Assembly: GCA_043812155.1 (NCBI GenBank)
Contig: JBDRMK010000017.1
Span: forward strand, 146,509-210,508
DNA from: Patescibacteria group bacterium
Lineage (GTDB): Bacteria; Patescibacteriota; Patescibacteriia; JAXHNJ01
Direction: 5' to 3'
Length of the DNA stretch: 64,000 bases
Shown here: positions 1-64,000 of the stretch, piece by piece
How the letters are laid out: each line of letters opens with the position of its first letter
Numbering within the stretch: the stretch's first letter is position 1
Made by a program: the position numbers and the translations under genes
The notes under the pieces: generated by a model
Seen by the model: the letters and a program-made list of their open reading frames with translations, nothing else
What the model was told of the DNA's origin: nothing
Databases searched by the model: none

Positions 1-676
1 CCCCGCCTCTTCCGACCCGGAGTTTTTAAAAGCGGTGATTGAAATCGTTAAAGAAGCCAAGCCTTCGGAAATAATATTGGGTGATTCCTGCACTTTGCTG
101 TTAAAAACGGAAAAAGTCATGTCCTGTTTGAATTTCTCCGCTTTAGAAAAAGATTACGGGGTAAAATCCTTAAATTTCGATCAAGGAAAATATATCAAAA
201 AGAAAATAAATGGAAAATATTTAAAGTCAATCAGTATTCCAGCCGTCTTGGAAGAGGTGGATAAGTTGATCCTTCTTCCCTGTCTGAAAGTCCACCGTTT
301 CGCCCGCTTTACCATGTCCTTGAAATTAGGGGTCGGAATAATGAAAAAGATCGAGCGAACATTCCTGCATATGAGCCATCTGGAAGAAAAGATCGCGGAA
401 TTAAACTTAGCTTATACTCCTGACTTAATCATAATGGACGGCCGAAAAGCGTTTATAACGCGCGGGCCGGAAGCCGGGGATTTAGTGGAACCGAATATTC
501 TAATGGCCGGGACCGACCGGATCGCCATGGATGTGGAAGGTTTGAAGATTTTAAAAAGTTATCCGGCGGAAAATAAACTGAATCTTAACCCTTGGGAATT
601 TCCCACGATCAAGCGGGCTGTGGAACTGAATTTAGGCGCGAAAAATGAAAAAGAATATCAAATAATTAATTTATAA
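1..676 (+). CDS. DUF362-family protein, 5'-truncated by window edge
   Basis: Reading frame is open from nt 2 in the same frame as ORF 35..676. C-terminal region (LIIMDGRKAFITRGPEAGDLV...IAMDVEGLKIL) resembles DUF362. Confidence 0.5.
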   Translation, partial: PASSDPEFLKAVIEIVKEAKPSEIILGDSCTLLLKTEKVMSCLNFSALEKDYGVKSLNFDQGKYIKKKINGKYLKSISIPAVLEEVDKLILLPCLKVHRFARFTMSLKLGVGIMKKIERTFLHMSHLEEKIAELNLAYTPDLIIMDGRKAFITRGPEAGDLVEPNILMAGTDRIAMDVEGLKILKSYPAENKLNLNPWEFPTIKRAVELNLGAKNEKEYQIINL

Positions 677-690
677 TTAATAATAAAACT

Positions 691-927
691 ATGATCGGCA
701 GAAATTATCTCAAAACCATGACGCAATTGGCCACTACCGCTTTCGGCCTGGTCGCCGCTCTGGCCTGGAACAACGCCATTATCACTCTTTTTAAAAAGAT
801 CTTCGGGGAAGCGAGCAGTATTGTCTCGCTTTTTGTCTACGCCATTTTAGTGACCCTTATAGTGGTCCTGATTACCGCCAAACTTGGGAAGCTGGCGGAA
901 AAAGCGGGTCTGAAAGACGAGGAATAA
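691..927 (+). CDS. small hydrophobic membrane protein (hypothetical)
   Basis: 78-aa ORF with two predicted TM helices, immediately downstream of the DUF362 gene. Confidence 0.4.
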   Translation: MIGRNYLKTMTQLATTAFGLVAALAWNNAIITLFKKIFGEASSIVSLFVYAILVTLIVVLITAKLGKLAEKAGLKDEE

Positions 928-1023
928 TTTTTATAATTTTTTCGCGCAAATAGATTTTTATTGTTAATAACAATAAATTGGTTTTTTGTTTTGATCGGCG
1001 GTATAATATTAAATGAATGCCAT

Positions 1024-3552
1024 ATGAACTATTCGTCTTATACCCTAAAAAACAAAGAGGAGATCGCCCGGGAATTTTCCACCTCCTTAGATAACGGCCT
1101 TTTTTCCTCGGAAAGCGAAATCCGGCTGAAAAAATTCGGGCCCAACGAATTAAAAGGCAAGGAGACCACCCCCTGGCTGATCTTGAAACGCCAGTTTTCC
1201 TCGCCTTTTATCTACCTGCTGATCGGCGCGGCCATTTTGGCTTTCGCCTTGAAAGAAATAATAGACGGCGGCATGATCATCGTCTTTGTCCTGATCAACG
1301 CCTTTTTGGGTTTTTACCAGGAATACCGGTCGGAACACGCCCTGAAAATGCTGAGCCGCTTTGTCAGTCCCCAGGCCCGCGTCCGAAGAAACGGAGCGGA
1401 AAAAATGATCCCGACCAAAGACCTGGTGCCGGGCGATTTAGTTATAGTTGAGCCAGGCGATATTCTGCCGGCCGATCTGAGATTCGTCAAGGAATATGAT
1501 CTGACAATTGACGAATCGGTCTTGACCGGCGAATCTATTTCCGTGAAGAAAATCGGCGAAAGCCTGAAAAAAGAGGCCAAAGAAATTTTTGAAAGCAAGA
1601 ACCTGGGTTTTTCCGGCACGACCGTGGTCTCGGGCAAAGGCGAAGGTATTATCCTTGCCACCGGTAAAAAAACAGAGATCGGCCGGATCGCGAAAATGAC
1701 GGCGGAAACCGAGCATACCGGCACTTTTGAAAAAAGCCTGGGAAAATTCAGCAAATTCATCTTGCGCCTCATTTCCCTGACCCTGATCTTTGTTTTTGCC
1801 GCTAATATCTTTATAAAAGGCTTCCAAAATAATATTATTGAACTAATAATTTTCACCATTGCTCTGGCTATCAGCGTCATCCCCGAAGCCCTGCCCGTGG
1901 TCGTCACTTTCTCCCTTTCCCGCGGCGCCTTGCGCCTCGCCAAAAACAAAGTCGTCGTAAAAAGATTGGCCGCCATTGAAGACCTGGGCAGCATTGAGGT
2001 TCTCTGCACCGATAAAACCGGCACCATTACCGAGAATGTCCTGACCGTCGCCGGCCAATTGGCTCTCGGAAAAGAACCCCTTATGAAATATGCCTGCCTG
2101 GCTTCGCCTTTTCTTAAAGAGAAAAAAATAGAAGCGAATAATTCCTTTGACCTGGCTTTATGCCGCCGTCTTTCAGACGAGGAAAAAAGGGAAATTTCCG
2201 CTTATAAAATCCAGTCGGAAATCCCCTTTGATCCGGAGCGCCGGCGCAACACAGTGGTCATAAAAAATGGCCGCGAGCCGCTGCTTATCAGCCGCGGCGC
2301 CACGGAAAATATTCTCGGTCTCTGCCCAAAAATTAATCCGGCCGAAAAGGAAAAAATCAGCCGCTGGCTGACCGAAGAAGGGGAAAAAGGCCGGCGGATC
2401 ATCGCCGTGGCTTATAAAAAAATAACGGGGAAAAAACCGGACATTGAAAAAGAAGAGAATAATTTACATCTGGTGGGCCTCATCTCTTTTACCGATCCTC
2501 TGAAAAAATCCTCAAAAGACGCGATCGAGCGGGCGGAAAAATTGGGGGTCAAGATAAAAATTTTGACCGGCGACTCAAAAGAAGTCTCTTTGGCCGTGGC
2601 CAAGGAAATCGGCCTGGCCGACGAGAAGCACGGGGTCATCACCGGCGAAGAATTTGAAAGTTTGTCTTTGGAAAAACAGGGGGAAGCGGCCCGGGAACAC
2701 GCGGTTTTTGCCCGGGTTTCGCCGGCCCAGAAATTCCTGATCATTGAAGTGCTTAAACAAAAATACGAAGTCGGTTTCTTAGGGGAAGGGATAAACGACG
2801 CCCCGGCCTTGAAGATCGCCAATGTCGGGCTGGCCGTGGACAAGGCTTCTGACATCGCACGCGAAACGGCCGACATTGTTCTCCTGAATAAAAGCCTTTC
2901 CGTGATTATTGACGGAATTGCCGAAGGCCGACAGGTCTTTGCTAATACCCTAAAATACATCAAAGCGACCCTGACCTCCAATTTCGGCAATTTTTTCGCC
3001 GTGGCCATCGCTTCCCTGCTCATTGACTACCTGCCGATGCTCCCTTTGCAGATCCTGCTTTTAAACCTCCTTTCGGATTTTCCCATGATCGCCATTGCCG
3101 CTGATAATGTAGACCTTGAAGAATTAAAAAGGCCAAAGCATTACCAGGTCAGGGATATCGCTTTGATGGCGATCACCTTAGGCGTGATCAGCACTATCTT
3201 TGATTTTATTTTCTTCGCCCTGTTTTACCGCATCTCCCCAGGCGTTCTGCAGACCAACTGGTTCATCGCCAGCGTTTTCACAGAACTGGTCCTGATCTTT
3301 TCCATCCGGACCAGAAAACCTTTCTGGCGGGCCAGAAAACCGGCCGCGATCCTGCTCTGGCTTTCGCTGGCCGCTATCGCCATAAATTTGATCATTCCTT
3401 TCACCGGTTTCGGCCGGGAGCTCTTCCAGTTCGTCAAACCCTCTCCGGGCCATTTGCTGACCATCGGCTTCGTCGTCCTGCTCTATTTCATCTGCACGGA
3501 ATCCGGCAAACTCCTCTATTACCGTTTTGTGAAAAATAACGAAGATAAATAG
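1024..3552 (+). CDS. P-type cation-transporting ATPase (E1-E2, P2/P3 type; Mg2+/Ca2+ class)
   Basis: DKTGTIT phosphorylation motif, TGDSKEV/GEGINDAPAL hinge motifs, about 10 TM helices. Start taken at the internal ATG at 1024 (MNYSSY...) rather than the ORF-track start. Confidence 0.9.
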   Translation: MNYSSYTLKNKEEIAREFSTSLDNGLFSSESEIRLKKFGPNELKGKETTPWLILKRQFSSPFIYLLIGAAILAFALKEIIDGGMIIVFVLINAFLGFYQEYRSEHALKMLSRFVSPQARVRRNGAEKMIPTKDLVPGDLVIVEPGDILPADLRFVKEYDLTIDESVLTGESISVKKIGESLKKEAKEIFESKNLGFSGTTVVSGKGEGIILATGKKTEIGRIAKMTAETEHTGTFEKSLGKFSKFILRLISLTLIFVFAANIFIKGFQNNIIELIIFTIALAISVIPEALPVVVTFSLSRGALRLAKNKVVVKRLAAIEDLGSIEVLCTDKTGTITENVLTVAGQLALGKEPLMKYACLASPFLKEKKIEANNSFDLALCRRLSDEEKREISAYKIQSEIPFDPERRRNTVVIKNGREPLLISRGATENILGLCPKINPAEKEKISRWLTEEGEKGRRIIAVAYKKITGKKPDIEKEENNLHLVGLISFTDPLKKSSKDAIERAEKLGVKIKILTGDSKEVSLAVAKEIGLADEKHGVITGEEFESLSLEKQGEAAREHAVFARVSPAQKFLIIEVLKQKYEVGFLGEGINDAPALKIANVGLAVDKASDIARETADIVLLNKSLSVIIDGIAEGRQVFANTLKYIKATLTSNFGNFFAVAIASLLIDYLPMLPLQILLLNLLSDFPMIAIAADNVDLEELKRPKHYQVRDIALMAITLGVISTIFDFIFFALFYRISPGVLQTNWFIASVFTELVLIFSIRTRKPFWRARKPAAILLWLSLAAIAINLIIPFTGFGRELFQFVKPSPGHLLTIGFVVLLYFICTESGKLLYYRFVKNNEDK

Positions 3553-3577
3553 TTTAATAAAAATTATATATAACAAA

Positions 3578-3610
3578 AACCCCTCTTTTTAAAGGAGGGA
3601 TCTTTGTTTT
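3578..3610. terminator. bidirectional hairpin terminator between convergent genes
   Basis: CCCTCTTT/AAAGGAGGG stem followed by a T-run. Sits between the ATPase stop and the minus-strand zinc-ribbon gene. Confidence 0.5.
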
Positions 3611-3656
3611 ATTTGGACTGTGATTTACGACGTATCTTTCAAAAAGATAAAATCTT

Positions 3657-3848
3657 TTAGAAATCTCGGCGTCTTCCACCACCGCCACCAGTACGGTTGT
3701 TCCGTCTCTGGCGATGGCAATCACGGCAGTAAACAGGGCGGGTGCCATCAGGTTCGAAGGGTAGTTCCGTGATTTGAGCGCCGCATCCAGCGCATGTCCA
3801 ATTGCCTTGGTACATTTTTCTCTGACCAAAGCCTTGGGAATCATCCAT
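3657..3848 (-). CDS. CxxC-x17-CxxC zinc-ribbon domain protein
   Basis: WTCAGCGAQITELPFEPDGTRPVYCRDCHRQRR matches the CxxC-x17-CxxC ribbon signature, followed by a Gly/Arg-rich tail. The stop leaves room for the 3578 hairpin; the overlapping alternative frame runs through that hairpin. Confidence 0.5.
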   Translation of the reverse strand: MDDSQGFGQRKMYQGNWTCAGCGAQITELPFEPDGTRPVYCRDCHRQRRNNRTGGGGGRRRDF

Positions 3849-3985
3849 TGTAATGACCTTTTGTATGCTGCTCGCCTTTATCCTTGCGGATTTAAACTAG
3901 CAGAATACCTTACTTATTAATGCTTGAAGTGTAGCATAACCAAAGATTATGTCAAGGCCTGTTCTACAAAGGCCATAATCAAGTT

Positions 3986-4026
3986 ATTTTATAAAAAATA
4001 GGGGCAAGACTCGAAAGTCTTGCCCC
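3986..4026 (-). terminator. rho-independent terminator of the LysM gene
   Basis: Perfect 11-bp stem GGGGCAAGACT/AGTCTTGCCCC with a U-tract on the minus strand, about 40 nt after the stop at 4068. Confidence 0.6.
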
Positions 4027-4067
4027 TGCGAAAGTTAAAATGTGCATCCAAACTAGGCGCTTGGATT

Positions 4068-5337
4068 CTAGCAGTCGCCGGGCTTCTCCTCGGCCGGTCC
4101 CTCGACGAGAATGCCGAACACGGTCTTCTTGTCTCCTGTCCGGAAAATGATCTGTACGTCGTCGACGCACAGATACACACCCGGAATGGGACGAACATCG
4201 ACGATCACGTCGTCCCCGCCGCCGAGCTTACGGAGAACTATTCGCCCTATATCCGTGATGGTCGCTCGGACGAACTTCGGAATGTCATCCGACTTCGCCG
4301 CGGGCTCGGTCACTGCCGATTCGGGCTTTGACGATTCCGGCGCGGGCGTCTCGGTGACGACCGGCCAGACCTGTCGGGGCGTCTCCGGCGTGAAGGACGG
4401 CGTGCCGTCCTGACGCGGCCGGATCTGTGTCTCCGGCAGAGGCGAGTAGCCCTCTCCCCGACGAACATCGTTACCGCAGAGCATCAGCGTGATGCGGAAC
4501 GTTCCGTCGGAAAGGAAGCATTGCCAGGCCGGTGTCCATTTGGGAAGATCCTTGAATGCCGGTTTGTCTTTGAACTCAACGCGCATCTTCCCGCGGACAT
4601 CCACGGGAACGATGCGTTCGATGGCCACGGCGGGAAGCTTCTCGCTCTCCCCAACGGTCATGCCACGACGTTCGTCCCGGTACTGCTCGGTGAAGTGCTT
4701 GACGGCCGACTCAATTGTCGGTAAACCCCCTTCCACTACCGCCGGACCGGAGTAGGGATTCTCACGTTCCCGTCGCTGTTCCGTCGCCTTGTGAACTTCG
4801 CGTTCGTTCTCGCGGCGTGAACGTTCCCTCTCGAGATCATCCTCAGCTCGCTTTTCTCCCCGCCGCACTATTGCCAGCATAATAATTAGGATAATCACGG
4901 CGGCAAGCAGGAAGACGATACCGAATATCCAACCCACTGGCAAGCCGGAAGATTTCTCTTTGCTCACCACAAAGGGTATCACGGGTACCGTCTTTACGGG
5001 CTGAGGGTCGCCGGTGCGGTCCACTTCCGCGATGATGCGGAATAACTTTACCAGCGAAGCGGGTACGTTGAGCTCATCGCCCGGTTTGATCACATCCGGA
5101 TCCGCTAACTGCGGATTGGCTGCGACCAGTTCGAGCCAGAGCTGCGGCGACCCAAAGGCCACCTGCCACTGACCCACGCGATCCTCGGTCGAAACGATGT
5201 AACCCGTAGGTGCTGTCGGCCCGCTGATAAAGCATCCCGAAAGGACGCTCGACCCACGGATCGGCCTGCACCGGGGCACCGCTGACCAGGAACAGCGTCG
5301 CCAGCAACAGCATGACACTGATGCACCGCTGTACCAT
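4068..5337 (-). CDS. signal-peptide + LysM + TM-anchored protein with an apparent +1 frameshift (or sequencing error) near 5235
   Basis: Signal peptide MVQRCISVMLLLATLFLVSGAPVQA in frame B (start 5337, RBS GAGGAGG). The LysM-like block (YIVSTEDRVGQWQVAFGSPQLWLELVAANPQLADPDVIKPGDELNVP), a TM helix and a charged region lie in frame A. Removing one G from a GGG run joins the frames. Local GC is about 58%, versus about 45% in neighbouring genes. Confidence 0.5.
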
Positions 5338-5593
5338 GTTGGTACCTCCTCGGTTAAAAACCTTTGGCCGCTGCGACACCATGCCGCAGCCGCCTGGAGG
5401 AAATTTTCCTTTTTCAAGGTACGTTCCTCCCCGGAAAGCTTATCTTATATAAGATCTCTAGGGAAGACTGAAAGCCAATGTTTCAGACCATCCAAATAAT
5501 GGAGTAGATACCTTGTCTTGTTAAAGTTACAAAGAACCTACCACCCTATCACAAATTTGAGAATTTGTCAATACCTGCTATAATCTATTCATT

Positions 5594-6574
5594 ATGAATA
5601 AAAAGATCGCCATTTTCGCCGCCATCGCCATTATGTTTGCCGCTTTCTTGTGGGCCTTTGACGGCGTGGTCCTGACCCCTTGGGTTTTGGACTTAGGGCT
5701 TTACGATGTCCCGGTCTTTGTTTTTATGCTGCACGCGGTGGGAGCGGTTTTTTTAGTTTATTTTCTTATTACCAGAAAACACGAGTTTAAAAATTTAAAC
5801 AAAAATGACTGGCTGGCTTTTTTGCTGGTCGGGATTTTCGGCGGAGCAATCGGAACCATGGCGATAATCGGCGCTATTTCCCGCGTCCATGCCAGCCATC
5901 TTAATATTTCCGTAGTTTTAATCCTGCAAAAACTCCAGCCGATCTTTGCTATCTTGCTCGCCTATGCCTGGCTGCGCGAAAGGCCGAAAAAAATCTTTTA
6001 TTTTTGGGCTTTGATGGCTTTAATCGGCAGCTATTTTCTGACTTTCGGTTTTACTAAAGCCAACTTGTCCGCCAATGGCATGTTAATCCCGGCTCTGCTG
6101 GCCCTGCTGGCCGCTTTTTCCTTCGGTTCGTCCACAGTTTTTTCCAAAAAAGCGGTGACGAAAATCAGCCATGGCTTGGGCACAGCTTTAAGATTCTATA
6201 TTACGACCGGCGTGATGCTGCTGATTATTTCCTTTGTTTCTATTCTTAACGCCGGCGGAGTTAATACCAGCTACGCCGGCTTTGCCGGTTTTTCTGTTAT
6301 AAACTGGCCGCTGATCGGCGCCTTTACCGTCATCGCCCTGACTACCGGCGCTACGGCCATTTTTATCTATTACTGGGGTTTGAAAAGAGTGCTCGCCTCC
6401 CGTTCCACTATCTATGAACTGATGTTTCCAATTTCTTCCATTATCCTGGAATATCTTATCCACAAAAAAATTCTGGACTTGGGCCAATGGTTCGGCGCCA
6501 TCATAATAACCGCGGCTATTATTTCCATTGTCCGGCTGAAAAGTAACGAGAATAAAATAGAAACAACGAATTAA
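5594..6574 (+). CDS. DMT/EamA-like 10-TM transporter
   Basis: 326-aa polytopic membrane protein with two-repeat DMT-like topology. Confidence 0.55.
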   Translation: MNKKIAIFAAIAIMFAAFLWAFDGVVLTPWVLDLGLYDVPVFVFMLHAVGAVFLVYFLITRKHEFKNLNKNDWLAFLLVGIFGGAIGTMAIIGAISRVHASHLNISVVLILQKLQPIFAILLAYAWLRERPKKIFYFWALMALIGSYFLTFGFTKANLSANGMLIPALLALLAAFSFGSSTVFSKKAVTKISHGLGTALRFYITTGVMLLIISFVSILNAGGVNTSYAGFAGFSVINWPLIGAFTVIALTTGATAIFIYYWGLKRVLASRSTIYELMFPISSIILEYLIHKKILDLGQWFGAIIITAAIISIVRLKSNENKIETTN

Positions 6575-6587
6575 TTCGGTATAAAAC

Positions 6588-6613
6588 AAAACGGGTCATG
6601 CCCGTTTTTTTAT
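6588..6613 (+). terminator. rho-independent terminator
   Basis: ACGGGTCATGCCCGT hairpin followed by T8. Confidence 0.6.
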
Positions 6614-6693
6614 TACTTGACAATAAATTAAATCGGAGTAAATTATAAATACCTTTGACAGTCCATTTGGCTTCTTTTTAAGGAGGGGAACCG

Positions 6694-7362
6694 ATGTACA
6701 AAACAAATTCCGGTCAGCTGCTGCGAGTAGTCGTCTTTTTTTCCGGCGGGGCTAGCTCACTAAAGTACCTGCTGGCGCGTGATCCAAATTTAGGCAAAAA
6801 GTATCAGATCGTCGGTGCCTTCACCAACAAAGAAAACACGGTGGGGGCAAAAATCACTTATCAATGGGGTATTCCTATAATCTGTCTGGGCTATCGCCAA
6901 TGGTGTCGCAAAGAAAACCGGAACCACAAGGATGAGGGGGCGAGAAAGGATTATTTCGCCGAAGTCTGCCGGCTGATCAAAAACTTTGAGACGGATATCA
7001 TCCTCCTTTCCGGCTTCATGATGATCATCACCGATCCGCTCCTCTCTGAGTATCGCAGTCGAATCCTGAACGTTCATCCCGCCAACACCACGATAAAAGG
7101 CGAAAACGGAAAGACCAAATATGCCGGCGACAACGCCGTGGAGGATGCCATCAAAGCCGGCGAGAAATCTACTTGCTCTACCGTGCACGTCATCACCGAG
7201 GAAGTGGATAATGGTCCCGTAGTCGCCCTTTCCGAAAGCTGGCCTGTCATCCCGGGAATTGACCCGGCCGCTCATCAGGGAGAGATGAAGTGGGTCTGCG
7301 ACGGACCGGCCTATGTCGCGGCTTTGGAGCGGATATCTTCCGGCGAATTTCCGCTGGACTGA
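6694..7362 (+). CDS. formyltransferase, PurN-like (GAR transformylase family)
   Basis: Motifs ILNVHPA and VHVITEEVDNGPVV match the PurN catalytic region. RBS AAGGAGG 7 nt upstream. Confidence 0.65.
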   Translation: MYKTNSGQLLRVVVFFSGGASSLKYLLARDPNLGKKYQIVGAFTNKENTVGAKITYQWGIPIICLGYRQWCRKENRNHKDEGARKDYFAEVCRLIKNFETDIILLSGFMMIITDPLLSEYRSRILNVHPANTTIKGENGKTKYAGDNAVEDAIKAGEKSTCSTVHVITEEVDNGPVVALSESWPVIPGIDPAAHQGEMKWVCDGPAYVAALERISSGEFPLD

Positions 7363-7391
7363 TCGATTACAGTTCATTAGAGACAATAAAA

Positions 7392-7427
7392 GCCGTTACT
7401 GCTACAACAGAGTGACGGCCTTTTTTA
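7392..7427. terminator. hairpin terminator (bidirectional)
   Basis: GCCGTTACTG...CAGAGTGACGGC stem followed by T6. Confidence 0.5.
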
Positions 7428-7436
7428 TGGTAAAAA

Positions 7437-7634
7437 TTATTTCTTCTTTTTCGTCTTTTCCTCTTTTAAACCCAGCGTTTCATCCTCATCTTGCTTTCCG
7501 CCAAAGGCGGATCCGCCTCGGGCGGACTTTTTGACGAAAAGCGTGGCCACGGCCGTGGCGATAGCGGTCAGAAAAGCCAGGATAAAGAACTTCTTGGCTT
7601 TGCCGCCTTTTTTTTCTTCATGTATTTCTTTCAT
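7437..7634 (-). CDS. small Lys-rich membrane protein (possibly leaderless)
   Basis: 65-aa ORF with one TM helix. TATAAT lies 7 nt upstream of the ATG on the minus strand. Confidence 0.3.
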   Translation of the reverse strand: MKEIHEEKKGGKAKKFFILAFLTAIATAVATLFVKKSARGGSAFGGKQDEDETLGLKEEKTKKKK

Positions 7635-7749
7635 ATTTTCATTATAGCCTAAAAATCAAATTGACAAAAGAGCGGAAAAAGACTATTTTTTAATTAGAAA
7701 TAATTGAAATCAAAGCGGCTCATTAACTACTAAATTCTAGGGGGTAATC

Positions 7750-8094
7750 GTGCTCAAAATCGCCATGGTCTGTGAAAAAAATCCAGAAGCCAGAAAGAGG
7801 CTGGCTCAACTCCTCGAAAAACATCACTACCTGATCCTTGAATGTCCTGATCACCAGACCGGCCTTTGCGGCCTGACCTTAGCCCCTGACCTTATCATCA
7901 TGCACCTTGAGCCGGAAGATCTCATTCCTTGCTCGCTCGTTGACCGCTTAAGGGAATTGCTCTGTGTTTTAGGAGAATCCCGGCGAATTTTTGCCAGTTT
8001 CCAGCCTGAAAGCTGCTGGCAAAAGATCCGCGCCCTGGCTCTACCCTGCGACGGGATGATTTGTCTTTCGGATATCATTGCCGAGGCCGCTTAA
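7750..8094 (+). CDS. receiver-like (CheY-fold) protein lacking canonical phospho-acceptor residues
   Basis: The alternating beta/alpha pattern resembles a REC domain, but the acidic pocket and Asp54 positions are substituted. Confidence 0.35.
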   Translation: MLKIAMVCEKNPEARKRLAQLLEKHHYLILECPDHQTGLCGLTLAPDLIIMHLEPEDLIPCSLVDRLRELLCVLGESRRIFASFQPESCWQKIRALALPCDGMICLSDIIAEAA

Positions 8095-8113
8095 GCCTCC
8101 CCTCCTTCCGTTC

Positions 8114-8153
8114 CTCCCCGCGCCAATTTGTCCGGCTCGGGGAGTTTTTTTTA
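8114..8153 (+). terminator. rho-independent terminator
   Basis: CTCCCCG...CGGGGAG stem followed by T8. Confidence 0.6.
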
Positions 8154-8176
8154 TTGTTAAAATATAACAGAACATC

Positions 8177-8340
8177 AGCGCGGGCCTGGCCTTCGGCCTC
8201 AAGCTCAGGCTCGAAGAGGGCCCGCGCTTCTCGAATAATTATGGGCCAATATAAATTGGAGAAGGGCGGGTCCCCAGACCCGCCCGTATAATTTAATTCT
8301 TCAACACGATTAGGGCGGATTCTGAATCCGCCCTTCTCGG
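8177..8340. repeat. cluster of three GC-rich hairpin (REP/MITE-like) elements
   Basis: Three elements at 8177-8233 (long form with GCTCAGGCTCGAAGAGGG core), 8259-8290 and 8311-8340 (GGGCGGATTCTGAATCCGCCC). Homologous to copies at 10851 and 58765-58929. Confidence 0.7.
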
Positions 8341-8443
8341 ATAATGCAAATAATACAAAAAAAATCCCCCGGCTGTACGGAAACCGGGGGTCTGAAATAA
8401 ATTTTCAATCGACACGACTTATGTCTTTAAAGAGCATCCGCCC

Positions 8444-8923
8444 TTAGACTATGATCGTGCCGCGAACGATCACCGCTTTGACCACAGAGGATTTCCCCCA
8501 AGGCAGATTTGCTTCTCCCGCGTCCGTGCTCGAACCGCTTCGCATTTCTTCGCGAATCAGGTTCCTGGCGTAGAGTGCCGGCGTGATGGAGGAATTGATA
8601 TTCTGAACGGCGACGTCATTTCCGATAATCACAGGGTTGCGCCCCCATATGGCTCCGACCACATTCACGACGGCGTGCTTCTCGGTATTCGTCGGCGAGA
8701 AGACGGAGGACGACGTCCTGATAGCGATGGTGTTTCCTTCGGCGATGGTGAGGTTGACCGGCATCTCGGCCGCGACGGCGATCTTACCTTCGCTGCCGTC
8801 ATTGACCGCGAGAATGCCGATCGTGGCGAAATTCGGCTCGGCGCATGACATTGCGTACGAGCACGAAGACATGAGCGCCATTGTAATGACAATGACGAAT
8901 AGGGGAAGTTTGAGTCGATTCAT
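8444..8923 (-). CDS. secreted lipoprotein (hypothetical)
   Basis: Signal peptide with lipobox LMSSC, RBS AAGGAGAG. Local GC is about 54%. Confidence 0.5.
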   Translation of the reverse strand: MNRLKLPLFVIVITMALMSSCSYAMSCAEPNFATIGILAVNDGSEGKIAVAAEMPVNLTIAEGNTIAIRTSSSVFSPTNTEKHAVVNVVGAIWGRNPVIIGNDVAVQNINSSITPALYARNLIREEMRSGSSTDAGEANLPWGKSSVVKAVIVRGTIIV

Positions 8924-9114
8924 AGAATGACTCTCCTTTCTCCTTTGCTAAAAGCCAAGAAGGCAAAACTCTTATGAGCTGCCGAGGCTAAAGATGTGAC
9001 CTATAACCACCAGAAAACCGGATTAACCTCCTTAAGGTATCAGTTTTCTGGACCTTTAATGAGCGAGAATTGCTAATATTATAGCAAAAATATATTTGAA
9101 TGGTCAAACAAGCA

Positions 9115-9200
9115 TGCATTTAAATCCCAAATCACAAATAACAAATCTCAAATAATATTCAAATTCCAATGACCAAAATTCTAAATTCAAAAACAGAACC
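9115..9200. repeat. AT-rich dispersed repeat (AAATTCCAATGMCCAAAAT family), copy 1
   Basis: About 85% identity to 45740-45790. Reverse-complement homology to 23670-23730. Confidence 0.6.
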
Positions 9201-9235
9201 AGTAAAAAATTAGCAATTACTCCAAGCTCTCAGTA

Positions 9236-9530
9236 TACGTGGGGGGTCTCCACCTTCGCTCTTCACTTTGTTCAGAGCTTCGGCGGACAGGCGGGGGCAA
9301 AATGCTTTGCTACTTTTGCCTGCCCGCCTCTGGCAGGGTTACAAAAGTAGAAACATATTGGCACAGACAAAAAATATAACGGGAGATAATCAAAAAAGAC
9401 TGTCTACCCTTCGAGACTCAGGCTTCGTCCTCGCACCTCAGGGTGACAGTTTTATTATTTTAGTTCTTGGAGCCTGCCCTGAGCGGCGTCGAAGGGCTGC
9501 CAGAAAGAACAAATATACAGAGTAATAATA
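9236..9530. other. structured GC-rich intergenic region (degenerate REP-like hairpins or ncRNA)
   Basis: Several strong hairpins (CAGGCGGGGGCAAAA...TTTTGCCTGCCCGCCT) and CGAAGGGC/CCTTCGAG motifs shared with the REP-like family. No conserved ncRNA motif recognised. Confidence 0.3.
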
Positions 9531-9601
9531 TAATAACTCACCCTTGCCAAGCCCCAAAAAATCCCCTAGAATAAGGAAGTTAATCAATAACAACTTACGA
9601 T

Positions 9602-10741
9602 ATGTTTAAAAAACTATTTTTAATAATCTCACTCATTTTTTTCCTCCTGCCTTTGACCGGCCAGGCCAAGGAAAAAGCGACTTTTTATTACGGCTATTCG
9701 TGCCCCCACTGCAAAAATGTGGAAGAATTCATAAAAGACAACAACGTGGAAAGCCGGCTGGACGTTAAAATTGATAAAAAAGAGATCTATCTCAACCGCG
9801 ACAATGCCAGCGCCTTCCAAGCCATCTGCAGTGATTTTAATATTCCCACCAACCAAAGAGGCGTGCCATTCTTGGTCTGGGGCGACCAATATTTTCTGGG
9901 CGACGCGCCGATCATCAGTTTTCTGGAAGATAAATTAAAGGAAACTGACGGCCTTCAAAATAATAATATCAACACTAGCCAAGAAAAAATCTACAACCTT
10001 CCCTTGATCGGCAAAGTGGATCTCGGGAAATTTTCCCTCCCGGTTCTTACTTTGGTCGTGGGAGCGGTTGACGGCTTCAACCCCTGCGCCATGTGGGTCC
10101 TGGTTTTTCTGATCGGCGCCCTTTTAGGTCTTTCAAACCGCAAGAACATGTGGCTTATCGGCCTGACTTTTATCGGCGCCTCCGCGGCTGTTTACTATCT
10201 ATTCCTGGCCGCCTGGCTTAATTTATTTTTGTTCATCGGATATATTAGAATCGTGCAAATCATCATTGGCGCTTTAGCTTTATTTGTCGGCGCTTATTAT
10301 TTAAGGGAATACTGGCAAAAAAGAGGGCAGACAGAGGCGGAGTGCAAAGTCGTCAAAGGCGAAAAAAGGACAAAAATTATCGGCCGTATCAACCAGATCG
10401 TGGAATCAAAAAAAATCTTCTACGCCCTGGTCGGCATCGTGGCTCTCGCTTTTGTCGTCAATCTTATAGAACTCGCCTGCTCCATTGGTTTACCGGCTAT
10501 CTATACCCAACTTTTAACCTTGAATGATCTGCCGAAATGGCAGTATTATCTTTACCTGTTTTTCTATATCATCATCTTCATGCTGGACGACATGATTATT
10601 TTTACGGCCGCCATGCTGGCCGCCAAAGCGACCGGATTAAGCGGCAAATACTCTAAATTCTCCGAGCTTGTCGGCGGCCTGCTAATTTTCCTGATCGGCG
10701 TCTTACTGATCTTAAGGCCGGAGTGGCTGATGTTCGGTTAA
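9602..10741 (+). CDS. thiol-disulfide oxidoreductase fusion: secreted thioredoxin-fold (CPHC) domain + DsbD/CcdA-like membrane domain
   Basis: Signal peptide, then YGYSCPHCKN redox motif. C-terminal polytopic domain has Cys in TM segments (GFNPCAMWVL, ACSIGLP). Confidence 0.55.
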   Translation: MFKKLFLIISLIFFLLPLTGQAKEKATFYYGYSCPHCKNVEEFIKDNNVESRLDVKIDKKEIYLNRDNASAFQAICSDFNIPTNQRGVPFLVWGDQYFLGDAPIISFLEDKLKETDGLQNNNINTSQEKIYNLPLIGKVDLGKFSLPVLTLVVGAVDGFNPCAMWVLVFLIGALLGLSNRKNMWLIGLTFIGASAAVYYLFLAAWLNLFLFIGYIRIVQIIIGALALFVGAYYLREYWQKRGQTEAECKVVKGEKRTKIIGRINQIVESKKIFYALVGIVALAFVVNLIELACSIGLPAIYTQLLTLNDLPKWQYYLYLFFYIIIFMLDDMIIFTAAMLAAKATGLSGKYSKFSELVGGLLIFLIGVLLILRPEWLMFG

Positions 10742-10774
10742 TATATTACATTATATTTGATTATTTTTGTGAGA

Positions 10775-10803
10775 AGAACAGACCCCCAGGTCTGTTCTTT
10801 GAA
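10775..10803 (+). terminator. rho-independent terminator
   Basis: AGAACAGACC/GGTCTGTTCT stem followed by a T-rich tract. Confidence 0.55.
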
Positions 10804-10850
10804 TATTAATTAACAGCTAAAACCTTGAAGTCTTAGCTTCTATTTAGGAA

Positions 10851-10878
10851 TAGAGCGGATTCTGAATCCGCTCTTCTC
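10851..10878. repeat. REP/MITE-like hairpin, short form
   Basis: AGAGCGGATTCTGAATCCGCTCT, same family as 8311-8340. Confidence 0.65.
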
Positions 10879-11129
10879 TGAAAAAAATGACAACTAACCT
10901 TGCCAACCCTAAAAATTTCTCTTAAAATATAAGTTACCAACGCCTCTATCTCTTGCGGAGTAGTAGGCAGGCCTAAATTCGCCACCCTGAAGCGTCCAAA
11001 TCGAGGGAAAAGAAAGGGTTTATCGGGTGATGCCATTATGAAAATGTTCTTCTTCGCGACGGAGGTCATCGCCACCTAGGACAAGACGAGTCCGTTAGAA
11101 GTGGTATGCGGAAATTCCGCAGACCTTCA

Positions 11130-11159
11130 GGGGGATCCTTCGGGATTCCCCCATTTTTT
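11130..11159 (+). terminator. strong hairpin terminator with UUCG loop
   Basis: GGGGGATCC-TTCG-GGATTCCCCC followed by T6 on the plus strand. Abuts the stop of the minus-strand GT39 gene. Confidence 0.5.
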
Positions 11160-12435
11160 ATTTAACAATAGAAAACCAACTCGGCAGCCAGGCTCTTAAA
11201 TTTAAGGTGTCTTGCGAGATTTCTTGTCCGGTCAAAACCGGCCAGAAAAAAATAAAGGAAAAAAACACTAGCAAAAGATATCCGGTGATAATGACTTTAT
11301 TCCTTTTATTTTTCTGCCAGTGATCATTCAGGAGATAAATAAATATCAGCCATAAAAAAGGCGCCGCCGGAAGAAAATGATAAAGGAAAAGAGAACGTTT
11401 GATAAAAATAAAAGGCAGAAAATGAGTAAGGAAAATCAATAGAAGAAGATTTATTTTTCTGTCCCTGAACAAATATTTTTTTATCGCGTAAAGGGCGCCG
11501 ACAAGACTCGGCCACCAAACTAATGGATTGCCTAGCTCAACTATCACTTTGATCTTATTCCCGGCTTTTTCAAAAAAATATGGGAAAGGCTGAATATCCA
11601 AAGGCCAGCTCCAAAAAGGAGAACCGTAAGTATGGACTTCCGTGATATTTTCGTGATAAGTGAGAATTTTATAATTTTCATACCAGGTGATGGCTTTGGT
11701 GGCGGTTAAACCGTAATGAATCTGCCAGACGAGAAAATATAAAGAAAAAGGAATGACAATGAAATAAAGAATGAAATAATACCCTGGTAGCCGAATATTC
11801 GGCAAAAAATTTATTATATTTTTTAACGCGGTATTCTGCCACCATTGAGTCTGATTAAGCCACAAAATTAAAATTGGCCCCAAACCGGCTAAGGCCAACC
11901 ACTTAGTGGAAATACTTAAGCCAAAAAATATCCCGGCCAATATTAGAAATAGATGCGCTTTTTTGAAAGTATTACTGCCCAGAAAACAAAAAAACAGGAG
12001 ATAAGCCAGTAAAATAAAGAAGGAGTAAATAACGTCCAGGCGCGCCATTCTAGACTGGACTAAAAACAAACCGTCAAAAAGAAAAAATAAGGAGAAAATC
12101 AGAGGGATAAAATAATTTTTAAAAATTTTCCTGGCCAGCAAATACGCGAGGGGAATCAATAAACTGCCGAATAAAGCGGTAAAAAAACGCCAGCCGAAAG
12201 GCGTGTCGCCAAAAATCTTCATTCCTGAAGCGATGAAGAACTTGCCTAAAGGCGGATGAACATCATGGTAAAAAGTATGGCTTAAATAATGGCGGCCGAA
12301 ATCCACAAAATAATGCTCGTCGGAAACGATTTTCGGAGGCGTGTCTAATTGGTAAAAACGGGTAAATAGCGCGACAAGCGTCAGCGCCAAGATCAATATT
12401 AGATCCCATTTATGATTTTTTAGGCTCATGAACAC
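11158..12435 (-). CDS. GT39 / PMT-family glycosyltransferase (phospholipid-carrier-dependent, ArnT/PMT-like)
   Basis: N-terminal DEHYF and HPPLGK motifs typical of protein O-mannosyltransferase-like enzymes, about 11 TM helices. Confidence 0.8.
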   Translation of the reverse strand: MFMSLKNHKWDLILILALTLVALFTRFYQLDTPPKIVSDEHYFVDFGRHYLSHTFYHDVHPPLGKFFIASGMKIFGDTPFGWRFFTALFGSLLIPLAYLLARKIFKNYFIPLIFSLFFLFDGLFLVQSRMARLDVIYSFFILLAYLLFFCFLGSNTFKKAHLFLILAGIFFGLSISTKWLALAGLGPILILWLNQTQWWQNTALKNIINFLPNIRLPGYYFILYFIVIPFSLYFLVWQIHYGLTATKAITWYENYKILTYHENITEVHTYGSPFWSWPLDIQPFPYFFEKAGNKIKVIVELGNPLVWWPSLVGALYAIKKYLFRDRKINLLLLIFLTHFLPFIFIKRSLFLYHFLPAAPFLWLIFIYLLNDHWQKNKRNKVIITGYLLLVFFSFIFFWPVLTGQEISQDTLNLRAWLPSWFSIVK

Positions 12436-12559
12436 ATTATATCTCTTTTACGCCAAGATAATAAACCCTTGCCAAAATTGAAAAAGTATGGTTAAATGAT
12501 AAACTTAACAGATAAGAAGACGGTTATACCCAAAACTTAGTATTTATTATTATGACGAA

Positions 12560-14245
12560 ATGAGCGAAGAAAAGAAAAATTTCAATCAATTTGCCGCGGA
12601 ATTCCAAGATAAATCCCGGCCGGCCCGGGCCTACGGCCGGAATTATAACGCCGAAAAACCCCTGCGGAATAATATAAAAGAGCTTATTGTCGCTTTGCGC
12701 AAGAACAGATATTCAGACTGGCAGGACCCCAAAATCCCGAAAATCCATGTTTCTTCCACGATTTCCCGCATGGCTTTTTTATACGAAAAAATCCGGGTGG
12801 CCATTGATTATAAAGACGAGCATCTCTTGCGGAAAAACGCCATTGAAAGGATCCTGAAACGCTGGCTTTTAGAAGGAAAGATCGAAACTTTTGATATCCG
12901 GACTTTGATCATGGAGCTGGTCCGGGGCGGCTATTTAAAAAACGACAGCGTGCCGGAAAATGTCGTTTTTGAAGTTAAGCAGATTTTGGAAAAATACTTG
13001 AATTTAATGAAACAAAGCTCGTTCCTGAAAAAAGGCGAAGAACGCTACGCCTTAAACGAATGGATCCTAAGCCTGCTTTCGGTGGAAATTGAAAATCATT
13101 TTTTTCCGGCTTATGAAGACCAGGCCTTGATCGAATACGCTTATTCTCTCCTGCACGATAAGGTGGCCGTTTCCGAGGAAGACACCGACGAAAAAACGAA
13201 GAACACCCAGCTGTATATCGCCATACAGCGGGCGGTCATGAAGTCAGACGACGCCTTGATCCGCTACGGTCTTTTTAAGCTGTATTATCCCGACTGGGAA
13301 ACCACTGATTATTCCCTCGTAACAGAGATAGCCGGCCATATCGATGCATTAAAAATAACCATTGAAAATCAAATAAATCATCCGATCGGCGGTCTTATTT
13401 ACCGGCAGGTGAAAAAATATATCATTCTTCTGCAAATCCTCAAAGACATCATCAAGGAAAATCCGAGCCGGGCCGAAGAAATATTAAGCAATCCGAATCT
13501 CTTGCAGGAAAAAATCGTCAAGGCCTGCGAGATACGGTATAAAAAAGCGCGGACAAAATTAAGCCGCAGTACTTTCCGCTCCGTTATTTATATTTTGCTA
13601 ACTAAGACCGTTCTCGCTTTTGTCTTGGAACTGCCTTATGATGTTTTGATCTACAATACGGTGCACCTGACCGCCTTGATCACCAATATCGTCTTTCACC
13701 CCTTGCTGCTTATTTTTATCGCCGCTAATATATATATTCCCGCCAAGAAAAACACGGAAAAAGTGGTCGAGGCCATCCGCGGCATGATCTATGCCGACGA
13801 AAAAGAATTCATCTTCGCCATTTTCAAAAAACCGATCAAAAGAAGAAAAGGCTGGAATTTCGTTTTCAATCTCCTTTATCTGTTTGTTTTCACTATTTCC
13901 TTCGGAGCGATCATTTATGTCCTGCGCCGGTTTGAATTCAACGCCGCCAGCATCTTCCTCTTTCTCCTTTTCCTGTGCGTGGTCAGTTTTTTCGGCATCA
14001 AGAACCGCGAAACCATGCGCGAACTGATAATCATCGACAAAAAAAGAGGCTTTATCGGCTCACTGCTTGATTTCTTCACTCTGCCGATCATCCGGATGGG
14101 CCGCTGGCTTTCGGTCAAAGCGCCGAAGATCAATGTTTTCACTTTTGTCCTTGATTTTATCGTAGAGGCGCCGTTTAAAATTTTCGTGGAAGTGCTGGAC
14201 GAATGGATGAACTTCATTAAAGAGAAAAAAGAGGAAATCTACTAA
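12560..14245 (+). CDS. hypothetical protein: soluble N-terminal domain + C-terminal multi-TM domain
   Basis: 561-aa ORF with no recognised motif. Divergent from the GT39 gene. Confidence 0.55.
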   Translation: MSEEKKNFNQFAAEFQDKSRPARAYGRNYNAEKPLRNNIKELIVALRKNRYSDWQDPKIPKIHVSSTISRMAFLYEKIRVAIDYKDEHLLRKNAIERILKRWLLEGKIETFDIRTLIMELVRGGYLKNDSVPENVVFEVKQILEKYLNLMKQSSFLKKGEERYALNEWILSLLSVEIENHFFPAYEDQALIEYAYSLLHDKVAVSEEDTDEKTKNTQLYIAIQRAVMKSDDALIRYGLFKLYYPDWETTDYSLVTEIAGHIDALKITIENQINHPIGGLIYRQVKKYIILLQILKDIIKENPSRAEEILSNPNLLQEKIVKACEIRYKKARTKLSRSTFRSVIYILLTKTVLAFVLELPYDVLIYNTVHLTALITNIVFHPLLLIFIAANIYIPAKKNTEKVVEAIRGMIYADEKEFIFAIFKKPIKRRKGWNFVFNLLYLFVFTISFGAIIYVLRRFEFNAASIFLFLLFLCVVSFFGIKNRETMRELIIIDKKRGFIGSLLDFFTLPIIRMGRWLSVKAPKINVFTFVLDFIVEAPFKIFVEVLDEWMNFIKEKKEEIY

Positions 14246-14394
14246 GTTATCGGTAATACACCGCAATTAAGGAAAAATCAGCGGTTTTTTGTTTACATAT
14301 TTTCCTGATGAGTTATAATAAAAAATAGGGTAATGCTAATATATGCGTCAAAAAACTCCTTTAAATAATTTTATTATTAAAAAGGAAAAAAATT

Positions 14395-15402
14395 ATGGGC
14401 AGAAAATTAATCAGTATTATCGCGACGGTTATTGTTTCCGTGCTGGTCGGCTCAGGAATAGTTTATGCGGCTTCGGTGCGTAACATTACCACGACTTTAG
14501 GCGGAGTGGCCGGCGACTATTTTAATCTGGACGGGATACTAACGGTCAGCACGCTGAAAGTCGGCAGCCAAGGAGTAGGCGGCGTCACTTTTTTCAACGG
14601 CTCGATCGTGAACAACACGACAACGGCAGGCTTAGACAATCCGGTTACTTTCGGCGACAACGTGAGAATTGACGGCCGTATTTACCGCGGAGCGACGGCC
14701 GGACCTGGCGACACAATGCCCTTTATTGTCAATGATGATATGGAAATCAAGGGCAATTTAACTCTCAGCACGGGAAAAACGCTCGACTTATCCGGCGTAA
14801 CTGTCAGCGGTTTAGATAATTTTGCCGATCTCGGCCAAGCGGAAACGATTACGGCCAACTGGGTCAATACTCAAAATCCCTGGTCTTCGGCTGAGATCGC
14901 TGATATTACTCGAAGAGTCGCTTTGCCCTTGGCCAGTTTCTATTCGGATGCAGACGGCACCCCTGCCGCCATCACCACGACCACCGTGCCGAATCTCGCC
15001 TATACCGCCAATCAAGGCTTGTCTCTGGTTTACTCGGCCACGGAAACCACGGATATCGGGACGCAATTTACCGTGCCATCCGATTACGTTTCGGGCGGCA
15101 TTTTCAAAGTGTTGGTTGATACCTCCGCTATCCTTGTCGCAGATTTAAATCTTGATTTTAAGGTAGCCATTTCCCAAACGACAGACACAACCGCCTGGGA
15201 TACGGACATGGATGATGAGGATCCGGTTGATATTACCGGCACGGCCGGCACGCCAAAAATCGTCACTCTTACTCCGACCGACCAAACTGACATATCCGCC
15301 GGCGACACGATTTTTTTAGACTTGTTTCCTGATACTTACGGAGCGGCCGAGCCGGATTTGGAAATCTACGCCGTGTGGTTTGAATATACCGCTGTGCAGT
15401 AA
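14395..15402 (+). CDS. Thr/Asn-rich secreted surface protein, paralog A
   Basis: N-terminal signal anchor, then a 130-aa domain shared with the next gene (GVTFFNGSIVNNTTTAGLDNPVTFGDNVRIDGRIYRG identical), divergent C-terminus. RBS present. Confidence 0.7.
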   Translation: MGRKLISIIATVIVSVLVGSGIVYAASVRNITTTLGGVAGDYFNLDGILTVSTLKVGSQGVGGVTFFNGSIVNNTTTAGLDNPVTFGDNVRIDGRIYRGATAGPGDTMPFIVNDDMEIKGNLTLSTGKTLDLSGVTVSGLDNFADLGQAETITANWVNTQNPWSSAEIADITRRVALPLASFYSDADGTPAAITTTTVPNLAYTANQGLSLVYSATETTDIGTQFTVPSDYVSGGIFKVLVDTSAILVADLNLDFKVAISQTTDTTAWDTDMDDEDPVDITGTAGTPKIVTLTPTDQTDISAGDTIFLDLFPDTYGAAEPDLEIYAVWFEYTAVQ

Positions 15403-15421
15403 AAAATTAGGTTTAAATAAG

Positions 15422-15460
15422 AACAATCTTTAGGTCTTCGGGCTTAAAGATTGTTTTTTT
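15422..15460 (+). terminator. rho-independent terminator between the paralogs
   Basis: 11-bp stem AACAATCTTTA/TAAAGATTGTT followed by T7. Confidence 0.7.
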
Positions 15461-15516
15461 ATCACGATTATTATACAATGTAATCAATATAAACTTATTA
15501 TTAAGGAGGAAATAAA

Positions 15517-16284
15517 ATGAAAAAAATTTTAAGTGTCATTATCACGATCTTTGTCTCAGTTCTTATCGCCTCGGGAGTAGTCTATGCCGCCACGCGCAAC
15601 ATTACGGCCACCTTAGGCGGCGCTTCCGGCGACACTTTCCAGCTTTCCGGCGTTATGACGGTTAATTCCTTAAAAGTCGGGGCCCAAGGCACGGGCGGAG
15701 TCACTTTTTTCAACGGCTCGATCGTGAACAACACGACAACGGCAGGCTTAGACAATCCGGTCACTTTCGGCGACAACGTGAGAATTGACGGCCGTATTTA
15801 CCGCGGAGCAATCGCGGGGACAAGCGATACTCTGCCGGTAATCATTAACGATAATCTGGAAGTGGCCGGCGCCATTTCTGCCAGCAGCTTAACTGTTAAC
15901 GGAGTTTCTGTCGGCACGAAAAAAACCTATGAAGGCACTATCGATCTTACGAGCAGCGGCGATGAAATCGTCAGTATAGATACAGGCAATACTTGTTCAC
16001 CGGACACCAATACCAAATATTACAAATATCATTATAAAAAAATAGCCATCCCGGAAATTTCGGTCAGCAACCTCCCTAACCTCCGCGCCTACTGCCACGC
16101 CCACGCCGACAGCGGAATGGCCACAATGCTTCCTAATAGCCGAGACGTTTGGGTCGGCTGCAGTTTATATTACGCCGAAGGTTATGGTTATTTACTCTAC
16201 AAATACGAAAGCGAAACCTGCGCCGGCAGCGTCTCCTCGACTTACTATTACCTCGACGGACAATATAAAATTATTATTTATTAA
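15517..16284 (+). CDS. Thr/Asn-rich secreted surface protein, paralog B
   Basis: Same N-terminal domain as 14395, different C-terminal half. RBS AAGGAGG. Confidence 0.7.
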   Translation: MKKILSVIITIFVSVLIASGVVYAATRNITATLGGASGDTFQLSGVMTVNSLKVGAQGTGGVTFFNGSIVNNTTTAGLDNPVTFGDNVRIDGRIYRGAIAGTSDTLPVIINDNLEVAGAISASSLTVNGVSVGTKKTYEGTIDLTSSGDEIVSIDTGNTCSPDTNTKYYKYHYKKIAIPEISVSNLPNLRAYCHAHADSGMATMLPNSRDVWVGCSLYYAEGYGYLLYKYESETCAGSVSSTYYYLDGQYKIIIY

Positions 16285-16314
16285 TAAAATATTCGTTTAG
16301 AAAAGGTCATTGCC

Positions 16315-16344
16315 TTGACAGCTGTTAAGAATTGCTGGTATAAT
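16315..16344 (+). promoter_or_regulatory. sigma70-like promoter for pilT (TTGACA-18-TATAAT)
   Basis: Consensus -35 and -10 hexamers read directly from the sequence. Confidence 0.5.
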
Positions 16345-16425
16345 ATATTTATGATTTTTAATTATTATAAATAATAATATTTGACGCTTGGTTTTTTTAA
16401 GCCAGGCGTTTTTAGGAGAAAAAAT

Positions 16426-17469
16426 ATGCTTAAAATTGACGATTTATTCAAAGAAGCGGTAAAAAGAGAGGCCTCCGACCTACATCTTATCGCCAATATG
16501 CCTCCGATATTAAGAATTGACGGGGAGCTGAAAAAACTTAATGAGTATCCGGTCCTAAGAACAAAAGACGTGGAGGATCTCTGCTACAGTATTATCTCCC
16601 CTAAACTCAAGGATACCCTGATCAATGACCGGGAATTGGATGTCTCTTACGAAATAAAAGATGTTTCCCGCTTCCGCGTTAACATGCTCTGGGAAAAAAA
16701 TTGTTTGAGTATGGTCGCCCGCGTCATTTCCACTAAAATCCCGACTATGGAAGAACTGAAGATGCCGAATATCGTTTATGAACTGATCCGGCTTAAACAG
16801 GGTTTGATCCTGGTCACCGGCCCCACCGGCTGCGGCAAATCCACTTCGCTGGCCGCCATGATCAACCTGATCAATAACGAAAGAACCTCCCATATCGTCA
16901 CCTTAGAAGACCCGATTGAATTTATTTTCTCGCCCATCAAGTGCATCATCCGGCAAAGGCAGCTCGGTTCGGACATGACGACTTTCGGCCAAGGCTTAAA
17001 GCATGTCTTGCGCCAGGACCCGAACGTGATCATGGTCGGCGAAATGCGCGACCTGGAAACCATCGCCTCCACTATCACTCTCGCCGAAACCGGACACTTG
17101 GTCCTGGCGACATTGCACACCTTAAACGCCGCCCAGACCATTGACCGTATCATTGACGTGTTCCCTCCTTACCAGCAATCCCAGGTGCGGCTGCAAATTT
17201 CTCTGTTCTTGAAAGGCATTATCTCCCAGACCCTTCTGCCGAAAGTGACCGGCGGCCGCATCGCCGCCCGCGAAGTCCTGATCAACACGCCGGCCATCTC
17301 CAATCTTATCCGCGAAAATAAGATCGCCCAGATAAAGACCGCCATCCAGACCAGCGCCGAGGAAGGAATGTTCACTATGGACCAGGATGTCAAAACCCTT
17401 TATGAGAAAAAATTGATCAGTGAGACCATCGCCTTAACGCACATGGTTAATCCGGAAATGCTAAAATAA
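16426..17469 (+). CDS. pilT: type IV pilus retraction ATPase PilT
   Basis: Walker A GPTGCGKST, Asp box, His box and the PilT-specific C-terminal region. Start at the internal ATG with RBS AGGAGA. Confidence 0.9.
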   Translation: MLKIDDLFKEAVKREASDLHLIANMPPILRIDGELKKLNEYPVLRTKDVEDLCYSIISPKLKDTLINDRELDVSYEIKDVSRFRVNMLWEKNCLSMVARVISTKIPTMEELKMPNIVYELIRLKQGLILVTGPTGCGKSTSLAAMINLINNERTSHIVTLEDPIEFIFSPIKCIIRQRQLGSDMTTFGQGLKHVLRQDPNVIMVGEMRDLETIASTITLAETGHLVLATLHTLNAAQTIDRIIDVFPPYQQSQVRLQISLFLKGIISQTLLPKVTGGRIAAREVLINTPAISNLIRENKIAQIKTAIQTSAEEGMFTMDQDVKTLYEKKLISETIALTHMVNPEMLK

Positions 17470-17475
17470 TTAATT

Positions 17476-18432
17476 ATGGTGGACGTTAAACTCATAAAAA
17501 ATATCCCTGTTTTTGCCGGCCTTTCCCCGGAAGAGCTTAATTCGCTTGCTTCCCTCTGTTTGCTTAAAAAAATGGCGGTCGGACAAAAACTTTTTAAGGC
17601 CGGCGAAGGCCGCAAGAATTTTTATGTTATCCTTTCCGGCAAATTAAAGATTTACCGCCTGCTTAAAGACGAACAAGAAGTTATTGCCTATATGGACAAA
17701 GATAATTTTGCCGTGGAAAGCGCCTTGGTCGACCCCGGATTAAAACACACTCATTTCGGCGAAGTCATGGAGAAAGGGGAGATCTTGGAAATGAAAGGCA
17801 GTGATTTTCTTAACTTGTCAAAGAATAACCTCCGCCTGGGAAATAAAATTTACGGCAATATCGTGAATAACCTGACGGAACGGCTGCACCACGCCAACAA
17901 CAAGCTCGTGACCGTATATTCCACCGGCAAGATCGCTTCTACTTACGCCAATATCTATAACTTATTGCCTCTGCTTTTGGAAACAATTCTTTCAGTCATT
18001 AAAGCAAAAAAAGCCTTTTTCGCCCTTTTTAAACCTTTTGAAAATAAAACCGTCATCCAGGAAGCGATCGGTTTCAGCAACAATCAAGCAATAAAAAATT
18101 TGAACTTGGGGCTGCGCGGCGAGCCTTTTTTGGGAAAAATTTTTGAAAACGGGGAAGATATCTTTGTTACCAGTGAGGAAGCGAAAAAAAACAAAGAATA
18201 TAAATTGCCCTATCTGGGCGAGAATGCTCTTGCCGTAAAGATCCAAACCGGACAAAAAATCCTTGGCGCGATTGTTCTGGTGGATAAAAAAGAGGAAGAC
18301 TTTAATTTCAACAATCAAATTCTTCTTAATATAATCTCCCGGCAGATCGCTACCGCTCTCCAGACCGCGGAAAAAACCGAAGACCAAAGCTCACATGAAG
18401 AGCTGAAAAGAGTATATATCAAGCCCTATTAA
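17476..18432 (+). CDS. cyclic-nucleotide-binding (Crp-like cNMP) + GAF domain protein
   Basis: N-terminal cNMP-binding beta-barrel pattern (FKAGEGRKNFYVILSGKLKIY), C-terminal GAF-like region. Starts 7 nt after the pilT stop. Confidence 0.6.
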   Translation: MVDVKLIKNIPVFAGLSPEELNSLASLCLLKKMAVGQKLFKAGEGRKNFYVILSGKLKIYRLLKDEQEVIAYMDKDNFAVESALVDPGLKHTHFGEVMEKGEILEMKGSDFLNLSKNNLRLGNKIYGNIVNNLTERLHHANNKLVTVYSTGKIASTYANIYNLLPLLLETILSVIKAKKAFFALFKPFENKTVIQEAIGFSNNQAIKNLNLGLRGEPFLGKIFENGEDIFVTSEEAKKNKEYKLPYLGENALAVKIQTGQKILGAIVLVDKKEEDFNFNNQILLNIISRQIATALQTAEKTEDQSSHEELKRVYIKPY

Positions 18433-18461
18433 ACTCAGATTAAATACTATACGCGAAGGTC

Positions 18462-18491
18462 GAAGACGGATTGATCCGTCTTGATTTTTTT
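18462..18491 (+). terminator. rho-independent terminator
   Basis: AAGACGGAT-TGA-TCCGTCTT stem followed by T8. Confidence 0.7.
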
Positions 18492-18521
18492 TATAATATT
18501 TGTTAGAATTTTAACACTTAA

Positions 18522-18593
18522 GCGCCTATAGCTTAATGGATAAAGCTCTGGTCTTCGGAACCAGCGATGAGGGTTCGATTCCCCCTGGGCGCA
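18522..18593 (+). tRNA. tRNA-Arg (anticodon TCG), no encoded CCA
   Basis: Manual cloverleaf: acceptor GCGCCTA/TGGGCGC, anticodon loop CTTCGGA, T-arm GGGTTCGATTCCC. Confidence 0.75.
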
Positions 18594-18619
18594 AATATAA
18601 ATAGTAAATACTAGTTTAG

Positions 18620-18697
18620 TTCGCCCTGAACCACTGAAGGGTTCAGGGCTGCCGTGAACTCTTTAGTAGTTCACGGCGAATCCCTCCGGGCGCACCA
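18620..18697 (+). other. tRNA-trailer element: two hairpins, then an imperfect copy of the tRNA-Arg T-arm/acceptor 3' strand ending in CCA
   Basis: Hairpins CCCTGAACC/GGTTCAGGG and CCGTGAACT/AGTTCACGG, then CGAATCCCTCCGGGCGCACCA. The tRNA 3' end is CGATTCCCCCTGGGCGCA. Confidence 0.5.
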
Positions 18698-18803
18698 TTG
18701 GCAAAAGTTATACGGGCGCATAGCTTCAGCCCGAGGCTGACCCGCCTTGGGCGGGCAGCTGGTCTCCCTGATCATAAAAATTAATATAATATAGATACAT
18801 TTC

Positions 18804-18877
18804 GGGCGCATAGCTCAGCTGGTTAGAGCACCTGCCTCTTAAGCAGGGTGTCGGGGGTTCGAATCCCTCTGCGCTCA
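18804..18877 (+). tRNA. tRNA-Lys (anticodon CTT), no encoded CCA
   Basis: Manual cloverleaf: acceptor GGGCGCA/TGCGCTC, anticodon loop CTCTTAA, T-arm GGGGGTTCGAATCCCTC. Confidence 0.8.
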
Positions 18878-18917
18878 CTTTTAAAAACAGAGCATAAGCA
18901 TTATTAAGAAAAAATTA

Positions 18918-18984
18918 GGGGGTTCGCTTGCCCGCCGTAGTCTCCCGAAGGGAGACGAAGGCGGAAATCCCTCTGCGCTCACCA
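18918..18984 (+). other. tRNA-trailer element: copy of the tRNA-Lys T-stem and acceptor 3' strand with a hairpin in the T-loop, ending in CCA
   Basis: GGGGGTTCG, then CCGCC-GTA-GTCTCCC-GAA-GGGAGAC-GAA-GGCGG, then AAATCCCTCTGCGCTCACCA. The last 16 nt before CCA are identical to the tRNA-Lys 3' end. Confidence 0.55.
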
Positions 18985-19085
18985 TTTTAATAATAAATTA
19001 ATATTTTCCCCGCCAAACTGGCATTTTTTTTAAAATTTTTTTTATAATATAATTATCTATTTTTAACAAAAAATAAAATAATATT

Positions 19086-21812
19086 ATGGCAAAAAAATGC
19101 GTTTATTTTTTCGGCGGCAAGAAAACTGACGGTAATGAAAGTATGAAAAATCTTCTGGGCGGCAAAGGCGCCAATCTGGCGGAAATGGGCGGGCACAAAG
19201 ACCTGAAATTGCCTGTTCCGCCCGGTTTCACCGTGACGACCGAGGTCTGCACTTATTTTTATAAAAACAAGGGGCGCTACCCTCAGGGATTAAAAAACGA
19301 AGTGGATAAATCTTTGGCTAAAGTGGAAAAATTAATGGGCAAGAAATTCGGCGACCCGGAAAATCCTTTGCTCGTCTCGGTCCGTTCCGGCGCCCGGAAA
19401 TCAATGCCCGGCATGATGGAAACGGTCTTAAATATCGGGTTAACCTTAAAAACCATTCCCGGCCTAATAAAACAAGCGGCAGGCGACCGCCGTTTTGTTT
19501 ATGACGCTTATCGCCGCTTGATCATGATGTACGCTGATGTGGTCATGGAAAAAGCCGCCGGCCGGGAAGTAAAAGAAGAGCAGGGCATCCGTCGGCAGCT
19601 TGAAAAAATCATGACAAAGATGAAAAAAGAGAAAGGTTATATTAATGACACTGATTTAACCGCCGAGGATCTGAAAAAATTAACTGAACTTTTTAAAAGA
19701 AGAATTAAAGAAGTCTTAGGCCGGGAATTTCCTGATGACCCGGAAAAACAGCTTTGGGGCGGTATCGCGGCGGTTTTTTCCTCTTGGAACGGTCAAAGAG
19801 CCGTTTCTTACCGACGCATTGAAAATATTCCTGACGAATGGGGCACGGCTGTCAATGTCCAAGCGATGGTCTTCGGCAATATGGGAGTGCATTCTGCCAC
19901 CGGCGTCGCTTTTTCCCGGCATCCAGGCAACGGCGAAAATATTTTCTACGGCGAATATCTTTTAAACGCTCAAGGCGAAGACGTCGTCGCCGGGCTAAGG
20001 ACGCCCGCTCCCATTAATCAGCCTTCCAAATCAGAGCACAATAAAGATCTGCTTACCTTAGAAAAAGCCATGCCAAAACTCTATAAAGAGCTGGCGGGAT
20101 ACCGCACTCGGCTGGAAAAACATTTTCGCGAAATGCAGGATATTGAATTCACGATTGAAAAAGGCCGGCTCTTCATGCTGCAGTGCCGCACCGGAAAAAG
20201 AAACGGCCCGGCCGCCGTCCGGATGGCCGTTGATATGTTCAAAGAAAAGTTAATAACCCCCGAAGAAGCGGTCAAAAGGGTCACCCCGGCTCAATTAGAA
20301 GAATTATTGCATCCGGTGATTGACCCAAAAACGGAAAAAGAAAATACGCCTCTCGCAGTCGGCTTGCCGGCCGGACCGGGGTCGGCGGCCGGCCAGATCG
20401 TCTTCAGCGCGTCGGCGGCGGTTTCCCAGAAAAAAGAAGGTAAGAAAATAATATTAGTGCGGGAAGAGACCAATCCGGAAGATGTGGACGGCATGCGCGC
20501 CGCCGAAGCCATCCTCACGGCCAGGGGCGGTATGACTTCGCACGCCGCTTTGGTCGCCCGCGGCTGGGGCAAATGCTGCATTGTCGGCTGTTCCAGCCTC
20601 CATATTGATTATCAAGCCAAAGAACTCCGGGTCGCGGGAAGAATATTAAAAGAAGGCGACTGGCTGACCTTAAATGGCACCAAAGGAAAAGTTTATGCGG
20701 GCGTCCTTCCCATGATGGATGCTTCAGAAGAAAATAAAATTCTTGATGAATTTTTAAGGATCTGCGGCCGAATAAAACAATTAGGTATCCGCACTAACGC
20801 GGAAACAGTTCAGGATATTAATAAAGCCAAGGGTTTCGGCGCGGAAGGAGTGGGCTTGTTCCGGACCGAACATATGTTCTATGGCCAGGGATCGGACGCG
20901 CCTCTATTTATCCTGCGCCAGATGATCGTGGCTGAAACCCAAGAAGAAAGAAAGAAAGCCGCTGATAAATTATTTCCTTATATAAAAAATGATATTAAAG
21001 CGGCGCTTGCCGCCATGTCAGGTTATCCGGTGGTTATCCGTTTGCTTGATCCGCCTTTGCACGAATTTATTCCCAGCGAACAGGTCAAATCAGACGCTCT
21101 GGCCCAAGAATTGAATATTTCAAAAGAAGAACTGGCCAAAAGGGCGAAAAAACTGCATGAATCAAATCCCATGATGGGCCACCGCGGTGTCCGTCTTGGA
21201 GTGACTTACCCGGAAATCAGCGGCATGCAGATAAAAGCGATTTTAGAAGCGACCGCTGAATTGACCAAAGAGGGCGAGAAACCTTATCCGGAAATAATGA
21301 TTCCCGTGGTTTCTGATCTTAACGAATTGGCTGACCAGCGTTTAATCGCAGAAAAGATATACAAAGACGTTCTAAAAAAATTCGGTTTGAAAAAAATTAG
21401 GCACGCTTTCGGCACGATGATTGAAATTCCCCGGGCCGCCATTTTGGCCAACGAATTGGCAAAATCAGCGGAATTTTTTTCTTTCGGCACCAACGATCTC
21501 ACCCAGATGACTTTTGGTTTTTCCCGCGATGATATCGGCGGTTTTCTTCCTATCTATCTAAAAAAAGGAATTTTTGCGGATGATCCTTTTCAAACGCTTG
21601 ACCAGAAAGGCGTCGGCGAACTGATAAAGATCGCCATCACTAGGGGCCGCCAGACCCGCAAAAATCTGGAAGTCGGCATCTGCGGCGAACACGGCGGTGA
21701 TCCGCGAACCGTCAGTTTTTGCCACAAGACAGGCATGGATTACGTCAGCTGCTCGCCTTTCCGCATTCCGATCGCCAAATTGGCCGCCGCCCAGGCGAAA
21801 TTGGAAAATTAA
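19086..21812 (+). CDS. ppdK: pyruvate, phosphate dikinase
   Basis: N-terminal ATP-grasp region, catalytic His motif GGMTSHAALVARGWGKCCIVGC, C-terminal PEP-utilising TIM barrel. Confidence 0.9.
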   Translation: MAKKCVYFFGGKKTDGNESMKNLLGGKGANLAEMGGHKDLKLPVPPGFTVTTEVCTYFYKNKGRYPQGLKNEVDKSLAKVEKLMGKKFGDPENPLLVSVRSGARKSMPGMMETVLNIGLTLKTIPGLIKQAAGDRRFVYDAYRRLIMMYADVVMEKAAGREVKEEQGIRRQLEKIMTKMKKEKGYINDTDLTAEDLKKLTELFKRRIKEVLGREFPDDPEKQLWGGIAAVFSSWNGQRAVSYRRIENIPDEWGTAVNVQAMVFGNMGVHSATGVAFSRHPGNGENIFYGEYLLNAQGEDVVAGLRTPAPINQPSKSEHNKDLLTLEKAMPKLYKELAGYRTRLEKHFREMQDIEFTIEKGRLFMLQCRTGKRNGPAAVRMAVDMFKEKLITPEEAVKRVTPAQLEELLHPVIDPKTEKENTPLAVGLPAGPGSAAGQIVFSASAAVSQKKEGKKIILVREETNPEDVDGMRAAEAILTARGGMTSHAALVARGWGKCCIVGCSSLHIDYQAKELRVAGRILKEGDWLTLNGTKGKVYAGVLPMMDASEENKILDEFLRICGRIKQLGIRTNAETVQDINKAKGFGAEGVGLFRTEHMFYGQGSDAPLFILRQMIVAETQEERKKAADKLFPYIKNDIKAALAAMSGYPVVIRLLDPPLHEFIPSEQVKSDALAQELNISKEELAKRAKKLHESNPMMGHRGVRLGVTYPEISGMQIKAILEATAELTKEGEKPYPEIMIPVVSDLNELADQRLIAEKIYKDVLKKFGLKKIRHAFGTMIEIPRAAILANELAKSAEFFSFGTNDLTQMTFGFSRDDIGGFLPIYLKKGIFADDPFQTLDQKGVGELIKIAITRGRQTRKNLEVGICGEHGGDPRTVSFCHKTGMDYVSCSPFRIPIAKLAAAQAKLEN

Positions 21813-21833
21813 AGAACTATATTAATATAATTC

Positions 21834-22421
21834 ATGAAAAATAATATAATCTCGGCGAAAAAATTACAGAAAGAAGAAATAATCCTTTTGCTTAAAAAAT
21901 ATAATATACCTTTTGAACAATGGGGTAAGGGGGAAAGTAAAATTATAGAATATTTGTTTCGGGAAATAGAAAGGGGTGAAACGGTATTAACTGAAGAAAA
22001 TGGCGAACTTTTAAGAAACGTTTGTGGCGTCGGAATAGATATTTATTTCAAAAATGAAAAAAATCGCTTTAAATTAATCGAAACCCGGCAGCAATTCTCA
22101 GACGGACGAACAAGAAAAAGACCTAAACTTGAAAATTCCGTGGCGGAAAAAATAAAAAATGGGGAAAAACCGTCTGAGACCGCGTTAAGAGCCCTAAAGG
22201 AAGAGCTAGGTTTAGAGGTAAAGCCTGAAGCGATAAAATTCGTCTGCACTGATAAAAATATTCGTGATCCTCAAAGTTTTCCCGGCCTAAAATCAAGATA
22301 TATTATCCATCATTTTACTATCAATATTACGCCGGATTTATTCCAACCTGAAGGTTATATTGAAAACCGCAAAGACTTAAAAAGTTATTGGCAGTGGATA
22401 AAACAAGCCGAAGAAAAATAA
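21834..22421 (+). CDS. hypothetical protein with a degenerate NUDIX-like box
   Basis: E-x7-RALKEELGL partially matches E-x7-REUxEExGU. The catalytic Glu is replaced, so function is uncertain. Confidence 0.4.
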   Translation: MKNNIISAKKLQKEEIILLLKKYNIPFEQWGKGESKIIEYLFREIERGETVLTEENGELLRNVCGVGIDIYFKNEKNRFKLIETRQQFSDGRTRKRPKLENSVAEKIKNGEKPSETALRALKEELGLEVKPEAIKFVCTDKNIRDPQSFPGLKSRYIIHHFTINITPDLFQPEGYIENRKDLKSYWQWIKQAEEK

Positions 22422-22439
22422 TTATTTTTTTCCAAACAC

Positions 22440-22472
22440 AAAATCCTCTTTTTAATAAGAGGATTTTGTTTT
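22440..22472. terminator. bidirectional hairpin terminator
   Basis: AAAATCCTCTT/AAGAGGATTTT stem with T-runs on both strands. Lies between convergent genes. Confidence 0.65.
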
Positions 22473-22488
22473 ATCTGAAATGAAAATT

Positions 22489-22767
22489 TTAGACCTTTAA
22501 GGAATCCTTCAGTTTCTTGCCCGCTTTGAATTTCGGCACGGTCACGGCCGGGATCTGGATCTTTTGCTCCGGGTGCTGGGGATTAACGCCCATTCTCGCT
22601 TCTCTTCTTTTGGCCGAAAAAGTGCCAAATCCGGTCAGGGTCACTTCGCCGCTGGCTTTTAACTGCTCCATGACGATGGCTTCAAAAGAATCCATCACGT
22701 CTTCGCATTGTTTTTTGTTTAAACCGACTTTTTCCGCGATCTTGTCGCAAAGTTCCGCTTTGTTCAT
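22489..22767 (-). CDS. hup: DNA-binding protein HU
   Basis: 92 aa with the HU/IHF-family signature (GFGTFSAKRREARMGVNPQ). Confidence 0.85.
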   Translation of the reverse strand: MNKAELCDKIAEKVGLNKKQCEDVMDSFEAIVMEQLKASGEVTLTGFGTFSAKRREARMGVNPQHPEQKIQIPAVTVPKFKAGKKLKDSLKV

Positions 22768-22823
22768 TTTTTTCTTCTCCTTATTAGATTTTTATTAATA
22801 TATAAATTTGTCGACCTTAAAAT

Positions 22824-23621
22824 TTATACGCTGACTGTTTCCCTTATTCTTTCAATTTTTTTTGATTTTTTCGTTTTGCAGTCAATTTCCAAATAGACGG
22901 CGTTGATCAGCACTTCGCCTTCTTCCGGAATTTCCATCCGGAAAGGTAGCTGGGTTAAAAAGGCTTTTATCACTTCTTCCTTCCGGTCGCCGATCACAGA
23001 GTCGGCCGCGCCAACCATACCCACGTCGGAAATATAAGCCGTTCCGGCCGGCAAGATCCGCTCGTCAGCCGTGGCCACGTGAGTATGAGTGCCTAAGACC
23101 GCCTGCGCCCGTCCGTCCAGATAATGGCCTAGGGCCATTTTTTCCGAAGTCGCTTCCGCGTGGAAATCAACAATGACCACCGCTTCTTCTTTTTTGTATT
23201 TTTGAAAAATCTCGTCGAACTTCCGGAAAGGGCAATCAAAGTCCTCGCCCATGAACACCCGACCCACTAAGTTTACCACAAGTACCTTTTTTAGGCCAAT
23301 TTCAAGCAATTTTTCCCCCCTACCGGCCACGCCTGGCGGATAATTCGCCGGCCGGATTACTTTAGGGTCGGGAGCTTCAAGCATCGCCCGGATATCTTCT
23401 TTTTTAAGAAAATGATTGCCCGTGGTAAAAAAATCCACGCCTGCGTCCATCATTTCATTGGCGGTTTTCTCCGTCAGGCCGATGCCGTGGGCCAAATTCT
23501 CGCCGTTTGCCAATACTAAATCCGGTTGGTATTTCTTTTTTAATTTCGGCATGATTTTTTTCAAACCTTCACGGCCGATCCGGCCGATTATGTCGCCGAA
23601 GAAGAGTACTTTGAGGGTCAC
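22824..23621 (-). CDS. ymdB: YmdB-family metallophosphoesterase (2',3'-cyclic-nucleotide phosphodiesterase)
   Basis: FGDIIGRIGR, GNHF and GHTHV metal-binding motifs of the TIGR00282 family. Confidence 0.8.
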   Translation of the reverse strand: MTLKVLFFGDIIGRIGREGLKKIMPKLKKKYQPDLVLANGENLAHGIGLTEKTANEMMDAGVDFFTTGNHFLKKEDIRAMLEAPDPKVIRPANYPPGVAGRGEKLLEIGLKKVLVVNLVGRVFMGEDFDCPFRKFDEIFQKYKKEEAVVIVDFHAEATSEKMALGHYLDGRAQAVLGTHTHVATADERILPAGTAYISDVGMVGAADSVIGDRKEEVIKAFLTQLPFRMEIPEEGEVLINAVYLEIDCKTKKSKKIERIRETVSV

Positions 23622-23664
23622 GCGTTTTTGGTTGATTAGTTAATTAAGAGAATTAAGTAATTGA

Positions 23665-23790
23665 GAAATTAAGAGTTTTTGAGCATTGGAATTTTGAAAT
23701 TGTTTGGGATTTGATGCTTGAAATTTGGAATTTATAACCATACCTATAACCTTACCAGCTGCCAAACCTTAATTCCAAAACCAAAACAAC
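23665..23790. repeat. AT-rich dispersed repeat (AAATTCCAATG family), copy in reverse orientation
   Basis: GAGCATTGGAATTTTGAAATTG... is the reverse complement of the 9115 and 45740 copies. Confidence 0.55.
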
Positions 23791-23793
23791 GAT

Positions 23794-25320
23794 CTAACGC
23801 GCGTACTCCGTCACTCTGGTCTCGCGGATGACATTTACTTTTATTTCACCGGGATAACGCAATTCTTCTTCAATTTTTTTGGCGATCGCCGCCGCCAGTT
23901 TCATCGCGGCCAGATCGTCGATCTGCTCCGGCATGACAAAAACCCGGATTTCCCGGCCGGCTTGCACGGCATAGGTTTTTTCCACGCCCGGAAATTGCTT
24001 GGCCACTGCTTCCAATTCTTCCAGTCTTTGGATGTAATTTTCATAAGTATCTTTTCTGGCCCCCGGTCGAGCGCCGGAAATAGCATCGGCTACTTTTACG
24101 ATAATGCCTTCCAAAGTTTTTGGCGCGTCCGAATGGTGAGATTTAGCCACATAAGCCACTTCTTCCGGCAGACCGAATTTTTTCATGATATCATAACCGA
24201 TCTCCGGATGGCCGCCCTGCACTTCATGGTCGATCGCCTTGCCGATATCGTGCAGAAGACCGCCCTTTTTGCAGACACTGACATTCGCCCCAAGCTCCTG
24301 GGCTAAAAGGGCGGAAAGTTCCGCCACTTCAATAGAATGCTGCAGAACATTCTGACCGTAAGAAGTCCGGTATTTTAAGCGGCCTAGGATCTGAATAAGT
24401 TTGGGGTCTAAACCGGCCACTCCTACTTTATACGCCGCTTCCTCGCCGGCTTTTTTAATATCCAAGGCTAATTCTTTTTTCGCTTTTTCGATCGTTTCTT
24501 CAATTCGGGCCGGATGAATGCGGCCGTCGGCGATCAATTTATCCAGGGTTCTTTTGGCCAAGTGCCTTCTGATCGGGTTAAAACCGGAGATGACGATCGC
24601 CTCCGGCGTGTCGTCCACTATAATTTCGACTCCGGTCAGCTGTTCGATCGTTTTGATATTGCGGCCTTCGCGTCCGATGATCCGGCCTTTCATTTCGTCC
24701 GAAGGCAAATTTACCACTGTGGTCGTTGTTTCCGTGGCGTGCGAGGAGGCGATCCGCTGGATGACGGAGGAAAGAATATTTTTTGATTCTTTTTCCAGCT
24801 CTTCCTGGCTTTCCGCCTGGAGCTTGCGGATGCGGGCCAAAAGCTCTTCTTTCATCCGGGTCTCCGTATTTTCCAAGAGAACTTTCTTTGCCTCTTCCAT
24901 GGTAAGCTGAGCGATCTTCTCCAATTTTTTTATCTGCTCCTCTTTAACGCCGGAAATCTCTTCTTTCATCTTTTCGATCCGCTGGACTTTATCAAGCAAA
25001 CCTTGTTGCCGTTCCTCAAAATCCAAAATTTTCTGGTCAAACAAACTTTCTCTTTTTTCCAGACGGCCCTGGATACGGTTTAACTCCCGTAGCCGTTCCT
25101 CTCCCTCTTTTTTGGCATCTTCAATAACCGAAAGCGCCTTATCTTTGGCCTGGATAAGGATCTCTTTTTGCTTTTCTTTGGCCTGGTCGATTAAACTTTT
25201 CGATTTTGCTTCAACCGAAGCTGACTCCCTGATCGCCCAAAACTTGCGGGCAAAGTAACCGGCTAAAATGCCGCCCGGCAAGCCTATGGCCAGGAGTATG
25301 ATCCAAATTGATGTGTTCAT
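23794..25320 (-). CDS. rny: ribonuclease Y
   Basis: N-terminal TM helix, coiled coil, KH domain and HD domain (LLHDIGKA). Confidence 0.9.
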   Translation of the reverse strand: MNTSIWIILLAIGLPGGILAGYFARKFWAIRESASVEAKSKSLIDQAKEKQKEILIQAKDKALSVIEDAKKEGEERLRELNRIQGRLEKRESLFDQKILDFEERQQGLLDKVQRIEKMKEEISGVKEEQIKKLEKIAQLTMEEAKKVLLENTETRMKEELLARIRKLQAESQEELEKESKNILSSVIQRIASSHATETTTTVVNLPSDEMKGRIIGREGRNIKTIEQLTGVEIIVDDTPEAIVISGFNPIRRHLAKRTLDKLIADGRIHPARIEETIEKAKKELALDIKKAGEEAAYKVGVAGLDPKLIQILGRLKYRTSYGQNVLQHSIEVAELSALLAQELGANVSVCKKGGLLHDIGKAIDHEVQGGHPEIGYDIMKKFGLPEEVAYVAKSHHSDAPKTLEGIIVKVADAISGARPGARKDTYENYIQRLEELEAVAKQFPGVEKTYAVQAGREIRVFVMPEQIDDLAAMKLAAAIAKKIEEELRYPGEIKVNVIRETRVTEYAR

Positions 25321-25499
25321 AAAATTGTTTTCCTAATCCATAAAACCGCAAGACAACCGCCAAACACGATATATTTGGCCTTTCTTTCTTGGCTTGTTTG
25401 ATTATTTTATGGATTATCATATTCATTATTAATTAGATACTTTAACCATATTAACACAAAAAAGAAAATCCGGCAAGGACTAGCTATATTCTTTCGTTT

Positions 25500-26075
25500 T
25501 TACGGCCGATTGGTGATGATTTTATCGATCAGGCCGTATTTTTTCGCTTCTTCCGCAGACATGAAAAAATCGCGGTCAGTGTCTTTTTCGATCTTAGCCA
25601 AAGACTGGCCGGTATGTTCGGAAAGGATCTTATTTATCTTATCGCGGATCTTTAAGATATGCTCGGCCCGAATCTTGACATCCACCGCCTGGCCGCCCGC
25701 CTCGCCCATCACCTGGTGCAATAAGATCTCGGAATTGGGCAGGGTAAACCTTTTTCCCCGTGTACCGGCGGAAAGCAAAACCGCCCCCATGGAAGCGGCC
25801 ATCCCGACGCAGATCGTGGCGACCTCTGGGGTAATATATTGCATCGTATCGTAAATCGCCATCCCGGCCGTGACCGAACCGCCCGGCGTGTTAATGTATA
25901 TTTTTATTTCTTTATTTTTATCTTCGCTGGCCAAGAATAACAGCTGGGCGATGATGGTATTGGCCAAAGCATCAGAGATCACGTCGCCTAAGAAAATTAT
26001 CCTTTCCTTTAAAAGGCGGGAATAAATATCATATGCACGCTCGCCCAATGAGGTTTTTTCCACCACCATAGGCAC
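25500..26075 (-). CDS. clpP: ATP-dependent Clp protease proteolytic subunit
   Basis: Ser-His-Asp catalytic context ([11 protein letters not shown]...) and overall ClpP pattern. Confidence 0.9.
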
Positions 26076-26162
26076 TCAAACCTGATTTTTTACTGCTGCC
26101 AGATATTTTATATTTAATGATTATCGCTTATTGATTATAAATTAAAAGAAAAATTTTATCAA

Positions 26163-27143
26163 TCATTCGATCCGCCAGCCATCGGCGGTTTTAACCAACT
26201 TGCCTTTAACGGAAAAACCGGCCGCTTTTTTATGGCCGCCGCCGCCGTATTCGGCGGCGATCTTGGCCACGTCCACTTCTTCGCGGGTGGTCCTTAAACT
26301 GCCTTTGACTGTTCCGCTCTTTTCTTCTTTATAAAGAAGGGTGTATTTGGCGTCCGAAAGAAAATTCAAGAAATTGCTTATCCCTTCCGTTGACTCCTCT
26401 TCCGCTCCGCATTCTTCCAGATCTTTTAGGGTGATGGCCGAAGTGACCACGCCGGTTTTTTCATTTTTTTCCAGCCGGGACAAGACCCGGCCCCAAAGCT
26501 TCAAAGAAACCACGTTTTTATTTTTCTGAGTATGATCGCAGATTTTTTTAATATTGGTCCCCTTATTCATCAGGTCGGCCGCCATGGAAAAAGAGGAGAC
26601 GGTCGTGCCGAGATTGGAAAAACAGCCCGTGTCGGTCAAAACGCCGGTGAGAAGATTAGTGGCTTTTTCCTTGTTCAGATGAATTTTTAAAAAATCAAAA
26701 AAATTATAGATGATCTCGGACGTGGACGAGACTTCCAGGCTGACTATATTCAGGTCAAAAAAATGGTCTTCATCCAAACTGGAAGTAAGATGATGATCGA
26801 TGTTGATGACCTTAGTTTTATTTTTATCGATCTGAAAAAGAAAATCCTTTAAACCGGTCCTTTTCACGTCGCCCGCGTCCAAAAATATGACCAGATCAAA
26901 ATCCGCCACCTTCTCCAATTGGTGGCTTATCTTTTCAATACCGGGCAGAAAAAAATAGGCGTCAATCACTTTTTCCCGGGCATAGCAAAGGTGTTTTTTC
27001 CCCAAATCTTCCAAATAATAGGACAAAGCGATCATGGCGCCTAAAGCGTCGCCATCAGGCCGTTCATGGGTGGACAGCAGGATATTATTCGCTTTTGAGA
27101 TCAGTTCCTGAAGTTTTAGAAAAGATGAATTAAATTCTTCCAT
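26163..27143 (-). CDS. nrnA: DHH-DHHA1 phosphoesterase (NrnA-like oligoribonuclease/pAp phosphatase)
   Basis: DHH motif region HERPDGDALGA and DHHA1 GGGH motif. Confidence 0.8.
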   Translation of the reverse strand: MEEFNSSFLKLQELISKANNILLSTHERPDGDALGAMIALSYYLEDLGKKHLCYAREKVIDAYFFLPGIEKISHQLEKVADFDLVIFLDAGDVKRTGLKDFLFQIDKNKTKVINIDHHLTSSLDEDHFFDLNIVSLEVSSTSEIIYNFFDFLKIHLNKEKATNLLTGVLTDTGCFSNLGTTVSSFSMAADLMNKGTNIKKICDHTQKNKNVVSLKLWGRVLSRLEKNEKTGVVTSAITLKDLEECGAEEESTEGISNFLNFLSDAKYTLLYKEEKSGTVKGSLRTTREEVDVAKIAAEYGGGGHKKAAGFSVKGKLVKTADGWRIE

Positions 27144-27176
27144 AAAAATAGTTAAAACAGGCTTTAACCGCCTATT

Positions 27177-27521
27177 TTATGACTCTTCCGAGATTTTGTC
27201 AATAAGCGCTTCCACCCGCGCCGCCTCTTCTTCGGTGCTGTCCACGGTAAATATGATCTTCGGCACGATCCGCCGGAACATCCGCCGGTTCAGGCATTGC
27301 TGAAGATGATAGACGTTCTTGGCCAATATCTTCAGAACGGTGCCGGTCTGAGAAACGGGTAAAACCGAAATATAAACCTTGGCGTGGGCGATATCAGCCG
27401 AGGTTTTCACTTTTATGACCGTTACTAAACAGCCGAGCGGAAACTCCACTTCTTTCAAGAGAAGCTCCGCCACTTCCTTTAAAATCAGCTGGTTAACCTG
27501 ATTTAAGCGTTTTTCCGACAT
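27177..27521 (-). CDS. rbfA: ribosome-binding factor A
   Basis: Size, position immediately downstream of infB, and RbfA-like KH fold sequence. Confidence 0.75.
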   Translation of the reverse strand: MSEKRLNQVNQLILKEVAELLLKEVEFPLGCLVTVIKVKTSADIAHAKVYISVLPVSQTGTVLKILAKNVYHLQQCLNRRMFRRIVPKIIFTVDSTEEEAARVEALIDKISEES

Positions 27522-29374
27522 TATTTTATTTGAATCTTTTTGAAGATTTTTTGCTCTTCATAGGCTTCTATAACGTCATTGACCGCGATAACAGGCTCGC
27601 CTTCAAATTTAACGCCTGCTTCCTGGCCCTTGCCGACTTCCGGCACCGCTTTTTTATCTTGCTGAGTCTGGGAGATAGTGCCGCGGCCAATCTCCACCTT
27701 ATCTCTTAAGACTTTTACTTTTGCTTTAGGCCGGAATTTTCCTTCCGTCACTTTGCCGCCGACGATCATCGATTTTTTCTCGGTCCTAAAAATTGCCAGC
27801 ACTTTCATCCGTCCGGTCTTTTCCTCGAAAATATCCGGGCTGAGCATCCCCTCTAATTTGCTTTTTATCTCATCAAATAATTCGTAGATGATCTTATAGC
27901 TTTTAAAAACTACCTTTTTTTCCCGGGCCAGATCTTCCGCCGAAGAGGTCAAAGAAACGTTAAATCCCCGCAGGAGAGCGTCGGTGGCTTCCGCTTTTGA
28001 GATATCGCTGTCCATGATATTGCCCAGACCGCTGTAGACGATCTCAAGCTTAACTTCCGGGTGCTGAAACTTTTTCAGGCTCTCGGAAATCGCTTCCAAC
28101 GAGCCCAAATTATCCGCCTTTAATATTATTTTCAGCTCTTTAACCTTCCTTTCCCCCTTTCCTTCCTTCATTCTTTCCTCTTTTTCTTTTTTGGTCTCTA
28201 TCCGGCTTTCCGTCGGCTTAATAAGATGCTTGTCCAGGCGATACTGCTTGGCTTGCTTTTTATACTGGCTTAAATCCTTGACCACCGTTAAGATATCGCC
28301 GACGACCGGCGAACCTTTAAGGCCGTAAATCTTTACGGGTGTTGAAGGCGAGGCTTCCCTGACCGCTTCACCCAAGAAATTTTTCATCGCTTTTATTTTT
28401 CCGTAGACGTCCCCGATGGCGACTAATTCGCTGATTTTCAAGGTACCGGTATGGATAATGACCGTGGCCGTGGCTCCCTCCTGCGGATCAATATGCGATT
28501 CCACCACGGAAGCGATAACGCTTCCGTTTGGATTGGCCAGAATTTTTTGTTTTTCCATTTCATAGACCAATAAAATCATTTCTAAAAGCTCATCAATCCC
28601 TTTTTTCTCTTTGGCGGAAACTTTGGCCACAATGGTTTTGCCTCCCCATTCTTCCGACAACAGATCCAGATCCGCCAATTCTCTCATTACCCGGTCAATG
28701 TCGCTTTCCGGCTTGTCAATTTTATTGATGGCGACGATCAAGGGCAAACCGGCGGTTTTTATGATATTCAAGGCTTCTTTGGTCTGGGGTTTAATGCCGT
28801 CATCAGCCGCCACCACTAAAATGGCGATGTCCGCCACCTTGGCCCCGCGCGAACGCATGGCGGTAAACGCCTCATGCCCAGGAGTATCAATAAAAGTGAT
28901 ATATTGGTTCTTATGCTTGACTTGATAAGCGCCGATGCGCTGGGTGATGCCGCCGTATTCTGAATCTACCACTTTGGTCTGGCGGATGGCGTCCAAGAGC
29001 AAGGTTTTGCCGTGGTCAACATGGCCCAAGACCACCACGATCGGCGGCCGGGATTTCAAATTTTTCTTCTCTTCATGGCCGATAATTTCTTTATAATCCT
29101 GGCCCTCCGCCACTTCCTTCTCTTCTTTAAGCGTCGCCTCAAAACCCAGGTCATCAGCGATAATGGCGGCCGTGTCAAAATCCACGTTCTCATTCTGGCT
29201 GGCCAGCACTCCGTTTTTCATCAAACTGGCGATCACTTCCGTCACCGGCAAAACCAAAAGGCCGGCCAGATCCTTGACGGAAATTCTCGGCGGCACTTTT
29301 ATTACTTTTTTCTCCGGCGCTATTTCCGCGACCGGCGGAGTATTGTCAGACTTTATTTGATTTTCTTCAGCCAT
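27521..29374 (-). CDS. infB: translation initiation factor IF-2
   Basis: G-domain motifs GHVDHGKT, DTPGH and NKID, plus C-terminal beta-barrel domains. Confidence 0.9.
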   Translation of the reverse strand: MAEENQIKSDNTPPVAEIAPEKKVIKVPPRISVKDLAGLLVLPVTEVIASLMKNGVLASQNENVDFDTAAIIADDLGFEATLKEEKEVAEGQDYKEIIGHEEKKNLKSRPPIVVVLGHVDHGKTLLLDAIRQTKVVDSEYGGITQRIGAYQVKHKNQYITFIDTPGHEAFTAMRSRGAKVADIAILVVAADDGIKPQTKEALNIIKTAGLPLIVAINKIDKPESDIDRVMRELADLDLLSEEWGGKTIVAKVSAKEKKGIDELLEMILLVYEMEKQKILANPNGSVIASVVESHIDPQEGATATVIIHTGTLKISELVAIGDVYGKIKAMKNFLGEAVREASPSTPVKIYGLKGSPVVGDILTVVKDLSQYKKQAKQYRLDKHLIKPTESRIETKKEKEERMKEGKGERKVKELKIILKADNLGSLEAISESLKKFQHPEVKLEIVYSGLGNIMDSDISKAEATDALLRGFNVSLTSSAEDLAREKKVVFKSYKIIYELFDEIKSKLEGMLSPDIFEEKTGRMKVLAIFRTEKKSMIVGGKVTEGKFRPKAKVKVLRDKVEIGRGTISQTQQDKKAVPEVGKGQEAGVKFEGEPVIAVNDVIEAYEEQKIFKKIQIK

Positions 29375-29460
29375 AAAATATATTAATTTAGATACTTTAT
29401 TCTATTAAAAATTAGCCAAAAAGTCAAATAATCCCGTTAAAGATTATACTTTAAGAGGGA

Positions 29461-29492
29461 TAAAAAAAGTCCGCTCGACGGTGAGCGGACTT
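29461..29492 (-). terminator. rho-independent terminator after the REC gene
   Basis: AGTCCGCTC/GAGCGGACT stem with a U-tract on the minus strand. Confidence 0.55.
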
Positions 29493-29499
29493 ACTAGCA

Positions 29500-29880
29500 T
29501 CAACGAACGGAAACCGTCATCTCTTCAATTTTTCCCAGAAGGGACGACGGATTGAAGGGTATGGCCAGATAAAACCAGTACGGATGCTTCGGCCCCCTTC
29601 TTATCTCCTCCGGATTGGATTTTTCCTCCTCCTTCATAAGAAAGATGATGGGGATTTTCGAAGAAATCCTCTGTCCGTGCTTCTTCTGCAGGAATTCCGA
29701 CAGGCCGGCTTGCGGATAAGAGCAGATGATGAGGTCGGGCATTTTTTCCCCGGCCAAAAGCTTTGTCCAGGCGATGCCCGGGTCCGCTGATTCAACCAAT
29801 TCATAATGGTTGCTCATCAAAACGGCCTTCAGAATATGCTGTCTCTCGGAATCCTCTTCAATAACCAGTATCTTCAACAT
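29500..29880 (-). CDS. single-domain response-regulator receiver protein (CheY-like)
   Basis: MLKILVIEEDSE...DLIICSY fits the REC fold. Start at the internal Met. Confidence 0.55.
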   Translation of the reverse strand: MLKILVIEEDSERQHILKAVLMSNHYELVESADPGIAWTKLLAGEKMPDLIICSYPQAGLSEFLQKKHGQRISSKIPIIFLMKEEEKSNPEEIRRGPKHPYWFYLAIPFNPSSLLGKIEEMTVSVR

Positions 29881-30177
29881 GGCGCTCACTCCCATTTGCA
29901 CGCGGGAGTTTTATGAAATGAACAAAATAAAAGCCTCACGCTTTGTGAGACTTTTTTACTTCAACATAACCAAACATCACCCCTTTTGTGCCGGTTTCGC
30001 TCTATAACGCCCCCGATAACGGGATTTCCTCTCCAATCCACTTAGCGACCGCATAGGACTAAAGAGTTTCTTTGGCGTCTCACAAAGGTTTACTAACCTA
30101 CTGTTGTGAATTAACAAAGCCTATATTTTAGGCTGGAGCTATCTTAGCTTATTTTCGCTTTTCTGTCAAGAGGCTTA

Positions 30178-30706
30178 TTAGATATTAAGCGATTAAGCGA
30201 TCAAGATATTGAGATTTTTTTGAGAGATTATAAATAAGACTGTTAATGCCTTTTATCAGGCCATTGTAACTCTCGTCAAGAATTTTAAAATTTCTTTCAG
30301 TCATGTAATGCTGACTTAAAGCAATCCTTAAATGGCTTTGAATTTCGTAAATTTCTCCCCGGCTGATATAGAGAATGCGGAATTTATCCTTATAATGGAA
30401 CCGGCCCTGGCTTTCCGCGATATTAGCCGCCACGGAAACGGCGGCTCGTCTCATCTGCGTGGTTAAACCAAAAATCTCGTCTTTGGGAAAAACGCGGGTT
30501 ACCTTGTAAATTTGTTCCGCCAAGCTTTGAGCTTTTTGCCAAATCTTTAAATCAAAAAAAGCGCGAGCCATATTTATTCCTTTCGCGCCACCATTTGTCT
30601 ATTTATATTTTAACTGAAGTCTTTAATAAGTCAAGTCCATTTATTCGCTCAGCATCTTAATCGCTTAATCGCTCACTCGCTCAATATCTCAATCACTTAA
30701 TATCTA
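30178..30706. mobile_element. TIR-flanked cassette carrying the four-helix-bundle gene
   Basis: Outer 12-mers TTAGATATTAAG (30178-30189) and CTTAATATCTAG (30695-30706) are inverted. Inner shared blocks CGATTAAGCGAT and ATCGCTTAATCG and a CAATATCT motif complete the imperfect TIRs. The outer ends supply the stop codons of both flanking ORFs. Confidence 0.5.
30185..30571 (-). CDS. four-helix-bundle protein (TIGR02436; '23S rRNA intervening-sequence protein' family)
   Basis: 128 aa with the characteristic pattern (IWQKAxxLA...AAxSVAANIAES...ISRGEIYEIQSHL). Confidence 0.8.
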   Translation of the reverse strand: MARAFFDLKIWQKAQSLAEQIYKVTRVFPKDEIFGLTTQMRRAAVSVAANIAESQGRFHYKDKFRILYISRGEIYEIQSHLRIALSQHYMTERNFKILDESYNGLIKGINSLIYNLSKKSQYLDRLIA

Positions 30707-31327
30707 GACATCTTTTTCCATAATCACCACTTCCGCCTGCACCGCTTGTTTCAAATTTATCGCGTCTTCGGCTGACCCGGCCGCTTCCCCGTAATGCATC
30801 GGAATAACTGTTTTCGGCGCAATGGCTTGGACGGCTTCGGCCGCTTCCTGCCAGTTCATGGTATAAGTGCCGCCGACCGGCAACATGGCGATACTGATAT
30901 TTTTCAGTTCTTTCATTTCAGGGATAAAATCCGTGTCCCCGGCGTGATATATCCGCTGGCCGTCAATTTCCAAAATAAAGCCCAGGCCGCCGCTTTCTTT
31001 CGGATGAAATTCTTTATTAATATTATAGGCCGGCACGACTTCAATTTTTAGGCCTTCAACCGTCAATGTGTCGCCGGGCTTAAGCGTCCTCACCTTTCCG
31101 CCGATCTTCGGAGCCACTTCAGCCTGACAAAAGATCAGGGTCTTTTCGCCCCGGATCTTGGCGATGCTTTCCGGCGAAAAATGGTCAAAATGGCTGTGAG
31201 TGATAAAAATAAAATCGGCCATCGGCGCCGTGCCTGGAATTTTATAGGGATCAAGATAAATTGTTTTTCCTTGCTTGGTGATTATTTTGAAACCCGATTG
31301 GCCCAGCCATTTTATATTTTCCCGCAT
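30704..31327 (-). CDS. MBL-fold metallo-hydrolase
   Basis: HSHFDH metal-binding motif and MBL beta-sandwich pattern. Confidence 0.75.
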   Translation of the reverse strand: MRENIKWLGQSGFKIITKQGKTIYLDPYKIPGTAPMADFIFITHSHFDHFSPESIAKIRGEKTLIFCQAEVAPKIGGKVRTLKPGDTLTVEGLKIEVVPAYNINKEFHPKESGGLGFILEIDGQRIYHAGDTDFIPEMKELKNISIAMLPVGGTYTMNWQEAAEAVQAIAPKTVIPMHYGEAAGSAEDAINLKQAVQAEVVIMEKDV

Positions 31328-31340
31328 ATATTGTTGGCGG

Positions 31341-32093
31341 TTAAATCTTTCTTTCTTTGCCGACGATAATGTTCAGCCGTTTCGGGACAATTTCCACGCT
31401 CGCCGGGGTTTTGACCACGGTCTGACCGTCAAGCAAAAGCGGGACGCATTCGGTATCGCATTTTATTTTCGCTTTTTTTATGGTAAAAACGCTGTCTTTT
31501 TTATAGCTTTTTTTAAAGATATTCCAACCCGAATTTTGATTAACGACCACCGCTTCCAATAGTCCGTCGCCGGGGTTAAAAAAGGCGCCTTCTTCCAGCC
31601 GCCCTAAATTGCAGATCCGCAAAAGAGAAGACGGGGTAACGGTCTTAAAATTATAATGATCGTCACATTCAATCACCACGTTATTTTTCGTCACCTCCAA
31701 AGAAAAAAGGAAGTATTTTTCATTGGCTTTCCCTAAATCAAATTTCTTGATCATTCTTTTGGATAGAACGTCGCAAGCCGCCACCCCGTTGGGAATGCCT
31801 AAAAGCCGGGCAATCGACTGTTTTTGCCCCAAAGGAATATAGCCCAAGATTATCTTGCGGAAAGGGGCCACGTAGCTTATTACCTTGCCTAAGGTCATGT
31901 CATCACCCATTACTACGAGCGTTTCCGCTCCTTTTTTTATGCCGTCTTCCACGATCTCCTTAAGATTCTTCAAAATAGTCAGTTTATCCACCCGGCCGTT
32001 TATTCCTAACGCTAAAATTCTCGCTTCAATCTGCGAAATTTCATTTTCGTATCTTTTATCCGATAAAAAAGAATCGTAAATGTAGTGGTACAT
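31341..32093 (-). CDS. DAGK_cat-family lipid kinase (YegS/DgkA-like)
   Basis: VVMGDDMTLGKV resembles the GGDGT nucleotide-binding loop of diacylglycerol-kinase catalytic domains. Confidence 0.5.
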   Translation of the reverse strand: MYHYIYDSFLSDKRYENEISQIEARILALGINGRVDKLTILKNLKEIVEDGIKKGAETLVVMGDDMTLGKVISYVAPFRKIILGYIPLGQKQSIARLLGIPNGVAACDVLSKRMIKKFDLGKANEKYFLFSLEVTKNNVVIECDDHYNFKTVTPSSLLRICNLGRLEEGAFFNPGDGLLEAVVVNQNSGWNIFKKSYKKDSVFTIKKAKIKCDTECVPLLLDGQTVVKTPASVEIVPKRLNIIVGKERKI

Positions 32094-32113
32094 GATCTAA
32101 AAAATTATCCGGG

Positions 32114-32533
32114 TTATTTTTTGTTTTTCTTCTTGTCGTCACTGACGAATAATTCATGATTCACTTCAATCACCGCCCCTTCCTTTTTCCCCATCTGGCA
32201 TTTGCCGTTTAGCATTCCGCCCTCTTCAACCGATAAGATATTGGTTTCCACGTTGCCGAAAATTTTGGCGGTGGATTTCAGCTGCAATTTCTCCGAAACC
32301 TTCACATTACCTCTAATTTCCCCTGCTTGAAAAATGCTGGCCGCTTCCACGTCCGCCTTGATCCGGGCTCCCTGTCCGATTCTCACATTTTTTGAAGTTT
32401 TCAGGGTCCCCGTCAGTTGACCCTCGATCACGACGTCGCCGTCACTGGAAAAATTCCCTTCCACTTTCACGGAAGGGCCGATCACGGTTTCGGCTTCTTT
32501 TTGATTTTCTTGGTCAGATCTAAACATGGCCAT
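32114..32533 (-). CDS. bactofilin (polymer-forming cytoskeletal protein)
   Basis: Beta-helical repeats (VIEGQLTGTL...VRIGQGARIKADVEA...EIRGNVKV) typical of DUF583. Confidence 0.75.
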   Translation of the reverse strand: MAMFRSDQENQKEAETVIGPSVKVEGNFSSDGDVVIEGQLTGTLKTSKNVRIGQGARIKADVEAASIFQAGEIRGNVKVSEKLQLKSTAKIFGNVETNILSVEEGGMLNGKCQMGKKEGAVIEVNHELFVSDDKKKNKK

Positions 32534-32694
32534 AAGATTAAATTTAATGATTATAAATACTCACTTATTGTAGAAGAATATGATGAAATTGTCAAAGGAA
32601 CGTCTTGACATTTTTTATTCTTAAAGTTAAGATATGAACACAAAATTAGTACAGCCAAAGGTATTTACCCTCATCAGAAACGGAGGCAAAAGTG

Positions 32695-33258
32695 ATGAGA
32701 AAAATACTCTTGCTCGCGATTCTCGCCCTTTTCATTCTTCCCCTTATGGTCTCCGCGCAGAGCCCCTGCCTGGAAACCTGGGTCAGCCGGCATCCCGGAG
32801 AAACTCCGCTCATGCAGTGGTCGCCCGCTCCGGCCTGGACCAATCAAGCTCCTCTGGAAATCGGCGCCACTACTTGCCAAGAAGGCGTCAGCCTCTTTGA
32901 CCAGGTTTGGCGCGGACCGGATTCGGCTTCTTGGATCATCAATGTCTATGTTTATCGCGCGGCTTTGAACAGCGGATCGTTTTACATCTATGTGACGGCT
33001 GATTCCAGCGCCGCCGGCGTTCTCGCCCTGGATCTGTCAAACGCTTTCGGATTTTCCGACCGCTGCAAATGGTCAAGCGGCCACTCCCTCAACCTGAAGA
33101 ACGTACCGGAATTTCAGTTCGATCCGGAACATCCTTACTATCTACGGGTAGTGATCGCCTCAAACAGCCACGCGGTCTGCGCCTTGCGCTTCTGCGCCGA
33201 CGAAACGATCGGCGTCGAGCCCACCAGCTGGGGAATAATCAAGGGGATTTACCGGTAA
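32695..33258 (+). CDS. secreted Cys-containing hypothetical protein
   Basis: Signal peptide MMRKILLLAILALFILPLMVSA, RBS GGAGG. Local GC is about 56%. Confidence 0.5.
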   Translation: MRKILLLAILALFILPLMVSAQSPCLETWVSRHPGETPLMQWSPAPAWTNQAPLEIGATTCQEGVSLFDQVWRGPDSASWIINVYVYRAALNSGSFYIYVTADSSAAGVLALDLSNAFGFSDRCKWSSGHSLNLKNVPEFQFDPEHPYYLRVVIASNSHAVCALRFCADETIGVEPTSWGIIKGIYR

Positions 33259-33281
33259 GCCGGAAATCTCGCGGATATTAA

Positions 33282-33327
33282 AGCGGGTCGACCATGTTAA
33301 ATGGTCAGCCCGCTTCTTTTTATTTTT
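33282..33327 (+). terminator. rho-independent terminator
   Basis: AGCGGGTCGACC...GGTCAGCCCGCT stem followed by a T-rich tract. Confidence 0.6.
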
Positions 33328-33349
33328 GGCAAGTTCTGCCCGAATATCT

Positions 33350-36300
33350 TTAAGGAATGGATAATTGCCAGCCGATTTGGATGACGCCGGGATTTGAGGA
33401 TAAAGTCGGATAAACGAATTTATTCGCCTCAATAATCTTAGTATAATCGCGTCCGTTCCCGTAGAATCTTTCCGCGAGCTTCCACAAGGAATCGCCGGCC
33501 GCCACCGTGTATTTTACTTTACCGATAAATTGAAATACTGTTTCAGAAAATACATCAGCCGCCGAAGTTTTGGTAAAATTTAAGGCATTGGAAATCCTAG
33601 AGGATTTGCCGTTCAAATCAAAGGCGCGGACGGTAATTTCGTAACTTCCCTGGCCCAAACCGGAAACCGGCAGAGAATAAGCGAAAGAAGGCGTTTCATT
33701 AAGAGCGTTATTTACTACGGCGAATTCGTCCACGTATTGGCCGTCAACATAAACCTTGATCAAAGAATCATTGCGCGCCACGCCGCGGATGATCACTTCG
33801 GGATTGGTTCCGTCCTTGAAAATCGGCTCAAAAAGCGTGGGCGTGATATAAGGCAAAGCCACGGTAAAATAAATTTTTGGCGATCGATCCGAATAAACTC
33901 CGTCCGCATTGCGGGCGATCGTATATACGCTATGCACCCCGTTGGATAAATTCCTTCTTATTTTATAGAAAAATGAGCCGGTATCGGAAGGATGATCAGT
34001 GGAAAGAACCGTTTTTTCCAGATCATTATCAATAAAAATAAAAATAGTGTTATTAGAACGGGCCAGGCCGGTGATCGTCGGGCTTGAGGTGTCGATCGTA
34101 CTGTCGGCCTCTGGAAAAACAATGGTCGGCGAAGCCAAATAGGCCGACTCAGCCGCCAAAATAAATGTTTTGTCCGTTTCAAAAGCCGCCGTGTTGCCCG
34201 TGCTGAAAACTTTATAATGATAAGTCGTGCTGGCGGTCAATCCAGTAATCGTTATTTCATGAAGAGTGGTCAGGGTCGCACTGCTTGCCTCGCTTCCGTA
34301 ATCCGTGGTCAAGCCGTAAAGAACCCGGGAATCCGCCGCGTGATTGGTCGTCCAGGAGATTTTTACTGAAGTCGAAGAAAGCTGAGTCGCCGCCACGTTG
34401 CTGATGACCGTCCGGTCGCTGGTCACGATCGCTTCGGTTGTTGAATATTCGCTTTCAACGCCGTCCCCGTTTTTCGCTTTTACTTGAAAACTATAGGTAG
34501 TTTCCGGAGACAAACCGGTAATCGTTATGCCGCTGCTTCCCCAGACTGCTTGCGTCTGCCAGACCGCGGCCGGACCCAAAGAACCATCGGCTTGAACGTA
34601 ATTTCCCGTGCCAGCTTCATAAATCGCAAAAGATGTCGCCGCCGGATTATCATTATTATTGATCGATAGAGTCACGGTCGTCGCCGTAGAAACCAGGGTC
34701 GGTGTCCCCGGCACGTTGGCCAAAGTGTAGACCGAAGCAGAGGTCCCGTAGGAACTGGTGTTGCCCTGACTGTCGGTAAACCTGACATCGTAAGTATATT
34801 GAGTGTTGGGATTTAAAGAAGAATCGGTCTTTGTGCTTGTGCTGTTTGAGACGGCGGTTAAAGCGGTTGTGCCGTCCCTTCTTACCTGCCAGGTAGAAAG
34901 ACCGGACCCGTTTTCCGTCACGCTTGAAGGTTTGTTTAAGACAATGGAACTTGAAGTAAGGGTGCCGAAAGTGGGAGCGCCGACGCTTGAGGGAGCTTTA
35001 TTATCCACTCCAAAAGCCGAGGAAGTAGCCCAGGCGCTGGCGTTATCCGTACCGTCATTAGGCCTCACTTGCAAGTAAACGCTTGAATCCTCGGTATCGG
35101 CTAAATCCGTGGCGCTATCCCAAGCAAAAACATGGTCTTCACCCGGACTGGCTGAAGCAGTTAAGCCGGTTAAACCATCTCCTCCGGCAGTCATGGTCGC
35201 GTCTGTCCAGGAAGAACCGTCAACGGAATATTCAAGGCCTGAAGAAGCACCCTGAGAAATATTTGAAGTATCGCTGTCATAATCAACCAGATTGTAATTG
35301 ACCGAAATATCTCCTGACTGCCAGGTGGAAAAATCATCGTCAAAAGTGGCCTCAGGGTAATTATTCAAAGTCAGGGAAAGATTATCCAAAGAGACTTCTT
35401 GAGTGCCGTCGGAATGGAAAAAGGCCCGAATCAGAAGTTGGCCAGAGCCGGCCGGAAAAGTCGAGACATTCGTATCGATGTCAGAAGCTGTATTGGCTTG
35501 GCTGTAAGTGCCGTCGGAAGCGATCCAACCACCGCTGTAATATGACCAGGTGGAACCGTCATTATTGCTTAAAATGTATTTGATCTCGCCTCCATTTTTG
35601 GTGGCCGTTTCGGAAAAAGCGGATAACGTATCAAATGTGACGGCCGTACTATTAGTGATGACGGGGTCGTCGGCAGGATAAATCGTTTCCTCACTACCGG
35701 CGCTAGCTGTCTCTCCTAAACTTTTCCAAGCTTTATAATCATCCCATTCTGCTTCAGCATCGTCCCAAGTGTGAACTGTGGGATAAGCCCTATTAGCACA
35801 ATTAGATAGACTTTCGGTTGCTTGCTGAATAGCCTGAGTGCCATCAAGATAGCCCGTAATTTGTAACCAGCCAGGATCATCGCCACAGGTTGGTCGCCAA
35901 GTAGATTGTACATCTAATAATTGTGTATAACGAGTATCAACATTTTGACTAACAGTAATTGTTTCTCCAGTCCATGGTCCTTCGCCCATACCTGAATATA
36001 AAGTTACAATATTGGTGCTAGGTTGAGAACCCCACCACCAAACACCAATATCATTATCACCTTCATTTACATTATCATATATTCCGACGCTCATTAAATC
36101 AGTAGTGGCACTAGTACGCTTGCCCATTACTTCTAAATAGTAGTCATGGGCAGAGATATCCATAGTAGCGGTTTGATCAGCAATTAAACAATTAATGTTT
36201 GTTGGCCCAACGCCGGTTTTTTTTAATTTTCCATCAGCGACTGAAATTCTACTGGCACAATCGGCTCCAATCACTGTCCAGCTTGGATCAGAAGAAAAAT

Positions 36301-36880
36301 CTTCGTAATATTCGTAAACATTAGAATAATTTTCTGGCGGACTGGTAGCACTATCGTTATCATAATACAAATAATAACCACTATCTGATTCGGTAGCGGA
36401 AATAGCTGCCTGGGCTTTAAAACGCACCGTATTTAAACTCGGAGTAACGGCTAAATCTTGCGCCAGATAATCCCGGTCAATCTCGGTATTGGCTGACCCG
36501 TTCCAATAGACGATTCTTAAGTCATACTGATTCGCCTGCATTTTTAAGGCCGCCACCAAAGAAGCGATATCGGCATTAAGCGTCAGGGTGTCATCCGTCG
36601 TAATGGCCGTCGAACCGGCCGTTACCGTGATTTTTTTCCGATAGGCGTAGTCCGTATCCCACCAGGCCGGAGAACGCCCCAAGACCGCCTGGCCGCCGGT
36701 CACCTGAATTTTTGTGTCGTCATAAGTATAATTGCCGGCCGTGGTAAAGGGGATATTCTGAGTGGCGGCCAAAACTTTAGACGGTAAAGGGATATAATTG
36801 AAATTCAGAACAAAAACAAGAGCAAAGATTAATAATGCCTGTAAAACTTTTTGCCATTTTTTTGTTTTCTTGGTCGCCAT
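33350..36880 (-). CDS. giant cell-surface protein: signal peptide, FN3/Ig-like domains, conserved Big-like C-terminal module, C-terminal LysM
   Basis: 1176 aa. FN3-like segment (SVKISWTTNHAADSRVLYGLTTDYG...TYHYKVFSTGN). The last 50 aa are LysM-like (VAAGDSLWKLAERFYGNGRDYTKIIEANKFVYP...GWQLSIP). Confidence 0.75.
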   Translation of the reverse strand: MATKKTKKWQKVLQALLIFALVFVLNFNYIPLPSKVLAATQNIPFTTAGNYTYDDTKIQVTGGQAVLGRSPAWWDTDYAYRKKITVTAGSTAITTDDTLTLNADIASLVAALKMQANQYDLRIVYWNGSANTEIDRDYLAQDLAVTPSLNTVRFKAQAAISATESDSGYYLYYDNDSATSPPENYSNVYEYYEDFSSDPSWTVIGADCASRISVADGKLKKTGVGPTNINCLIADQTATMDISAHDYYLEVMGKRTSATTDLMSVGIYDNVNEGDNDIGVWWWGSQPSTNIVTLYSGMGEGPWTGETITVSQNVDTRYTQLLDVQSTWRPTCGDDPGWLQITGYLDGTQAIQQATESLSNCANRAYPTVHTWDDAEAEWDDYKAWKSLGETASAGSEETIYPADDPVITNSTAVTFDTLSAFSETATKNGGEIKYILSNNDGSTWSYYSGGWIASDGTYSQANTASDIDTNVSTFPAGSGQLLIRAFFHSDGTQEVSLDNLSLTLNNYPEATFDDDFSTWQSGDISVNYNLVDYDSDTSNISQGASSGLEYSVDGSSWTDATMTAGGDGLTGLTASASPGEDHVFAWDSATDLADTEDSSVYLQVRPNDGTDNASAWATSSAFGVDNKAPSSVGAPTFGTLTSSSIVLNKPSSVTENGSGLSTWQVRRDGTTALTAVSNSTSTKTDSSLNPNTQYTYDVRFTDSQGNTSSYGTSASVYTLANVPGTPTLVSTATTVTLSINNNDNPAATSFAIYEAGTGNYVQADGSLGPAAVWQTQAVWGSSGITITGLSPETTYSFQVKAKNGDGVESEYSTTEAIVTSDRTVISNVAATQLSSTSVKISWTTNHAADSRVLYGLTTDYGSEASSATLTTLHEITITGLTASTTYHYKVFSTGNTAAFETDKTFILAAESAYLASPTIVFPEADSTIDTSSPTITGLARSNNTIFIFIDNDLEKTVLSTDHPSDTGSFFYKIRRNLSNGVHSVYTIARNADGVYSDRSPKIYFTVALPYITPTLFEPIFKDGTNPEVIIRGVARNDSLIKVYVDGQYVDEFAVVNNALNETPSFAYSLPVSGLGQGSYEITVRAFDLNGKSSRISNALNFTKTSAADVFSETVFQFIGKVKYTVAAGDSLWKLAERFYGNGRDYTKIIEANKFVYPTLSSNPGVIQIGWQLSIP

Positions 36881-36897
36881 TATTTTTGTATCTCTGA

Positions 36898-39126
36898 TTA
36901 GAATATTTTGACGTAATAACCTGTTTTGTAAAATTGAAAAGAATTAGAAATAAGAGAAGCCTTGCCGGAAAAATCAAAAGCTTGAGCCCGTACCTGATGC
37001 TGACCGGTACTTAAATTATTTAAGGGAATTTTATAGGAAAAATAGACCGTGTCGAGATTTTTATCGATTACCGGAAACTGAATGTAGGTCTTGCCGTCTA
37101 AATATATTTTTATCAATGAATTATTGTGGCAGACCCCCCTAATAATTAAACCGGGGCTTCCCCGATAATCAGCGACTGGCGGAAAAAGTGTCGGGCCGAT
37201 ATACGGTAATTCCACGGTAAAATATATTTTCGGCGAACGTTCGGAAAAAACTCCGTCGGCATTGCGGGCGATCGTGTAAACACTGTGCTGACCGGGCGAT
37301 AAATTCCGCCTTAATTTATAGAAAAAGGAGCCGGTGCCGGAAGAATGATTAGTGGAAAGAACCGCGTTTTCCAAATCGCTGTCAATAAAAATAAAAATTG
37401 TGTTATTGGAGCGGGCCAAGCCGATGATCGTCGGTTTTGTCACGTTCATAGTTATTTCATTTTGCGGATAAAGAACCGTTGGCGAGGCTAAATAGGGCAA
37501 ATCTTCTATTTCTTCTATTGTTTCTGCTGGCAGGGAACAAGAGCGGGATATCGCGGGTCTGTCAGCCGTTGTTCCGCAATTATTAGCATCCGTGCAAACG
37601 CGGGTCTCAAGACTACTGGCACAAGTTGACCAATCGGCACAGGACCAACTTTCAACACAGGGGCAAACACCTCCTTCGTCAATACTACCATCACAATCAT
37701 TATCTATACTGTCGCATATCTCGGTGGCTCCGGGATGAACAGCGCTGTTCGAATCATCACAATCAACTCCGGTATGGGCGCAGGTGCCTAAACTTGAAGC
37801 GCCATAGCCGTCGCTGTCCGCATCCGTGCAAGCGGAACACCAGTAGCTTTCGTCCGCTTCGCCGGAACAATTATTATCCAGGCCGTCGGCGCAGACTTCC
37901 GCCGCCCCAGGATTGATACTTGAGCTTTCAACGCGGCAGGATAAATCGCTTAATTTTGAAAGGGTAAAAGTGCCGTCTTCCTGCCAATTTACTCTTTTCA
38001 CCCGTAAAGCCCGCAAGTGGTCCGTGGCGTCCCCGGAATATTCATTGGAAATACTTTCTGTCATGAACCAAGTATCATCGTATGGCTTTACTACCTCAAT
38101 AGCGTTAACCCCAGCGTCAGGGATAGACCCTTGATAAACCCAATTAGCGCTGCCGCTGTCATCGGCCGTCAAATTTTCCGAGGTAGCGTATTGCACCATG
38201 GCCGGCGGCTCGGTATCCGACCAGTCGGTAAAAGTCAGATAATAATTACCATTATATTCCATGGCAAACGGATTTTCCGCCTGACCGCCCTTAGTGGCAT
38301 TAATATATCCTGCGCCGGTCCAATCAACTAAATTATCCGAATATGCCACATCAACAACGGCTTGGCCTCCCGGTTTGTATTTCGCGGTAGCGAACATCAC
38401 CCAACGGCTGTTTGTTTCATCTCTGATAACCATCGGGTCCCGGCATTGCTCATCAAAACTTGTGCCATCACCCCAGGTCGTCCAAGCGTTATCGCATTCG
38501 TAGATGCAGCCGTCTTGGACTACGCCGGAACATTTGCCGGTGGTCGGGTAAAGAGTCCAAGTATTGAGATCCGTGGAAGTGGCCAGGCCGATGCGTTCCG
38601 TCCAGGGATTGGTTCCCGACTGAACGCCGGTAAAAAACATATAATACGTGCTGCCGCTTTTGACAATATGCGGCGCCCAGATCGATGCGTAATAAGTGCC
38701 GGCCTGTCGGGCCAAAGCCGTACCGACATAAGCAAGGTTCTTAAAATCAGTCGTGGTAAAATGAGCGATATCGCTATATATCGAAGATCTGTTCCACATG
38801 TGGAAAAATAGGTGCCAGACGCCGCTGTCATCCTGGATCCAGGCATGATCCGCGATATCGTTTGTGCCGTCCGGATCGCCGTACGAGGCCAGAAAAGCCG
38901 GCGCCGCCGTCTCATCGCAACTTTCATTATTCTTATAGGCGGAATAAAGAGTGTCCATACAGTCATTTCCGCCTGATCCTTCGCTGGCGTAGCCGTCGCT
39001 ATCCAGATCTGTTGAACCGTAAACTCTCGCCCACCAAAAAAATCCCGTGGCCAAAATCAGACACAGAGAAATAATAAGAAATTGTTTATGTTTTATTTTT
39101 GTTTTTAACAAACTTTTTATCCTCAA
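36898..39126 (-). CDS. surface protein: five-bladed beta-propeller glycoside-hydrolase-like domain (GH43/GH32-like) + Cys/Asp-rich metal-binding repeats + conserved Big-like C-terminal module
   Basis: WHLFFHMW, SIWAPHIV...YYMFFTG and DPMVIRDE motifs. DCDDSNSAVHPGATEICDSIDNDCDG repeats. C-terminal module about 75% identical to the neighbours. No LysM. Confidence 0.65.
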   Translation of the reverse strand: MRIKSLLKTKIKHKQFLIISLCLILATGFFWWARVYGSTDLDSDGYASEGSGGNDCMDTLYSAYKNNESCDETAAPAFLASYGDPDGTNDIADHAWIQDDSGVWHLFFHMWNRSSIYSDIAHFTTTDFKNLAYVGTALARQAGTYYASIWAPHIVKSGSTYYMFFTGVQSGTNPWTERIGLATSTDLNTWTLYPTTGKCSGVVQDGCIYECDNAWTTWGDGTSFDEQCRDPMVIRDETNSRWVMFATAKYKPGGQAVVDVAYSDNLVDWTGAGYINATKGGQAENPFAMEYNGNYYLTFTDWSDTEPPAMVQYATSENLTADDSGSANWVYQGSIPDAGVNAIEVVKPYDDTWFMTESISNEYSGDATDHLRALRVKRVNWQEDGTFTLSKLSDLSCRVESSSINPGAAEVCADGLDNNCSGEADESYWCSACTDADSDGYGASSLGTCAHTGVDCDDSNSAVHPGATEICDSIDNDCDGSIDEGGVCPCVESWSCADWSTCASSLETRVCTDANNCGTTADRPAISRSCSLPAETIEEIEDLPYLASPTVLYPQNEITMNVTKPTIIGLARSNNTIFIFIDSDLENAVLSTNHSSGTGSFFYKLRRNLSPGQHSVYTIARNADGVFSERSPKIYFTVELPYIGPTLFPPVADYRGSPGLIIRGVCHNNSLIKIYLDGKTYIQFPVIDKNLDTVYFSYKIPLNNLSTGQHQVRAQAFDFSGKASLISNSFQFYKTGYYVKIF

Positions 39127-39128
39127 AC

Positions 39129-42100
39129 TTAAGGAATAATCAATTGCCAGCCGATTTGAATAACGCCAGGATTAGTGGACAAAGTCGGATAAACGGATTT
39201 ATTCGCTTCAATAATCTTGGTGTAATCGCTTCCCTTGCCGTAGAATCTTTCGGCAATCTTCCATAATGAATCGCCGGCGACCGCTTGGTATCTGACGCCC
39301 GAAGCAAACTGATAAACAGTCGGCAAAGACTCGACCGCTGATTTTTCCTGGATGAAATCCACGGCGTTGGAAATTCTTGAGGCCTCGCCCGATGAACTGA
39401 AAGCCTGGGTCGTAACGCTGTGGCTGCCTTCCTGCAAATCGGAAAGCGGCAAAGTGTAGGCAAAAGAAGCGGTATTGTTACTGACGCTGTTGGTGACATT
39501 AAACTCGCCGACATATTCACCGTCCACGTAAACCTTGATCAAAGAATCATTGTAAGCGACACCGCGAATGATGACTGTCGGGTTATCACCATCAGTGAAA
39601 ATGGGTTTTAAAAGCGTCGGGGTGATGTAAGGTAAGTCCACGGTGAAGGTGATTTTCGGCGAACGCTCGGAATAAACGCCGGCCGTGTTTCTGGCAATGG
39701 TATAAACGGTATGAGTCCCCTTGTTTAAATTACTCTTTAACTTATAAGCGAAAGAGCCAGTGCCGGAAGTATGGTTAGTGCTTAAAACCGTTCCGATCAT
39801 ATCGCTGTCAATAAAAATAAAGATGGTATTATTTGAGCGAGCCAAGCCGGTGATCGTCGGTAAAACCGTATCAACCGTTGAATTATCCGTAGGATAAATC
39901 AAAGTCGGTGAAGCCAGATAAACTTCCTCCTCCGATTCTTCAGCTGCTTCCTCGTTGGTTGCGAAAGTCGCGTCCGCGTCAAAAGTGGTGGTGTTGCCCG
40001 TGCTTAAAACTTCATAATGATAAGTGCTGCCGGCGGTCAATCCAGTGATAGTGATGGAGTGGCTGACGGTTAAATTACTGTCGTATATTTCACTACCGTA
40101 AGCGGTGGTCAAACCGTATCTGACTTTGGAATCGGCGGCGTGATTGGTTGTCCAGGTCACCTTGACCGAAGTCGTGCTTAGGGCTTCTGACTGGACGTTG
40201 GTAATAACTGTGGGCTCTAAAGTTGAAGTGGCAAAACTCTGGCTGGAATAAACGGATTCGTTGTTTGCCCGGTCTTTGGCCACTGGCTTGACATAATAAG
40301 TCTGGCCGGCGGAAAGGCCGGTTAAAGTCGCGGAATGCGTCGTGGTTAAATTGGAATCTTCGGTCGTGGTATTGCCCAGACTGTCAGTCAGGCCCCAGGC
40401 AACCTGCGTTTTTGTCGCTTCATCTGTTTGCCAAGTCACCACGGCGGTAAAAGTGGTGGTATCAATATCAAAATTAGAAACCGTGGCCGGAATCGTATCC
40501 TTTAAAACATAGAAACCGTCATTCAAAACTTCCCTGTAATTGCCGGCTGTGTCATAAACCCGGAAAGAAACATAATTTGTCCCTTGCTGTAAACCGCTAA
40601 AATTCACGGCCCAGGGCGTGGTATAAGAAGTTGCGTCATCCGTATAAATATTGGTCCAGCTAAGAATATCGCTTCCGCCCTGACTGGTGCCGATGGCATA
40701 CTGGGCGTAATCCAAAGGCGCGCCGCCGTTGGAAAGGAAAGATACCGGATAAGTCGTGCCGGCTGTATTGCGCCAGGTATCATCTCCGGTCTGATTATTT
40801 ACGACTTCCGGTGAAGTCACGTCTACTTTATAGGGCCCTAGATCCAAAGTCGCGCCGGCATCAGCGGCAACATCATCGCCGTTATAGGCCTTAACATGCA
40901 AATACCAACTCCCCTCGCTGGTCGCGGTTAATTCTTTGGTGTCTGAAGACCATTGGGTTTCTGTGTCGTTAAAGACGTATGTTTCATTTTGGTTCCAGAC
41001 ATAACGATAGTATTGGACTCCGCCGGCCCCAAAGCCGGCTTCATTGGTGAATGTAAAATTTAAATCATTTGTCCAAGCACTTTCTGTCCCATCTGAAGTA
41101 ACATCAGCGGCAGCCGCTAAAGTATATTTAGCTTCGCCGGCAATGGCGCCGTTTTCTTCACTATCGCCATTTCTGGTTTTGGCGTCAAAAGTATATTCGG
41201 TGTTGGCGACTAATCCGCTTTTCTCCCAGGTATTGGTCTGCAGCCAGCCGGAGTTGGTGGCCGTGGCGCTTTCAGTAAAATATATCCCAGAAGTACCGGA
41301 AGCTAGATTGGAAATTAACCCTTTACTAGAAACAGTAATAGCATTTTTGCCTACTGAATCAAATGATAAACCAGTTGGAGATTCAATGGAAGTATAAACA
41401 CTCCGATTATCAGTATTATCCGTGTTACAGGAATTTTGCGCCTGAAGATACCGGGTATATTGTGTGTTAGCGGATAAAGAATTTTCCTGCCAAGAAACAG
41501 TGTTAGCCGCCAAATCGCCGGATTTATTATTATTACCCGTATCCATTACCCGATAGTTAGCTTCATCAGAAATATCTTCCCAACTCCAGGTGATTGAACT
41601 TTCAGTCTGGCTAGAATGTCCAAGATAACTTCCTTCAGGTGACACTGGCATACTAACTAAAGGATTAACCGTAATAGTTTTTGTTAAAGAATCATAATAA
41701 TCTTCCGAAGGAAAAGGGACAACAACTCTGAATTTGATGGTTTGAGTACCGGCTGAGTTCCCATACACCGTCTTACTCCAAGTTGCTGTTTCAGGACTAG
41801 ATGAGCCATAATACGTGCCTGATGAAACCTTAATAGGCGTTGAAGTTGTCATCGCACTGCCGTTTACTAAACCAAGATACTCGGTTGAAGTAGTACAAGT
41901 CGTTCCCGGTGCACTGTCTCTAAAATATCCGGAAAAAGTAAATGAGGCACCTTTGCAAATCGTCTGATCTGAAGCCGGTGCCGTGACAGTAACGGTATAT
42001 GGTTCCGTACAAGTAATTGCCGCTTGCACAGTCGATATTTTAAAGTTAAATATAAAAAATGATGTAGCCAAGCCAATGAAAGTCAAAAACACCGTGAAAA

Positions 42101-42362
42101 AGCTCAAGGCGTATTTTTTGTAGGTTAAATACCGGGAATAAGAAACAATAAATTCGCCTTTTTCATCCCGGCCGGCTAAACTGGAAAAACTGTCATAAGG
42201 GAGATTTTTCAGGAAATGGGGCAAATAAGCCAGACTGAATAGGATTTCCTGAAAAATGACTGGCAAACACTTAAGACAGCGCTTTATCCCTTTTGGTGTT
42301 TCATTAAAGCACTTTAACCGCTTTTTATGGGCATTGTAAGTTTTTATTAGCAAATTATCCAT
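39129..42362 (-). CDS. giant cell-surface protein: N-terminal TM anchor, multiple FN3/Ig-like domains, conserved Big-like module, C-terminal LysM
   Basis: 1077 aa. FN3 segment and the C-terminal 250 aa are paralogous to 33350..36880. The LysM tails are about 85% identical at nucleotide level. Confidence 0.75.
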   Translation of the reverse strand: MDNLLIKTYNAHKKRLKCFNETPKGIKRCLKCLPVIFQEILFSLAYLPHFLKNLPYDSFSSLAGRDEKGEFIVSYSRYLTYKKYALSFFTVFLTFIGLATSFFIFNFKISTVQAAITCTEPYTVTVTAPASDQTICKGASFTFSGYFRDSAPGTTCTTSTEYLGLVNGSAMTTSTPIKVSSGTYYGSSSPETATWSKTVYGNSAGTQTIKFRVVVPFPSEDYYDSLTKTITVNPLVSMPVSPEGSYLGHSSQTESSITWSWEDISDEANYRVMDTGNNNKSGDLAANTVSWQENSLSANTQYTRYLQAQNSCNTDNTDNRSVYTSIESPTGLSFDSVGKNAITVSSKGLISNLASGTSGIYFTESATATNSGWLQTNTWEKSGLVANTEYTFDAKTRNGDSEENGAIAGEAKYTLAAAADVTSDGTESAWTNDLNFTFTNEAGFGAGGVQYYRYVWNQNETYVFNDTETQWSSDTKELTATSEGSWYLHVKAYNGDDVAADAGATLDLGPYKVDVTSPEVVNNQTGDDTWRNTAGTTYPVSFLSNGGAPLDYAQYAIGTSQGGSDILSWTNIYTDDATSYTTPWAVNFSGLQQGTNYVSFRVYDTAGNYREVLNDGFYVLKDTIPATVSNFDIDTTTFTAVVTWQTDEATKTQVAWGLTDSLGNTTTEDSNLTTTHSATLTGLSAGQTYYVKPVAKDRANNESVYSSQSFATSTLEPTVITNVQSEALSTTSVKVTWTTNHAADSKVRYGLTTAYGSEIYDSNLTVSHSITITGLTAGSTYHYEVLSTGNTTTFDADATFATNEEAAEESEEEVYLASPTLIYPTDNSTVDTVLPTITGLARSNNTIFIFIDSDMIGTVLSTNHTSGTGSFAYKLKSNLNKGTHTVYTIARNTAGVYSERSPKITFTVDLPYITPTLLKPIFTDGDNPTVIIRGVAYNDSLIKVYVDGEYVGEFNVTNSVSNNTASFAYTLPLSDLQEGSHSVTTQAFSSSGEASRISNAVDFIQEKSAVESLPTVYQFASGVRYQAVAGDSLWKIAERFYGKGSDYTKIIEANKSVYPTLSTNPGVIQIGWQLIIP

Positions 42363-42507
42363 CCTTAATAATTACCACTAAATATAGCTAGCTAAAATTG
42401 GGCAATTAATACGCCCTTATATATATTATACGCTAAAATTAGCCATTTGTCAAGAGCAAATAAGCTAAAACTTGATATTTATTCATATTTAATTTATCCT
42501 TTTAAAT

Positions 42508-42762
42508 ATGAGCAAGGATAAAAAAAGAAAATTTCAAGCTATTATTAACCAAAATCAGTTTGTTAACCTTCAGAATTCTAAAAATACTGAATCTTCAAAA
42601 ATAAAAGAAACAACAGATAGATTTTTAAGAAGTGATCTGCTAAAGGTATTCGGTCTCGCTATTAGTATTATTGCCATTTATATTGTTCTATTTTTTTATG
42701 ATTCAAACACAGGAAAAATTACTGTTTTTGCGGAAAAAATTTCTAATGTACTTATAAAATAA
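42508..42762 (+). CDS. small membrane protein (hypothetical)
   Basis: 84-aa ORF with one TM helix in a 28% GC segment. Weak support. Confidence 0.3.
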   Translation: MSKDKKRKFQAIINQNQFVNLQNSKNTESSKIKETTDRFLRSDLLKVFGLAISIIAIYIVLFFYDSNTGKITVFAEKISNVLIK

Positions 42763-42890
42763 TTTTGCGACACATTATTTTGTCTAATAATAGCGAAATA
42801 TAGTAATTTATATCATCTATTTTCGGAAATATTGTTAATTTTACATGGATTTTTAATGAAAATTCATCTAATATTAGCCTCAAAATGACC

Positions 42891-42912
42891 AAATGTTCCA
42901 CGTGGAACATTT
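42891..42912. promoter_or_regulatory. perfect 22-bp palindrome AAATGTTCCACGTGGAACATTT upstream of tRNA-Arg
   Basis: Read directly from the sequence. Lies 14 nt upstream of the tRNA start. Candidate operator or protein-binding site. Confidence 0.4.
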
Positions 42913-42925
42913 TTAAAACCTAATA

Positions 42926-42997
42926 CGCCCCCATAGTTCAACGGATAGAACAATCCCGTCCTAAGGGATGGATCTGGGTTCAATTCCTGGTGGGGGC
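42926..42997 (+). tRNA. tRNA-Arg (anticodon CCT), no encoded CCA
   Basis: Acceptor GCCCCCA/TGGGGGC, anticodon loop GTCCTAA, T-loop TTCAATT. Confidence 0.75.
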
Positions 42998-43039
42998 ATA
43001 ATAATCATCGATTCTCGTAGTGAACACCGCTATTCGCGA

Positions 43040-43150
43040 ATGGCGGGGTGAACGAAGATCCCGCAACCCAAAGTGGTGCGGGACTGGTGGGGGCATATCC
43101 CCTGCCCTAAATTATTATTAATCAGCAGGGGATTAAACAAATAATACGGG
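43040..43150 (+). other. tRNA-trailer element with a copy of the tRNA-Arg(CCT) acceptor 3' strand (ACTGGTGGGGGCAT), then a 9-bp hairpin
   Basis: Hairpins CCGC...GCGG and CCCGCA...TGCGGG, then CTGGTGGGGGCA (43084-43095) matching the tRNA 3' end, then ATCCCCTGC...GCAGGGGAT. Confidence 0.45.
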
Positions 43151-43152
43151 GA

Positions 43153-43200
43153 TATAGTACAGTGGCAGTACGCGGCATTCGCACCCGCCTCCCGGAGTAC
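43153..43200 (+). other. partial tRNA-like 5' fragment (acceptor + D-arm + anticodon-arm-like) with no T-arm
   Basis: GGGGATATAGTACAGTGGCAGTAC-GCGGCATTCGCACCCGC shares GCATTCGCA with the adjacent tRNA-Ala anticodon arm. Confidence 0.35.
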
Positions 43201-43273
43201 GGGCCGTTAGCTCAGTTGGTAGAGCGTCGCATTCGCATTGCGAAGGTCGGGAGTTCGAATCTCCCACGGTCCA
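43201..43273 (+). tRNA. tRNA-Ala (anticodon CGC), no encoded CCA
   Basis: G3:U70 identity pair, anticodon loop TTCGCAT, T-arm GGGAGTTCGAATCTCCC. Confidence 0.8.
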
Positions 43274-43365
43274 TTGCCCGTACGGCGGTCAGGTTGCCGA
43301 GACTCAGGGAAGACTCCCGGTATCTCCACCAAATATTAGCAGTTAGGCTCATTGTGTGAAAATTT

Positions 43366-43443
43366 GGGGTTTCCCGCCACAAAAAACAAGAAAAGGGGCA
43401 GGACCCCGCCAGCTGGCGGTGGCGAGTCCCCTCGGGTCCACCA
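43366..43443 (+). repeat. 78-nt structured repeat ending in ...GGGTCCACCA (tRNA-Ala acceptor 3' strand + CCA), copy 1
   Basis: About 90% identical to 44125-44202. Outer stem GGGGTTTCCCGCCAC/GTGGCGAGTCCCC, inner hairpins GGGGCAGGACCCC and palindrome CGCCAGCTGGCG. Confidence 0.6.
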
Positions 43444-43468
43444 AGTATATATTTTACATTAATAGATC

Positions 43469-43741
43469 ATGAAATTTGACGCATTTCTACTTGTATATTA
43501 TTTTGCCGGTGTTATTCAAGATTTTTTGCTAACACTAAATTGGCGCTATGTCGCAAAAGAAAAGGCGTTGTTAGCTTCTGTATTTTTATTTTCTACGATG
43601 TTCGTAACAATGGTTGTTTTATATAATATCTTTACTCGGTTAGATAACGAAAGAAGTATATTAGCTATAATAGTCTATTCACTAGGTGTTTGCACCGGCA
43701 CATTTTTAGGAGTAAAAATGAAAATTGGCCATAAATTGTAA
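43469..43741 (+). CDS. small 3-TM membrane protein (hypothetical)
   Basis: 90-aa ORF in an AT-rich segment between tRNA-associated repeats. Confidence 0.35.
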   Translation: MKFDAFLLVYYFAGVIQDFLLTLNWRYVAKEKALLASVFLFSTMFVTMVVLYNIFTRLDNERSILAIIVYSLGVCTGTFLGVKMKIGHKL

Positions 43742-43785
43742 ATTTGTATTAATTACTCTATAATGTGCTTACATTATCAATAATT

Positions 43786-44032
43786 CTGGGCCTCTAGCTC
43801 ATTTGGTATCCCTGGCCCTATGGTCCGGCCCCTGGCAGAGCCGGGATCCCGGTTAAAAAACCAGGGAGACCCCGGCGCAAAGCGCCAGGGGGAGCGCTGT
43901 AAATTAAACAATTTATTAATATAATTTTGGGCCTCTAGCTCATTTTCCGCCAAAGGCGGATCCGCGCTCCGTCGCCCAAGCTATGGAGCGTCGGCGACCT
44001 CTGGCGGAGGATAGAGCGCCCCGCACTTTTTT
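43786..44032 (+). other. two truncated tRNA 5' fragments (GGGCCTCTAGCTCATTT...) within a GC-rich structured spacer
   Basis: At 43789 and 43930 the first about 20 nt resemble a tRNA acceptor/D-arm. The full tRNA-Ala at 44033 begins GGGCCTGTGGCGC. Confidence 0.4.
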
Positions 44033-44105
44033 GGGCCTGTGGCGCAACTGGTAGCGCGCCTCCATGGCATGGAGGAGGTTGTGGGTTCGAGACCCATCAG
44101 GTCCA
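44033..44105 (+). tRNA. tRNA-Ala (anticodon GGC), no encoded CCA
   Basis: G3:U70, anticodon loop ATGGCAT, T-arm GTGGGTTCGAGACCCAT. Confidence 0.8.
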
Positions 44106-44124
44106 GAAAAGTGCGGGGAGATGA

Positions 44125-44202
44125 GGGGTTTCCCGCCACAAAAAATTAAAAAAGAGGCGGGACCCCGCCAACTGGCGGTGGCGATCCCCCTGAGGTCCAC
44201 CA
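44125..44202 (+). repeat. 78-nt structured repeat ending in ...GAGGTCCACCA, copy 2
   Basis: See copy 1. Lies immediately downstream of tRNA-Ala(GGC). Confidence 0.6.
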
Positions 44203-44204
44203 AT

Positions 44205-44240
44205 AAAAAAACAGCTTTTTCCGTTAATAGCTGTTTTTTT
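44205..44240. terminator. bidirectional hairpin terminator
   Basis: AACAGCT/AGCTGTT stem flanked by A7 and T7. Confidence 0.6.
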
Positions 44241-44242
44241 GT

Positions 44243-44857
44243 TTATTTATGCGCGTACAAAGTAGGATGCATTATATAACCGATTTCCGTCAAAAAACCA
44301 ATTTGACAAAGCATCGGTTTCAATATTTCCCCGGTTTTTTGGCCCATACGCTCATGATAACAGGCGATAGCAAAATTTTTAGTAATTTCCAGCATTTTTC
44401 GCATACCTTCAAAAGCTTCCAATTCAGAGCCTTCGATATCCATTTTTACAAAATCTATTGTAATTAACCCAATTTTAGTAATTTCATTATCAAGGGTAGT
44501 TGTTTGAATTTTTATCCCTGCTGACTGATTATTTACAATCGATTTTGAATTATTTGGAAAAAAATTTGTTTGGCCTATTTTATTTAAAATTGCTTTATTT
44601 ATAAGAATAATATTACTAAAGTTTGAATTTTGTACATTTTTTTGCAAAATATTAAAATTTTGCGGATCCGGTTCAAAGGCAATCACTTTTCCTTTTTTAC
44701 CCACTTTTTTTGCCGCCATAAGAGTAAAGCCGCCTAAGTATGCCCCAGCGTCAATAATAATATCCCCTTCCTTTATCTTATATTTTCTTAGAAAACCATA
44801 ACTTGTAACCGCGGTGCCGAAATAATCCAGGCTTTTTTTAATAAAGACACTAATCAT
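44243..44857 (-). CDS. FkbM-family SAM-dependent methyltransferase
   Basis: IIDAGAYLGGFTL SAM motif and FkbM-domain pattern. About 33% GC, lower than surrounding genes. Confidence 0.7.
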   Translation of the reverse strand: MISVFIKKSLDYFGTAVTSYGFLRKYKIKEGDIIIDAGAYLGGFTLMAAKKVGKKGKVIAFEPDPQNFNILQKNVQNSNFSNIILINKAILNKIGQTNFFPNNSKSIVNNQSAGIKIQTTTLDNEITKIGLITIDFVKMDIEGSELEAFEGMRKMLEITKNFAIACYHERMGQKTGEILKPMLCQIGFLTEIGYIMHPTLYAHK

Positions 44858-44995
44858 AATTATAAGTATACTCCTTGTTTGAACTTATAAAAATGGTTTA
44901 GTAACACCCCCCCCTCGAAAAAGATATCTTTGCTAAAAACTCTTGACTTCATGTTCTAATCTGCTCCCCCCTCGCGTTTTTTATTATTTGAATAT

Positions 44996-45024
44996 TTGAC
45001 TTAACAGTAATATACGCATATAAT
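44996..45024 (+). promoter_or_regulatory. consensus sigma70 promoter TTGACT-17-TATAAT for the csoR-trxA operon
   Basis: Exact hexamers with 17-nt spacing, about 70 nt upstream of the CsoR start. Confidence 0.6.
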
Positions 45025-45092
45025 ATAGATACTCCCCCCCAGTATACCCCCCCTACACTAATTAAGCTAAATACAGCCAAAAAATAAAAAAT

Positions 45093-45347
45093 ATGAAACA
45101 ATCGCCTGTTAAATCACGCCTCCACCGTTTAGTTGGACAAATTCAAGGCGTGGAAAAGATGATGGAAAGCAACCGCGACTGCCAGGAAATTATCCAGCAG
45201 CTCATGGCGGCCCGGGCTTCTTTGGAAAAAATCTGCTTGGCTATTCTTCACGACGAAACTTCCAGCTGTTTTATCGGCCAAAAAAACTCCAAGGAAAAAT
45301 TAAAAGATCTGGAATATATCACCCATAATTTATTTAAAATTAAATAA
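45093..45347 (+). CDS. CsoR/RcnR/FrmR-family metal-sensing transcriptional repressor
   Basis: 84 aa with LVGQIQGVEKMMESNRDCQEIIQQLMAARASLEKI matching the DUF156 helix pattern, including the Cys in helix 2. Confidence 0.7.
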   Translation: MKQSPVKSRLHRLVGQIQGVEKMMESNRDCQEIIQQLMAARASLEKICLAILHDETSSCFIGQKNSKEKLKDLEYITHNLFKIK

Positions 45348-45358
45348 AGGAAAATTTT

Positions 45359-45682
45359 ATGTCCGAAATCACTTTAACCGACCAAAACTTTGAAGCCGAA
45401 GTATTAAAAGAAGAAAATATGCCCATTTTGGTTGATTTTTGGGCCACCTGGTGCGGACCTTGCCAGATGCAGGGCCCGATTATCGAAAAACTGGCGGAAG
45501 AAATGACAGGCAAAGCAAAAGTGGGAAAAATTGATGTGGATCAAAGTCCGAATATGGCGGAAAAATTCGGGGTGAAAAGTATACCCACTCTGATGATTTT
45601 CAAAAAAGGGGAAATAGTTTGGCAATCAACGGGCTTACAGACCCAAGATAAGCTCATGGTGGAATTGAATAAACATATTTAG
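45359..45682 (+). CDS. trxA: thioredoxin
   Basis: WATWCGPCQM active site, 107 aa. Confidence 0.9.
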   Translation: MSEITLTDQNFEAEVLKEENMPILVDFWATWCGPCQMQGPIIEKLAEEMTGKAKVGKIDVDQSPNMAEKFGVKSIPTLMIFKKGEIVWQSTGLQTQDKLMVELNKHI

Positions 45683-45714
45683 CACATTAGACTTATAATT
45701 AAAAACACTGGATA

Positions 45715-45860
45715 AATTACAAATTTCAATACCCAAATTACAAATAAATTCCAATGCCCAAAATCTCAAAATCCAAAACGACGCAACGGTTTCGGTCATT
45801 AGGTAATTGGAATTTCGATTTTATTTGAATTTTGTTTTTTGTAATTTGGAATTTTTAATT
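45715..45860. repeat. AT-rich palindromic repeat (AAATTCCAATG family), copy with internal inverted duplication
   Basis: Left arm ...AAATTCCAATGCCCAAAAT..., right arm ...AATTGGAATTTCGATTTT.... Homologous to 9115-9200 and 23665-23790. Confidence 0.6.
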
Positions 45861-45901
45861 GAATAAATAGGATTAGCTTAACAAAAAAAACTAACATAAC
45901 T

Positions 45902-46846
45902 ATGAAATATGACGTCATAATCGTTGGCGCCGGGGCGGCCGGTCTATCCGCCGCCCTTTATACCAGCCGCCGAAATTTAAAAACCTTAGTTATATCAGAA
46001 GATATCGGCGGCCAAGGAGCAATGGCGGGCACGATCGAAAATTATCCCGGGCTGGAAGAGACGACCGGGCCGAAACTGATGACGGAATTTTACAGCCAGG
46101 CCCAAAAATTCGGGGCGGAAATAAAGACCGAAGAGGTTTTAAGCATTCAAAAAAAAGAGGATAAATTCCTGGTCAAAACCAATACCAAAGAATCAACCGC
46201 TTCAGCCGTAATTCTTGCTTTCGGACTTTCTCACCGTCATCTGAACGTGCTGGGCGAGGAAAAATTCATCGGCAAAGGCGTGGCCTACTGCGCCACTTGC
46301 GACGCTCCGCTTTACAAAGGGAAAACCGCGGCCGTGGTCGGCGGAGGAAATTCGGCCCTGGACGCCGCCTTGCTTTTGGCCAAAAATTCGCCGAAAGTAT
46401 ATTTAATTTATCGGGGCGATAAATTATCAGGCGAAGATATATTGATCAAGCAAATACTAAGCCAGCCGAATATTGAAGTGTTGTTCAAAACTCAAATAAC
46501 GGAAATCAAAGGCGAAGCGAGCGTCAATAAAATCGTGATTTCCCAGAATAATCAGGAAAAAGAACTGGAAACCGCCGGCGTTTTCGTGGAAATCGGCTAT
46601 GAAGTAAAGTCTGATTTTATAAAAGGCCTGGTCAGTCAAGATGAAAAAAAACAAATAATCATTGACTTGGATGGAAAAACTTCCGAGGAAGGAATTTTCG
46701 CCGCTGGCGATGTCACCAACATCTCTTTTAAACAGGTGATTATTTCCGCGGGCGAAGGAGCGAAAGCGGCTCTTTCCTGCCATAAATACCTGCAGTCCCA
46801 AGGATTGACCAAGGGAGTCTTTATTGATTGGGGTAAGAAAAAATAA
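45902..46846 (+). CDS. trxB: thioredoxin-disulfide reductase
   Basis: FAD motif GAGAAG, redox-active CATC, NADPH motif GGGNSA. Confidence 0.9.
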   Translation: MKYDVIIVGAGAAGLSAALYTSRRNLKTLVISEDIGGQGAMAGTIENYPGLEETTGPKLMTEFYSQAQKFGAEIKTEEVLSIQKKEDKFLVKTNTKESTASAVILAFGLSHRHLNVLGEEKFIGKGVAYCATCDAPLYKGKTAAVVGGGNSALDAALLLAKNSPKVYLIYRGDKLSGEDILIKQILSQPNIEVLFKTQITEIKGEASVNKIVISQNNQEKELETAGVFVEIGYEVKSDFIKGLVSQDEKKQIIIDLDGKTSEEGIFAAGDVTNISFKQVIISAGEGAKAALSCHKYLQSQGLTKGVFIDWGKKK

Positions 46847-46856
46847 ATAAATAAAT

Positions 46857-48053
46857 ATGCGAATTTCAAAAAGAGCCTTGCAAACCCAAGCTTCGCCGAT
46901 CCGGAAGCTTCAGCCGCTGGCTCTAGCCGCGGAAAAAAAGGGGATTGAAGTGATAAAACTGAATATCGGCCAGCCGGATCTGAATATCCCGGATTCAATT
47001 TTTGAAGAAATCAAAAAATACCGGCAAAAGAAAATTCCTTACGCCCCTTCCCAGGGCTTTGCTAACGTTATCCAGGCCTGGCAAAAATATTTCCGGGATT
47101 TTAAACTTAATTTTGAGGAAAATGAAATTATCGTCACGACCGGGGCTTCCGAAGCGATAATTTTCGCCCTGGCCGCCATCACCGACCCCCGAGATGAGAT
47201 CCTGGTCTTTGAGCCTTTTTACACCAATTACAACGGCTTCGCCGCCATTAACTCAATCAAGCTCGTGCCGGTTCCTACTAAAATTGAAACGGGTTTTCAT
47301 CTGCCTTCCGCCAAAATAATCGAGAAAAAAATCACCAAAAAAACCCGCGGAATAATTATCTGCAATCCGAACAACCCCACCGGCGCCGTCTATACGCGTC
47401 AAGAGCTTAAAAATATCGTTCGGCTGGTAAAAAAATACGACTTATTTGTCATTAACGACGAGGTTTACCGGGAATTCGTTTTCGGCAAGAATAAATTTTA
47501 CAGCCTATTTAATTTTAAGGAAATTGAAGAAAAAATCATTCTGGTAGACAGTGTTTCCAAAAGATTCAATCTCTGCGGCGCCCGGATCGGCTGCCTGGCC
47601 GCCAAAAACTCCCAGGTGATGGAAAACGTCCTGAAATTCGCCCAGGCCAGGCTTTCTTCCCCCACTCTGGAGCAATCCATCCTTATTCCTCTGCTGAAAA
47701 ATTCAAAAAAATACACCGACGGCTTGATAAGGGAATATCAAAAACGAAGGAAAACCGTGGAAAGCGAATTGAAAAAAATTCCGGGCATTGTTTATCATTT
47801 TCCGGAAGGGGCTTTTTACATTATCATCAAACTTCCCATCAAAGATTCGGAGCATTTCTGCCGCTGGCTCCTGGAAAAATTTTCGCATAAAAAAACCACG
47901 GTCATGCTGGCCCCGGCCTCGGGTTTTTACGCCACGCCCGGATTGGGGAAAAATGAGGTGCGCCTGGCCTTTGTTTATCGGCAGGAAATTCTGAAAAAAG
48001 GCCTAGAAATCCTGAGAATAGCTCTCGAAAAATATAATAAGCTTAATAAATAG
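46857..48053 (+). CDS. pyridoxal-phosphate-dependent aminotransferase, class I/II
   Basis: SVSKRFNLCGARIG PLP-lysine region and overall AAT-like fold. Confidence 0.8.
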   Translation: MRISKRALQTQASPIRKLQPLALAAEKKGIEVIKLNIGQPDLNIPDSIFEEIKKYRQKKIPYAPSQGFANVIQAWQKYFRDFKLNFEENEIIVTTGASEAIIFALAAITDPRDEILVFEPFYTNYNGFAAINSIKLVPVPTKIETGFHLPSAKIIEKKITKKTRGIIICNPNNPTGAVYTRQELKNIVRLVKKYDLFVINDEVYREFVFGKNKFYSLFNFKEIEEKIILVDSVSKRFNLCGARIGCLAAKNSQVMENVLKFAQARLSSPTLEQSILIPLLKNSKKYTDGLIREYQKRRKTVESELKKIPGIVYHFPEGAFYIIIKLPIKDSEHFCRWLLEKFSHKKTTVMLAPASGFYATPGLGKNEVRLAFVYRQEILKKGLEILRIALEKYNKLNK

Positions 48054-48059
48054 AACTTC

Positions 48060-49328
48060 ATGGAAAAAAACCATCTTTTCGCCGAAAGTTTATGGCAATT
48101 AAAGAAAGCGGCTGATTTAAGCCACCAAGCCGCGATTTTTAACCTTCTCAAGAAACCGCAGAAAATCATCAAACAAAACTTGGTTGTTAAATTAGATAAC
48201 GGCCAGTCAAAAAATTTTTTGGGCATACGTGTCCAAAATAATAACGCTCTTGGCCCGTATAAAGGCGGCTTGCGTTTTCATCCGAATATCAGCCTTGATG
48301 AAATGAAAAGCCTTTCTTTGTTTATGACCTTGAAAAGCGCCGTTATCGGGATTCCTTTCGGCGGCGGCAAAGGCGGGATCAAGGTTGACCCGAAACAACT
48401 GTCATTAAAAGAGTTGGAAAGGCTGACGCGCCGCTTGGCTCGGGCCTTAGCCCCTTATATCGGGCCGCGAAAAGATATTCCGGCGCCGGATGTCAATACC
48501 AACGCCGTGATTATGGCCTGGTTTGCGGATGAATACGGAAAAATCATAAATAATAAAAAGAAAGCCTTGGCTGTGGTTACCGGAAAACCTATCGGAAAAG
48601 GAGGCAGTGAAGGTCGGGAAGAAGCAACCGCTTACGGCGGTTTCTACGTTCTTAAAGAATTGTTGAAAAAAATAGGGCGAAAAAACCGTCATCTGAAAGT
48701 GATTGTTCAGGGCTTCGGCAATGTGGGCGCTCACCTGGCTTTTCTGCTTTTTGCCGACGGCTTCAAAATAATCGGCCTCTCGGATTCAAAAAACGAGATA
48801 ATGGATGAAAAAGGCTTTGACCCCAACCATATCATGAAAATCAAAAAAGCCAAGGGCCTGATCGACGGTTTTTACTGCCGCGGTTCGGTCTGCGATCATC
48901 AGGAAAAAAAGCACCATCATTTCTCAAATAACGAGATATTAACCCGACCTTGCGACATTTTAATCCCGGCCGCTTTGGAAAACGCCATCACAGAAAAAAA
49001 CGCCAAAAAAATAAAAGCAAAAATAGTCCTGGAAATGGCCAACGGCGCTATTACTCCCAAAGCCTTGGGAATCCTGCATAATAGAAAGATCATTGTCGTG
49101 CCGGATATTCTGGCCAACGCCGGCGGGGTGACCGTTTCCTATTTTGAATGGAAGCAGAACTTAGCCGATAAATACTGGACAAAAGCCAAAGTCTTGGATG
49201 AACTAGGAATCCTTATGCGCCGGGCCTTTGCCCAAGTCTGGCAAACCGCCAATAAATATAAAACTGACCTGAAAACGGCCGCCTATATCCTGGCTTTGGA
49301 AAAAATAAATAAAGCTTTGAAGAAATAA
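48060..49328 (+). CDS. gdhA: Glu/Leu/Phe/Val-family dehydrogenase (glutamate dehydrogenase-like)
   Basis: KGGLRFHP, GGGKGG and the Rossmann motif GFGNVG. Confidence 0.85.
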   Translation: MEKNHLFAESLWQLKKAADLSHQAAIFNLLKKPQKIIKQNLVVKLDNGQSKNFLGIRVQNNNALGPYKGGLRFHPNISLDEMKSLSLFMTLKSAVIGIPFGGGKGGIKVDPKQLSLKELERLTRRLARALAPYIGPRKDIPAPDVNTNAVIMAWFADEYGKIINNKKKALAVVTGKPIGKGGSEGREEATAYGGFYVLKELLKKIGRKNRHLKVIVQGFGNVGAHLAFLLFADGFKIIGLSDSKNEIMDEKGFDPNHIMKIKKAKGLIDGFYCRGSVCDHQEKKHHHFSNNEILTRPCDILIPAALENAITEKNAKKIKAKIVLEMANGAITPKALGILHNRKIIVVPDILANAGGVTVSYFEWKQNLADKYWTKAKVLDELGILMRRAFAQVWQTANKYKTDLKTAAYILALEKINKALKK

Positions 49329-49342
49329 CCATCTAATAAACA

Positions 49343-49372
49343 AAAGGAATAGACGGATAATCTATTCTTTTT
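49343..49372 (+). terminator. rho-independent terminator
   Basis: GGAATAGAC/ATCTATTC stem followed by T5. Confidence 0.5.
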
Positions 49373-49532
49373 GTTTACTCTATATAGTTAATAATCGGGG
49401 GTGAACTATAGGGATTGACAAATTTTAAAATCTGTGCTATTCTTTTACGTTGCCACTGAAATAATAATTGGCAAACTCGGCTACGAGAGAATCGTAGCAA
49501 TAGTTCTTCACAACAAGCGAAAGGAGTTTTAG

Positions 49533-50087
49533 ATGAGCGGAAAGATGATTTCGATTGCCGGTTTGGACAAGGCGGCGGTTTTGGCCGCCCTTTACAATTC
49601 CTCCAAACCGCAGGGTATGGGATTCATGCATTACGATCCCACGCCCATGACACCCGAAGACGCTCTCTGTATCATCTATTTTCGGGGTGACGACAAGACG
49701 ATGATGTTCTCCGGAGATACGCCTTTTGTGGAACCGCCTGGACCCGACAACCTGAATTTCGACTATCTCAATGGCCGGGTCATGAAAGTTGACCTTTCCG
49801 GCGATGAATTCGATCCCTGGGGTTATGACCGCGACAACGGCGATGGCGAGGCTGAGCGCGTGATCAACGAGCTGCGGCAGGGCCAGGTCAATTCGGCCAA
49901 CAGCCAGGCCAGCCATCACATCAACACGCTGGAAGCGGCCGAAAAGGCGAAGGAAGGGATGGAGACGGATGAAAGCCGTTTCGAAACCGGGGGTGATATA
50001 GACACCCTCCATCTCGGCCTGAAGGATAGGGCCGACGTACTCGGTCCGGCTGTGGACGACGCCGTACGCAAGCTTCGGAAAAAGTAA
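49533..50087 (+). CDS. acidic hypothetical protein (GC-rich island)
   Basis: RBS AAAGGAG 6 nt upstream. About 55% GC, higher than flanking genes. No recognised motif. Confidence 0.45.
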   Translation: MSGKMISIAGLDKAAVLAALYNSSKPQGMGFMHYDPTPMTPEDALCIIYFRGDDKTMMFSGDTPFVEPPGPDNLNFDYLNGRVMKVDLSGDEFDPWGYDRDNGDGEAERVINELRQGQVNSANSQASHHINTLEAAEKAKEGMETDESRFETGGDIDTLHLGLKDRADVLGPAVDDAVRKLRKK

Positions 50088-50172
50088 ACATCTACAACTC
50101 TACCGTTCTGGGACGCATAATAACCAAAAGCGTCCCATTTTTTTTATTTTAAAAAACACTTATAATGAGTTC

Positions 50173-50778
50173 ATGAAATTCCCCACTTTGGAAGAAGAAA
50201 AAAAACTTTGGCGGGCAGGCTATAAGTACGTCGCCGGACTGGACGAAGCCGGCCGGGGGGCTTTAGCCGGCCCGATTTTTGCCGCCGCGGTTATATTTAA
50301 TAAAGGAGTGAAAATAAGCGGCGTCAATGATTCAAAAAAACTGACCCCGGAAAAACGGGAAGAACTCTATAAAATTATCACAAAAAATGCGCTTTTTTGG
50401 TCAATCGCTTCTTTAAGCCACCAAAAAATCGATAAAATTGGGATCGGCCGGGCCAATTTAGAAGTGATGGAAAAAGCGATAAAATATTTAAAACATAAAC
50501 CCGATTTCTTGCTGATTGACGCCCATAAATTAGAAACGAAAATTCCTTCATTTTCCATAATTAAGGGTGATGAAAAAGTCTTTTCCATTGCCGCCGCCTC
50601 CATTTTGGCGAAAGTCTCGCGGGACCGCTTCATGATTAGGCAAGGCAATAAATACTCAGCCTTTCAATTTGAAATTAACAAAGGTTACGGCACCGGCCGG
50701 CATCTGGCCGCCATCCGAAAACACGGACCCTGTTTGATCCACCGCCGGTCATTCAAGCCTTTAAAAAAAATCATATAG
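50173..50778 (+). CDS. rnhB: ribonuclease HII
   Basis: GLDEAGRGALAGP active-site motif. Confidence 0.9.
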   Translation: MKFPTLEEEKKLWRAGYKYVAGLDEAGRGALAGPIFAAAVIFNKGVKISGVNDSKKLTPEKREELYKIITKNALFWSIASLSHQKIDKIGIGRANLEVMEKAIKYLKHKPDFLLIDAHKLETKIPSFSIIKGDEKVFSIAAASILAKVSRDRFMIRQGNKYSAFQFEINKGYGTGRHLAAIRKHGPCLIHRRSFKPLKKII

Positions 50779-50807
50779 ATGATATAGTTGAAGGGTAAGA
50801 TAATCTT

Positions 50808-51371
50808 ATGATCAAGCTTCCTTCAGGGAAAACCTATCTGGATCCGGCTTATCTGCTGGAAAAACTGGAGATCGGGCCGAACATGCGGGTCGGGTCTTTT
50901 GGCTGCGGCGGGGAGGGATTTCTTACTTTGCAGGCCGCGGAACTGGTCAAACCCCATGGCCGGGTCTTTGCCGTGGACATTTTAAAACCGAACCTTTCCG
51001 CGATCTGGTCTAAGGCAAAACTCTCCGGTCTGGATCATATCATCCGCTGTGTCTGGTCGGATCTGGAAATTCACGGGGCGGCGAAAAAAATCAAAGATGA
51101 ATCCCTGGACCGCGGAATCTTAGCGAACGTATTGCACCAGTCAAAAAAACAAAAAAATATTCTCAGGGAATGCGGCCGGACCTTGAAAGAAGAAGGGAGG
51201 CTTTTAATCGTAGAGTGGAAAACCGCCGGCCTGGTCTTTGGCCCGCAGGAAAAATTTTTGGTTGAAAAAGACCGAGCTATCCAGCTGGCAGCTGCCTGCG
51301 GCCTGGCCCTGATGGACGAATTTAAAGCGGGGGCTTATCATTACGGCTTGGTTTTTACTAAAATTTCTTAA
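50808..51371 (+). CDS. class I SAM-dependent methyltransferase
   Basis: VGSFGCGGEGF motif I and Rossmann-like pattern. Confidence 0.6.
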   Translation: MIKLPSGKTYLDPAYLLEKLEIGPNMRVGSFGCGGEGFLTLQAAELVKPHGRVFAVDILKPNLSAIWSKAKLSGLDHIIRCVWSDLEIHGAAKKIKDESLDRGILANVLHQSKKQKNILRECGRTLKEEGRLLIVEWKTAGLVFGPQEKFLVEKDRAIQLAAACGLALMDEFKAGAYHYGLVFTKIS

Positions 51372-51419
51372 TTTTTTAGGATAATAACGGTGGCTTAAAA
51401 GAATTACCGTTTTTTTATT

Positions 51420-51779
51420 ATGAAAAATTACCGCCAAAAACTAGGGGCTACCGGAGAGAGAATCGCGGCCGAATACTTAAAAGAAAAAGGCTATCTTATT
51501 AAAGACAGAAATTTTCGGGTGCGTGAGGGAGAGATCGACCTGATCGCTGAAAAAAATTATGAATATATTTTTATCGAGGTTAAAACCCGGACTTCGCCGA
51601 AATTCGGTCCTCCCGAAGAATCGGTCAATCTTAAAAAACAGGAAAAATACGCCGCCGTCATTGAAAAATACCTGGAAAAAAACCGGCTAAAAAATGCGCT
51701 CTGGCATTGCGAGATTATTTCCCTAATGATTGATAAAAAACAAAACACCATCTGCCTGCGTCATTTTAAAAAAATATAA
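51420..51779 (+). CDS. yraN: YraN-family (UPF0102) endonuclease
   Basis: GEIDLIA...FIEVKTR motif typical of the family. Confidence 0.7.
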   Translation: MKNYRQKLGATGERIAAEYLKEKGYLIKDRNFRVREGEIDLIAEKNYEYIFIEVKTRTSPKFGPPEESVNLKKQEKYAAVIEKYLEKNRLKNALWHCEIISLMIDKKQNTICLRHFKKI

Positions 51780-51823
51780 AACTCCCTGACAAACATACCT
51801 TGATTTCGGCCGCCGGACATAAC

Positions 51824-51852
51824 TTGCCTTCTTTTCTGGCTTGTTCTATAAT
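51824..51852 (+). promoter_or_regulatory. sigma70-like promoter TTGCCT-17-TATAAT upstream of nusA
   Basis: Hexamers and spacing read from the sequence. Confidence 0.45.
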
Positions 51853-51861
51853 GTTGACATA

Positions 51862-51890
51862 AGACTAGTTTCAAACTAGTCAATTTTTTT
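51862..51890 (+). promoter_or_regulatory. terminator-like hairpin in the nusA 5' leader (candidate attenuator)
   Basis: GACTAGTTT-C-AAACTAGTC stem followed by T7. Lies between the promoter and the nusA ATG. Confidence 0.4.
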
Positions 51891-51921
51891 AAGTAAACCT
51901 AATTCCATAACCTTTAAAAAA

Positions 51922-53313
51922 ATGGGTCAAAATGAGATAAACCAAGCGATTAAGCAGATTTGCGAGGAAAAGAACATTTCCTTTGAATCGGTAATTGAGA
52001 CCATCGCCGCCGCCCTGGCCGTGGCTTATCGCAAGGATTTCGGGGAAAAAAACCAGAATATTAAAGTTGAATTTAATCCGGAAAACTCCAGTTCCCGGGT
52101 TTTTGACGTAAAAACAGTGGTCGCCGATGAAATTGCGGAAAAAACCCTAAAATTGAAAGAAAAGAAAGAAAAAGGCGAAGAAGTAAAACCCGAAGAGGAG
52201 GATTTTGAAAAATTTGATCCTAAAAAACACCTGACTCTGACGGAAAGCCTGAAATTAAAAAAAGGCGTCAAACTGGCAGACGAGATAAAAACAGAGCTTT
52301 TTCCGCCGGCCGCCTACGGCCGCATGGCCGCCCAAACCGCCAAACAAGTGATTATCCAGCGCCTGCGGGAAGCGGAAAGAGAAAATCTCTTTAAGGATTT
52401 CAAGGGCCGAGAAGGAGAGATCATTACCGGCATTATTCAAAGGCAGGAAAGAAGATTTTATCTGGTAGACCTGGGGCAAACGACCGGCATTATGCCGCCG
52501 AACGAGCAGATCATGAGCGAAAGATACCTGCCCGGTTCAAGAATAAAAGTTTACGTCGTCTCGGTCAACCAAACGACCAAGGGGCCGGAAATCATCGTTT
52601 CGCGCGCCCATCCGGACATGGTGAAAAGGCTATTTACTTTGGAAGTTCCGGAAATAAGCGCCGGCACTGTGGAAATAAAAGCGGTCTCAAGGGAAGCCGG
52701 CTCCCGCACCAAAATTGCCGTTAAATCCAACCAAAAGAATATCGATCCGGTCGGCTCCTGCGTCGGCCAGCGCGGCTCGCGGGTCCAAACCATAATTTCT
52801 GAAATCGGCGGAGAAAAAATTGACATTATCCAATATTCTGATGATCCGGTAGAATTTATAACTAATGCCCTTTCCCCGGCGAAAATATTAAGCATCAAGC
52901 TCAATGAAAAAGAAAAGACCGCCACCGCCGAAGTGAAAGAAGACCAGCTTTCCTTGGCCATCGGCAAAGCGGGACAGAATGTCCGGCTGGCCGCCAAATT
53001 AACCGGCTGGCGCATAGACATTATTTCCGGCGAAAAAAATGAGGAAAAAGAAAAAGCGAAAAACGAAGAAAAGGAAGAATCGGAAAAAATTAAGGACGGA
53101 GAAAAACCAGCTGAGGCGAAAAAGGAGGATAAGACCTCGGAAACGGGAAAAAATGAGAAAATAATCACAGAAGATAAGTCCAAGGAGGAAGAAAAGGAAG
53201 TAAAAAGGGAAAAAACAGTCTCTAAAAAAGAAAGAAAAAAAGATAATAAAAATAAAGCGGAAGAAAAAAAGGAAGAACCCGAGGGAAAAGAAAAACCCGA
53301 AGAGACAAAATAA
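51922..53313 (+). CDS. nusA: transcription termination/antitermination factor NusA with a Lys/Glu-rich C-terminal tail
   Basis: N-terminal domain, S1 domain (GEIITGIIQRQERRFYLVDLG) and two KH domains. Confidence 0.9.
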   Translation: MGQNEINQAIKQICEEKNISFESVIETIAAALAVAYRKDFGEKNQNIKVEFNPENSSSRVFDVKTVVADEIAEKTLKLKEKKEKGEEVKPEEEDFEKFDPKKHLTLTESLKLKKGVKLADEIKTELFPPAAYGRMAAQTAKQVIIQRLREAERENLFKDFKGREGEIITGIIQRQERRFYLVDLGQTTGIMPPNEQIMSERYLPGSRIKVYVVSVNQTTKGPEIIVSRAHPDMVKRLFTLEVPEISAGTVEIKAVSREAGSRTKIAVKSNQKNIDPVGSCVGQRGSRVQTIISEIGGEKIDIIQYSDDPVEFITNALSPAKILSIKLNEKEKTATAEVKEDQLSLAIGKAGQNVRLAAKLTGWRIDIISGEKNEEKEKAKNEEKEESEKIKDGEKPAEAKKEDKTSETGKNEKIITEDKSKEEEKEVKREKTVSKKERKKDNKNKAEEKKEEPEGKEKPEETK

Positions 53314-53372
53314 TGAAAAAGAAGAAAAAAATAACTTATTGACTAGTTAATTAACTAACTAAAAACAAAATT

Positions 53373-55346
53373 ATGAATGTGGGCATTTATTCCCTTATCC
53401 TAGGCTTAGTCGGCTTTATCACGGCGATTCTCATCTATTTTTCCTTGAAAAAAAATCCAGTGGGCACGGATCTGATGAAAGAAATCGCAGATAAAATACA
53501 TCACGGAGCCATGGTTTTTTTAAAAAAAGAATACGCCATAATTTCCATTTTTGTCTTGGTTGTTTTCGCCTTGCTCGCCTGGAAAATAAACATCTGGACC
53601 GGTGTCGCCTATATCTCAGGAGGTTTATTCTCGATGTTAGCCGGTTTTTTCGGCATGTCCGGCGCGACTCTGGCTAATGTGCGGACGGCTAACGCCGCTC
53701 ATACGTCAGGGCAAGCCAAGGCTTTGAATATTTCTTTTTTAGGCGGCTCTGTTATGGGTTTATCCGTGGCTTCCTTGGGTCTGATCGGCCTGGGCATTTT
53801 TTATTATTTTTTCCGCGAAGTTGATCCCGCCGTTCTTTCCGGTTTCGCCATGGGCGCTTCTTCTATCGCGCTCTTCGCCCGGGTCGGCGGCGGTATTTAC
53901 ACAAAATCGGCGGATGTCGGCGCGGATCTGGTCGGCAAAGTGGAGGCGGGCATTCCGGAAGACGATCCGAGAAACCCGGCTGTCATCGCGGATAATGTCG
54001 GAGATAATGTCGGCGACGTGGCCGGCATGGGCGCTGATCTTTTTGAATCATACGTCGGATCGGTCATCGCCGCCTTGGCCATCGCCGCGACCGGAACAGC
54101 CTACGCCGCTCATAAAATCGCCTACATGTCCCTGCCTTTATGGATCATCACGGCCGGCTTGATCGCCTCAATTTTAGGCGTTTTTTCCGTAAAAATATTC
54201 TCAAAATTAAATCCGCAAGCGGTCCTGCGTTACGTCACTTACGTCGCGGCCGGTTTGCTTTTAATCGCCACTTATTTTATTGTCAAAAAACTTGAGCTGC
54301 CTTTAGGAGTTTTTTGGACCGTGGTGCTCGGAACTTTTGTCGGCATTCTTATCGGTTTGCTGACGGAATATTATACTTCCTCTAAGCCCGTCATTAAAAT
54401 CGCTAAATCCGCTCAAACCGGCGCCGCCACCAATATTATTACCGGGCTGGCGGTGGCCATGGAAAGCACGGCTCTGCCTGTTTTGATCATCGCGATCGCT
54501 ATTCTCTTTTCCTATAAACTGGCCGGGCTTTACGGCATTGCCATCTCCGCCGTCGGCATGCTGTCTACCATCGGCGTCACTATGTCCGTGGACGCCTACG
54601 GTCCGATTGCCGACAACGCCGGCGGAATTTCAGAAATGTCGGGCTTAGGCAAGGAAACCCGGGAAATCACCGATCGCCTTGATTCGCTCGGCAACACCAC
54701 GGCCGCCATCGGCAAGGGATTTGCCATCGGCTCAGCCGCCTTGACCGCCCTGGCTTTGTTCGCCGCTTATACCACGGCCGTAAAATTGAACAGCATTGAT
54801 CTGACCAAGGCCGAAGTAGTGACCGGTCTTTTGATCGGCGGCATCCTGCCTTTTTTAATTGCTTCTTTTACCATGACGGCTGTCGGCCGCACCGCTATGA
54901 AAATGGTCAATGAGGTCAGAAGGCAATTCAAAGAGATCGCCGGACTGATGGAAGGCAAGGCCAAATCTGATTCCAATAAATGCATCGCGATCGCCGTCCA
55001 TGGATCGATCAGAGAAATGATCATCCCCGGGCTATTGGCTATTATCGCGCCTATTATAGTCGGCCTGATTTTAGGCAAAGAAGCCTTGGGCGGACTATTG
55101 GCCGGCGCCACTTTGGTCGGAGTTTTCCTGGCCCTGATGATGTCTAACGGCGGCGGCGCCTGGGATAACGCCAAAAAATACATTGAAAAGGGTAATTTAG
55201 GCGGCAAGGGTTCTGATACCCACAAAGCGGCCGTGGTCGGTGATACCGTCGGCGATCCGTTTAAAGACACGGCCGGACCGTCGATGAATATTCTGATCAA
55301 ACTGATGGCCGTGGTTTCTTTAGTCCTCGCCCCCCTCTTCCTGTAA
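53373..55346 (+). CDS. hppA: membrane-bound proton/sodium-translocating pyrophosphatase
   Basis: [28 protein letters not shown] and 16-TM topology. An Ala in the GNTTAA motif suggests the K+-dependent subclass. Confidence 0.9.
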
Positions 55347-55385
55347 AAAATTTATTCTCTAAAAAACTAAAGGAAAAAAGAGAAT

Positions 55386-56009
55386 TTGGCCTACACTTTC
55401 TTTAAATTCAATATCATCCCTCTATTCCGCCTCAAAATCAAACGGATAGAAGGTTTAGAGAATATCCCCCGGCAGGGTAACTACATTCTAGCCGCCAATC
55501 ATAACGCTTGGATTGATTCACCTTATATTTGGGCAGTTTTGACAAAAGTGATCAACGAAAAAATATACGCGGTGGCGGCCACGAAAAAGTTCAGATGGAT
55601 GGGCGCCATTCCTATCGATCCTAAGAACAAAGCGAAAACTGTTGATCTATTCGTCGATTTGCTGAAAAAAGGGAAGATTGTCGCCATTTTTCCGGAAGGA
55701 AATTCCAATCCAAACAAAATTCTGCGCGAACCGAAAACCGGGGTGGCCCGGCTCGCTTTGCGTTCAAAGCTTCCCGTCATTCCCATAGGCATAAAAGGTA
55801 CAAAAGGAAGAACTTTTATTCCCGGCCTTTTGCGCTTTTTTTTCACCCCCGCCAGGCCAACGATTACAGTCGGCCGGCCGATGACTTTTCCTGAATTCTA
55901 CGGTCAAACGGAAAATGAATACCTTCTACATAAAGTTTCACGCTTAATCATGCAAGAAATCTCCAAACTTTGCGGGAAAAAAATGCCCCCGGAGGATATA
56001 AGTCTATGA
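55386..56009 (+). CDS. plsC: 1-acyl-sn-glycerol-3-phosphate acyltransferase-like (LPLAT/PlsC family), paralog 1
   Basis: HxxxxD (NHNAWID) and FPEGN motifs. Confidence 0.7.
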   Translation: MAYTFFKFNIIPLFRLKIKRIEGLENIPRQGNYILAANHNAWIDSPYIWAVLTKVINEKIYAVAATKKFRWMGAIPIDPKNKAKTVDLFVDLLKKGKIVAIFPEGNSNPNKILREPKTGVARLALRSKLPVIPIGIKGTKGRTFIPGLLRFFFTPARPTITVGRPMTFPEFYGQTENEYLLHKVSRLIMQEISKLCGKKMPPEDISL

Positions 56010-56641
56010 ACTATCCCTGGTTTATAAAACTCGCTATTTGGTTTTTAAAAAGAAACTTAGAAAAAGTGGCAGGCCTGGAAAATCTTCCTGCAAACAGCAA
56101 TTTTATCTTAGCGGCGAACCACGGCAGTTATCTGGACGCAGTTTTTCTTTGGGTCGGCCTGGTGCCGGTGACGAAAAAAATAATCTATTCCCTGGCCAAA
56201 GAGCAGTTAAAAAGCAAATTTGGCTCTTTCGGCTCAAAATATCTCGGCATGATCTATATCGACACGAAGGATAAGGCCAAATGCCTGGAAGTGGCCGCCG
56301 AATACTTGAAAAGAAATGAAATTATCTGCGTTCTACCGGAAGGCCGCCGGAATTACGATCCGATCAATCTATTGCCGGGCAAAACCGGCGCCGCCCGACT
56401 GGCCTTAAAAGCGAAAGTGCCGGTCATCCCGGTCGGCATAATAAGCCCGAAAGGGCAAGGTGTCTTTCAGGCGATAAAAAACGCTTTTTGGCCGAAAAAC
56501 AAAGCGAAAATAATCATTGGTCGGCCTCTCAATTTTGAAAAATATTTTTACCAGGAGATGACTAAAGAATCATTGGAAAAAATAACCCGCGAAACCATGC
56601 TGAAAATCGGCGAACTCTGCGGGAAAAAATATACTTATTAA
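56006..56641 (+). CDS. LPLAT/PlsC-family acyltransferase, paralog 2
   Basis: NHGSYLD and LPEGRR motifs. ATGA start/stop overlap with paralog 1. Confidence 0.7.
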   Translation: MNYPWFIKLAIWFLKRNLEKVAGLENLPANSNFILAANHGSYLDAVFLWVGLVPVTKKIIYSLAKEQLKSKFGSFGSKYLGMIYIDTKDKAKCLEVAAEYLKRNEIICVLPEGRRNYDPINLLPGKTGAARLALKAKVPVIPVGIISPKGQGVFQAIKNAFWPKNKAKIIIGRPLNFEKYFYQEMTKESLEKITRETMLKIGELCGKKYTY

Positions 56642-56644
56642 ATT

Positions 56645-57256
56645 ATGCGCTATTCTACCACCAAAATAATTCTCAAGCCTCTTTTTCGCCCTAAATTCAA
56701 GGAGATCAACGGCCTTTCCAACCTGCCCCAAAACGGCTCGTTTATATTGGCCGCCAACCATATTGATTATTTGGACGGCTATTTCATTTCCTTTGGCCTA
56801 GAGATCAGGAAAAAACTGGATATATATTTCCTTTCAAAAACCAAAAATTACTGGTGGGCCGGCTCCACCTTGCCGATTGACCCTCAAGACCGGGAAAAAA
56901 GCCTCCGCCAGGCGGTCAATTATCTGCAGCAAGGGAAAATCATCTGCAATTTCATTGAAGGAAAGAGAAATCCGGAAAAATACCTGCTTGAAGGCAGGAC
57001 CGGCACGGCCAGAATGGCTTTAAAGGCCCGGGTTCCCGTTATTCCGGTCGGCATTACTTGCCCGATCAACCGGACTTTTCCTGGAGCCTTAGCCAGTTTG
57101 CTTACCCATAACCATCAGGCTATAATAAACATCGGTCAGCCGATCAGCTTTGAAAAATATTACGGCCAAGATATAACAAAACCGCTGCTTATTGAATTAA
57201 CCCGGGAAGTGATGAAAAAAATCTCGCCTCTTTGCGGCAAAGCCTATTCATTTTAA
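56645..57256 (+). CDS. LPLAT/PlsC-family acyltransferase, paralog 3
   Basis: NHIDYLD and FIEGKRN motifs. Confidence 0.7.
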   Translation: MRYSTTKIILKPLFRPKFKEINGLSNLPQNGSFILAANHIDYLDGYFISFGLEIRKKLDIYFLSKTKNYWWAGSTLPIDPQDREKSLRQAVNYLQQGKIICNFIEGKRNPEKYLLEGRTGTARMALKARVPVIPVGITCPINRTFPGALASLLTHNHQAIINIGQPISFEKYYGQDITKPLLIELTREVMKKISPLCGKAYSF

Positions 57257-57278
57257 ATAATTAACCATAATAAACCAT

Positions 57279-58742
57279 ATGAAACTTTACGAATCATGGG
57301 AAAAAATTTCCCGGTTGTCAAAAGAAGAAATAAAAAAAATGCAGGACAAAAAAGTGGCCTATTTTGTCCAGCATCAGCTGCCTTTTTCGCCCTATTACCG
57401 TGAGCTTTTCGCCAAAAACAACCTTAAATTTTCGGACATCAAATCAACTGATGACCTGCAAAAAATCCCCTTGTCCTCAAAAGAAGATCTGGCTCCGACC
57501 AAAGAAGACCCGGGCAAGCCCCGCACTTTTATGCTGCAGCCGGACGAGCATCTGATAAAAAAATACGCGGGCAAAGGAGAACTTCTGAAGATCCTTATGA
57601 AAAAAGTAAAAGGCCAGGACGTAAAAAGAGAGCTGGAATGGCAGTATAAGCCGATCCACCTTCATTTTACCACCGGCCGTTCCGCCGCTCCCACGCCTTT
57701 CGGTTATTCCGCCCGGGACCTGGAAATATTGAAAGAAACCGGAGAAAGAATGCTCTCCGTCATTAAAGTCTCCCGAGATGAAGTCGCCATTAACGCTTTT
57801 CCTTTTTCGCCACATTTGGCTTTTTGGCTGGCTTACTACGCTTTAACCAAGCTCGGCATGACCACTTTGCACACCGGCGGCGGCAAAGTGATGGGCACCC
57901 AGAAAATCATTGATGCCATTGAAAAAATGAAAGCCTCTCTGATCGTCTATATCCCCGGCTACGGCTACCATATGTTAAGGCAGGCGGCCGAGCAAAAAAG
58001 AAATTTATCCAATGTTAAATACATCATTACCGGCGGGGAAAGGATCGGCCAGGGCTTGCGCGATAAGACCCGGGAGATCCTGGAGCAGATGGGCGCCAAA
58101 ATGCCGCAGATCTACGCCACCTACGCCATGACGGAAAGCAAGACCGCCTGGATCCAATGCGCCGAATCCACCGGCTATCACACTTACCCGGATCTGGAAT
58201 TTTTTGAAGTGGTAGATAAAGAAGGCAACCGGGTCAAAGAAGGCGAATCGGGTGAGATTGCCATTACCCTGCTTGGCTGGCGCGGTTCAATCGTCTGCCG
58301 CTATAGAACAGGAGATATGGTTAAGGGGATAAATTACGATCCCTGCCCGCATTGCGGCCTGACCGTTCCCCAGATCTTCCCCGACATTCAGCGCTCCTCG
58401 GACATGAAAGAATTTCATTTAACCAAAGTGAAGGGCGAATTAATCAATCTGAATAATATTTATCCTCTGCTTTCCGGACTTAAAGAAATTGAGGAATGGC
58501 AGGTGGAGATCCGGAAAAAAGACAACGACCCGTTTGAAGTGGATGAGATGGTTTTGTATGTCGCCCCGAAAAAAGAGATTGACTGGCCGGTTTTTGAGAA
58601 AAAACTCAAATCAAAATTTGCTTACGAGGTGGGCGTAACCCCGCAGGTTTCAAAAGAACCGGTCTCAAAAATCCTTCACCGCGTCGGCATGGACACTGAG
58701 CTCAAAGAAAAAAGGATCGTAGACATACGGCCGAAAGATTAA
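57279..58742 (+). CDS. adenylate-forming enzyme, phenylacetate-CoA ligase / coenzyme F390 synthetase family (PaaK-like)
   Basis: N-terminal region typical of PaaK-like ligases (...SPYYRELF...LQKIPLSSKEDL), AMP-binding core (TGGEKIGQ, YATYAMTE). Confidence 0.65.
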   Translation: MKLYESWEKISRLSKEEIKKMQDKKVAYFVQHQLPFSPYYRELFAKNNLKFSDIKSTDDLQKIPLSSKEDLAPTKEDPGKPRTFMLQPDEHLIKKYAGKGELLKILMKKVKGQDVKRELEWQYKPIHLHFTTGRSAAPTPFGYSARDLEILKETGERMLSVIKVSRDEVAINAFPFSPHLAFWLAYYALTKLGMTTLHTGGGKVMGTQKIIDAIEKMKASLIVYIPGYGYHMLRQAAEQKRNLSNVKYIITGGERIGQGLRDKTREILEQMGAKMPQIYATYAMTESKTAWIQCAESTGYHTYPDLEFFEVVDKEGNRVKEGESGEIAITLLGWRGSIVCRYRTGDMVKGINYDPCPHCGLTVPQIFPDIQRSSDMKEFHLTKVKGELINLNNIYPLLSGLKEIEEWQVEIRKKDNDPFEVDEMVLYVAPKKEIDWPVFEKKLKSKFAYEVGVTPQVSKEPVSKILHRVGMDTELKEKRIVDIRPKD

Positions 58743-58764
58743 ATTATTTAATTATTTCTCATAT

Positions 58765-58929
58765 AGAGCGGGTCCCTCTTCGAGCCTGAGCCTCAGAGCC
58801 GAAGGCCAGACCCGCTCTTGTTTTTCAACAAAAAACGTGCCTGGCTTCAAACAAAGATTTAATTTAATTACGAGAAGGGCGGATTCTCCTAGAGCCTGAG
58901 CAGAGTCGAAGGCAGAATCCGCCCTATTC
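58765..58929. repeat. two long-form REP/MITE-like hairpin elements
   Basis: 58765-58816 and 58868-58929, with TIRs AGAGCGGGTC/GACCCGCTCT and AGGGCGGATTC/GAATCCGCCCT around a GAGCCTGAGC...GTCGAAGG core. 58765-58816 is inverse-homologous to 8177-8233. Confidence 0.7.
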
Positions 58930-58998
58930 AAATAAAAAAAACAGGGAAGCGCGTGAAACGCTCCCCTTTTTGATTAGCGCACGGTGTACCCGCGCTTA

Positions 58999-59238
58999 TT
59001 ATAATGAACCGCCTTCGATCTTCAAACCGCCCTCGCGCTTGATAATCATAACCGAAGTGCCATCCGCGGCGCACATGACAACCGAATTATCTTCCAGGCC
59101 TTTCTTAAACTTAAGGCCGCTTCCAAAAAGGGCGACAACCAGCTTCTGCCGCCGCTTCTCATCATCCCGGCTTTCATCCGGCTCTTCCAGGTCAAGTATT
59201 TCCAGAATATCCTTAAGGCCGATAAATTTACCTGTCAT
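58999..59238 (-). CDS. small hypothetical protein (79 aa), GC-rich cassette gene 2
   Basis: Strong RBS AGGAGG 5 nt upstream of the ATG. About 52% GC. Confidence 0.45.
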   Translation of the reverse strand: MTGKFIGLKDILEILDLEEPDESRDDEKRRQKLVVALFGSGLKFKKGLEDNSVVMCAADGTSVMIIKREGGLKIEGGSL

Positions 59239-59267
59239 GATGAACCTCCTTATCTTTTCTACTGGAC

Positions 59268-59453
59268 TTATTCTTCGGAACATTCCTCCTGAAGAGCTAT
59301 CAAAGCATCCCTGCGCAGAGCTTGCCACAAATCATCTTCGGTCAGACCGTGTTCCTTCAACCCCCTTCTGAGCTCTGCGATAGACATCCTCTTGTCCTTT
59401 TTTCTTTTGGCTCTGTAACTTGACCTGCCAAATTTCCCGTCTTTCTTTTTCAT
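59268..59453 (-). CDS. small basic helical protein (61 aa), GC-rich cassette gene 1
   Basis: RBS AGGAGG. Lys/Arg-rich N-terminus, then an amphipathic helix. The overlapping 73-aa alternative frame is not supported. Confidence 0.4.
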   Translation of the reverse strand: MKKKDGKFGRSSYRAKRKKDKRMSIAELRRGLKEHGLTEDDLWQALRRDALIALQEECSEE

Positions 59454-59742
59454 AAATCAAACCTCCTCTTGGTTTGAGTAAATTTTTCGCAAAACGGCTG
59501 GTATGAACAATGTTATAATAGCCTATCTTACCAAACTCCCAGAGGGTTGTCAAAATGGGAAATGTAAGCTAAAATAAGACCATTATTTGATTCGAAGGGC
59601 ATAAGACGCGAAGATAATAAACCTGCAGAATATTATTGAGAAAAAATGCGGATTACTTTACTCTTTGTGTCCTCGTGTCTAAATGTCAAATGTCTACTGT
59701 CTAATACCAAAAGCCAAAATAATAAATAATATAAAAACATCC

Positions 59743-61023
59743 ATGAAAGTCGAAGTAAAAAAATTACCTAAATCACAAGCCGAAATGACGATCGAAGTCT
59801 CGGTTTTTGAGCTGCAGCCATTTTTGACCAACACGGCCGGCCAAATGTCCAAAGAAATGAATTTTCCCGGATTCAGGCCGGGCAAAGCCCCTTATGACAT
59901 GGTCAAAGAAAAAGTGGGGGAAGCGGCCATTTACCAGGAAGCGGCGGAGGATGTCATCCGGAAAACTTATCCTAAGGCGGTCATTGAACAAAATCTTCCG
60001 GCCGTGGGCCAGCCGAATATCACCCTGGAAAAACTGGCGCCAGGCAACCCGATGGTCTATAAAGCACAAGTCAGTTTGTTGCCGAATATCGAGCTGGGCG
60101 ATTATAAAAAACCAAAAGCCAAAAGAAAAGCGATAAAAGTGGAGCAAAAAGAAATTGACAAAGCCATCAAGGATCTCCAAAAAATGTACGGCAAAGAGAT
60201 CCGGGTGGAAAGAAACGCGGCCAAAGGCGATAAAGTGGAAATTGATTTTGACGTCTTTTTGGACAACGTTCCTCTGGAAGGCGGGGCTTCAAAAAATCAC
60301 CCTTTGGTGATCGGCGAAGGCAATTTTATCCCGGGCTTTGAAGAGAATCTGGTCGGGATGGCCAAAGAACAAGTCAAAGAATTCAAAATAAGATTCCCCA
60401 AGGACTATCATAAAAATGACCTGGCCAACCGCCTGGCGGAATTCAAGGTGAAAATGCTGGCGGTCTACAAAATCGAACTGCCTGGGCTTAACGATGAATG
60501 GGCGAAAATGGCGGGAAAATTCGAGAATTTCGCCGAGCTGCAGAAACATTTTTCGCAAGATTTAGAAAAAAAGAAAGAGGGCCAGGCGGATCAAATATTT
60601 GAAATGGAAATTCTGGACGATATTATCAGCAAATCAAAATTTGAGGAAATCCCCGAACTGTTAATGGATTCCGAACTGGATAAGATGATCAAGGAATTGG
60701 AGCACGATATTATGAGCCAGGGGATGAAATTTGAGGATTATTTAAAAGCGGTGAAAAAAACCCCGGAAGACTTGAAAAAAGAATTTACTCCGACGGCGGA
60801 AAAAAGGATAAAGACCGCTCTTATCATCCGCCATATCGCCAAAGAGGAAAAGATCCAAGTTACGCCTCAGGAAATCGAGGCCGAGATCAAAAAGACCAAA
60901 GAAACCTACAAAAGCCAGCCGGAGATAGCAAAACAGCTTGATTCTCCCGAATACAAAATGTATCTTTCCAATGTCCTGGCTTCAAAAAAAGTGATGGAAT
61001 TTCTTAAAAATCTGGTTGCATAA
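59743..61023 (+). CDS. tig: trigger factor
   Basis: N-terminal ribosome-binding motif GFRPGKAP, central PPIase-like domain and C-terminal arm. Start at the internal ATG. Confidence 0.85.
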   Translation: MKVEVKKLPKSQAEMTIEVSVFELQPFLTNTAGQMSKEMNFPGFRPGKAPYDMVKEKVGEAAIYQEAAEDVIRKTYPKAVIEQNLPAVGQPNITLEKLAPGNPMVYKAQVSLLPNIELGDYKKPKAKRKAIKVEQKEIDKAIKDLQKMYGKEIRVERNAAKGDKVEIDFDVFLDNVPLEGGASKNHPLVIGEGNFIPGFEENLVGMAKEQVKEFKIRFPKDYHKNDLANRLAEFKVKMLAVYKIELPGLNDEWAKMAGKFENFAELQKHFSQDLEKKKEGQADQIFEMEILDDIISKSKFEEIPELLMDSELDKMIKELEHDIMSQGMKFEDYLKAVKKTPEDLKKEFTPTAEKRIKTALIIRHIAKEEKIQVTPQEIEAEIKKTKETYKSQPEIAKQLDSPEYKMYLSNVLASKKVMEFLKNLVA

Positions 61024-61026
61024 AAT

Positions 61027-61653
61027 ATGGCGAAAAAATGGCAGAAATCCTTATTTGTTTTTTTGAGCTTAATTTTTGTCTTGGTTTTAGCCGTTGAAAT
61101 CACGCCGCTGAATGACTTATTGACTCTGCCCCTCATCCAGAAAGACCCTTTGGAAAAAAGAGGGGTCATTATTATTTTAGGCGGCGGCATAAAAAAAGAC
61201 GGCCGCCTGGCCAAGCAAACCGCGGAAAGGACCCAGGAAGGCCTGGCGCTTTCCCAGGAAGGTTACGCCGGCGAAATTTTACTGGCCGGCGGCCAGGCGA
61301 AAAACAGAAGTTGGCCGGAAAGCGATAAAATGAAAGAATATGCCCTTTCCTTAGGCAATAGTGGAGAAAATATCATCAAAGAATCCGCCTCTAAAAACAC
61401 CTATGAAAACGCGGTCAATTCCCTGGCCATCATGTCCGACCACGGCTTCAAAGACGCGCTCGTCGTCACTTCCCCTTACCACACCAGAAGGGCCTGTTTA
61501 ATTTTCAAAAAATTGGGTACAGAAATCACCTGCCAGCCGGTCAGAAATGAATTTATCAGCCCGCTTAATTTTTGGGAAAAATTACATTATTTTAAAGGCC
61601 TGATCCGGGAATACGGCGCGATTGTTTATTTCAAAATTAAAGGGTATATTTAA
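61027..61653 (+). CDS. YdcF/ElyC/SanA-family (DUF218) protein
   Basis: N-terminal TM helix, then IIILGGG...EILLAGG pattern. Confidence 0.65.
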   Translation: MAKKWQKSLFVFLSLIFVLVLAVEITPLNDLLTLPLIQKDPLEKRGVIIILGGGIKKDGRLAKQTAERTQEGLALSQEGYAGEILLAGGQAKNRSWPESDKMKEYALSLGNSGENIIKESASKNTYENAVNSLAIMSDHGFKDALVVTSPYHTRRACLIFKKLGTEITCQPVRNEFISPLNFWEKLHYFKGLIREYGAIVYFKIKGYI

Positions 61654-61656
61654 GAT

Positions 61657-62235
61657 ATGAAACTCGCCAAGTCACAGCTTAAAAAAATTGAAAGGTCAGT
61701 GCAAAAAATTTACCAAAAAAATAATGATCCCTATCATCATTTTAACCACGCTTTTAGAACGGCAAAATTAGCCGCCTATATTGCCAAAAAGGAGAAAGCC
61801 AACCAAACAGTCTGTTATGTCGCTGGACTAGTTCACGACATCTCCCCGAAAACCCGAGGGGAAACTCATGGCCTGGCCTCAAGCCGAATGGCCGAAAAAC
61901 TCCTGAGGAAACAGGTTCTCGACCGATATTTTATCCGCCAGGTCTGCCAAGCGATTAAATACCACGATACTGCCGCCCGACGAAAAATCAAAACTTCCGA
62001 AGGCAAAATTGTATTTGACGCTGACAAACTCCAATGCCTGGGGCCGGTCGGCGCGATCCGTGAATACGGCGACTACCTTAAACTCAGCTATGGCCATACT
62101 AAAGTCATAAAAATAACCCTGGATTATTTAAAAAATAATAATCCGCCGCTGTTCACAAAGACAGGCCGCTCATTAAAAATACCCTTAAAAAAATTCAATT
62201 TAGAATTTGTTAGACTCTATAATGAATATAAATAA
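61657..62235 (+). CDS. HD-domain phosphohydrolase
   Basis: H...HD motif (HHFNHAF...GLVHDI). Confidence 0.6.
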   Translation: MKLAKSQLKKIERSVQKIYQKNNDPYHHFNHAFRTAKLAAYIAKKEKANQTVCYVAGLVHDISPKTRGETHGLASSRMAEKLLRKQVLDRYFIRQVCQAIKYHDTAARRKIKTSEGKIVFDADKLQCLGPVGAIREYGDYLKLSYGHTKVIKITLDYLKNNNPPLFTKTGRSLKIPLKKFNLEFVRLYNEYK

Positions 62236-63007
62236 AATAAAACTTACTATTTTAGGCTCCGGCTCATACCAGCCGGAATTGAACCGACATTCCGCCAGCC
62301 ATTTGATTCAAATTCGTAATCAAAATCTTGTTTTTGATTTTGGCCGCGGAACTTTAGACCAATTAATGAAACTTGGTATTAACTATTATAATATTGATGC
62401 TATTTTTATTTCCCACACTCACCCGGATCATTTTTCCGAATTGGCTTCTTTCTTGCATATTGCTCTGGCTGAACCCGGGATTGGCGAAAGAAGAAAAAAA
62501 GACATTACTATATACGGCCCAAAAGGATTTAGAGGAAAAATGGCATTATTTTATCGGTCCTTAAATATTGAAAAATTCCGGCCGAAATATAAAATAAATA
62601 TTGAGGAAATCCCTTCGGGAAAAATTATCAAAGGAAAAAATTGGCAAATTCAGGGATTTAATACCACTCATTCAAGCAGTCTAAATTGTCTCTGTTATCG
62701 TCTAAAACACAAAAATACCATCTTTGCCTATTCCGGCGACAGCTCAATATCTTTAGGTCTAAAAAAGGCCATAAATAATGTCGATTTAGCCTTAATAGAA
62801 GCCAGCTGGCCGGAAGAAACAGCACCTAAAACGCATTTAACCGCCGAGCAGGCGGGAAAAATCTGCCAAGAGTCAGGCGTGAAAAAAATGGTTTTAACGC
62901 ATGCCTCGCCCATGTATTTCAAAAAATATAATCTTAAAAAATTAGCCCGTAAATATTTTAAAGGCCTGATTATATTAGCGCGAGATTTAATGAAAATTAA
63001 TATTTAA
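62222..63007 (+). CDS. MBL-fold metallo-hydrolase (RNase Z/BN-like)
   Basis: ISHTHPDHF motif. Start at the internal Met overlapping the previous gene end. Confidence 0.65.
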   Translation: MNINKIKLTILGSGSYQPELNRHSASHLIQIRNQNLVFDFGRGTLDQLMKLGINYYNIDAIFISHTHPDHFSELASFLHIALAEPGIGERRKKDITIYGPKGFRGKMALFYRSLNIEKFRPKYKINIEEIPSGKIIKGKNWQIQGFNTTHSSSLNCLCYRLKHKNTIFAYSGDSSISLGLKKAINNVDLALIEASWPEETAPKTHLTAEQAGKICQESGVKKMVLTHASPMYFKKYNLKKLARKYFKGLIILARDLMKINI

Positions 63008-63011
63008 CTTT

Positions 63012-63452
63012 ATGAAAATTCGCCTCGCCAAAAAGAAGGATTTTAACGAAATCATGCGTCTTTATGAGCAGCTCTGGAGCCCCGGGAAAATCATTCCGAA
63101 AAACATGAAAAAACTCAAAAAAGCCTGGCACAACCTTATTAAAGCGAAGTACGCTTACGATTTGGTTATTGAAGAAAAGAAAAGGTTAATCGGACATATC
63201 ACGGTAAGAATAATTCCTGAATTTTGGCTCTACGGAAAAACAGGCTTTATTGACGATGTCGTTATTGACAAGCCATACCGGGGAAAAGGCTTGGCGAAAA
63301 AACTGATGAAGGAAACGGAAAAAATGGCGAAAAAGAATAAGATTAAAATCATGGGCCTCTACTCCGAAGATTACCGGCCGGAAGCCATCAAGCTTTACGA
63401 AGGGCTCGGCTACAAAAAATACGACAAAATTTTTATGAGAAAGGAATTTTAA
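63012..63452 (+). CDS. GNAT-family N-acetyltransferase
   Basis: Acetyl-CoA-binding motif region (VVIDKPYRGKGLAKKLM). Confidence 0.7.
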   Translation: MKIRLAKKKDFNEIMRLYEQLWSPGKIIPKNMKKLKKAWHNLIKAKYAYDLVIEEKKRLIGHITVRIIPEFWLYGKTGFIDDVVIDKPYRGKGLAKKLMKETEKMAKKNKIKIMGLYSEDYRPEAIKLYEGLGYKKYDKIFMRKEF

Positions 63453-63454
63453 CC

Positions 63455-63949
63455 ATGAAAACCGCCGTTTTATCCGATTTGCACGACAATTACGCCGGCT
63501 GGCAATTGATTAATAAGATATTGAAAAAAGAAGGGGTTCAAACTATCTTTTTTTGCGGCGATTTGGCCGCACCTTCCATGCTTAAGAAAATGATCGGGGA
63601 ATTTGAAGGCCATATCCATATTGTCTTCGGCAATGTGGCTGACCGGGAAACGGAAAAAAAATTCGCCGATGAATCAGAAAAAGTGACTCATTATAGTGAT
63701 CTGGCGGAATTTGAATTGGAGGGAAAAAAAATCTGCCTTACCCATTTCCCAGAAAAGGCTAGGGAATTAGCCGCCGCCGGCAGCTTTGATTTAATCTGCT
63801 TTGGCCATAACCATATGAAAACCTTTGAAAAAATCGGAAATACATACCTGCTTAACCCGGGCACGGCCGGAGGGATGTTCCAATACCCTTCGTTCGCCAT
63901 ATTTGATCTTCCTAAAATGACTAATGAATTCAAGGAAATAACTTTATGA
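63455..63949 (+). CDS. YfcE-like metallophosphoesterase
   Basis: DLHDN, GDL, GNxD and GHNH metal-binding motifs. Confidence 0.7.
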   Translation: MKTAVLSDLHDNYAGWQLINKILKKEGVQTIFFCGDLAAPSMLKKMIGEFEGHIHIVFGNVADRETEKKFADESEKVTHYSDLAEFELEGKKICLTHFPEKARELAAAGSFDLICFGHNHMKTFEKIGNTYLLNPGTAGGMFQYPSFAIFDLPKMTNEFKEITL

Positions 63950-64000
63950 TAAAAACCGCCGTCCTGGCCGCTAAAAAGGCGGGGGAATTTACGTTAAAAA
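63948..64000 (+). CDS. 3'-truncated ORF (possibly inositol-monophosphatase-family start)
   Basis: MIKTAVLAAKKAGEF... resembles IMPase N-termini. Only 17 codons fall in the window. Confidence 0.25.

Follow-up and report, generated by a model that had tools for sequence, protein, structure and literature searches.

Why should two tRNA genes that do not encode the CCA end each be followed by a hairpin and a tRNA 3' end that does carry it? This question is raised by the tRNA-Arg(TCG) and tRNA-Lys(CTT) genes in a 64-kb stretch of DNA (hereafter, the window), whose features are compiled in the table. The original prediction placed such CCA-bearing copies about 80-110 nt downstream of the two genes, and they are indeed present: the Arg-like end GAATCCCTCCGGGCGCACCA starts 84 nt past tRNA-Arg(TCG) and AAATCCCTCTGCGCTCACCA starts 88 nt past tRNA-Lys(CTT). 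The copies exceed chance, since the pattern ATCCCTCNGNGCNCACCA with up to two mismatches allowed has three matches versus 0.04 expected and since the Lys locus contains a 17-nt exact repeat (18862-18878 and 18966-18982). As judged from sequence comparisons, older tRNA genes with an encoded CCA most likely once stood at these sites, and the CCA-bearing copies would be what is left of their displaced ends, with the T-loop split by hairpin inserts.

Table. Features of the two tRNA clusters of the window. L001, closest relative; hp, hairpin.
Feature	Position	Strand	Remarks
Promoter-like site TTGATT-17-TAGAAT, 5' of the cluster-1 tRNAs	18481..18509	+	Region kept in part in L001
tRNA-Arg(TCG), predicted working copy, CCA not encoded	18522..18593	+	79% identical to the syntenic L001 gene
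AT-rich spacer; GTTC at its end is the old T-loop 5' half	18594..18622	+	
Two-hairpin insertion, 55 nt, at TTC^GAA of the old T-loop	18623..18677	+	hp1 18623-18649, hp2 18651-18677
Remnant of the ancestral CCA-encoding tRNA-Arg(TCG), GAATCCCTCCGGGCGCACCA	18678..18697	+	20/20 identical to the L001 gene end
Inter-tRNA spacer, 16 nt	18698..18713	+	L001 spacer equal in length, 11/16 identical
tRNA-Lys 5' remnant	18714..18763	+	nt 1-12 (GGGCGCATAGCT) at 18714-18725, nt 13-20 (CAGCTGGT) at 18756-18763; insert 18726-18755
AT-rich spacer with TATAAT, not present in L001	18764..18803	+	
tRNA-Lys(CTT), predicted working copy, CCA not encoded	18804..18877	+	74/74 identical to L001
AT-rich spacer	18878..18917	+	58% identity to L001
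tRNA-Lys 3' remnant	18918..18984	+	GGGGGTTCG (T-stem 5' strand + TTCG) 18918-18926; hairpin insert 18927-18964; AAATCCCTCTGCGCTCACCA (AAAT, T-stem 3' strand, acceptor 3' strand, ACCA) 18965-18984
Intrinsic terminator of the tRNA unit, 3' of the remnant	19008..19031	+	Kept in L001, compensatory A-T to T-A change
tRNA-Arg(CCT) with structured trailer and 3'-end copy	42927..43095	+	Gene 42927-42998; 12-nt copy 43084-43095, no CCA
Older tRNA-Ala(CGC)-like shell	43148..43331	+	5' part 43148-43200, 3' part 43274-43331 with ACCA; encloses tRNA-Ala(CGC) (43201-43273)
Orphan tRNA-Ala-like 3' part, T-loop insert, ACCA	43366..43443	+	87% identity to 44125-44203
Extra tRNA-Ala-shell 5' remnant	43788..43899	+	Acceptor 5' strand + D-arm with hairpin inserts
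Older tRNA-Ala shell with D-, anticodon- and T-loop inserts, ACCA end	43929..44202	+	Encloses tRNA-Ala(GGC) (44033-44105)

The origin of the copies was addressed by comparison with L001, the closest relative (PPDK 82% identical) and the only one with synteny at cluster 1; cluster 2 is syntenic in none. Relatives whose PPDK is 78-79% identical carry an aminoacyl-tRNA synthetase gene upstream and no tRNAs, so that they provide no more cluster-1 orthologs. In L001, tRNA-Arg(TCG) is intact, has a genomic CCA and lacks a trailer. The syntenic gene of the window shares just 79% identity with it and can therefore be regarded as a replacement allele. The copy downstream, which consists of the T-loop 3' half, the T-stem 3' strand, the acceptor 3' strand and ACCA and which has no 5' partner strand, was thought to derive from the adjacent gene. 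A copy does exist, but it matches the 3' end of the window's own tRNA-Arg at only 15/18 positions, whereas it matches the intact L001 gene at 20/20 (23/23 by BLAST). Moreover, the gap between the Arg end and the 5' start of tRNA-Lys measures 16 nt in both genomes. The identity to the intact gene end and the equal gap together show that the pieces with CCA come from the ends of older, CCA-encoding genes and have been displaced; by the same comparisons, the tRNAs without CCA are the putative working replacements. BLAST searches of phages and plasmids with the Arg trailer as the query gave no match.

The tRNA-Lys locus retains pieces from both ends of the older gene. The 5' copy had been described as 12 nt long; it is present and in fact comprises 20 nt (tRNA positions 1-20), with two small hairpins, together 30 nt long, inserted between nt 12 and nt 13. 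The 3' copy with CCA stands, as predicted, behind a 3x3-bulged hairpin, a palindrome of 38 nt with a 3x3 internal loop. Describing the copies as T-arm mini-structures fits the Lys remnant, but this description missed that the hairpins were inserted at the T-loop apex and that one of them is a discrete element common to the remnants of three different tRNAs. In the Lys shell, the anticodon arm is not paired. Because in both the window and L001 the terminator of the operon is located 3' of the remnant and not directly 3' of the working Lys gene, the Lys remnant is probably transcribed together with the tRNA.

The pattern is not confined to cluster 1. In cluster 2 (42927-44202), tRNA-Arg(CCT), tRNA-Ala(CGC) and tRNA-Ala(GGC) are likewise accompanied by remnant copies, which brings the count to five of the five tRNAs of the window, and ACCA ends at least four remnants across both clusters. 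The two tRNA-Ala genes are nested in older genes, hereafter called shells. tRNA-Ala(CGC) lies at position 37/38 of a shell with a 7-bp acceptor stem that includes G3:U70, and tRNA-Ala(GGC) lies inside the anticodon loop of the other shell, flanked by a 12-bp helix (CCCCGCACUUUU/AAAAGUGCGGGG). Both shells retain the D, anticodon and T stems, and their outer acceptor helices are perfect 7-bp stems. ARAGORN recognised the shell around tRNA-Ala(GGC) as a tRNA only after its three inserts had been removed and an anticodon loop had been supplied. Removing the insert from the other shell brings back a 7-nt anticodon loop (UUCGCAU), and the T-loop is non-canonical and ARAGORN makes no call; neither its tmRNA search nor its intron mode called any shell. 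The motif CCCGCAC...GTGCGGG was considered as a dispersed repeat family and rejected, as it is not repeated within the window. Orthologs of cluster 2 were also sought via the FkbM methyltransferase gene as an anchor, and the best homolog was 52% identical and not syntenic.

The shells have the shape of a tRNA gene with insertions in each of its three loops and in this respect resemble the intron-containing or split tRNA genes of archaea and eukaryotes. The insert of the shell at 43148-43331 occupies the canonical intron position, and its removal yields an anticodon loop of proper length. In contrast to those genes, the host is a bacterium, every shell has a complete working tRNA of its own identity next to it or within it, and two of the three shells would have no usable anticodon arm once the inserts are removed. 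A bulge-helix-bulge intron, defined by a 3-nt bulge, a 4-bp helix and a second 3-nt bulge, was rejected because the folds of 43148-43331, 43929-44202 and 18879-18984 are continuous helices or contain symmetric internal loops.

Related genomes reveal the same phenomenon in different states. Copies were found in 7 of about 26 Omnitrophota loci versus none of the seven tRNAs of non-Omnitrophota loci. Downstream of tRNA-Arg(CCT), both empty and filled sites can be demonstrated: in L074 the next gene begins 15 nt on, and in L048 a 118-nt unit is located between 26-nt direct repeats that extend beyond the tRNA end. Tandem units are evident at the same position in L007 and L046; the tandem repeat of L007 is located at a contig end. 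In the distant L023, the sequence behind tRNA-Arg(CCT) resembles the 3' part of tRNA-Ala, has an insert in the T-loop and includes ACCA. Most tRNA-Arg(CCT) trailers lack a 5' partner strand, and the copies of this tRNA are without CCA whenever the gene itself is.

The 55-nt insertion of the Arg remnant contains a palindrome of 27 nt twice, as an inverted doublet, the reverse complement of hp1 matching hp2 at 22/27 positions. It was found at TTC^GAA in three remnants, those of tRNA-Arg in the window, tRNA-Lys in L001 and tRNA-Phe in L087, which belongs to the genome of L001. Apart from the doublet, the Phe remnant is an exact copy of the 3' part of the adjoining tRNA-Phe; thus, the doublet is a discrete element that was inserted precisely, without duplication or loss. 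In L087, where a 15-bp leader-trailer helix surrounds tRNA-Phe, the insert junction reads GTCC/AATC. IS91, considered as a lead, prefers GTTC as its target. An analogy to integron attC sites was rejected, since by eye the T-loop junctions do not match the core site GTTRRRY. The doublet can form two hairpins, in which 96.5% of the positions are paired and three pairs show compensatory changes, and it is also predicted to form one long hairpin, for which no compensatory change was observed. One copy lies in the 64-kb window, an exact 19-mer scan of a 608-kb contig from the relative gave two, and about 700 kb of other sequence gave none. Scanning metagenomes with the hp2 core gave four matches, two in the L001 genome and two that appear to be chance matches with no tRNA close by, and scans of viral contigs with the hp2 core and with the L046/L060 trailer motif gave none. 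At the orthologous T-loop of the Lys remnant, the window contains the 38-nt hairpin and L001 the doublet. No transposase, integrase, RAYT or reverse transcriptase was found among the about 45 ORFs of the 64-kb window, so it is the distribution of the element that suggests its mobility.

The doublet resembles a REPIN. REPINs are non-autonomous, hairpin-forming REP doublets whose movement is attributed to RAYT transposases (PMC3116915). Like these elements, the module is an inverted doublet of a palindrome that can form one long or two hairpins, is noncoding and occurs at several loci, and its substitutions preserve the two-hairpin form. It differs in that it is present in very few copies, typical REPINs being far commoner, and so far only at the T-loop apex of tRNAs. 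Moreover, REPINs are marked by a conserved GTAG tetranucleotide position and by their association with a transposase, and a search of the available sequence gave no RAYT.

Taken together, tRNA genes in this Omnitrophota-like bacterium have most likely been interrupted repeatedly and regenerated in place, and we consider it rather probable that they are a hotspot of small noncoding insertions in tRNA-gene loops coupled to such in-place regeneration. According to this model, the insertions would occur at the T, D and anticodon hairpin loops of the tRNA genes of the lineage. Each event would yield a working tRNA, either restored by a segment that was duplicated or brought in as a new copy without CCA, and what is left of the old gene would flank it in the form of one or two direct-repeat remnants. 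Later or within the same event, GC-rich palindromic modules would enter the spare remnants at the T-loop apex; a working tRNA could not tolerate an insert at this position. In this manner, the 55-nt module would have reached one T-loop position in the remnants of three different tRNAs. The remnants would be part of the tRNA transcription unit and would presumably be trimmed off when the CCA-less tRNA is excised, to which CCA is then added enzymatically. We infer that a hairpin- or single-strand-DNA-specific transposase or recombinase acts in trans, and the order of the events and the processing of the transcript are likewise inferred. Several observations count against the model. Besides the lack of a transposase, integrase or RAYT among the window ORFs, the low copy number of the doublet and the restriction of cluster-1 synteny to one relative, units of 100-190 bp are very small for circles of the integrase type, and the T-loop is disrupted in all of the about 14 remnants examined, which fits poorly with two independent events. 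The high conservation of the remnants, discussed below, is a further point.

The most serious alternative is that the shells and trailers are functional RNAs: scaffolds derived from tRNAs, enlarged in their loops and transcribed together with a real tRNA. RNase P and RNase Z would free the inner tRNA, and the outer pieces would stay annealed as an anticodon-less tRNA-like RNA ending in CCA. This RNA could take part in the processing or regulation of tRNAs, serve as a decoy or carry an aminoacyl group for purposes other than translation. Between the window and L001, the remnant 3' strands are conserved at 20/20 (Arg) and 18/20 positions versus 58-69% for the adjacent spacers. Like the four stems kept in the shells, this need not simply mean that the remnants are young but could be due to function or to gene conversion. 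The perfect outer acceptor helices and G3:U70, the leader-trailer helices at tRNA-Ala(GGC) and tRNA-Phe, the compensatory changes in the hairpins, the terminator 3' of the remnant and the Ala-like part in the distant L023 also favour this explanation. However, close relatives carry different inserts at one orthologous site, the same loci vary in the presence and the tandem copy number of the units, and in L001 an intact Arg gene suffices in the absence of a trailer. Moreover, none of the remnants retains the T-loop consensus, without which recognition as a tRNA-like molecule would fail, the Lys shell has an unpaired anticodon arm, and the Arg remnant and most Arg(CCT) trailers lack a 5' partner. 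The conservation itself may be explained if the remnants arose recently or if the working copy, about 100 nt distant, has converted them. Thus, we consider functional RNAs unlikely. Even less probable is the stronger version, in which the shells are purposeful, the inserts are selected and departure of the inner tRNA leaves a two-piece, anticodon-less CCA RNA held together by the acceptor and the extended anticodon stems. Given G3:U70, an Ala-type RNA of this kind could be chargeable and serve as an aminoacyl donor, as a decoy for tRNA-targeting enzymes or toxins, or as a maturation chaperone. The search of covariance models did not point to a known RNA: just the five tRNAs of the window were above threshold, and no Rfam family covers the trailers of the window clusters and seven related loci at gathering or permissive thresholds, the latter giving only weak matches far below the gathering score (e.g. 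YrlA, 16.5 versus 69 bits). Known tRNA-like RNA families (tmRNA, YrlA/Y RNA-like, mascRNA and others, Rfam 15) were rejected, none being near gathering and ARAGORN finding no tmRNA.

The original prediction also considered a duplication of the att type by integrative elements. The part of this idea that stands is the displaced piece of a tRNA gene, such as tRNA-targeting elements leave behind, on which position, spacing, terminator and the L001 gene end agree; the classical integrated island does not. Such an island or prophage of kilobase size would have entered via a tyrosine integrase, supplied the new CCA-less 3' end, with the displaced original end as the mark of its far border, and been mostly deleted since. 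Islands that integrate into tRNA genes are recognised by a regenerated gene and a directly oriented, displaced fragment of it, tRNA-gene fragments being displaced to the attL/attR borders (Islander, PMC4383910). The loci described here are alike in the working tRNA with a direct-repeat fragment of the original end, in repeats that may pass the tRNA end, as in L048, in junctions at the T- and anticodon loops and in tandem units. Crossovers in these loops are classical, e.g. attB of Ms6 is located in the T-loop of tRNA-Ala (PMC1762012). In contrast to the described islands, the intervals are always 84-190 nt long, noncoding and free of gene fragments in many independent lineages, no integrase is encoded in the window, and the phage, plasmid and viral collections gave no match. 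Moreover, an integrase should leave an intact T-arm at the far border, whereas here each fragment has a hairpin-split T-loop and no intact T-arm core, 5' fragments and nested genes occur, and the working tRNA-Arg differs from the ancestral gene over its full length, including the 5' half. It is therefore quite improbable that the loci are island scars. CIMEs, known from the Streptococcus ICE literature, are att-flanked elements without recombination genes that are kilobases long and visibly derived from ICEs. The short units would be comparable to CIMEs in that they have no integrase and lie at a tRNA-type site between direct repeats that resemble att sites, but they measure about 0.1-0.2 kb and consist of structured GC-rich hairpins.

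The presence of CCA in the copies and its absence from the adjoining working genes could be read as a sign that CCA-tailed mature tRNAs or tRNA-primed cDNAs were reverse-transcribed and inserted, the opposite strand providing primer-binding sites. This origin is very improbable, as the intact L001 ortholog has the identical end with a genomic CCA, so that no mature-tRNA intermediate is needed to account for CCA, the copies do not extend beyond the 3' third of the tRNA and have an interrupted T-loop, 5' copies occur too, tRNA-Arg(CCT) copies follow their gene in lacking CCA, and scanning the window ORFs gave no reverse transcriptase; neither the retro-derivation nor the primer-binding sites are supported. 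Artefacts of MAG assembly, to which the contig-end position of the L007 repeat might point, are extremely improbable because the window copies are non-identical and carry CCA and unique inserts and because independent assemblies with conserved flanks have an equal architecture.

The loci have practical consequences. An encoded CCA in a tRNA fragment is not a signature of a retro-copy, island finders relying on displaced tRNA fragments would call spurious 'islands' of 0.1 kb, and nested and degenerate genes are to be expected in the tRNA annotation of such genomes. A hairpin-apex-specific insertion activity could be of interest as a tool if the enzyme is found. If in-place interruption and regeneration is the true explanation, the loci also point to miniature palindromic elements that home to the tip of the T-arm, which is among the most conserved hairpins of any genome; a literature search for palindromic elements homing to this site found no such case. 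Moreover, the loci would then document that tRNA genes of an uncultivated phylum are rapidly turned over in place, a process in which old tRNA genes are not cleanly lost but would persist as shells around or beside their replacements.

All five tRNA genes of the window lie on the plus strand and lack an encoded CCA, on which ARAGORN and Rfam agree; for tRNA-Arg(TCG) and tRNA-Lys(CTT), which form cluster 1, the lack of CCA had been noted in the original prediction. The pieces that it had named 3' of these two genes are all present (18623-18984). The Arg gene is followed by a 25-nt AT-rich spacer, GTTC, two hairpins (hp1 and hp2) and GAATCCCTCCGGGCGCACCA, most likely the displaced end of an older gene (remnant). 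Sixteen nt further on, GGGCGCATAGCT copies the 5' end of tRNA-Lys, and this copy resumes as CAGCTGGT (tRNA nt 13-20) past an insert of 30 nt that folds into two small hairpins. The Lys gene is followed by a 40-nt AT-rich spacer, GGGGGTTCG, a 38-nt hairpin insert with a 3x3 internal loop, AAATCCCTCTGCGCTCACCA and an intrinsic terminator. Neither this terminator nor the resumed part of the Lys 5' copy figured in the original prediction. These repeats are far beyond chance: the tRNA-end pattern has three matches in the window versus 0.04 expected, and cluster 1 holds one 17-nt exact repeat.

Coordinates of tRNA genes and tRNA-derived pieces in the window
Feature	Position	Strand	Remark
tRNA-Arg(TCG)	18522-18593	+	ARAGORN, Rfam
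hp1	18623-18649		Arg trailer
hp2	18651-18677		Arg trailer
GAATCCCTCCGGGCGCACCA	18678-18697		Arg remnant
GGGCGCATAGCT	18714-18725		Lys 5' copy
tRNA-Lys(CTT)	18804-18877	+	ARAGORN, Rfam
GGGGGTTCG	18918-18926		before hairpin insert
Hairpin insert	18927-18964		Lys remnant
AAATCCCTCTGCGCTCACCA	18965-18984		after hairpin insert
Terminator	19008-19031		3' of Lys remnant
tRNA-Arg(CCT)	42927-42998	+	ARAGORN, Rfam
Ala(CGC) shell, 5' part	43148-43200		acceptor strand GGGGATA, D-arm, CGGCA-UUCGCA
tRNA-Ala(CGC)	43201-43273	+	ARAGORN, Rfam
Ala(CGC) shell, 3' part	43274-43331		UGCCG, degenerate T-arm, TATCTCC-ACCA
Orphan Ala-like 3' part with ACCA	43366-43443		87% identical to 3' part of Ala(GGC) shell
Extra 5' fragment	43788-43899
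Ala(GGC) shell	43929-44202		3' end GAGGTCC-ACCA
tRNA-Ala(GGC)	44033-44105	+	ARAGORN, Rfam

The layout of cluster 1 is shared by one relative only, the locus L001 (JBAZMP010000001; PPDK 82% identical). There, tRNA-Arg(TCG) is intact, encodes CCA and is separated from tRNA-Lys by a 16-nt spacer; the displaced Arg end of the window matches the final 20 nt of this gene without exception (20/20; BLAST 23/23). The tRNA-Lys genes are identical (74/74), that of L001 likewise lacking CCA, and about 40 nt past it follow GTTC, two hairpins as in the Arg trailer of the window and GAATCCCTCTACGCTCACCA. The terminator behind this remnant is conserved, with one compensatory A-T to T-A change. The intact Arg gene, the spacing and the terminator of L001 thus indicate that the CCA-bearing pieces hold the ancestral gene-end positions. 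Because the L001 gene encodes CCA, the CCA of the copies is genomic and does not point to a mature-tRNA intermediate. The original interpretation is thus partly supported: the duplication of a tRNA gene end holds, whereas retro-derivation from a mature, CCA-added tRNA and a role as primer-binding site are contradicted by L001. The working tRNA-Arg(TCG) of the window is only 79% identical to that of L001, with many differences compensating each other in stems, and is thus a replacement allele rather than the 5' part of the old gene. The Lys locus of the window is 90 nt longer than that of L001, and the extra sequence is bounded by a repeat of the first 12 (20) nt of the tRNA. In addition, CTCGTAGTGAA and two hairpins occur 3' of tRNA-Arg(CCT) in the window (43013-43083) and upstream of tRNA-Arg(TCG) in L001 (2486-2570); hairpin 2 differs in a compensatory manner (TCCCGCA/TGCGGGA versus TCCCGCC/GGCGGGA), and the 5' part of this module looks tRNA-derived.

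Remnants accompany every tRNA in the window, including those of cluster 2 (tRNA-Arg(CCT) and two tRNA-Ala genes). A 12-nt copy of the tRNA-Arg(CCT) 3' end lies at +86, preceded by hairpins. The working tRNA-Ala(CGC) sits at position 37/38 of an older tRNA-Ala(CGC)-like gene (shell), whose acceptor stem pairs perfectly over 7 bp, G3:U70 included. tRNA-Ala(GGC) sits in the anticodon loop of a second tRNA-Ala shell (z = -8), flanked by a 12-bp helix (CCCCGCACUUUU/AAAAGUGCGGGG). The D-loop and T-loop of this shell carry hairpin inserts as well, and ARAGORN calls it a tRNA at the default threshold after removal of the three inserts and supply of a 7-nt anticodon loop. Both Ala shells keep all four stems. 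On the minus strand, the T-loop inserts of two Ala-like 3' remnants (43395-43410, 44154-44169) read as a terminator-like hairpin and T-run, one of which faces a convergent gene (44243-44857, minus strand) for an FkbM-family methyltransferase; the closest homologs of this enzyme, at 52% identity or less, belong to DPANN archaea and CPR bacteria. Cluster 2 lies in a low-GC stretch (42000-46000; 0.37-0.39) that looks horizontally acquired.

The T-loop is disrupted in all of the approximately 14 remnants seen, which suggests either a link between duplication and insertion or selection against intact spare T-arms. A metagenome scan with the hp2 core gave real matches only in the genome of L001, at the Lys locus and at a second locus, L087. 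At L087, the sequence 3' of tRNA-Phe(GAA) consists of a spacer, a hairpin and a second copy of the final 27 nt of the gene; this copy is exact except that the two-hairpin unit splits it between TCC and GATT, with zero nt duplicated or lost. In 3/3 cases the unit separates C56 from G57 in the old T-loop (TTC^GAA or TCC^GAT), at the point where the T-arm palindrome has its dyad. Identity among the three copies is 90%. Folded as two hairpins, they are 96.5% paired and show three compensatory pair changes, all in hp1, versus zero for a competing single long hairpin. Since hp1 and the reverse complement of hp2 agree at 22/27 positions, the unit is a doublet in which a 27-nt palindrome is repeated in inverted orientation, the architecture described for REPINs (PMC3116915). 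The orientation of the L087 unit (7 mismatches if inverted, 12 if direct) is a soft call because the unit is quasi-palindromic. The orthologous Lys-remnant T-loop contains the 38-nt hairpin in the window and the doublet in L001; thus, inserts turn over faster than remnants. The 22-nt TTTCCGCCAAAGGCGGATCCGC, a small CCGCC/GGCGG hairpin with flank, is identical at 43944-43965, as the D-loop insert of a tRNA-Ala shell, and at 7495-7516, within an apparent minus-strand ORF of ~70 aa (about 7424-7636), where a tiny palindrome may have been inserted in frame into a protein gene. CCGCC-N3-10-GGCGG hairpins number 11 in the whole window versus 0.19 in shuffles, and 4/11 lie in the tRNA clusters.

The source MAG and that of L001 are both labelled "Patescibacteria group bacterium". 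The window encodes bacterial housekeeping proteins (PPDK, PilT, RNase Y, ClpP, IF-2, NusA and trigger factor), and the nearest PPDK relatives (73-82% identical) are almost all Candidatus Omnitrophota MAGs; both labels are probably wrong. In many Omnitrophota (L002-L085), tRNA-Arg(CCT) and a PHP-domain gene are tightly coupled ~1.4 kb downstream of PPDK, the latter usually starting 7-40 nt 3' of the tRNA. The architecture sought at other tRNA loci recurs here: in 7 of ~26 loci a 100-190-nt unit follows tRNA-Arg(CCT) instead. At the start of each unit, the T-stem 3' region recurs as a short inverted repeat; a GC-rich structured interior follows, and the unit terminates by repeating the 3' half of the T-loop and the 3' strands of T-stem and acceptor, with CCA present only where the gene itself has CCA. 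L074 represents an empty site and L048 a filled one with ATTCCTGCCAGGGGCACTTAGAYTAT as its 26-nt bordering repeat; in L007 and L046 the units are in tandem. L046 and L060 have homologous inserts, which share a ~100-nt multi-hairpin module (…CCCCGCGTTTTCGGGG…GCCATAGGGG…; L046 5515-5702, two tandem copies; L060 3989-4129), closed by a helix made from T-arm 3' sequence and without match in Rfam and viral-contig scans. In non-Omnitrophota loci, 0/7 tRNAs have tRNA-end copies, and no Rfam family matches any trailer. Two PHP-domain proteins show a weak or faint match to Pfam RNase_P_p30, and in L002 and L015 paired GGGACTGTCCC palindromes, another small repeat family, occupy the slot between tRNA-Arg(CCT) and the PHP gene that is used elsewhere by tRNA-end copies. 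RNase Z is the enzyme expected to free CCA-less tRNAs from structured trailers, and one of two metallo-beta-lactamase-fold proteins of the window (62207-63007, plus strand, and 30704-31327, minus strand; Lactamase_B_2 and Lactamase_B_3) could be a candidate.

Most likely, older tRNA genes left the pieces behind, in a lineage whose tRNA-gene loops act as hotspots of small non-coding insertion. An insertion into such a loop would leave or supply a working gene, and palindromic modules would home to the T-loop; T-loop inserts are found only in remnants because they can persist only in spare copies. A regenerated gene with a displaced fragment is also the known logic of elements that target tRNA genes (Islander, PMC4383910), but the present case is miniature, lacks an integrase and is combined with T-loop-homing palindromic modules. 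The search for mobility genes returned no integrase, transposase or reverse transcriptase among the ~45 ORFs scanned in the window, and viral, phage and plasmid collections gave no match.

Alternatively, the shells could be functional two-piece tRNA-like RNAs, which we consider unlikely. The T-loop disruption of all remnants seen, the stems retained in both Ala shells, the leader-trailer helices around tRNA-Ala(GGC) in the window and tRNA-Phe in L087, and a remnant conservation between the window and L001 (20/20, 18/20) exceeding that of adjoining spacers (58-69%) would fit such RNAs, but recent origin or gene conversion from a working copy ~100 nt away would also explain these points. Degraded kilobase-sized islands are rejected since the pieces are always tiny, lack gene fragments and are split in the distal T-arm; archaeal-type introns, since there is no bulge-helix-bulge motif and 2/3 shells would probably be undecodable; and an assembly artefact, since the copies differ from one another and independent assemblies preserve the architecture.

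Functional two-piece shells, for all their low probability, would be striking if true. For the remnants of older tRNA genes, the novelty is that att-type duplication of tRNA genes is joined with REPIN-like miniature elements, each kind being known separately.

Follow-up and report, generated by a model that had tools for sequence, protein, structure and literature searches.

What is a gene for a four-helix-bundle protein doing between two inverted repeats, just past the 3′ end of a host gene? Few small genes without an explanation are as common in bacteria and archaea as those annotated as TIGR02436 "four helix bundle protein". To our knowledge, the origin of rRNA intervening sequences (IVS) has gone unexplained since the 1990s, and published descriptions of heptamer arrays in Xanthomonas, cyanobacteria, and Beggiatoaceae assign them no function. 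One such gene lies at 30178-30706 of the 64-kb stretch of DNA analyzed here as a whole (the window), where the first-pass annotation saw a small cassette, mobile or selfish, that had entered at the 3′ end of a host gene. The locus can be laid out as follows:

30178-30706, minus strand: whole cassette, one complete copy, a gene bracketed by two inverted short-tandem-repeat arrays
30178-30217, minus strand: downstream (3′) array of five 8-nt units (sequence, TRF, repeat search)
30185-30571, minus strand: PF05635/TIGR02436 four-helix-bundle protein gene, 128 aa (profile matches, AF2 model, Foldseek)
30572-30600, minus strand: conserved leader ACAAATGGTGGCGCGAAAGGAATAAAT, including a Shine-Dalgarno-like AAGGA
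30607-30634, minus strand: candidate sigma-70-like promoter inside the cassette, TTGACT (30634-30629), 16-nt spacer, TAAAAT (30612-30607)
30643-30706, minus strand: upstream (5′) array of eight 8-nt units (sequence, TRF, repeat search)
30704-31327, minus strand: host MBL-fold (Lactamase_B_3) gene, immediately upstream of the cassette
29925-30169, minus strand: host flank downstream of the cassette, ahead of a response-regulator-like gene (alignment with the relative L088, promoter/terminator scan)

In the sense of the gene, the units of the 5′ array read CTAGATAT TAAGTGAT TGAGATAT TGAGCGAG TGAGCGAT TAAGCGAT TAAGATGC TGAGCGAA and those of the 3′ array AAATCTCA ATATCTTG ATCGCTTA ATCGCTTA ATATCTAA, the unit type of the 3′ array being the reverse complement of that of the 5′ array (consensus YRAGNNAT in the 5′ array, its complement in the 3′ array). 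TRF finds period 8 at 30659-30694 and period 16 at 30654-30705 in the 5′ array, and period 8 at 30184-30205 in the 3′ array; a repeat search places the former in direct-repeat family D1 and inverted pairs I1-I4, and the latter in inverted pairs I1-I6. Built as they are of tandem 8-nt units, the two arms can pair in a variety of registers: the repeat search recovers one (30180-30215 with 30654-30689) that extends over 36 nt at 81% complementarity, along with several others, and in the predicted folding of the entire cassette RNA (z = -3.6) the MFE and centroid structures both have the two arrays paired. The imperfect terminal inverted repeats (TIRs) of about 40-50 bp originally proposed are thus upheld as inverted, pairing arms, but they are arrays of tandem units rather than unique classical TIRs. 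The outer 12-mers are indeed inverted (the reverse complement of TTAGATATTAAG at 30178-30189 matches CTTAATATCTAG at 30695-30706 in 11 of 12 positions), the inner blocks CGATTAAGCGAT and ATCGCTTAATCG are exact complements, and the ends of the arms do supply both stop codons: the TAG of the MBL-fold gene (minus strand, 30704-30706) falls in the first unit of the 5′ array, and the 3′ array encodes the last ~9 codons (SQYLDRLIA) and the TAA (minus strand, 30185-30187) of the bundle gene, which is the sole ORF of the cassette.

Assignment of the 128-aa product to TIGR02436 holds, with 107.7 bits (cut-off 24) and 115.1 bits for PF05635 (cut-off 33.8); phmmer aligns it to 2GSC with E = 1.7e-16. The AF2 monomer model (pLDDT 90.5; helices 9-25, 36-56, 60-86, and 92-127) is a predicted four-helix bundle with a fold like XCC0516 and BT_0352, and Foldseek matches it to 2GSC (TM 0.84/0.92), 2RLD (TM 0.75/0.85), and the bAvd entries 4DWL and 8UB7; the crystal entries 2GSC, 2RLD, and 4DWL each have five chains, the cassette protein being modelled as a monomer only. 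The PADLOC anti-phage defence models gave no matching family at E up to 0.01. Comparison with the related cassette L089 yields dN/dS ~0.02, and the gene is under strong purifying selection.

The internal promoter (10 of 12 consensus matches in a consensus scan) may well be functional, judging from its sequence and from the same -35/-10 pair aligned in cassettes L089, L005, L006, L182, and L183; since it lies between the arms in the Patescibacteria subfamily, the cassette's own mRNA would lack the 5′ arm. The leader (GTGGCG...AAAGGA) is nearly invariant across 7 cassettes, and its GCGCGA could pair with codons 3-4 (TCGCGC), enclosing the Shine-Dalgarno sequence and AUG; such a 7-bp hairpin is kept in 5 of the 7 cassettes, but none of its 7 base pairs shows compensatory change, and we do not claim it as a structure. 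Rfam matches no family at the cassette, and only tRNAs within the window.

The MBL-fold C-terminus has the same length in L088, a relative without the bundle gene. On the other side, the downstream flank contains a conserved ~200-nt non-coding region matching no Rfam family, together with a predicted promoter (TTGACA-17-TAAGAT, 30169-30141) and terminator (29955-29929), and marks the resumption of host sequence. The neighboring genes encode DHH, RbfA, IF-2, a receiver-like protein, MBL, DAGK, and bactofilin, and no recombinase, reverse transcriptase, or transposase lies within ~6 kb on either side.

The genome scan used 9 close sequences, no block being sufficiently conserved in a 16-sequence alignment. 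Cassettes 70-82% identical to that of the window occupy four unrelated contexts, and close relatives in other contexts keep the order array, promoter, conserved leader, gene, inverted array. Related cassettes are located as follows:

L001-L005: between RuvB and FabD
L006: between UvrD-like and BipA genes
L182: between tRNA-Gln and an unknown gene
L089: MBL site

Between the window and L089, the cassette is ~92% identical in DNA and the adjacent MBL gene ~70%, with the step at the arrays; synonymous difference (pS) is 0.41 in the cassette and 0.69, a saturated value, in the MBL gene. A cassette can therefore be much younger than its host flank. L088 is syntenic (amino acid identity 86% for DAGK, 76% for MBL, and 58% for RR) and has no four-helix-bundle gene at the site, but repeat units of opposite topology are present at this "empty" site, a state that simple loss would not produce, and these gene-less repeats fold no better than shuffles (z = -1.0). 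The RuvB|FabD site is cleanly empty in L179 and L181 and retains nothing but arrays in L178 and L180; here RuvB (77% nucleotide identity) and the cassette (76%) have diverged similarly between L001 and L005, indicating that a cassette can also be a long-term vertical resident. Another related element, in L038, interrupts a dnaE-type (Pol III alpha) gene in frame (displayed against PDB 4JOM). The cassette is thus present or absent at syntenic sites, and its close relatives lie at unrelated ones. The empty-site comparison suggested at the outset bears out the insertion; in general, no target-site duplication (TSD) is found.

The layout is common to the family. Of 77 PF05635 genes, 60% have an inverted-repeat score of at least 30, as against 0 of 261 shifted controls (MWU p = 3e-24), and inverted short-tandem-repeat arrays on both sides span many phyla, including plasmid and viral copies. 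TRF finds arrays of period 7 to 9 on both sides, the upstream unit being the reverse complement of the downstream unit; 8-nt units characterize the Patescibacteria subfamily, 7-nt units most other lineages, and mean unit identity rises from 44% to 65% with protein similarity. Copy number has a mode of ~4.3 units, and a match of five units to a pentamer is unsupported. In the entering orientation, 54 of 58 units are purine-rich, and 38 of 58 contain a stop triplet, as against 12 of 58 in the leaving orientation. The bundle gene is co-oriented with its upstream neighbor in 65 of 75 loci, at a median of 43 nt from the upstream stop to the bundle-gene start, and most copies lack a promoter of their own. 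In most loci, no more than ~15 nt separate the upstream stop from the beginning of the array; we do not accept this as target specificity, intergenic spacers in operons being short anyway. Mismatches within the arms are mostly transversions (161 of 296), and the sense-strand G.U bias is weak (80 vs 55, a marginal p = 0.04), indicating that pairing is not tightly maintained; arm similarity could instead reflect common origin or homogenization. In 56 of 57 loci, flanking direct repeats reach at most 3-7 nt and do not exceed those of offset controls; in the remaining one, L182, 15 bp from the 3′ end of tRNA-Gln are duplicated perfectly around the cassette; no transposase or integrase adjoins any cassette inspected. 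Across 152 kb of other loci, only 13 arrays lay outside the cassettes, and L038 accounted for 9.

We consider it probable that 30178-30706 is one member of a class of small cassettes, widespread and able to insert, of the same kind as the ORF-bearing 23S rRNA IVS and located here between protein genes. The originally proposed mobile cassette thus gains support from the empty sites, the unrelated contexts, and the identity step relative to L089, and it withstands the two refuting outcomes named with it: relatives without the gene exist, and the repeats are no AT-rich spacer found everywhere. As for the TIR-bounded form, taken at the outset as a clue to how such genes spread, elements of this form with a PF05635 ORF were already known from rRNA IVS; new here is its occurrence outside rRNA and across the family. 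Our literature search returned no paper tying PF05635 to flanking tandem-repeat arrays outside rRNA, absence there not being proof.

Both the mechanism of mobility and the role of the protein we infer as follows: i) the cassette would usually be transcribed by read-through from the co-oriented upstream gene, the Patescibacteria subfamily presumably having acquired its own promoter in addition; ii) in read-through RNA, the arrays would pair into an imperfect duplex of ~30-36 bp, which, by analogy with rRNA IVS, may be cut by RNase III, looping out or excising the cassette and uncoupling it from the host message; iii) the 5′ array on either strand is purine-rich, usually with a stop triplet, and a stop triplet repeated with a 7- or 8-nt period stops all three frames of ORFs entering from either side, which would explain why both stop codons lie in the arms; iv) the protein, as a homolog of the pentameric RNA-binding Avd, probably binds the stem formed by the arrays around its gene; and v) new copies would be inserted by recombination at the arrays or by a trans-acting enzyme, either of which we assume. 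Why the arms should consist of tandem repeats is left unexplained by an RNA-stem model. We put forward, tentatively and as a minority reading, that PF05635 proteins and short-tandem-repeat arrays form one system, like RAYT with REPINs, in which a pentameric Avd-like barrel would recognize its lineage's own 7- or 8-nt units in RNA or in single-stranded DNA and would maintain array pairs or spread them, whether or not these include the gene. Hints in this direction are that unit similarity tracks protein similarity, that XCC0516 has an array directly beside it and its genome 186 of them, and the protomer contacts of Avd. Such a system would unite rRNA IVS, the orphan heptamer arrays of Xanthomonas and cyanobacteria, the bundle genes in cas, par, and other operons, and in-frame array insertions.

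The cassette might instead be a non-autonomous DNA transposon or MITE-like element whose arrays bind a transposase, integrase, or HUH enzyme encoded elsewhere, with the bundle gene as cargo or accessory factor. The inverted ends would suit such an element, as would the gene-less arrays at homologous sites (L178 and L180) and at 23630-23790 (the one gene-less array in the 64-kb window, where the repeats at 23615-23800 fold no better than shuffles, z = -0.55), the many gene-less array pairs of L038, the 15-bp duplication around L182, as at integrase att sites, and the 186 GGGAATC arrays of Xanthomonas, including 70 convergent pairs and one array abutting XCC0516 (PMC4692102). We nonetheless find this reading doubtful: 56 of 57 loci have no TSD, transposases and integrases are missing beside all inspected cassettes, the ends are tandem repeats of variable copy number and lineage-dependent unit, unlike fixed transposase sites, and the conserved gene (dN/dS ~0.02) is a constant partner of the arrays.

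If the gene were simply a host resident, vertically inherited, occasionally lost, not insertable, and flanked by hairpins for regulation or processing, this would account for the strong purifying selection, for co-divergence with RuvB in L001 and L005, and for the usual position inside co-directional gene strings. This reading is unlikely, and already disfavored, given the 70-82% identity of cassettes in four unrelated contexts, a cassette far less diverged from L089 than the adjoining host gene, insertions within Pol III alpha coding sequence, in rRNA (PMC4990558, PMC11270868), and inside cas operons (PMC3936711), and copies on plasmids and viral contigs.

We regard as quite unlikely a retro-mobile cassette, in which a transcript closed by the array stem and carrying its Avd-like pentamer would be copied by a diversity-generating retroelement (DGR)- or group II-type reverse transcriptase (RT) acting in trans, and the cDNA integrated. 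In biochemical terms, the homologous Avd is known solely as an obligatory RT partner, that RT acts on RNA including the avd 3′ end and a stem-loop contacted by all five protomers, and the predicted fold matches 4DWL and 8UB7; in addition, the 15-bp flanking duplication of L182 is in the size range of target-primed insertion, and most copies lack their own promoter. Against this, the neighborhood has no RT, DGR Avd models score below cut-off (NF033474, 32.6 vs 80; PF22296, 30.5 vs 40), TSDs are generally absent, there is no poly-A or other mark of retro-insertion, and the internal promoter is kept in copies, whereas copying of the cassette's own transcript would lose it and only read-through RNA could keep it.

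That the gene is itself the Avd accessory gene of a DGR is highly improbable: its matches to bAvd, in models and in fold, are weak, those same scores lie under both curated cut-offs, no RT lies within ~6 kb on either side, and there is no TR/VR-like repeat, the only long direct repeats nearby being paralogous 3′ parts of large surface-protein genes. Finally, that the arms are chance or low-complexity spacer merely looking inverted, as an AT-rich window (45% GC) and self-complementary units containing TTAA might suggest, is refuted by the controls: the 17-mer TTAAGCGATTAAGCGAT with up to 3 mismatches has 4 matches, all in the two arms, vs 0.4 expected; a unit-array scan of the 64 kb finds 3 arrays (the two arms and one at 23654-23677) and none in 50 shuffles; a period-8 autocorrelation scan finds 30653-30701 only, and nothing in 10 shuffles; more than 50 independent loci show the layout with unrelated units, GC-rich ones included; and 0 of 261 control windows reach the inverted-repeat score.

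If bundle genes, rRNA IVS, and heptamer arrays are one insertable element, then bundle genes in cas and par operons would reflect insertion and not functional association, annotation pipelines could recognize the cassette as a unit, and RNase III processing, pentamer binding, and mobilization become testable in culturable carriers. A single element of this kind would also bear on the origin of DGR Avd, suggesting an ancestral role in binding an RNA stem.

Two known elements offer analogies without any sequence relationship: Rickettsia palindromic elements resemble the array elements lying in frame in the L038 Pol III alpha gene, and the synthetic omega interposon likewise has all-frame stops at both ends, facing inward. 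The ORF-bearing 23S rRNA IVS of Leptospira and Coxiella burnetii ("S23p") encode the same protein family, PF05635, and the pairing terminal inverted repeats around such an ORF recur here (36-nt arms, 81% complementary). In Coxiella, the terminal inverted repeats pair into a 28-bp stem cut by RNase III, tandem heptamers (GACAGAT) of strain-variable copy number precede the ORF, and the patchy distribution of rRNA IVS is ascribed to horizontal transfer (PMC4990558); such ORFs are also reported in CPR 16S and 23S insertions (PMC11270868). The window cassette differs in lying outside rRNA, between an MBL-fold gene and a non-coding region with a predicted promoter, in arms that are entirely arrays of 8-nt units, and in its putative own promoter; RNase III processing would be by analogy.

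The heptamer arrays (Xanthomonas GGGAATC; cyanobacteria and Beggiatoaceae GGGGAYT and TAACTGA) have period 7, typically ~4 units, and frequent convergent pairs, and lie ~28 nt after the upstream ORF; forward TAACTGA repeats put stops in all three frames, and the arrays were read as G-quadruplex or regulatory repeats without a link to PF05635 (PMC4692102, PMC4679880). The Xcc table in PMC4692102 lists a GGGAATC array that overlaps the XCC0516 start, and XCC0516 is the PF05635 protein of PDB 2GSC. Heptamer arrays are mostly gene-less with a 7-nt unit, whereas the window unit is 8 nt and AT-rich. Like REP/REPIN and RAYT, the cassette has a single small gene between inverted repeat copies, a repeat that also occurs gene-less (one array in the 64 kb), no TSD, and an intergenic position just past ORFs; unlike them, it encodes a four-helix bundle without known catalytic activity rather than an HUH/Y1 transposase, and its arms are tandem-unit arrays rather than unique palindromes. 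DDE-type IS elements and MITEs differ from the window cassette, which has no TSD, and no transposase in the element or in inspected neighborhoods. Avd of Bordetella phage BPP-1 shares the homologous pentameric four-helix-bundle fold, but the window has no RT or TR/VR and the protein scores under the curated Avd cut-offs; the Avd pentamer binds a stem-loop RNA next to its own gene, through the same residues of all five protomers (bioRxiv 10.1101/2023.10.23.563531).

The window contains one PF05635 gene, whose 128-aa product matches the PF05635 profile with 115 bits (cut-off 33.8) and TIGR02436 with 107.7 bits (cut-off 24), and which lies between two inverted arrays of 8-nt tandem units:

30706 down to 30643, gene sense: upstream array, eight YRAGNNAT-type units
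30634-30607, minus strand: sigma-70-like promoter (TTGACT, 16 nt, TAAAAT), downstream of the 5' array
30185..30571, minus strand: PF05635/TIGR02436 gene, 128 aa, profile matches
30217 down to 30178, gene sense: downstream array, five units, the reverse complement of the upstream type

The first-pass annotation had described these ends as imperfect terminal inverted repeats. The complementarity stands: the outer 12-mers it quoted are 11/12 complementary and the inner 12-mers exactly so, and a repeat search returns arms of 36 nt (30180-30215 and 30654-30689; 81% complementary) along with several alternative registers. The ends themselves are built of 8-nt units in tandem (TRF period 8), which is why so many pairing registers exist. 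As had been noted, each of the two stop codons falls within an arm: the upstream MBL-fold gene stops at a TAG in the first unit of the upstream array (30704-30706), and the cassette gene at a TAA within the downstream array (30185-30187), which also encodes the last nine codons of that gene. Generic AT-rich spacer does not account for the arrays, since i) a 17-mer search of the window gave 4 matches where 0.4 were expected, all in the two arms; ii) a scan for unit arrays found three in 64 kb and 0 in 50 shuffles; and iii) the sole detection in a period-8 autocorrelation scan of the window was 30653-30701.

The AlphaFold2 model of the protein (pLDDT 90.5) is a four-helix bundle, and its best structural matches are XCC0516 (2GSC, TM 0.84/0.92), BT_0352 (2RLD), and phage Avd, the accessory protein of diversity-generating retroelements or DGRs (4DWL; DGR ribonucleoprotein 8UB7); the 2GSC, 2RLD, and 4DWL depositions each contain five chains. 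The invariant residues are concentrated in the motif G-L-T-x-Q-x-R-R-x-x-V-S-V-x-x-N-I-A-E, noted by Zhang and Ye (PMC3936711). The protein scores under the cut-offs of the curated DGR Avd profiles and matches none of the PADLOC defence models.

The array-gene-array layout is general to the family. Taking one genome per species, a scan yielded 80 loci at 38-82% identity, spread over Acidobacteriota, Planctomycetota, Alphaproteobacteria, Chloroflexota, Bacteroidota, Patescibacteria, archaea, and others. When the 250 nt upstream of each gene were aligned to the reverse complement of the 200 nt downstream, 60% of 77 PF05635 genes scored at least 30, versus 0/261 control windows displaced by 1-1.5 kb at these loci (MWU p = 3e-24). 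The flanks consist of tandem repeats with a period of 7, or in some cases 8 or 9 (TRF), and in about 50 loci the upstream consensus is the reverse complement of the downstream one (cyclic identity at least 0.86), direct matches being poor. The units are wholly lineage-specific (ATCGTGA, GAGTTGT, GAGTAGT, GAATAGC, AAGACAC, GGCAGTA, GGAAGTC, TAGGTTT, and others), and mean protein identity rises from 44% at 2/7 shared unit positions to 65% at 7/7 (Spearman 0.23, kinship ignored). The layout also occurs on viral contigs (L170-L177) and plasmids: a Nostoc punctiforme plasmid has (TCAGGAG)x8 reaching the ATG and (CTCCTGA)x4 past the stop, and in Geminocystis plasmid pGM3709_03 (L169, 25514-28240) a cassette with AGGGAAA x3.3 and CTTTTCC x5.3 arrays has a parA-like ATPase gene on one side and parB on the other, and hence lies inside a partition operon of the plasmid. 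On Nostoc sp. PCC 7120 pCC7120alpha (L184, 3097-4721), a PF05635 gene has a 3' array (CTCTGCC x5) and no 5' array; with a transposase gene some 550 nt upstream, the missing end may have been replaced by an IS insertion.

Proteins 67-97% identical to that of the window are all found on Patescibacteria contigs, at the following sites:

RuvB/FabD intergenic region: L001-L005, L008
between UvrD/PDDEXK helicase and BipA: L006, L009
after tRNA-Gln: L182
MBL site, as in the window: L089

The order in these relatives is uniform (sense octamer array, promoter, conserved leader, gene, inverted octamer array), and the host-gene stop codon falls in the first array unit. Three comparisons uphold the proposal of a small mobile cassette at the 3' end of a host gene. 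First, cassettes 70-82% identical to that of the window occupy four unrelated contexts. Second, as the proposed empty-site comparison sought, there are syntenic loci without the gene: the RuvB site of L179 is a clean 82-nt spacer, although its RuvB and that of L001 are 88% identical and its NIF3-RuvB-FabD-QueA synteny matches that of the filled L005; the site is likewise clean in L181; in L178 and L180 all that is left there are sense-type arrays at the RuvB stop; and L088, syntenic with the window (amino acid identity 86% for DAGK, 76% for MBL, and 58% for the response-regulator-like gene), has at the MBL site only about 130 nt of degenerate units. The latter (3620-3750) run in reversed order, complement-type units preceding a TTCG-containing loop and sense-type units that include TGAGCGAT, which simple gene loss cannot yield. 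Third, DNA identity between the window and L089 is about 70% across the MBL gene and about 92% across the cassette, stepping up at the arrays (Nei-Gojobori pS 0.69, saturated, versus 0.41). The arrays themselves differ by indels of whole units, 16 and 9 nt long, and the cassette gene is under purifying selection (dN/dS ~0.02). At the RuvB site, cassette and host divergence are about equal, so residence can be long. A decaying RuvB-site copy, L183 (3520-4010; JAXHNJ010000002.1, a 698-kb contig), retains the 5' array and promoter; its gene is truncated to 101 aa, a terminator-like hairpin stands in place of the missing 3' array, and the locus lacks FabD.

Other insertions point the same way. In L038 (1-3382; Phycisphaerae MAG JBJXFK010000096.1), a DnaE-family gene remains open for 1126 codons through at least 5 array elements, AAGGCACG/CGTGCCTT arrays sharing the core GCGCGTCTTTGTCTTCGCC, one of which carries a PF05635 gene; in an alignment with Pol III alpha of E. 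coli (4JOM), insertions of ~216, 52, and 29 residues fall exactly at these elements, much as Rickettsia palindromic elements leave the host frame open. The L182 cassette (1593-2293) directly follows tRNA-Gln(CTG), whose 15-nt 3' end ATCCCCGGCAACCAG is perfectly duplicated 1 nt past the 3' arm; this element also contains, upstream of the promoter, a gene-less [sense x8][rc x5] array hairpin. Published insertions lie in rRNA (PMC4990558, PMC11270868) and inside cas operons (PMC3936711). A target-site duplication, which the first-pass annotation had hoped to define, did not emerge: in 56/57 loci no flanking direct repeat was longer than in controls, nor was a transposase, integrase, or reverse transcriptase seen near any inspected cassette.

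An inverted pair reads identically from either strand, so only two topologies are possible. The 5' array is purine-rich in 54/58 elements (G:C = 149:48), and the units carry a stop triplet in the entering orientation in 38/58 versus 12/58 leaving. With a period of 7 or 8 and one stop triplet per unit, all three frames are closed within three units, which explains both stop codons in the arms of the window cassette. PF05635 genes are co-oriented with the upstream neighbor in 65/75 loci and with the downstream neighbor in 55/66; the upstream gene ends no more than about 15 nt from the array start in 33/44 loci, and the median distance from its stop to the PF05635 start is 43 nt. Most copies thus lack the space for a promoter and must depend on read-through. 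The Patescibacteria subfamily, with a promoter in a spacer of about 85 nt, is the exception. There the promoter is followed by a leader, ...TGGTGGCGCGAAAGGAATAAAT-ATG, near-invariant across seven related cassettes; we do not claim a 7-bp hairpin enclosing the Shine-Dalgarno sequence and AUG, which shows 0 compensatory changes.

The data show the layout, its breadth across the family, the insertional character of the cassette, and selection on its gene. How might such a cassette work? RNase III cuts the stem of terminal inverted repeats in rRNA intervening sequences (IVSs), and that of Coxiella has variable tandem heptamers ahead of its ORF (PMC4990558). By analogy, the two arrays (median arm 34 nt) would fold into a duplex in a read-through transcript and be similarly processed, releasing or insulating the cassette, and the inward-facing stops would terminate host translation at its border. 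Folded as a single RNA, the 551-nt cassette pairs its arrays in both MFE and centroid structures (z = -3.6). In the DGR ribonucleoprotein, five Avd protomers all touch an 11-bp stem-loop adjoining avd, with bases flipped out into crevices between protomers (bioRxiv 10.1101/2023.10.23.563531), and homology suggests that PF05635 pentamers may likewise bind the array stem of their own element. The RNA-duplex proposal has weak points: arm mismatches are predominantly transversions with a marginal G.U bias; the internal promoter of the Patescibacteria subfamily leaves the 5' arm out of the cassette's own mRNA; and the scheme gives no account of why the arms are tandem repeats. We place moderate to low confidence in processing by RNase III and in binding by the protein.

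The window has further features of note. Between the cassette and the response-regulator-like gene, a non-coding region of about 200 nt (29925-30169, minus) has its own TTGACA-17-TAAGAT promoter and strong terminator, shares long identical blocks with L088 despite saturated synonymous sites in neighboring genes, has four predicted pairs changed on both sides, and matches no Rfam family. A stretch between the RNase Y and YmdB-like genes (23625-23793), whose 8-nt units, read in gene sense, are first of a degenerate TAAGGTTA type (about 5) and then NNNNTYAA (about 11), resembles a gene-less cassette; its fold is no better than shuffles (z = -0.55). A solo NNNTGTC heptamer array (59660-59731; TCGTGTC, AAATGTC x2, TACTGTC ...) immediately precedes the trigger-factor gene start at 59744. 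Three large surface-protein genes (33350-34082, 37076-37435, 39129-39861; fn3 and LysM domains in the one scanned against Pfam) have common 3'-proximal segments of 64-300 nt, 70-89% identical, which we reject as a DGR TR/VR pair because no reverse transcriptase lies nearby; they are paralogous ends.

The original observation is confirmed, and its interpretation supported and sharpened: we conclude with high confidence that the element is an insertable cassette of the IVS class. In full-text literature of incomplete coverage, we found no description of a general PF05635 plus inverted-array cassette. The heptamer arrays of Xanthomonas, Nostoc, and Beggiatoaceae have the same period and convergent pairing, typically number about four units, and lie just after ORFs (PMC4692102, PMC4679880); one in the Xanthomonas table overlaps the XCC0516 start, but these papers draw no connection to the PF05635 gene. 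The likeness to REP/RAYT is no more than a functional analogy. Among described entities, ORF-bearing rRNA IVSs come closest: they share the ORF family, pairing ends, and upstream short repeats but are defined by a location in rRNA that the window element lacks. The latter is best described as a selfish cassette of IVS type that lies outside rRNA and whose repeat architecture extends across the family.

What the first reader, a model, noticed from the sequence alone, without database searches (positions are those of the whole stretch)
33350..42362. Three consecutive giant surface-protein genes sharing a near-identical C-terminal module; two end in LysM
Proteins of 1176, 742 and 1077 aa combine a signal peptide or TM anchor with FN3/Ig-like repeats, a GH43/32-like beta-propeller, or MopE-like Cys/Asp metal-binding repeats. 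All three end with the same about 200-aa module (LYP..TIIGLARSNNTIFIFID...YTIARNA.GV.SERSPKI.FTV.LPYI.PTL). Two then carry a LysM peptidoglycan-binding tail (..GDSLWK.AERFYG.G.DYTKIIEANK.VYP..IQIGWQL.IP). Nucleotide identity in the shared module is about 85%, implying recent duplication or gene conversion. In a small-genome, possibly episymbiotic bacterium such a family is a candidate host-attachment or cell-wall-targeting adhesin system. One member without LysM carries a glycoside-hydrolase-like domain.
Basis: partly seen in the sequence, partly recalled or inferred. Interest (0 to 1): 0.65.

Follow-up and report, generated by a model that had tools for sequence, protein, structure and literature searches.

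The report
LysM-anchored modular surface protein operon
Three adjacent genes in an uncultured Patescibacteria genome encode large secreted proteins in which different working ends (a sugar-cutting enzyme, lectin-like and adhesin-like domains) sit on the same inherited stalk of two antibody-like domains, two of them ending in a cell-wall-binding LysM tail; this is a real but fairly ordinary kind of bacterial surface-protein family, and the copies are old rather than recently duplicated.

Summary
The three ORFs and their domains are real. Pfam supports fn3, LysM, GH43/GH32 and MopE above its curated cut-offs. The "near-identical" claim is wrong. The shared ~190-aa module is 57-62% identical in protein and 60-67% in DNA. 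Only a 225-nt core of A versus B reaches 83%. Synonymous sites are saturated (dS 0.64 at best), and copies group by orthologue across genomes, so the paralogues are old.

The module is two tandem homologous Ig-like domains of the Big_13 kind. An exhaustive profile search found 3,212 cluster representatives, including giant multi-repeat proteins.

The conserved unit is larger in A and C: fn3, acidic linker, Ig, Ig, LysM (~370-390 aa). The same cassette carries other heads in other Patescibacteria, including an M14 carboxypeptidase. Relatives hold one, two or three such genes at the same chromosomal site. This indicates repeated tandem duplication of the 3' part of an ancestral C-type gene, joined to new heads.

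Most likely function: Sec-exported envelope proteins held on peptidoglycan by LysM, displaying enzymes or binders on a beta-sandwich stalk. Whether LysM binds the cell's own wall or a host's wall is unresolved. Interest is modest.

The parts
42425..42453 (-). Candidate promoter of the C-B-A operon. TTGACA-17 nt-TATAAT, 12/12 consensus, about 63 nt upstream of the C start codon.
   Evidence: consensus scan only. Sequence read. Intergenic gaps are 2-17 nt between C and B and 17 nt between B and A, consistent with co-transcription.
39129..42362 (-). Gene C (1077 aa; NCBI MFH1367046.1, 'LysM peptidoglycan-binding domain-containing protein'). This is the ancestral 'C-type' member: conserved N-terminal leader, then beta-sandwich/fn3 repeats, then the fn3-Ig-Ig-LysM cassette.
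   Evidence: Orthologues are present alone at the same chromosomal site in L003 and L057.
42018..42362 (-). C-type N-terminal leader (aa 1-115). It has a basic N-terminus, a weakly hydrophobic helix, the motif RDE[KR]G..SY[ST]R[YH]L.Y[KR][KR], one TM segment (aa ~84-109) and an A-x-A-like site (VQA|A).
   Evidence: Conserved in 7 C-type proteins from distant Patescibacteria. Absent from every other ORF in the 0.88 Mb of sequence held.
39345..39920 (-). Shared module in C (aa 815-1006): two tandem Big_13-like Ig domains.
39132..39293 (-). LysM domain of C (aa ~1024-1077).
   Evidence: Pfam PF01476, 28.8 bits against a cut-off of 20.9. NCBIfam YgaU-type LysM.
36898..39126 (-). Gene B (742-aa ORF; the real start is probably TTG at 39111, giving 737 aa). 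Order of parts: signal/anchor, five-bladed propeller glycoside-hydrolase-like head, MopE/Cys-rich region, acidic linker, Ig pair. It has no fn3 and no LysM, and ends in the conserved tail ..YKTGYYVKIF.
   Evidence: Full-length orthologue P0027 (736 aa) in L056. Orthologue in L001 is split by a frameshift.
37942..38901 (-). B head (aa ~76-395): five-bladed beta-propeller of the GH32/GH43/GH159 fold class. D93, R229-D230 (RDP) and E284 are invariant in 16 homologues.
37537..37938 (-). B Cys-rich region (aa ~397-530) with two MopE-type putative metal-binding motifs. It contains 16 of the protein's 24 cysteines.
   Evidence: PF11617, E 7.2e-24. Cys positions.
36922..37494 (-). Shared module in B (aa 545-735): two tandem Big_13-like Ig domains.
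   Evidence: Weak direct Big_13 hit at 19 bits, below the 27-bit cut-off.
33350..36880 (-). Gene A (1176 aa; NCBI MFH1367044.1, 'fibronectin type III domain-containing protein'). Order of parts: signal peptide (VLA|AT), DUF2341-like domain, unannotated beta-rich domains, 3 fn3, Ig pair, LysM.
   Evidence: Orthologues in L001 (68% identical) and L056.
36212..36664 (-). A head, DUF2341-like region (aa 73-223).
   Evidence: 36-38% identical to P0285 and P0286. P0285 aligns through its own PF10102 segment, and P0286 also carries Laminin_G_3. There is no direct Pfam hit in A even at E<=10, so the assignment is transitive only.
35336..35683 (-). A unannotated ~110-aa domain (aa 400-515). It is shared at 44-59% identity with otherwise unrelated surface proteins, including prepilin-type (N_methyl) proteins.
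34166..34993 (-). A fn3 repeats (aa ~630-905). The last one (PurAcP_N-like, 'WTTNHAADS..YG') belongs to the conserved C-terminal cassette.
33566..34141 (-). Shared module in A (aa 914-1105): two tandem Big_13-like Ig domains.
   Evidence: AF2 pLDDT 91.2, two beta-sandwiches. Foldseek matches tandem Ig/FN3 structures, including SiiE BIg domains. Ig1 against Ig2 by hhalign: probability 95.7%, E 1e-8.
33353..33514 (-). LysM domain of A (aa ~1123-1176).
   Evidence: Pfam PF01476, 31.0 bits against a cut-off of 20.9, full model 1-43. Best solved relative by sequence is the Kbp/YgaU LysM (7pvc, E 8e-5), followed by YaaH, Ecp6 and LytE.

Best explanation
C-B-A is a chromosomal operon in a Patescibacteria genome. 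It encodes a paralogous family of Sec-exported, modular cell-envelope proteins.

The family arose by repeated tandem duplication of the 3' part of an ancestral 'C-type' gene. Each copy kept the C-terminal stalk/anchor and acquired a different N-terminal head.

The conserved C-terminal cassette is: fn3, acidic/Pro-rich linker, two Big_13-type Ig domains, LysM. The LysM tail tethers the mature protein non-covalently to peptidoglycan, most simply the cell's own wall. The rigid beta-sandwich domains act as a stalk that holds the head away from the wall.

The heads differ:
- A carries a DUF2341-like region plus further unannotated beta-rich domains (candidate glycan or partner binding).
- B carries a probably active five-bladed-propeller glycoside hydrolase of the GH32/GH43 fold class, plus Cys/Asp-rich MopE-type motifs.
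- C carries a long string of fn3/Ig-like beads (fibril or adhesin-like).

B kept only the Ig pair and lacks LysM. It is therefore either released, retained by its N-terminal hydrophobic segment, or held through the shared Ig pair.

Shown here: gene structure, domain identities, folds, family distribution, synteny, and the age and mode of duplication. Inferred, not shown: export, signal-peptide cleavage, peptidoglycan binding, enzyme activity and substrate, and whose wall is bound.
For: DOMAINS AND FOLDS
- Pfam hits above cut-off for fn3, LysM, GH43/GH32N and MopE.
- The module model has pLDDT 91 and forms two beta-sandwiches. It matches tandem Ig/FN3 structures. Its two halves are homologous.

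CASSETTE
- fn3-linker-Ig-Ig-LysM aligns end to end in 10 proteins from at least 7 genomes with unrelated N-terminal parts.
- These include an M14 carboxypeptidase + InlB-B-repeat head in L006 and a DUF2341-like head in P0102.

DUPLICATION MODE
- The same chromosomal site (Trx/TrxR on one side; a ~190-aa secreted ORF, bactofilin, DAGK and IF-2 on the other) holds C alone in L003 and L057, C plus an A-type gene in L058, and C+B+A in the window and L056.
- Paralogues share only 3' parts, of different lengths: ~390 aa in the window, ~1000 aa in L058 and ~370 aa in L006.

AGE
- Modules cluster by orthologue with bootstrap 81-100.
- dS is 0.64 or higher, and dN/dS is about 0.1-0.2 where dS is not saturated.

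EXPORT AND OPERON
- One N-terminal hydrophobic segment per protein, followed by A-x-A-like sites conserved across orthologues.
- Consensus promoter upstream of C, and 2-17 nt gaps between the genes.

ESTABLISHED KNOWLEDGE
- LysM domains bind peptidoglycan or chitin non-covalently and can display fused proteins on monoderm cell walls (PMC4004799 and PMC6783300, abstracts listed).
Against: - No experiment supports export, peptidoglycan binding or hydrolase activity.
- The LysM here is closest in sequence to the Kbp/YgaU LysM. From my own knowledge, Kbp is a cytoplasmic potassium-binding protein rather than a wall anchor.
- C-type proteins carry a conserved ~85-aa region before the TM segment. 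That fits a stable N-terminal membrane anchor better than a disposable signal peptide. In that case LysM would be the distal tip, not the base.
- B lacks LysM, so the anchoring model does not explain its retention.
- The catalytic-residue assignment rests on motif position and invariance, not on a residue-level structural superposition.
- The promoter and operon calls are consensus matches only.
Confidence: 0.6

Rival explanations
1. Host-directed grappling hooks. The N-terminal hydrophobic segment is an uncleaved membrane anchor, so the chain runs outward from N to C. The C-terminal Ig-Ig-LysM is then the distal tip and binds the peptidoglycan (or chitin) of a host cell. Enzymatic paralogues such as B, or the M14 peptidase in L006, would then act on the host envelope. 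This is the first reader's 'host-attachment / cell-wall-targeting' idea in mechanistic form.
For: - C-type proteins have a conserved ~85-aa pre-TM region with a fixed motif across distant lineages, which suggests a retained and functional N-terminus.
- Roughly ten beta-sandwich domains could span tens of nm (inference).
- Cassette-bearing paralogues carry envelope-degrading-type heads: a GH-like head in B and an M14 carboxypeptidase in L006.
- Patescibacteria are widely inferred to be episymbionts with elaborate surface proteins thought to bind hosts (PMC8080830).
Against: - A-x-A-like sites conserved 8-12 residues after the TM segment in all C-type proteins, and in A, suggest signal-peptidase cleavage.
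- An acidic/Pro-rich linker lies just N-terminal of Ig-Ig-LysM. From my own knowledge, such linkers resemble the wall-spanning segments next to the anchors of monoderm surface proteins.
- Cassettes of paralogues cluster by lineage, not by head type. This fits tuning to the cell's own envelope at least as well as tuning to a host.
- No host is known for this MAG.
Confidence: 0.22
2. Recently duplicated or gene-converted adhesin family. The module is kept near-identical by ongoing conversion among the three genes.
For: - Within the 75-codon Ig1 core, A versus B has the lowest synonymous divergence of any pair (pS 0.43, dS 0.64). It is lower than the A orthologue pairs (dS 0.76 and 1.91).
- In an Ig1-only tree, window A groups with the B clade at 70% bootstrap. 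One old, local A-B conversion tract is therefore possible.
Against: - Whole-module identity is only 57-67%.
- dS is 0.64 or higher everywhere and saturated in Ig2.
- In the whole-module and Ig2 trees the copies group by orthologue across genomes, with bootstrap 81-100.
- The B-A adjacency is already present in two other diverged assemblies, L001 and L056.
- The high amino-acid identity of the Ig1 core holds equally between species (73-93%), so it reflects purifying selection.
Confidence: 0.05
3. Generic domain sharing with no functional unit. The three genes are unrelated surface or secreted proteins that each happen to contain common Big_13 Ig-like repeats. Adjacency and the LysM tails are incidental, and no shared anchoring or display role exists (for example, simple secreted enzymes and fibrils, or S-layer-like components).
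For: - Big_13-type repeats are extremely common and occur in many unrelated architectures: 3,212 representatives, with Kelch, OmpA and C-terminal TM contexts.
- B has no LysM.
Against: - The window copies are far closer to each other (57-67%) than to most other genomes (27-41%). They form one clade with their orthologues.
- The shared region in A and C extends beyond the Ig pair to fn3 and LysM, about 390 aa at 62% identity.
- The same cassette recurs on different heads in tandem genes in three separate lineages.
- The genes are 2-17 nt apart behind one consensus promoter.
Confidence: 0.13

Closest known systems
LysM-anchored cell-wall proteins of monoderm bacteria (for example Lactococcus AcmA, enterococcal AtlA, Bacillus LytE/YaaH) and engineered LysM surface display
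   Same: A C-terminal LysM domain is fused to a secreted functional part. Attachment to peptidoglycan is non-covalent. The Pfam LysM hit is above cut-off, with sequence matches to solved LysM domains including YaaH and LytE. The principle is described in PMC4004799 and PMC6783300 (abstracts listed).
   Different: - There is a single LysM rather than the usual several repeats, and it is of the Kbp/YgaU sequence type.
- It is preceded by a fixed fn3-linker-Ig-Ig stalk.
- The heads are not classical peptidoglycan hydrolases.
- Binding is untested.
Big_13 (PF19077) bacterial Ig-like repeat proteins, and giant BIg adhesins such as Salmonella SiiE
   Same: The shared module is two tandem beta-sandwich Ig-like domains. 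A profile of it retrieves multi-Big_13 giants at E down to 1e-209, and those giants score Big_13 at E ~0. Foldseek matches SiiE BIg tandems.
   Different: - There are only two copies, at a fixed position next to the anchor, not a long repeat array.
- The window copies themselves score below Pfam's Big_13 cut-off (19 bits against 27).
- The organism is a Patescibacterium (regarded as single-membraned, from my own knowledge), and there is no type 1 secretion context.
GH43 / GH32 (clans GH-F and GH-J) five-bladed beta-propeller glycoside hydrolases
   Different: - It belongs to a distinct, uncharacterised subfamily (members about 345-540 aa, 44-57% identical to B's head) found mostly in Krumholzibacteria and Latescibacteria MAGs.
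- The substrate is unknown.
- Here it is fused to MopE motifs and an Ig pair.
Large surface proteins of CPR/Patescibacteria proposed to mediate host attachment (for example Vampirococcus lugosii)
   Same: Large secreted or membrane proteins rich in fibronectin-type and other adhesion-type domains, in a small-genome Patescibacterium. They are proposed, but not shown, to bind hosts (PMC8080830).
   Different: The proteins here are smaller (0.7-1.2 kaa against 1.4-4.2 kaa). They carry a defined LysM-ending cassette and a traceable history of duplication and head swapping.

Membership tests
LysM domain (PF01476) | Sequence match to the ~43-residue LysM profile above the curated threshold, covering the whole domain | tested here: met
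   A scores 31.0 bits over model positions 1-43. C scores 28.8 bits over positions 3-43. The cut-off is 20.9. phmmer finds solved LysM domains: Kbp at 8e-5, then YaaH, Ecp6 and LytE.
LysM domain (PF01476) | Binding to GlcNAc-containing glycans (peptidoglycan or chitin) | not testable with these tools
   This needs a binding assay with the purified cassette and sacculi or chito-oligomers.
Big_13 bacterial Ig-like domain (PF19077) | Sequence match to the Big_13 profile above the gathering threshold | tested here: inconclusive
   - In the window only B gives a hit, at 19 bits against a cut-off of 27. The C orthologue P0058 scores 20.6 bits.
- Cassette homologues L004 (27.2 bits) and L016 (31 bits) pass.
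- A profile of the module retrieves proteins that score Big_13 at E ~0.
- Membership therefore holds at superfamily level by transitive evidence only.
Big_13 bacterial Ig-like domain (PF19077) | Ig-like beta-sandwich fold, usually in tandem | tested here: met
   - AF2 pLDDT 91.2; 15 strands in two sandwiches.
- Foldseek probability 1.0 to tandem Ig/FN3/BIg structures.
- The two halves are homologous: hhalign probability 95.7%.
Glycoside hydrolase family 43 / 32 (five-bladed propeller furanosidase-type enzymes) | Profile match above the curated threshold | tested here: met
   GH43 scores 51.6 bits against 32.2. GH32N scores 32.4 bits against 22.1. Both pass, so the family assignment is ambiguous.
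Glycoside hydrolase family 43 / 32 (five-bladed propeller furanosidase-type enzymes) | Five-bladed beta-propeller catalytic domain | tested here: met
   [not shown]
Glycoside hydrolase family 43 / 32 (five-bladed propeller furanosidase-type enzymes) | Catalytic acidic triad: Asp base/nucleophile, Asp transition-state stabiliser or pKa modulator, Glu general acid | tested here: inconclusive
   D93 (IADHAW), D230 (CRDP) and E284 (AENP) are invariant in 16 homologues from several phyla. They lie in the expected order. No residue-level superposition on a solved active site could be made, and the HMM alignment to BT1760 was blade-shifted.
Glycoside hydrolase family 43 / 32 (five-bladed propeller furanosidase-type enzymes) | Hydrolytic activity on a defined glycoside | not testable with these tools
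   This needs a recombinant enzyme assay.
MopE-type putative metal-binding motif (PF11617) | Profile match above threshold | tested here: met
   84.2 bits against a cut-off of 27, E 7.2e-24, two stretches in B. Metal binding was not tested.
DUF2341 (PF10102) | Profile match in protein A | tested here: not met
   There is no Pfam hit in A aa 39-660 even at E<=10. The only evidence is transitive: A 73-223 is 36-38% identical to P0285 and P0286, and the P0285 alignment runs through its PF10102 segment. I therefore call this region 'DUF2341-like' only.
Fibronectin type III (PF00041) | Profile match above threshold | tested here: met
   A scores 45.1 bits and C scores 34.1 bits against a cut-off of 25.

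The most novel reading that the evidence does not exclude
The fn3-Ig-Ig-LysM cassette may be a Patescibacteria-specific, lineage-tuned targeting module. Enzymes and binders (GH-like propeller, M14 carboxypeptidase, DUF2341-like heads) have been grafted onto it repeatedly by tandem duplication of the 3' part of one ancestral gene at one chromosomal hot spot. In this reading its LysM tip recognises the peptidoglycan of the host cell rather than the bacterium's own wall. The locus would then be a swappable toolkit for attaching to and remodelling a host envelope during episymbiosis. The unusually conserved first Ig domain (73-93% identity across paralogues and species) would act as a common docking surface. 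That surface would also recruit the LysM-less enzyme B.
Probability: 0.15. Interest if true: 0.6.

Novelty: new variant of a known kind. Interest (0 to 1): 0.3.

Why it matters
How Patescibacteria build their surface and contact other cells is poorly understood. Most candidates are simply 'large proteins with adhesion domains'. This locus offers something more concrete:
- a short, conserved C-terminal cassette (fn3-Ig-Ig-LysM) that can be expressed and tested for binding to own versus foreign peptidoglycan;
- a natural series of one-, two- and three-gene versions of the same chromosomal site, showing how new surface functions are added by partial duplication and head replacement.

It also flags an uncharacterised five-bladed-propeller glycoside-hydrolase subfamily shared with Krumholzibacteria and Latescibacteria. 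None of this changes a paradigm. All the parts are known domain types used in a familiar way.

Tried and rejected
- **Word-indexed homologue search.** With module+LysM it found only two module relatives, which at first made the module look rare. The exhaustive profile search overturned this.
- **Exact-sequence contig look-ups.** Look-ups for A and for B (both candidate starts) found nothing, although A and C are in the clustered protein collection under NCBI accessions.
- **B head against PDB sequences.** phmmer gave no hits. The profile search gave only partial, blade-shifted matches.
- **Module profile against PDB sequences.** Nothing significant.
- **Pfam on the N-terminal 620 aa of A and the N-terminal half of C.** Nothing at relaxed thresholds except one sub-threshold fn3 in C.
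- **C-type N-terminal leader as a general sorting signal.** Rejected. An HMM of the leader hits only C-type proteins in the 0.88 Mb of related sequence held.
- **Diversity-generating retroelement.** Considered because a bAvd-like/23S-IVP ORF lies 3 kb away. Rejected. No reverse transcriptase is nearby, and no template/variable repeat pair appears among the window repeats.
- **Assembly artefact or collapsed repeat.** Rejected. The copies are 33-40% diverged in DNA, and the gene order recurs in independent assemblies.
- **Rfam at relaxed threshold on the tRNA-rich spacer upstream of C.** Only the tRNAs were found.
- **Literature searches.** No paper describing this cassette was found. The search was limited and does not prove novelty.

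Full report
**1. What is in the sequence**

Three minus-strand ORFs occupy 33350-42362 exactly as described:
- C: 39129-42362, 1077 aa
- B: 36898-39126, 742 aa
- A: 33350-36880, 1176 aa

They are transcribed in the order C, B, A. The C stop and the first possible B start are 2 nt apart. A GAGGA lies 8 nt before a second TTG at 39111, and a protein starting there matches the N-terminus of orthologue P0027. The real B start is therefore probably 39111, giving 737 aa. The B stop and the A start are 17 nt apart.

A perfect TTGACA-17-TATAAT lies about 63 nt upstream of C. This is a consensus match only, but together with the spacing it suggests one operon.

The flanking genes are housekeeping: IF-2, NusA, RNase Y, pyruvate phosphate dikinase, a Na+-pyrophosphatase, bactofilin, thioredoxin and thioredoxin reductase. 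The locus is therefore chromosomal.

A and C are in NCBI as MFH1367044.1 ('fibronectin type III domain-containing protein') and MFH1367046.1 ('LysM peptidoglycan-binding domain-containing protein'). Both come from a 212,565-bp contig of a 'Patescibacteria group bacterium' MAG.

**2. Domain content**

- fn3 in A and C
- one complete LysM at the very C-terminus of A and of C
- GH43 and GH32N in B
- two MopE-type motifs in B (E 7e-24)

NCBIfam and a PDB sequence search place the LysM nearest the Kbp/YgaU type, with further matches to YaaH, Ecp6 and LytE.

Each protein has a single N-terminal hydrophobic segment.

The N-terminal 620 aa of A has no Pfam hit at all. However:
- aa 73-223 is 36-38% identical to proteins that carry DUF2341 or Laminin_G_3, and the P0285 alignment runs through its DUF2341 segment.
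- aa 400-515 is a ~110-aa domain shared at 44-59% identity with otherwise unrelated surface proteins, including prepilin-type proteins.

**3. The shared module, measured**

| Comparison | Result |
|---|---|
| BLASTP, ~190 aa, all three pairs | 57-62% identity, E 1e-64 to 1e-71 |
| A vs C, extended region (~390 aa: fn3 + module + LysM) | 62% identity |
| Codon-aligned DNA, whole module | 60-67% identity |
| DNA, 75-codon core of first Ig domain, A vs B | 83% |
| DNA, same core, A vs C and B vs C | 72-73% |
| DNA, LysM-coding ends, A vs C | 82% |

'Near-identical' and 'about 85%' therefore overstate the similarity.

An AlphaFold model of the module (pLDDT 91) is two consecutive beta-sandwiches. 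It matches tandem Ig/FN3 structures, including SiiE BIg domains. Its two halves are homologous to each other (hhalign probability 95.7%, E 1e-8).

**4. How common the module is**

The word-indexed search found almost nothing. The exhaustive profile search of 1.84 billion cluster representatives found 3,212 hits at E<=1e-3 and 480 at E<=1e-30. These include proteins of up to 6,837 aa with up to 30 copies.

Those giants score as Big_13 (PF19077) at E ~0, and they occur with Kelch or OmpA domains.

A scan of one genome per species found 53 loci. The named ones are all Patescibacteria, Parcubacteria or Falkowbacteria MAGs; others are labelled only 'bacterium', and about twenty third-party assemblies carry 'uncultured Gammaproteobacteria' or 'Actinomycetota' labels. 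Identity to the module is 27-41%, with one locus at 72%.

Most of these 53 loci encode small proteins of roughly 340-620 aa. These have a signal peptide, two or three such Ig domains and a tail of about 75-230 aa. My strict test found a C-terminal TM helix in about a quarter of them.

The window's own copies fall below Pfam's Big_13 cut-off, so membership is at superfamily level.

**5. The real conserved unit is a larger cassette**

I aligned the last 370 aa of ten proteins from at least seven genomes. The conserved unit is: fn3 (PurAcP_N-like, 'WTTNHAADS..YG'), acidic/Pro-rich linker, Ig1, Ig2, short linker, LysM. Mean pairwise identities by domain:

| fn3 | Ig1 | Ig2 | LysM | short linker (Ig2-LysM) |
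|---|---|---|---|---|
| 51% | 50% | 45% | 57% | 20% |

The N-terminal parts of these proteins are unrelated to one another. L006 has two tandem genes, and L004 has the same pair cut off by its contig end. One L006 gene is C-type (1112 aa). The other (1738 aa) has a Peptidase_M14 head plus InlB B-repeats. The two share only the last ~370 aa, at 50% identity.

**6. Comparative genomics of the locus**

In the relatives L003, L057 and L058 the locus sits at the same chromosomal site. Downstream lie a convergent ~190-aa secreted ORF, bactofilin, DAGK and IF-2. Upstream, L003 and L058 have thioredoxin and thioredoxin reductase; the L057 contig ends too soon to show this side. The content of the site varies:

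| Locus | Genes at the site |
|---|---|
| L003 (72% module identity; flanks 75-77% DNA identity) | C only |
| L057 | C only |
| L058 | C-type (P0072, 1464 aa) + DUF2341-like-headed gene (P0102, 1825 aa) |
| L056 | end of C, then B, then A |
| L001 | B, then A (upstream cut by contig end) |
| window | C, B, A |

P0102 shares about 1000 C-terminal aa at 66% identity with its neighbour P0072. It shares only the DUF2341-like domain and the cassette with window A. In L001 the B orthologue is split by a frameshift.

The duplication boundaries thus differ between lineages (~390, ~1000 and ~370 aa). Cassettes of neighbouring paralogues are each other's closest relatives within their lineage. The simplest reading is recurrent tandem duplication of the 3' part of a resident C-type gene, joined to new 5' heads. 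Long-term concerted evolution is the alternative.

**7. Age of the paralogues**

In bootstrapped NJ trees the modules group by orthologue:
- A with L056_A: 100
- B with L056_B and L001_B: 100
- C with L003_C: 81-95

Nei-Gojobori estimates give dS of 0.9 to saturated for nearly all pairs. dN/dS is about 0.1-0.2 where dS is not saturated.

The one exception is the Ig1 core of A versus B, with dS 0.64. This is lower than the A orthologue pairs (dS 0.76 and 1.91). In an Ig1-only tree, window A joins the B clade at 70% bootstrap. One old, local conversion tract is possible. Recent duplication or ongoing conversion is not supported.

The Ig1 core is 73-93% identical in protein across both paralogues and species. 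This points to strong purifying selection.

**8. The B head**

The propeller region has many homologues, about 345-540 aa long (most ~400), at 44-57% identity. Where a source names them they are 'family 43 glycosylhydrolase', GH32-type or beta-xylosidase. The named NCBI entries come from Krumholzibacteria and Latescibacteria MAGs, and a few also carry MopE motifs.

In a 16-sequence alignment, D93 (IADHAW), W150-x-P152, R229-D230 (RDP) and E284-N285 are invariant, as are four cysteines. Numbering follows the 742-aa ORF.

The fold class is certain. The CAZy family and the substrate are not. The catalytic triad is inferred from invariance and order only. Identity this high across phyla suggests horizontal transfer of the head (inference).

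**9. The C-type leader**

C and six C-type proteins from distant lineages share a ~115-aa N-terminus. It consists of a basic start, a weakly hydrophobic helix, the motif RDE[KR]G..SY[ST]R[YH]L.Y[KR][KR], one TM segment, and an A-x-A-like site 8-12 residues after it (VQA|A, AQA|A, LEA|A, VEA|A, TTA|K, IGA|K).

An HMM of the leader hits no other ORF in the 0.88 Mb held. It is therefore family-specific rather than a general sorting signal. A has a plain signal peptide with VLA|AT, and its L001 orthologue has VWA|AT.

**10. Mechanism**

The best-supported model is that these are Sec-exported envelope proteins. LysM ties the C-terminus to peptidoglycan, and the fn3/Ig beads form a stalk that presents the head.

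Points in favour of the cell's own wall as the LysM target:
- the conserved cleavage-type sites after the TM segments;
- the acidic/Pro-rich linker next to the cassette;
- clustering of cassettes by lineage rather than by head type.

Points that keep a host-directed model alive:
- the conserved pre-TM region of C-type proteins;
- the envelope-active heads in the family (the GH-like head and the M14 peptidase).

In the host-directed model the N-terminus is a stable anchor and LysM is the distal tip. Neither model explains how the LysM-less B is retained. One speculative answer is docking through the conserved Ig1.

Large surface proteins with adhesion-type domains are already a recognised theme in CPR bacteria and are routinely proposed as host-attachment factors (PMC8080830). 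LysM-mediated wall display is well established in monoderms (PMC4004799 and PMC6783300, abstracts listed).

**11. Verdict**

The evolutionary inference (recent duplication or conversion) is wrong. The adhesin or cell-wall-targeting interpretation is plausible but untested.

The locus is best described as a Patescibacteria variant of LysM-anchored modular surface proteins. It has a defined fn3-Ig-Ig-LysM cassette and a documented history of head swapping by partial tandem duplication.

Interest is modest (0.3). It is a good, testable handle on Patescibacteria surface biology, but it would not surprise a specialist.

Noticed in passing
window 43353-43444 and 44112-44203: A 92-nt direct repeat, 83% identical. 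One copy starts 6 nt and the other 80 nt downstream of a tRNA-Ala gene (43201-43273 and 44032-44106). It is GC-rich with self-complementary stretches and ends ...GGTCCACCAA. There is no Rfam match even at E<=1. It could be a tRNA-linked small RNA or a processing element.
   Followed up: partly
window 43788-43900 and 43929-44025: Two ~100-nt GC-rich elements that both begin GGGCCTCTAGCTCATTT, which resembles the 5' acceptor/D-arm of a tRNA. Each is preceded by an AT-rich TATAAT-like stretch. Neither is called as a tRNA by ARAGORN or Rfam. They could be degenerate or split tRNA genes, or structured RNAs.
   Followed up: partly
window 32692-33258 (+): A 188-aa ORF with a clear signal peptide and no Pfam hit. 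It is convergent with gene A. A homologue (30-50% identical) lies immediately downstream of the last cassette gene in every syntenic relative examined (L003, L057, L058). It may be functionally linked to the surface-protein locus.
   Followed up: partly
window 42018-42362 (-), N-terminus of gene C: A conserved ~115-aa leader (RDE[KR]G..SY[ST]R[YH]L.Y[KR][KR] motif, then a TM segment, then an A-x-A-like site). It is specific to C-type proteins across distant Patescibacteria. Whether it is an extended signal peptide or a retained cytoplasmic domain is unknown.
   Followed up: yes
window 39111-39126 (-): The listed TTG start of B (39126) lies 2 nt after the C stop. A second TTG at 39111 has a GAGGA 8 nt upstream and gives an N-terminus matching orthologue P0027. 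B is therefore probably 737 aa.
   Followed up: yes
L001 2-1587: In the related JGI contig the B orthologue is split into two ORFs by a frameshift just after the MopE region. The second ORF (P0001, 207 aa) is only the Ig pair. This is either a pseudogene or an assembly error.
   Followed up: partly
window 4068-5417 (-): A 449-aa ORF with a partial LysM/SafA-like match. It is another LysM-type protein in the window and does not carry the Ig module.
   Followed up: no
window 30185-30571 (-): A 128-aa 23S-rRNA-IVP / bAvd-like four-helix-bundle protein. No reverse transcriptase or template/variable repeat pair is nearby, so there is no evidence of a diversity-generating retroelement. A homologue is also present in L059.
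   Followed up: partly
window 14478-14745 and 15594-15861: A 268-nt direct repeat at 78% identity inside two adjacent plus-strand ORFs (14395-15402 and 15517-16284). It looks like a tandem pair of paralogous genes.
   Followed up: no
window 37942-38901 (-), and P0160-P0279: The B head belongs to a large, uncharacterised five-bladed-propeller glycoside-hydrolase subfamily. Members are about 345-540 aa, with four invariant cysteines, and many have a lipoprotein-like LxxGC N-terminus. It scores equally well against GH32, GH43 and GH159 structures. It may be a distinct CAZy-level family, and the head may have reached Patescibacteria by horizontal transfer.
   Followed up: partly
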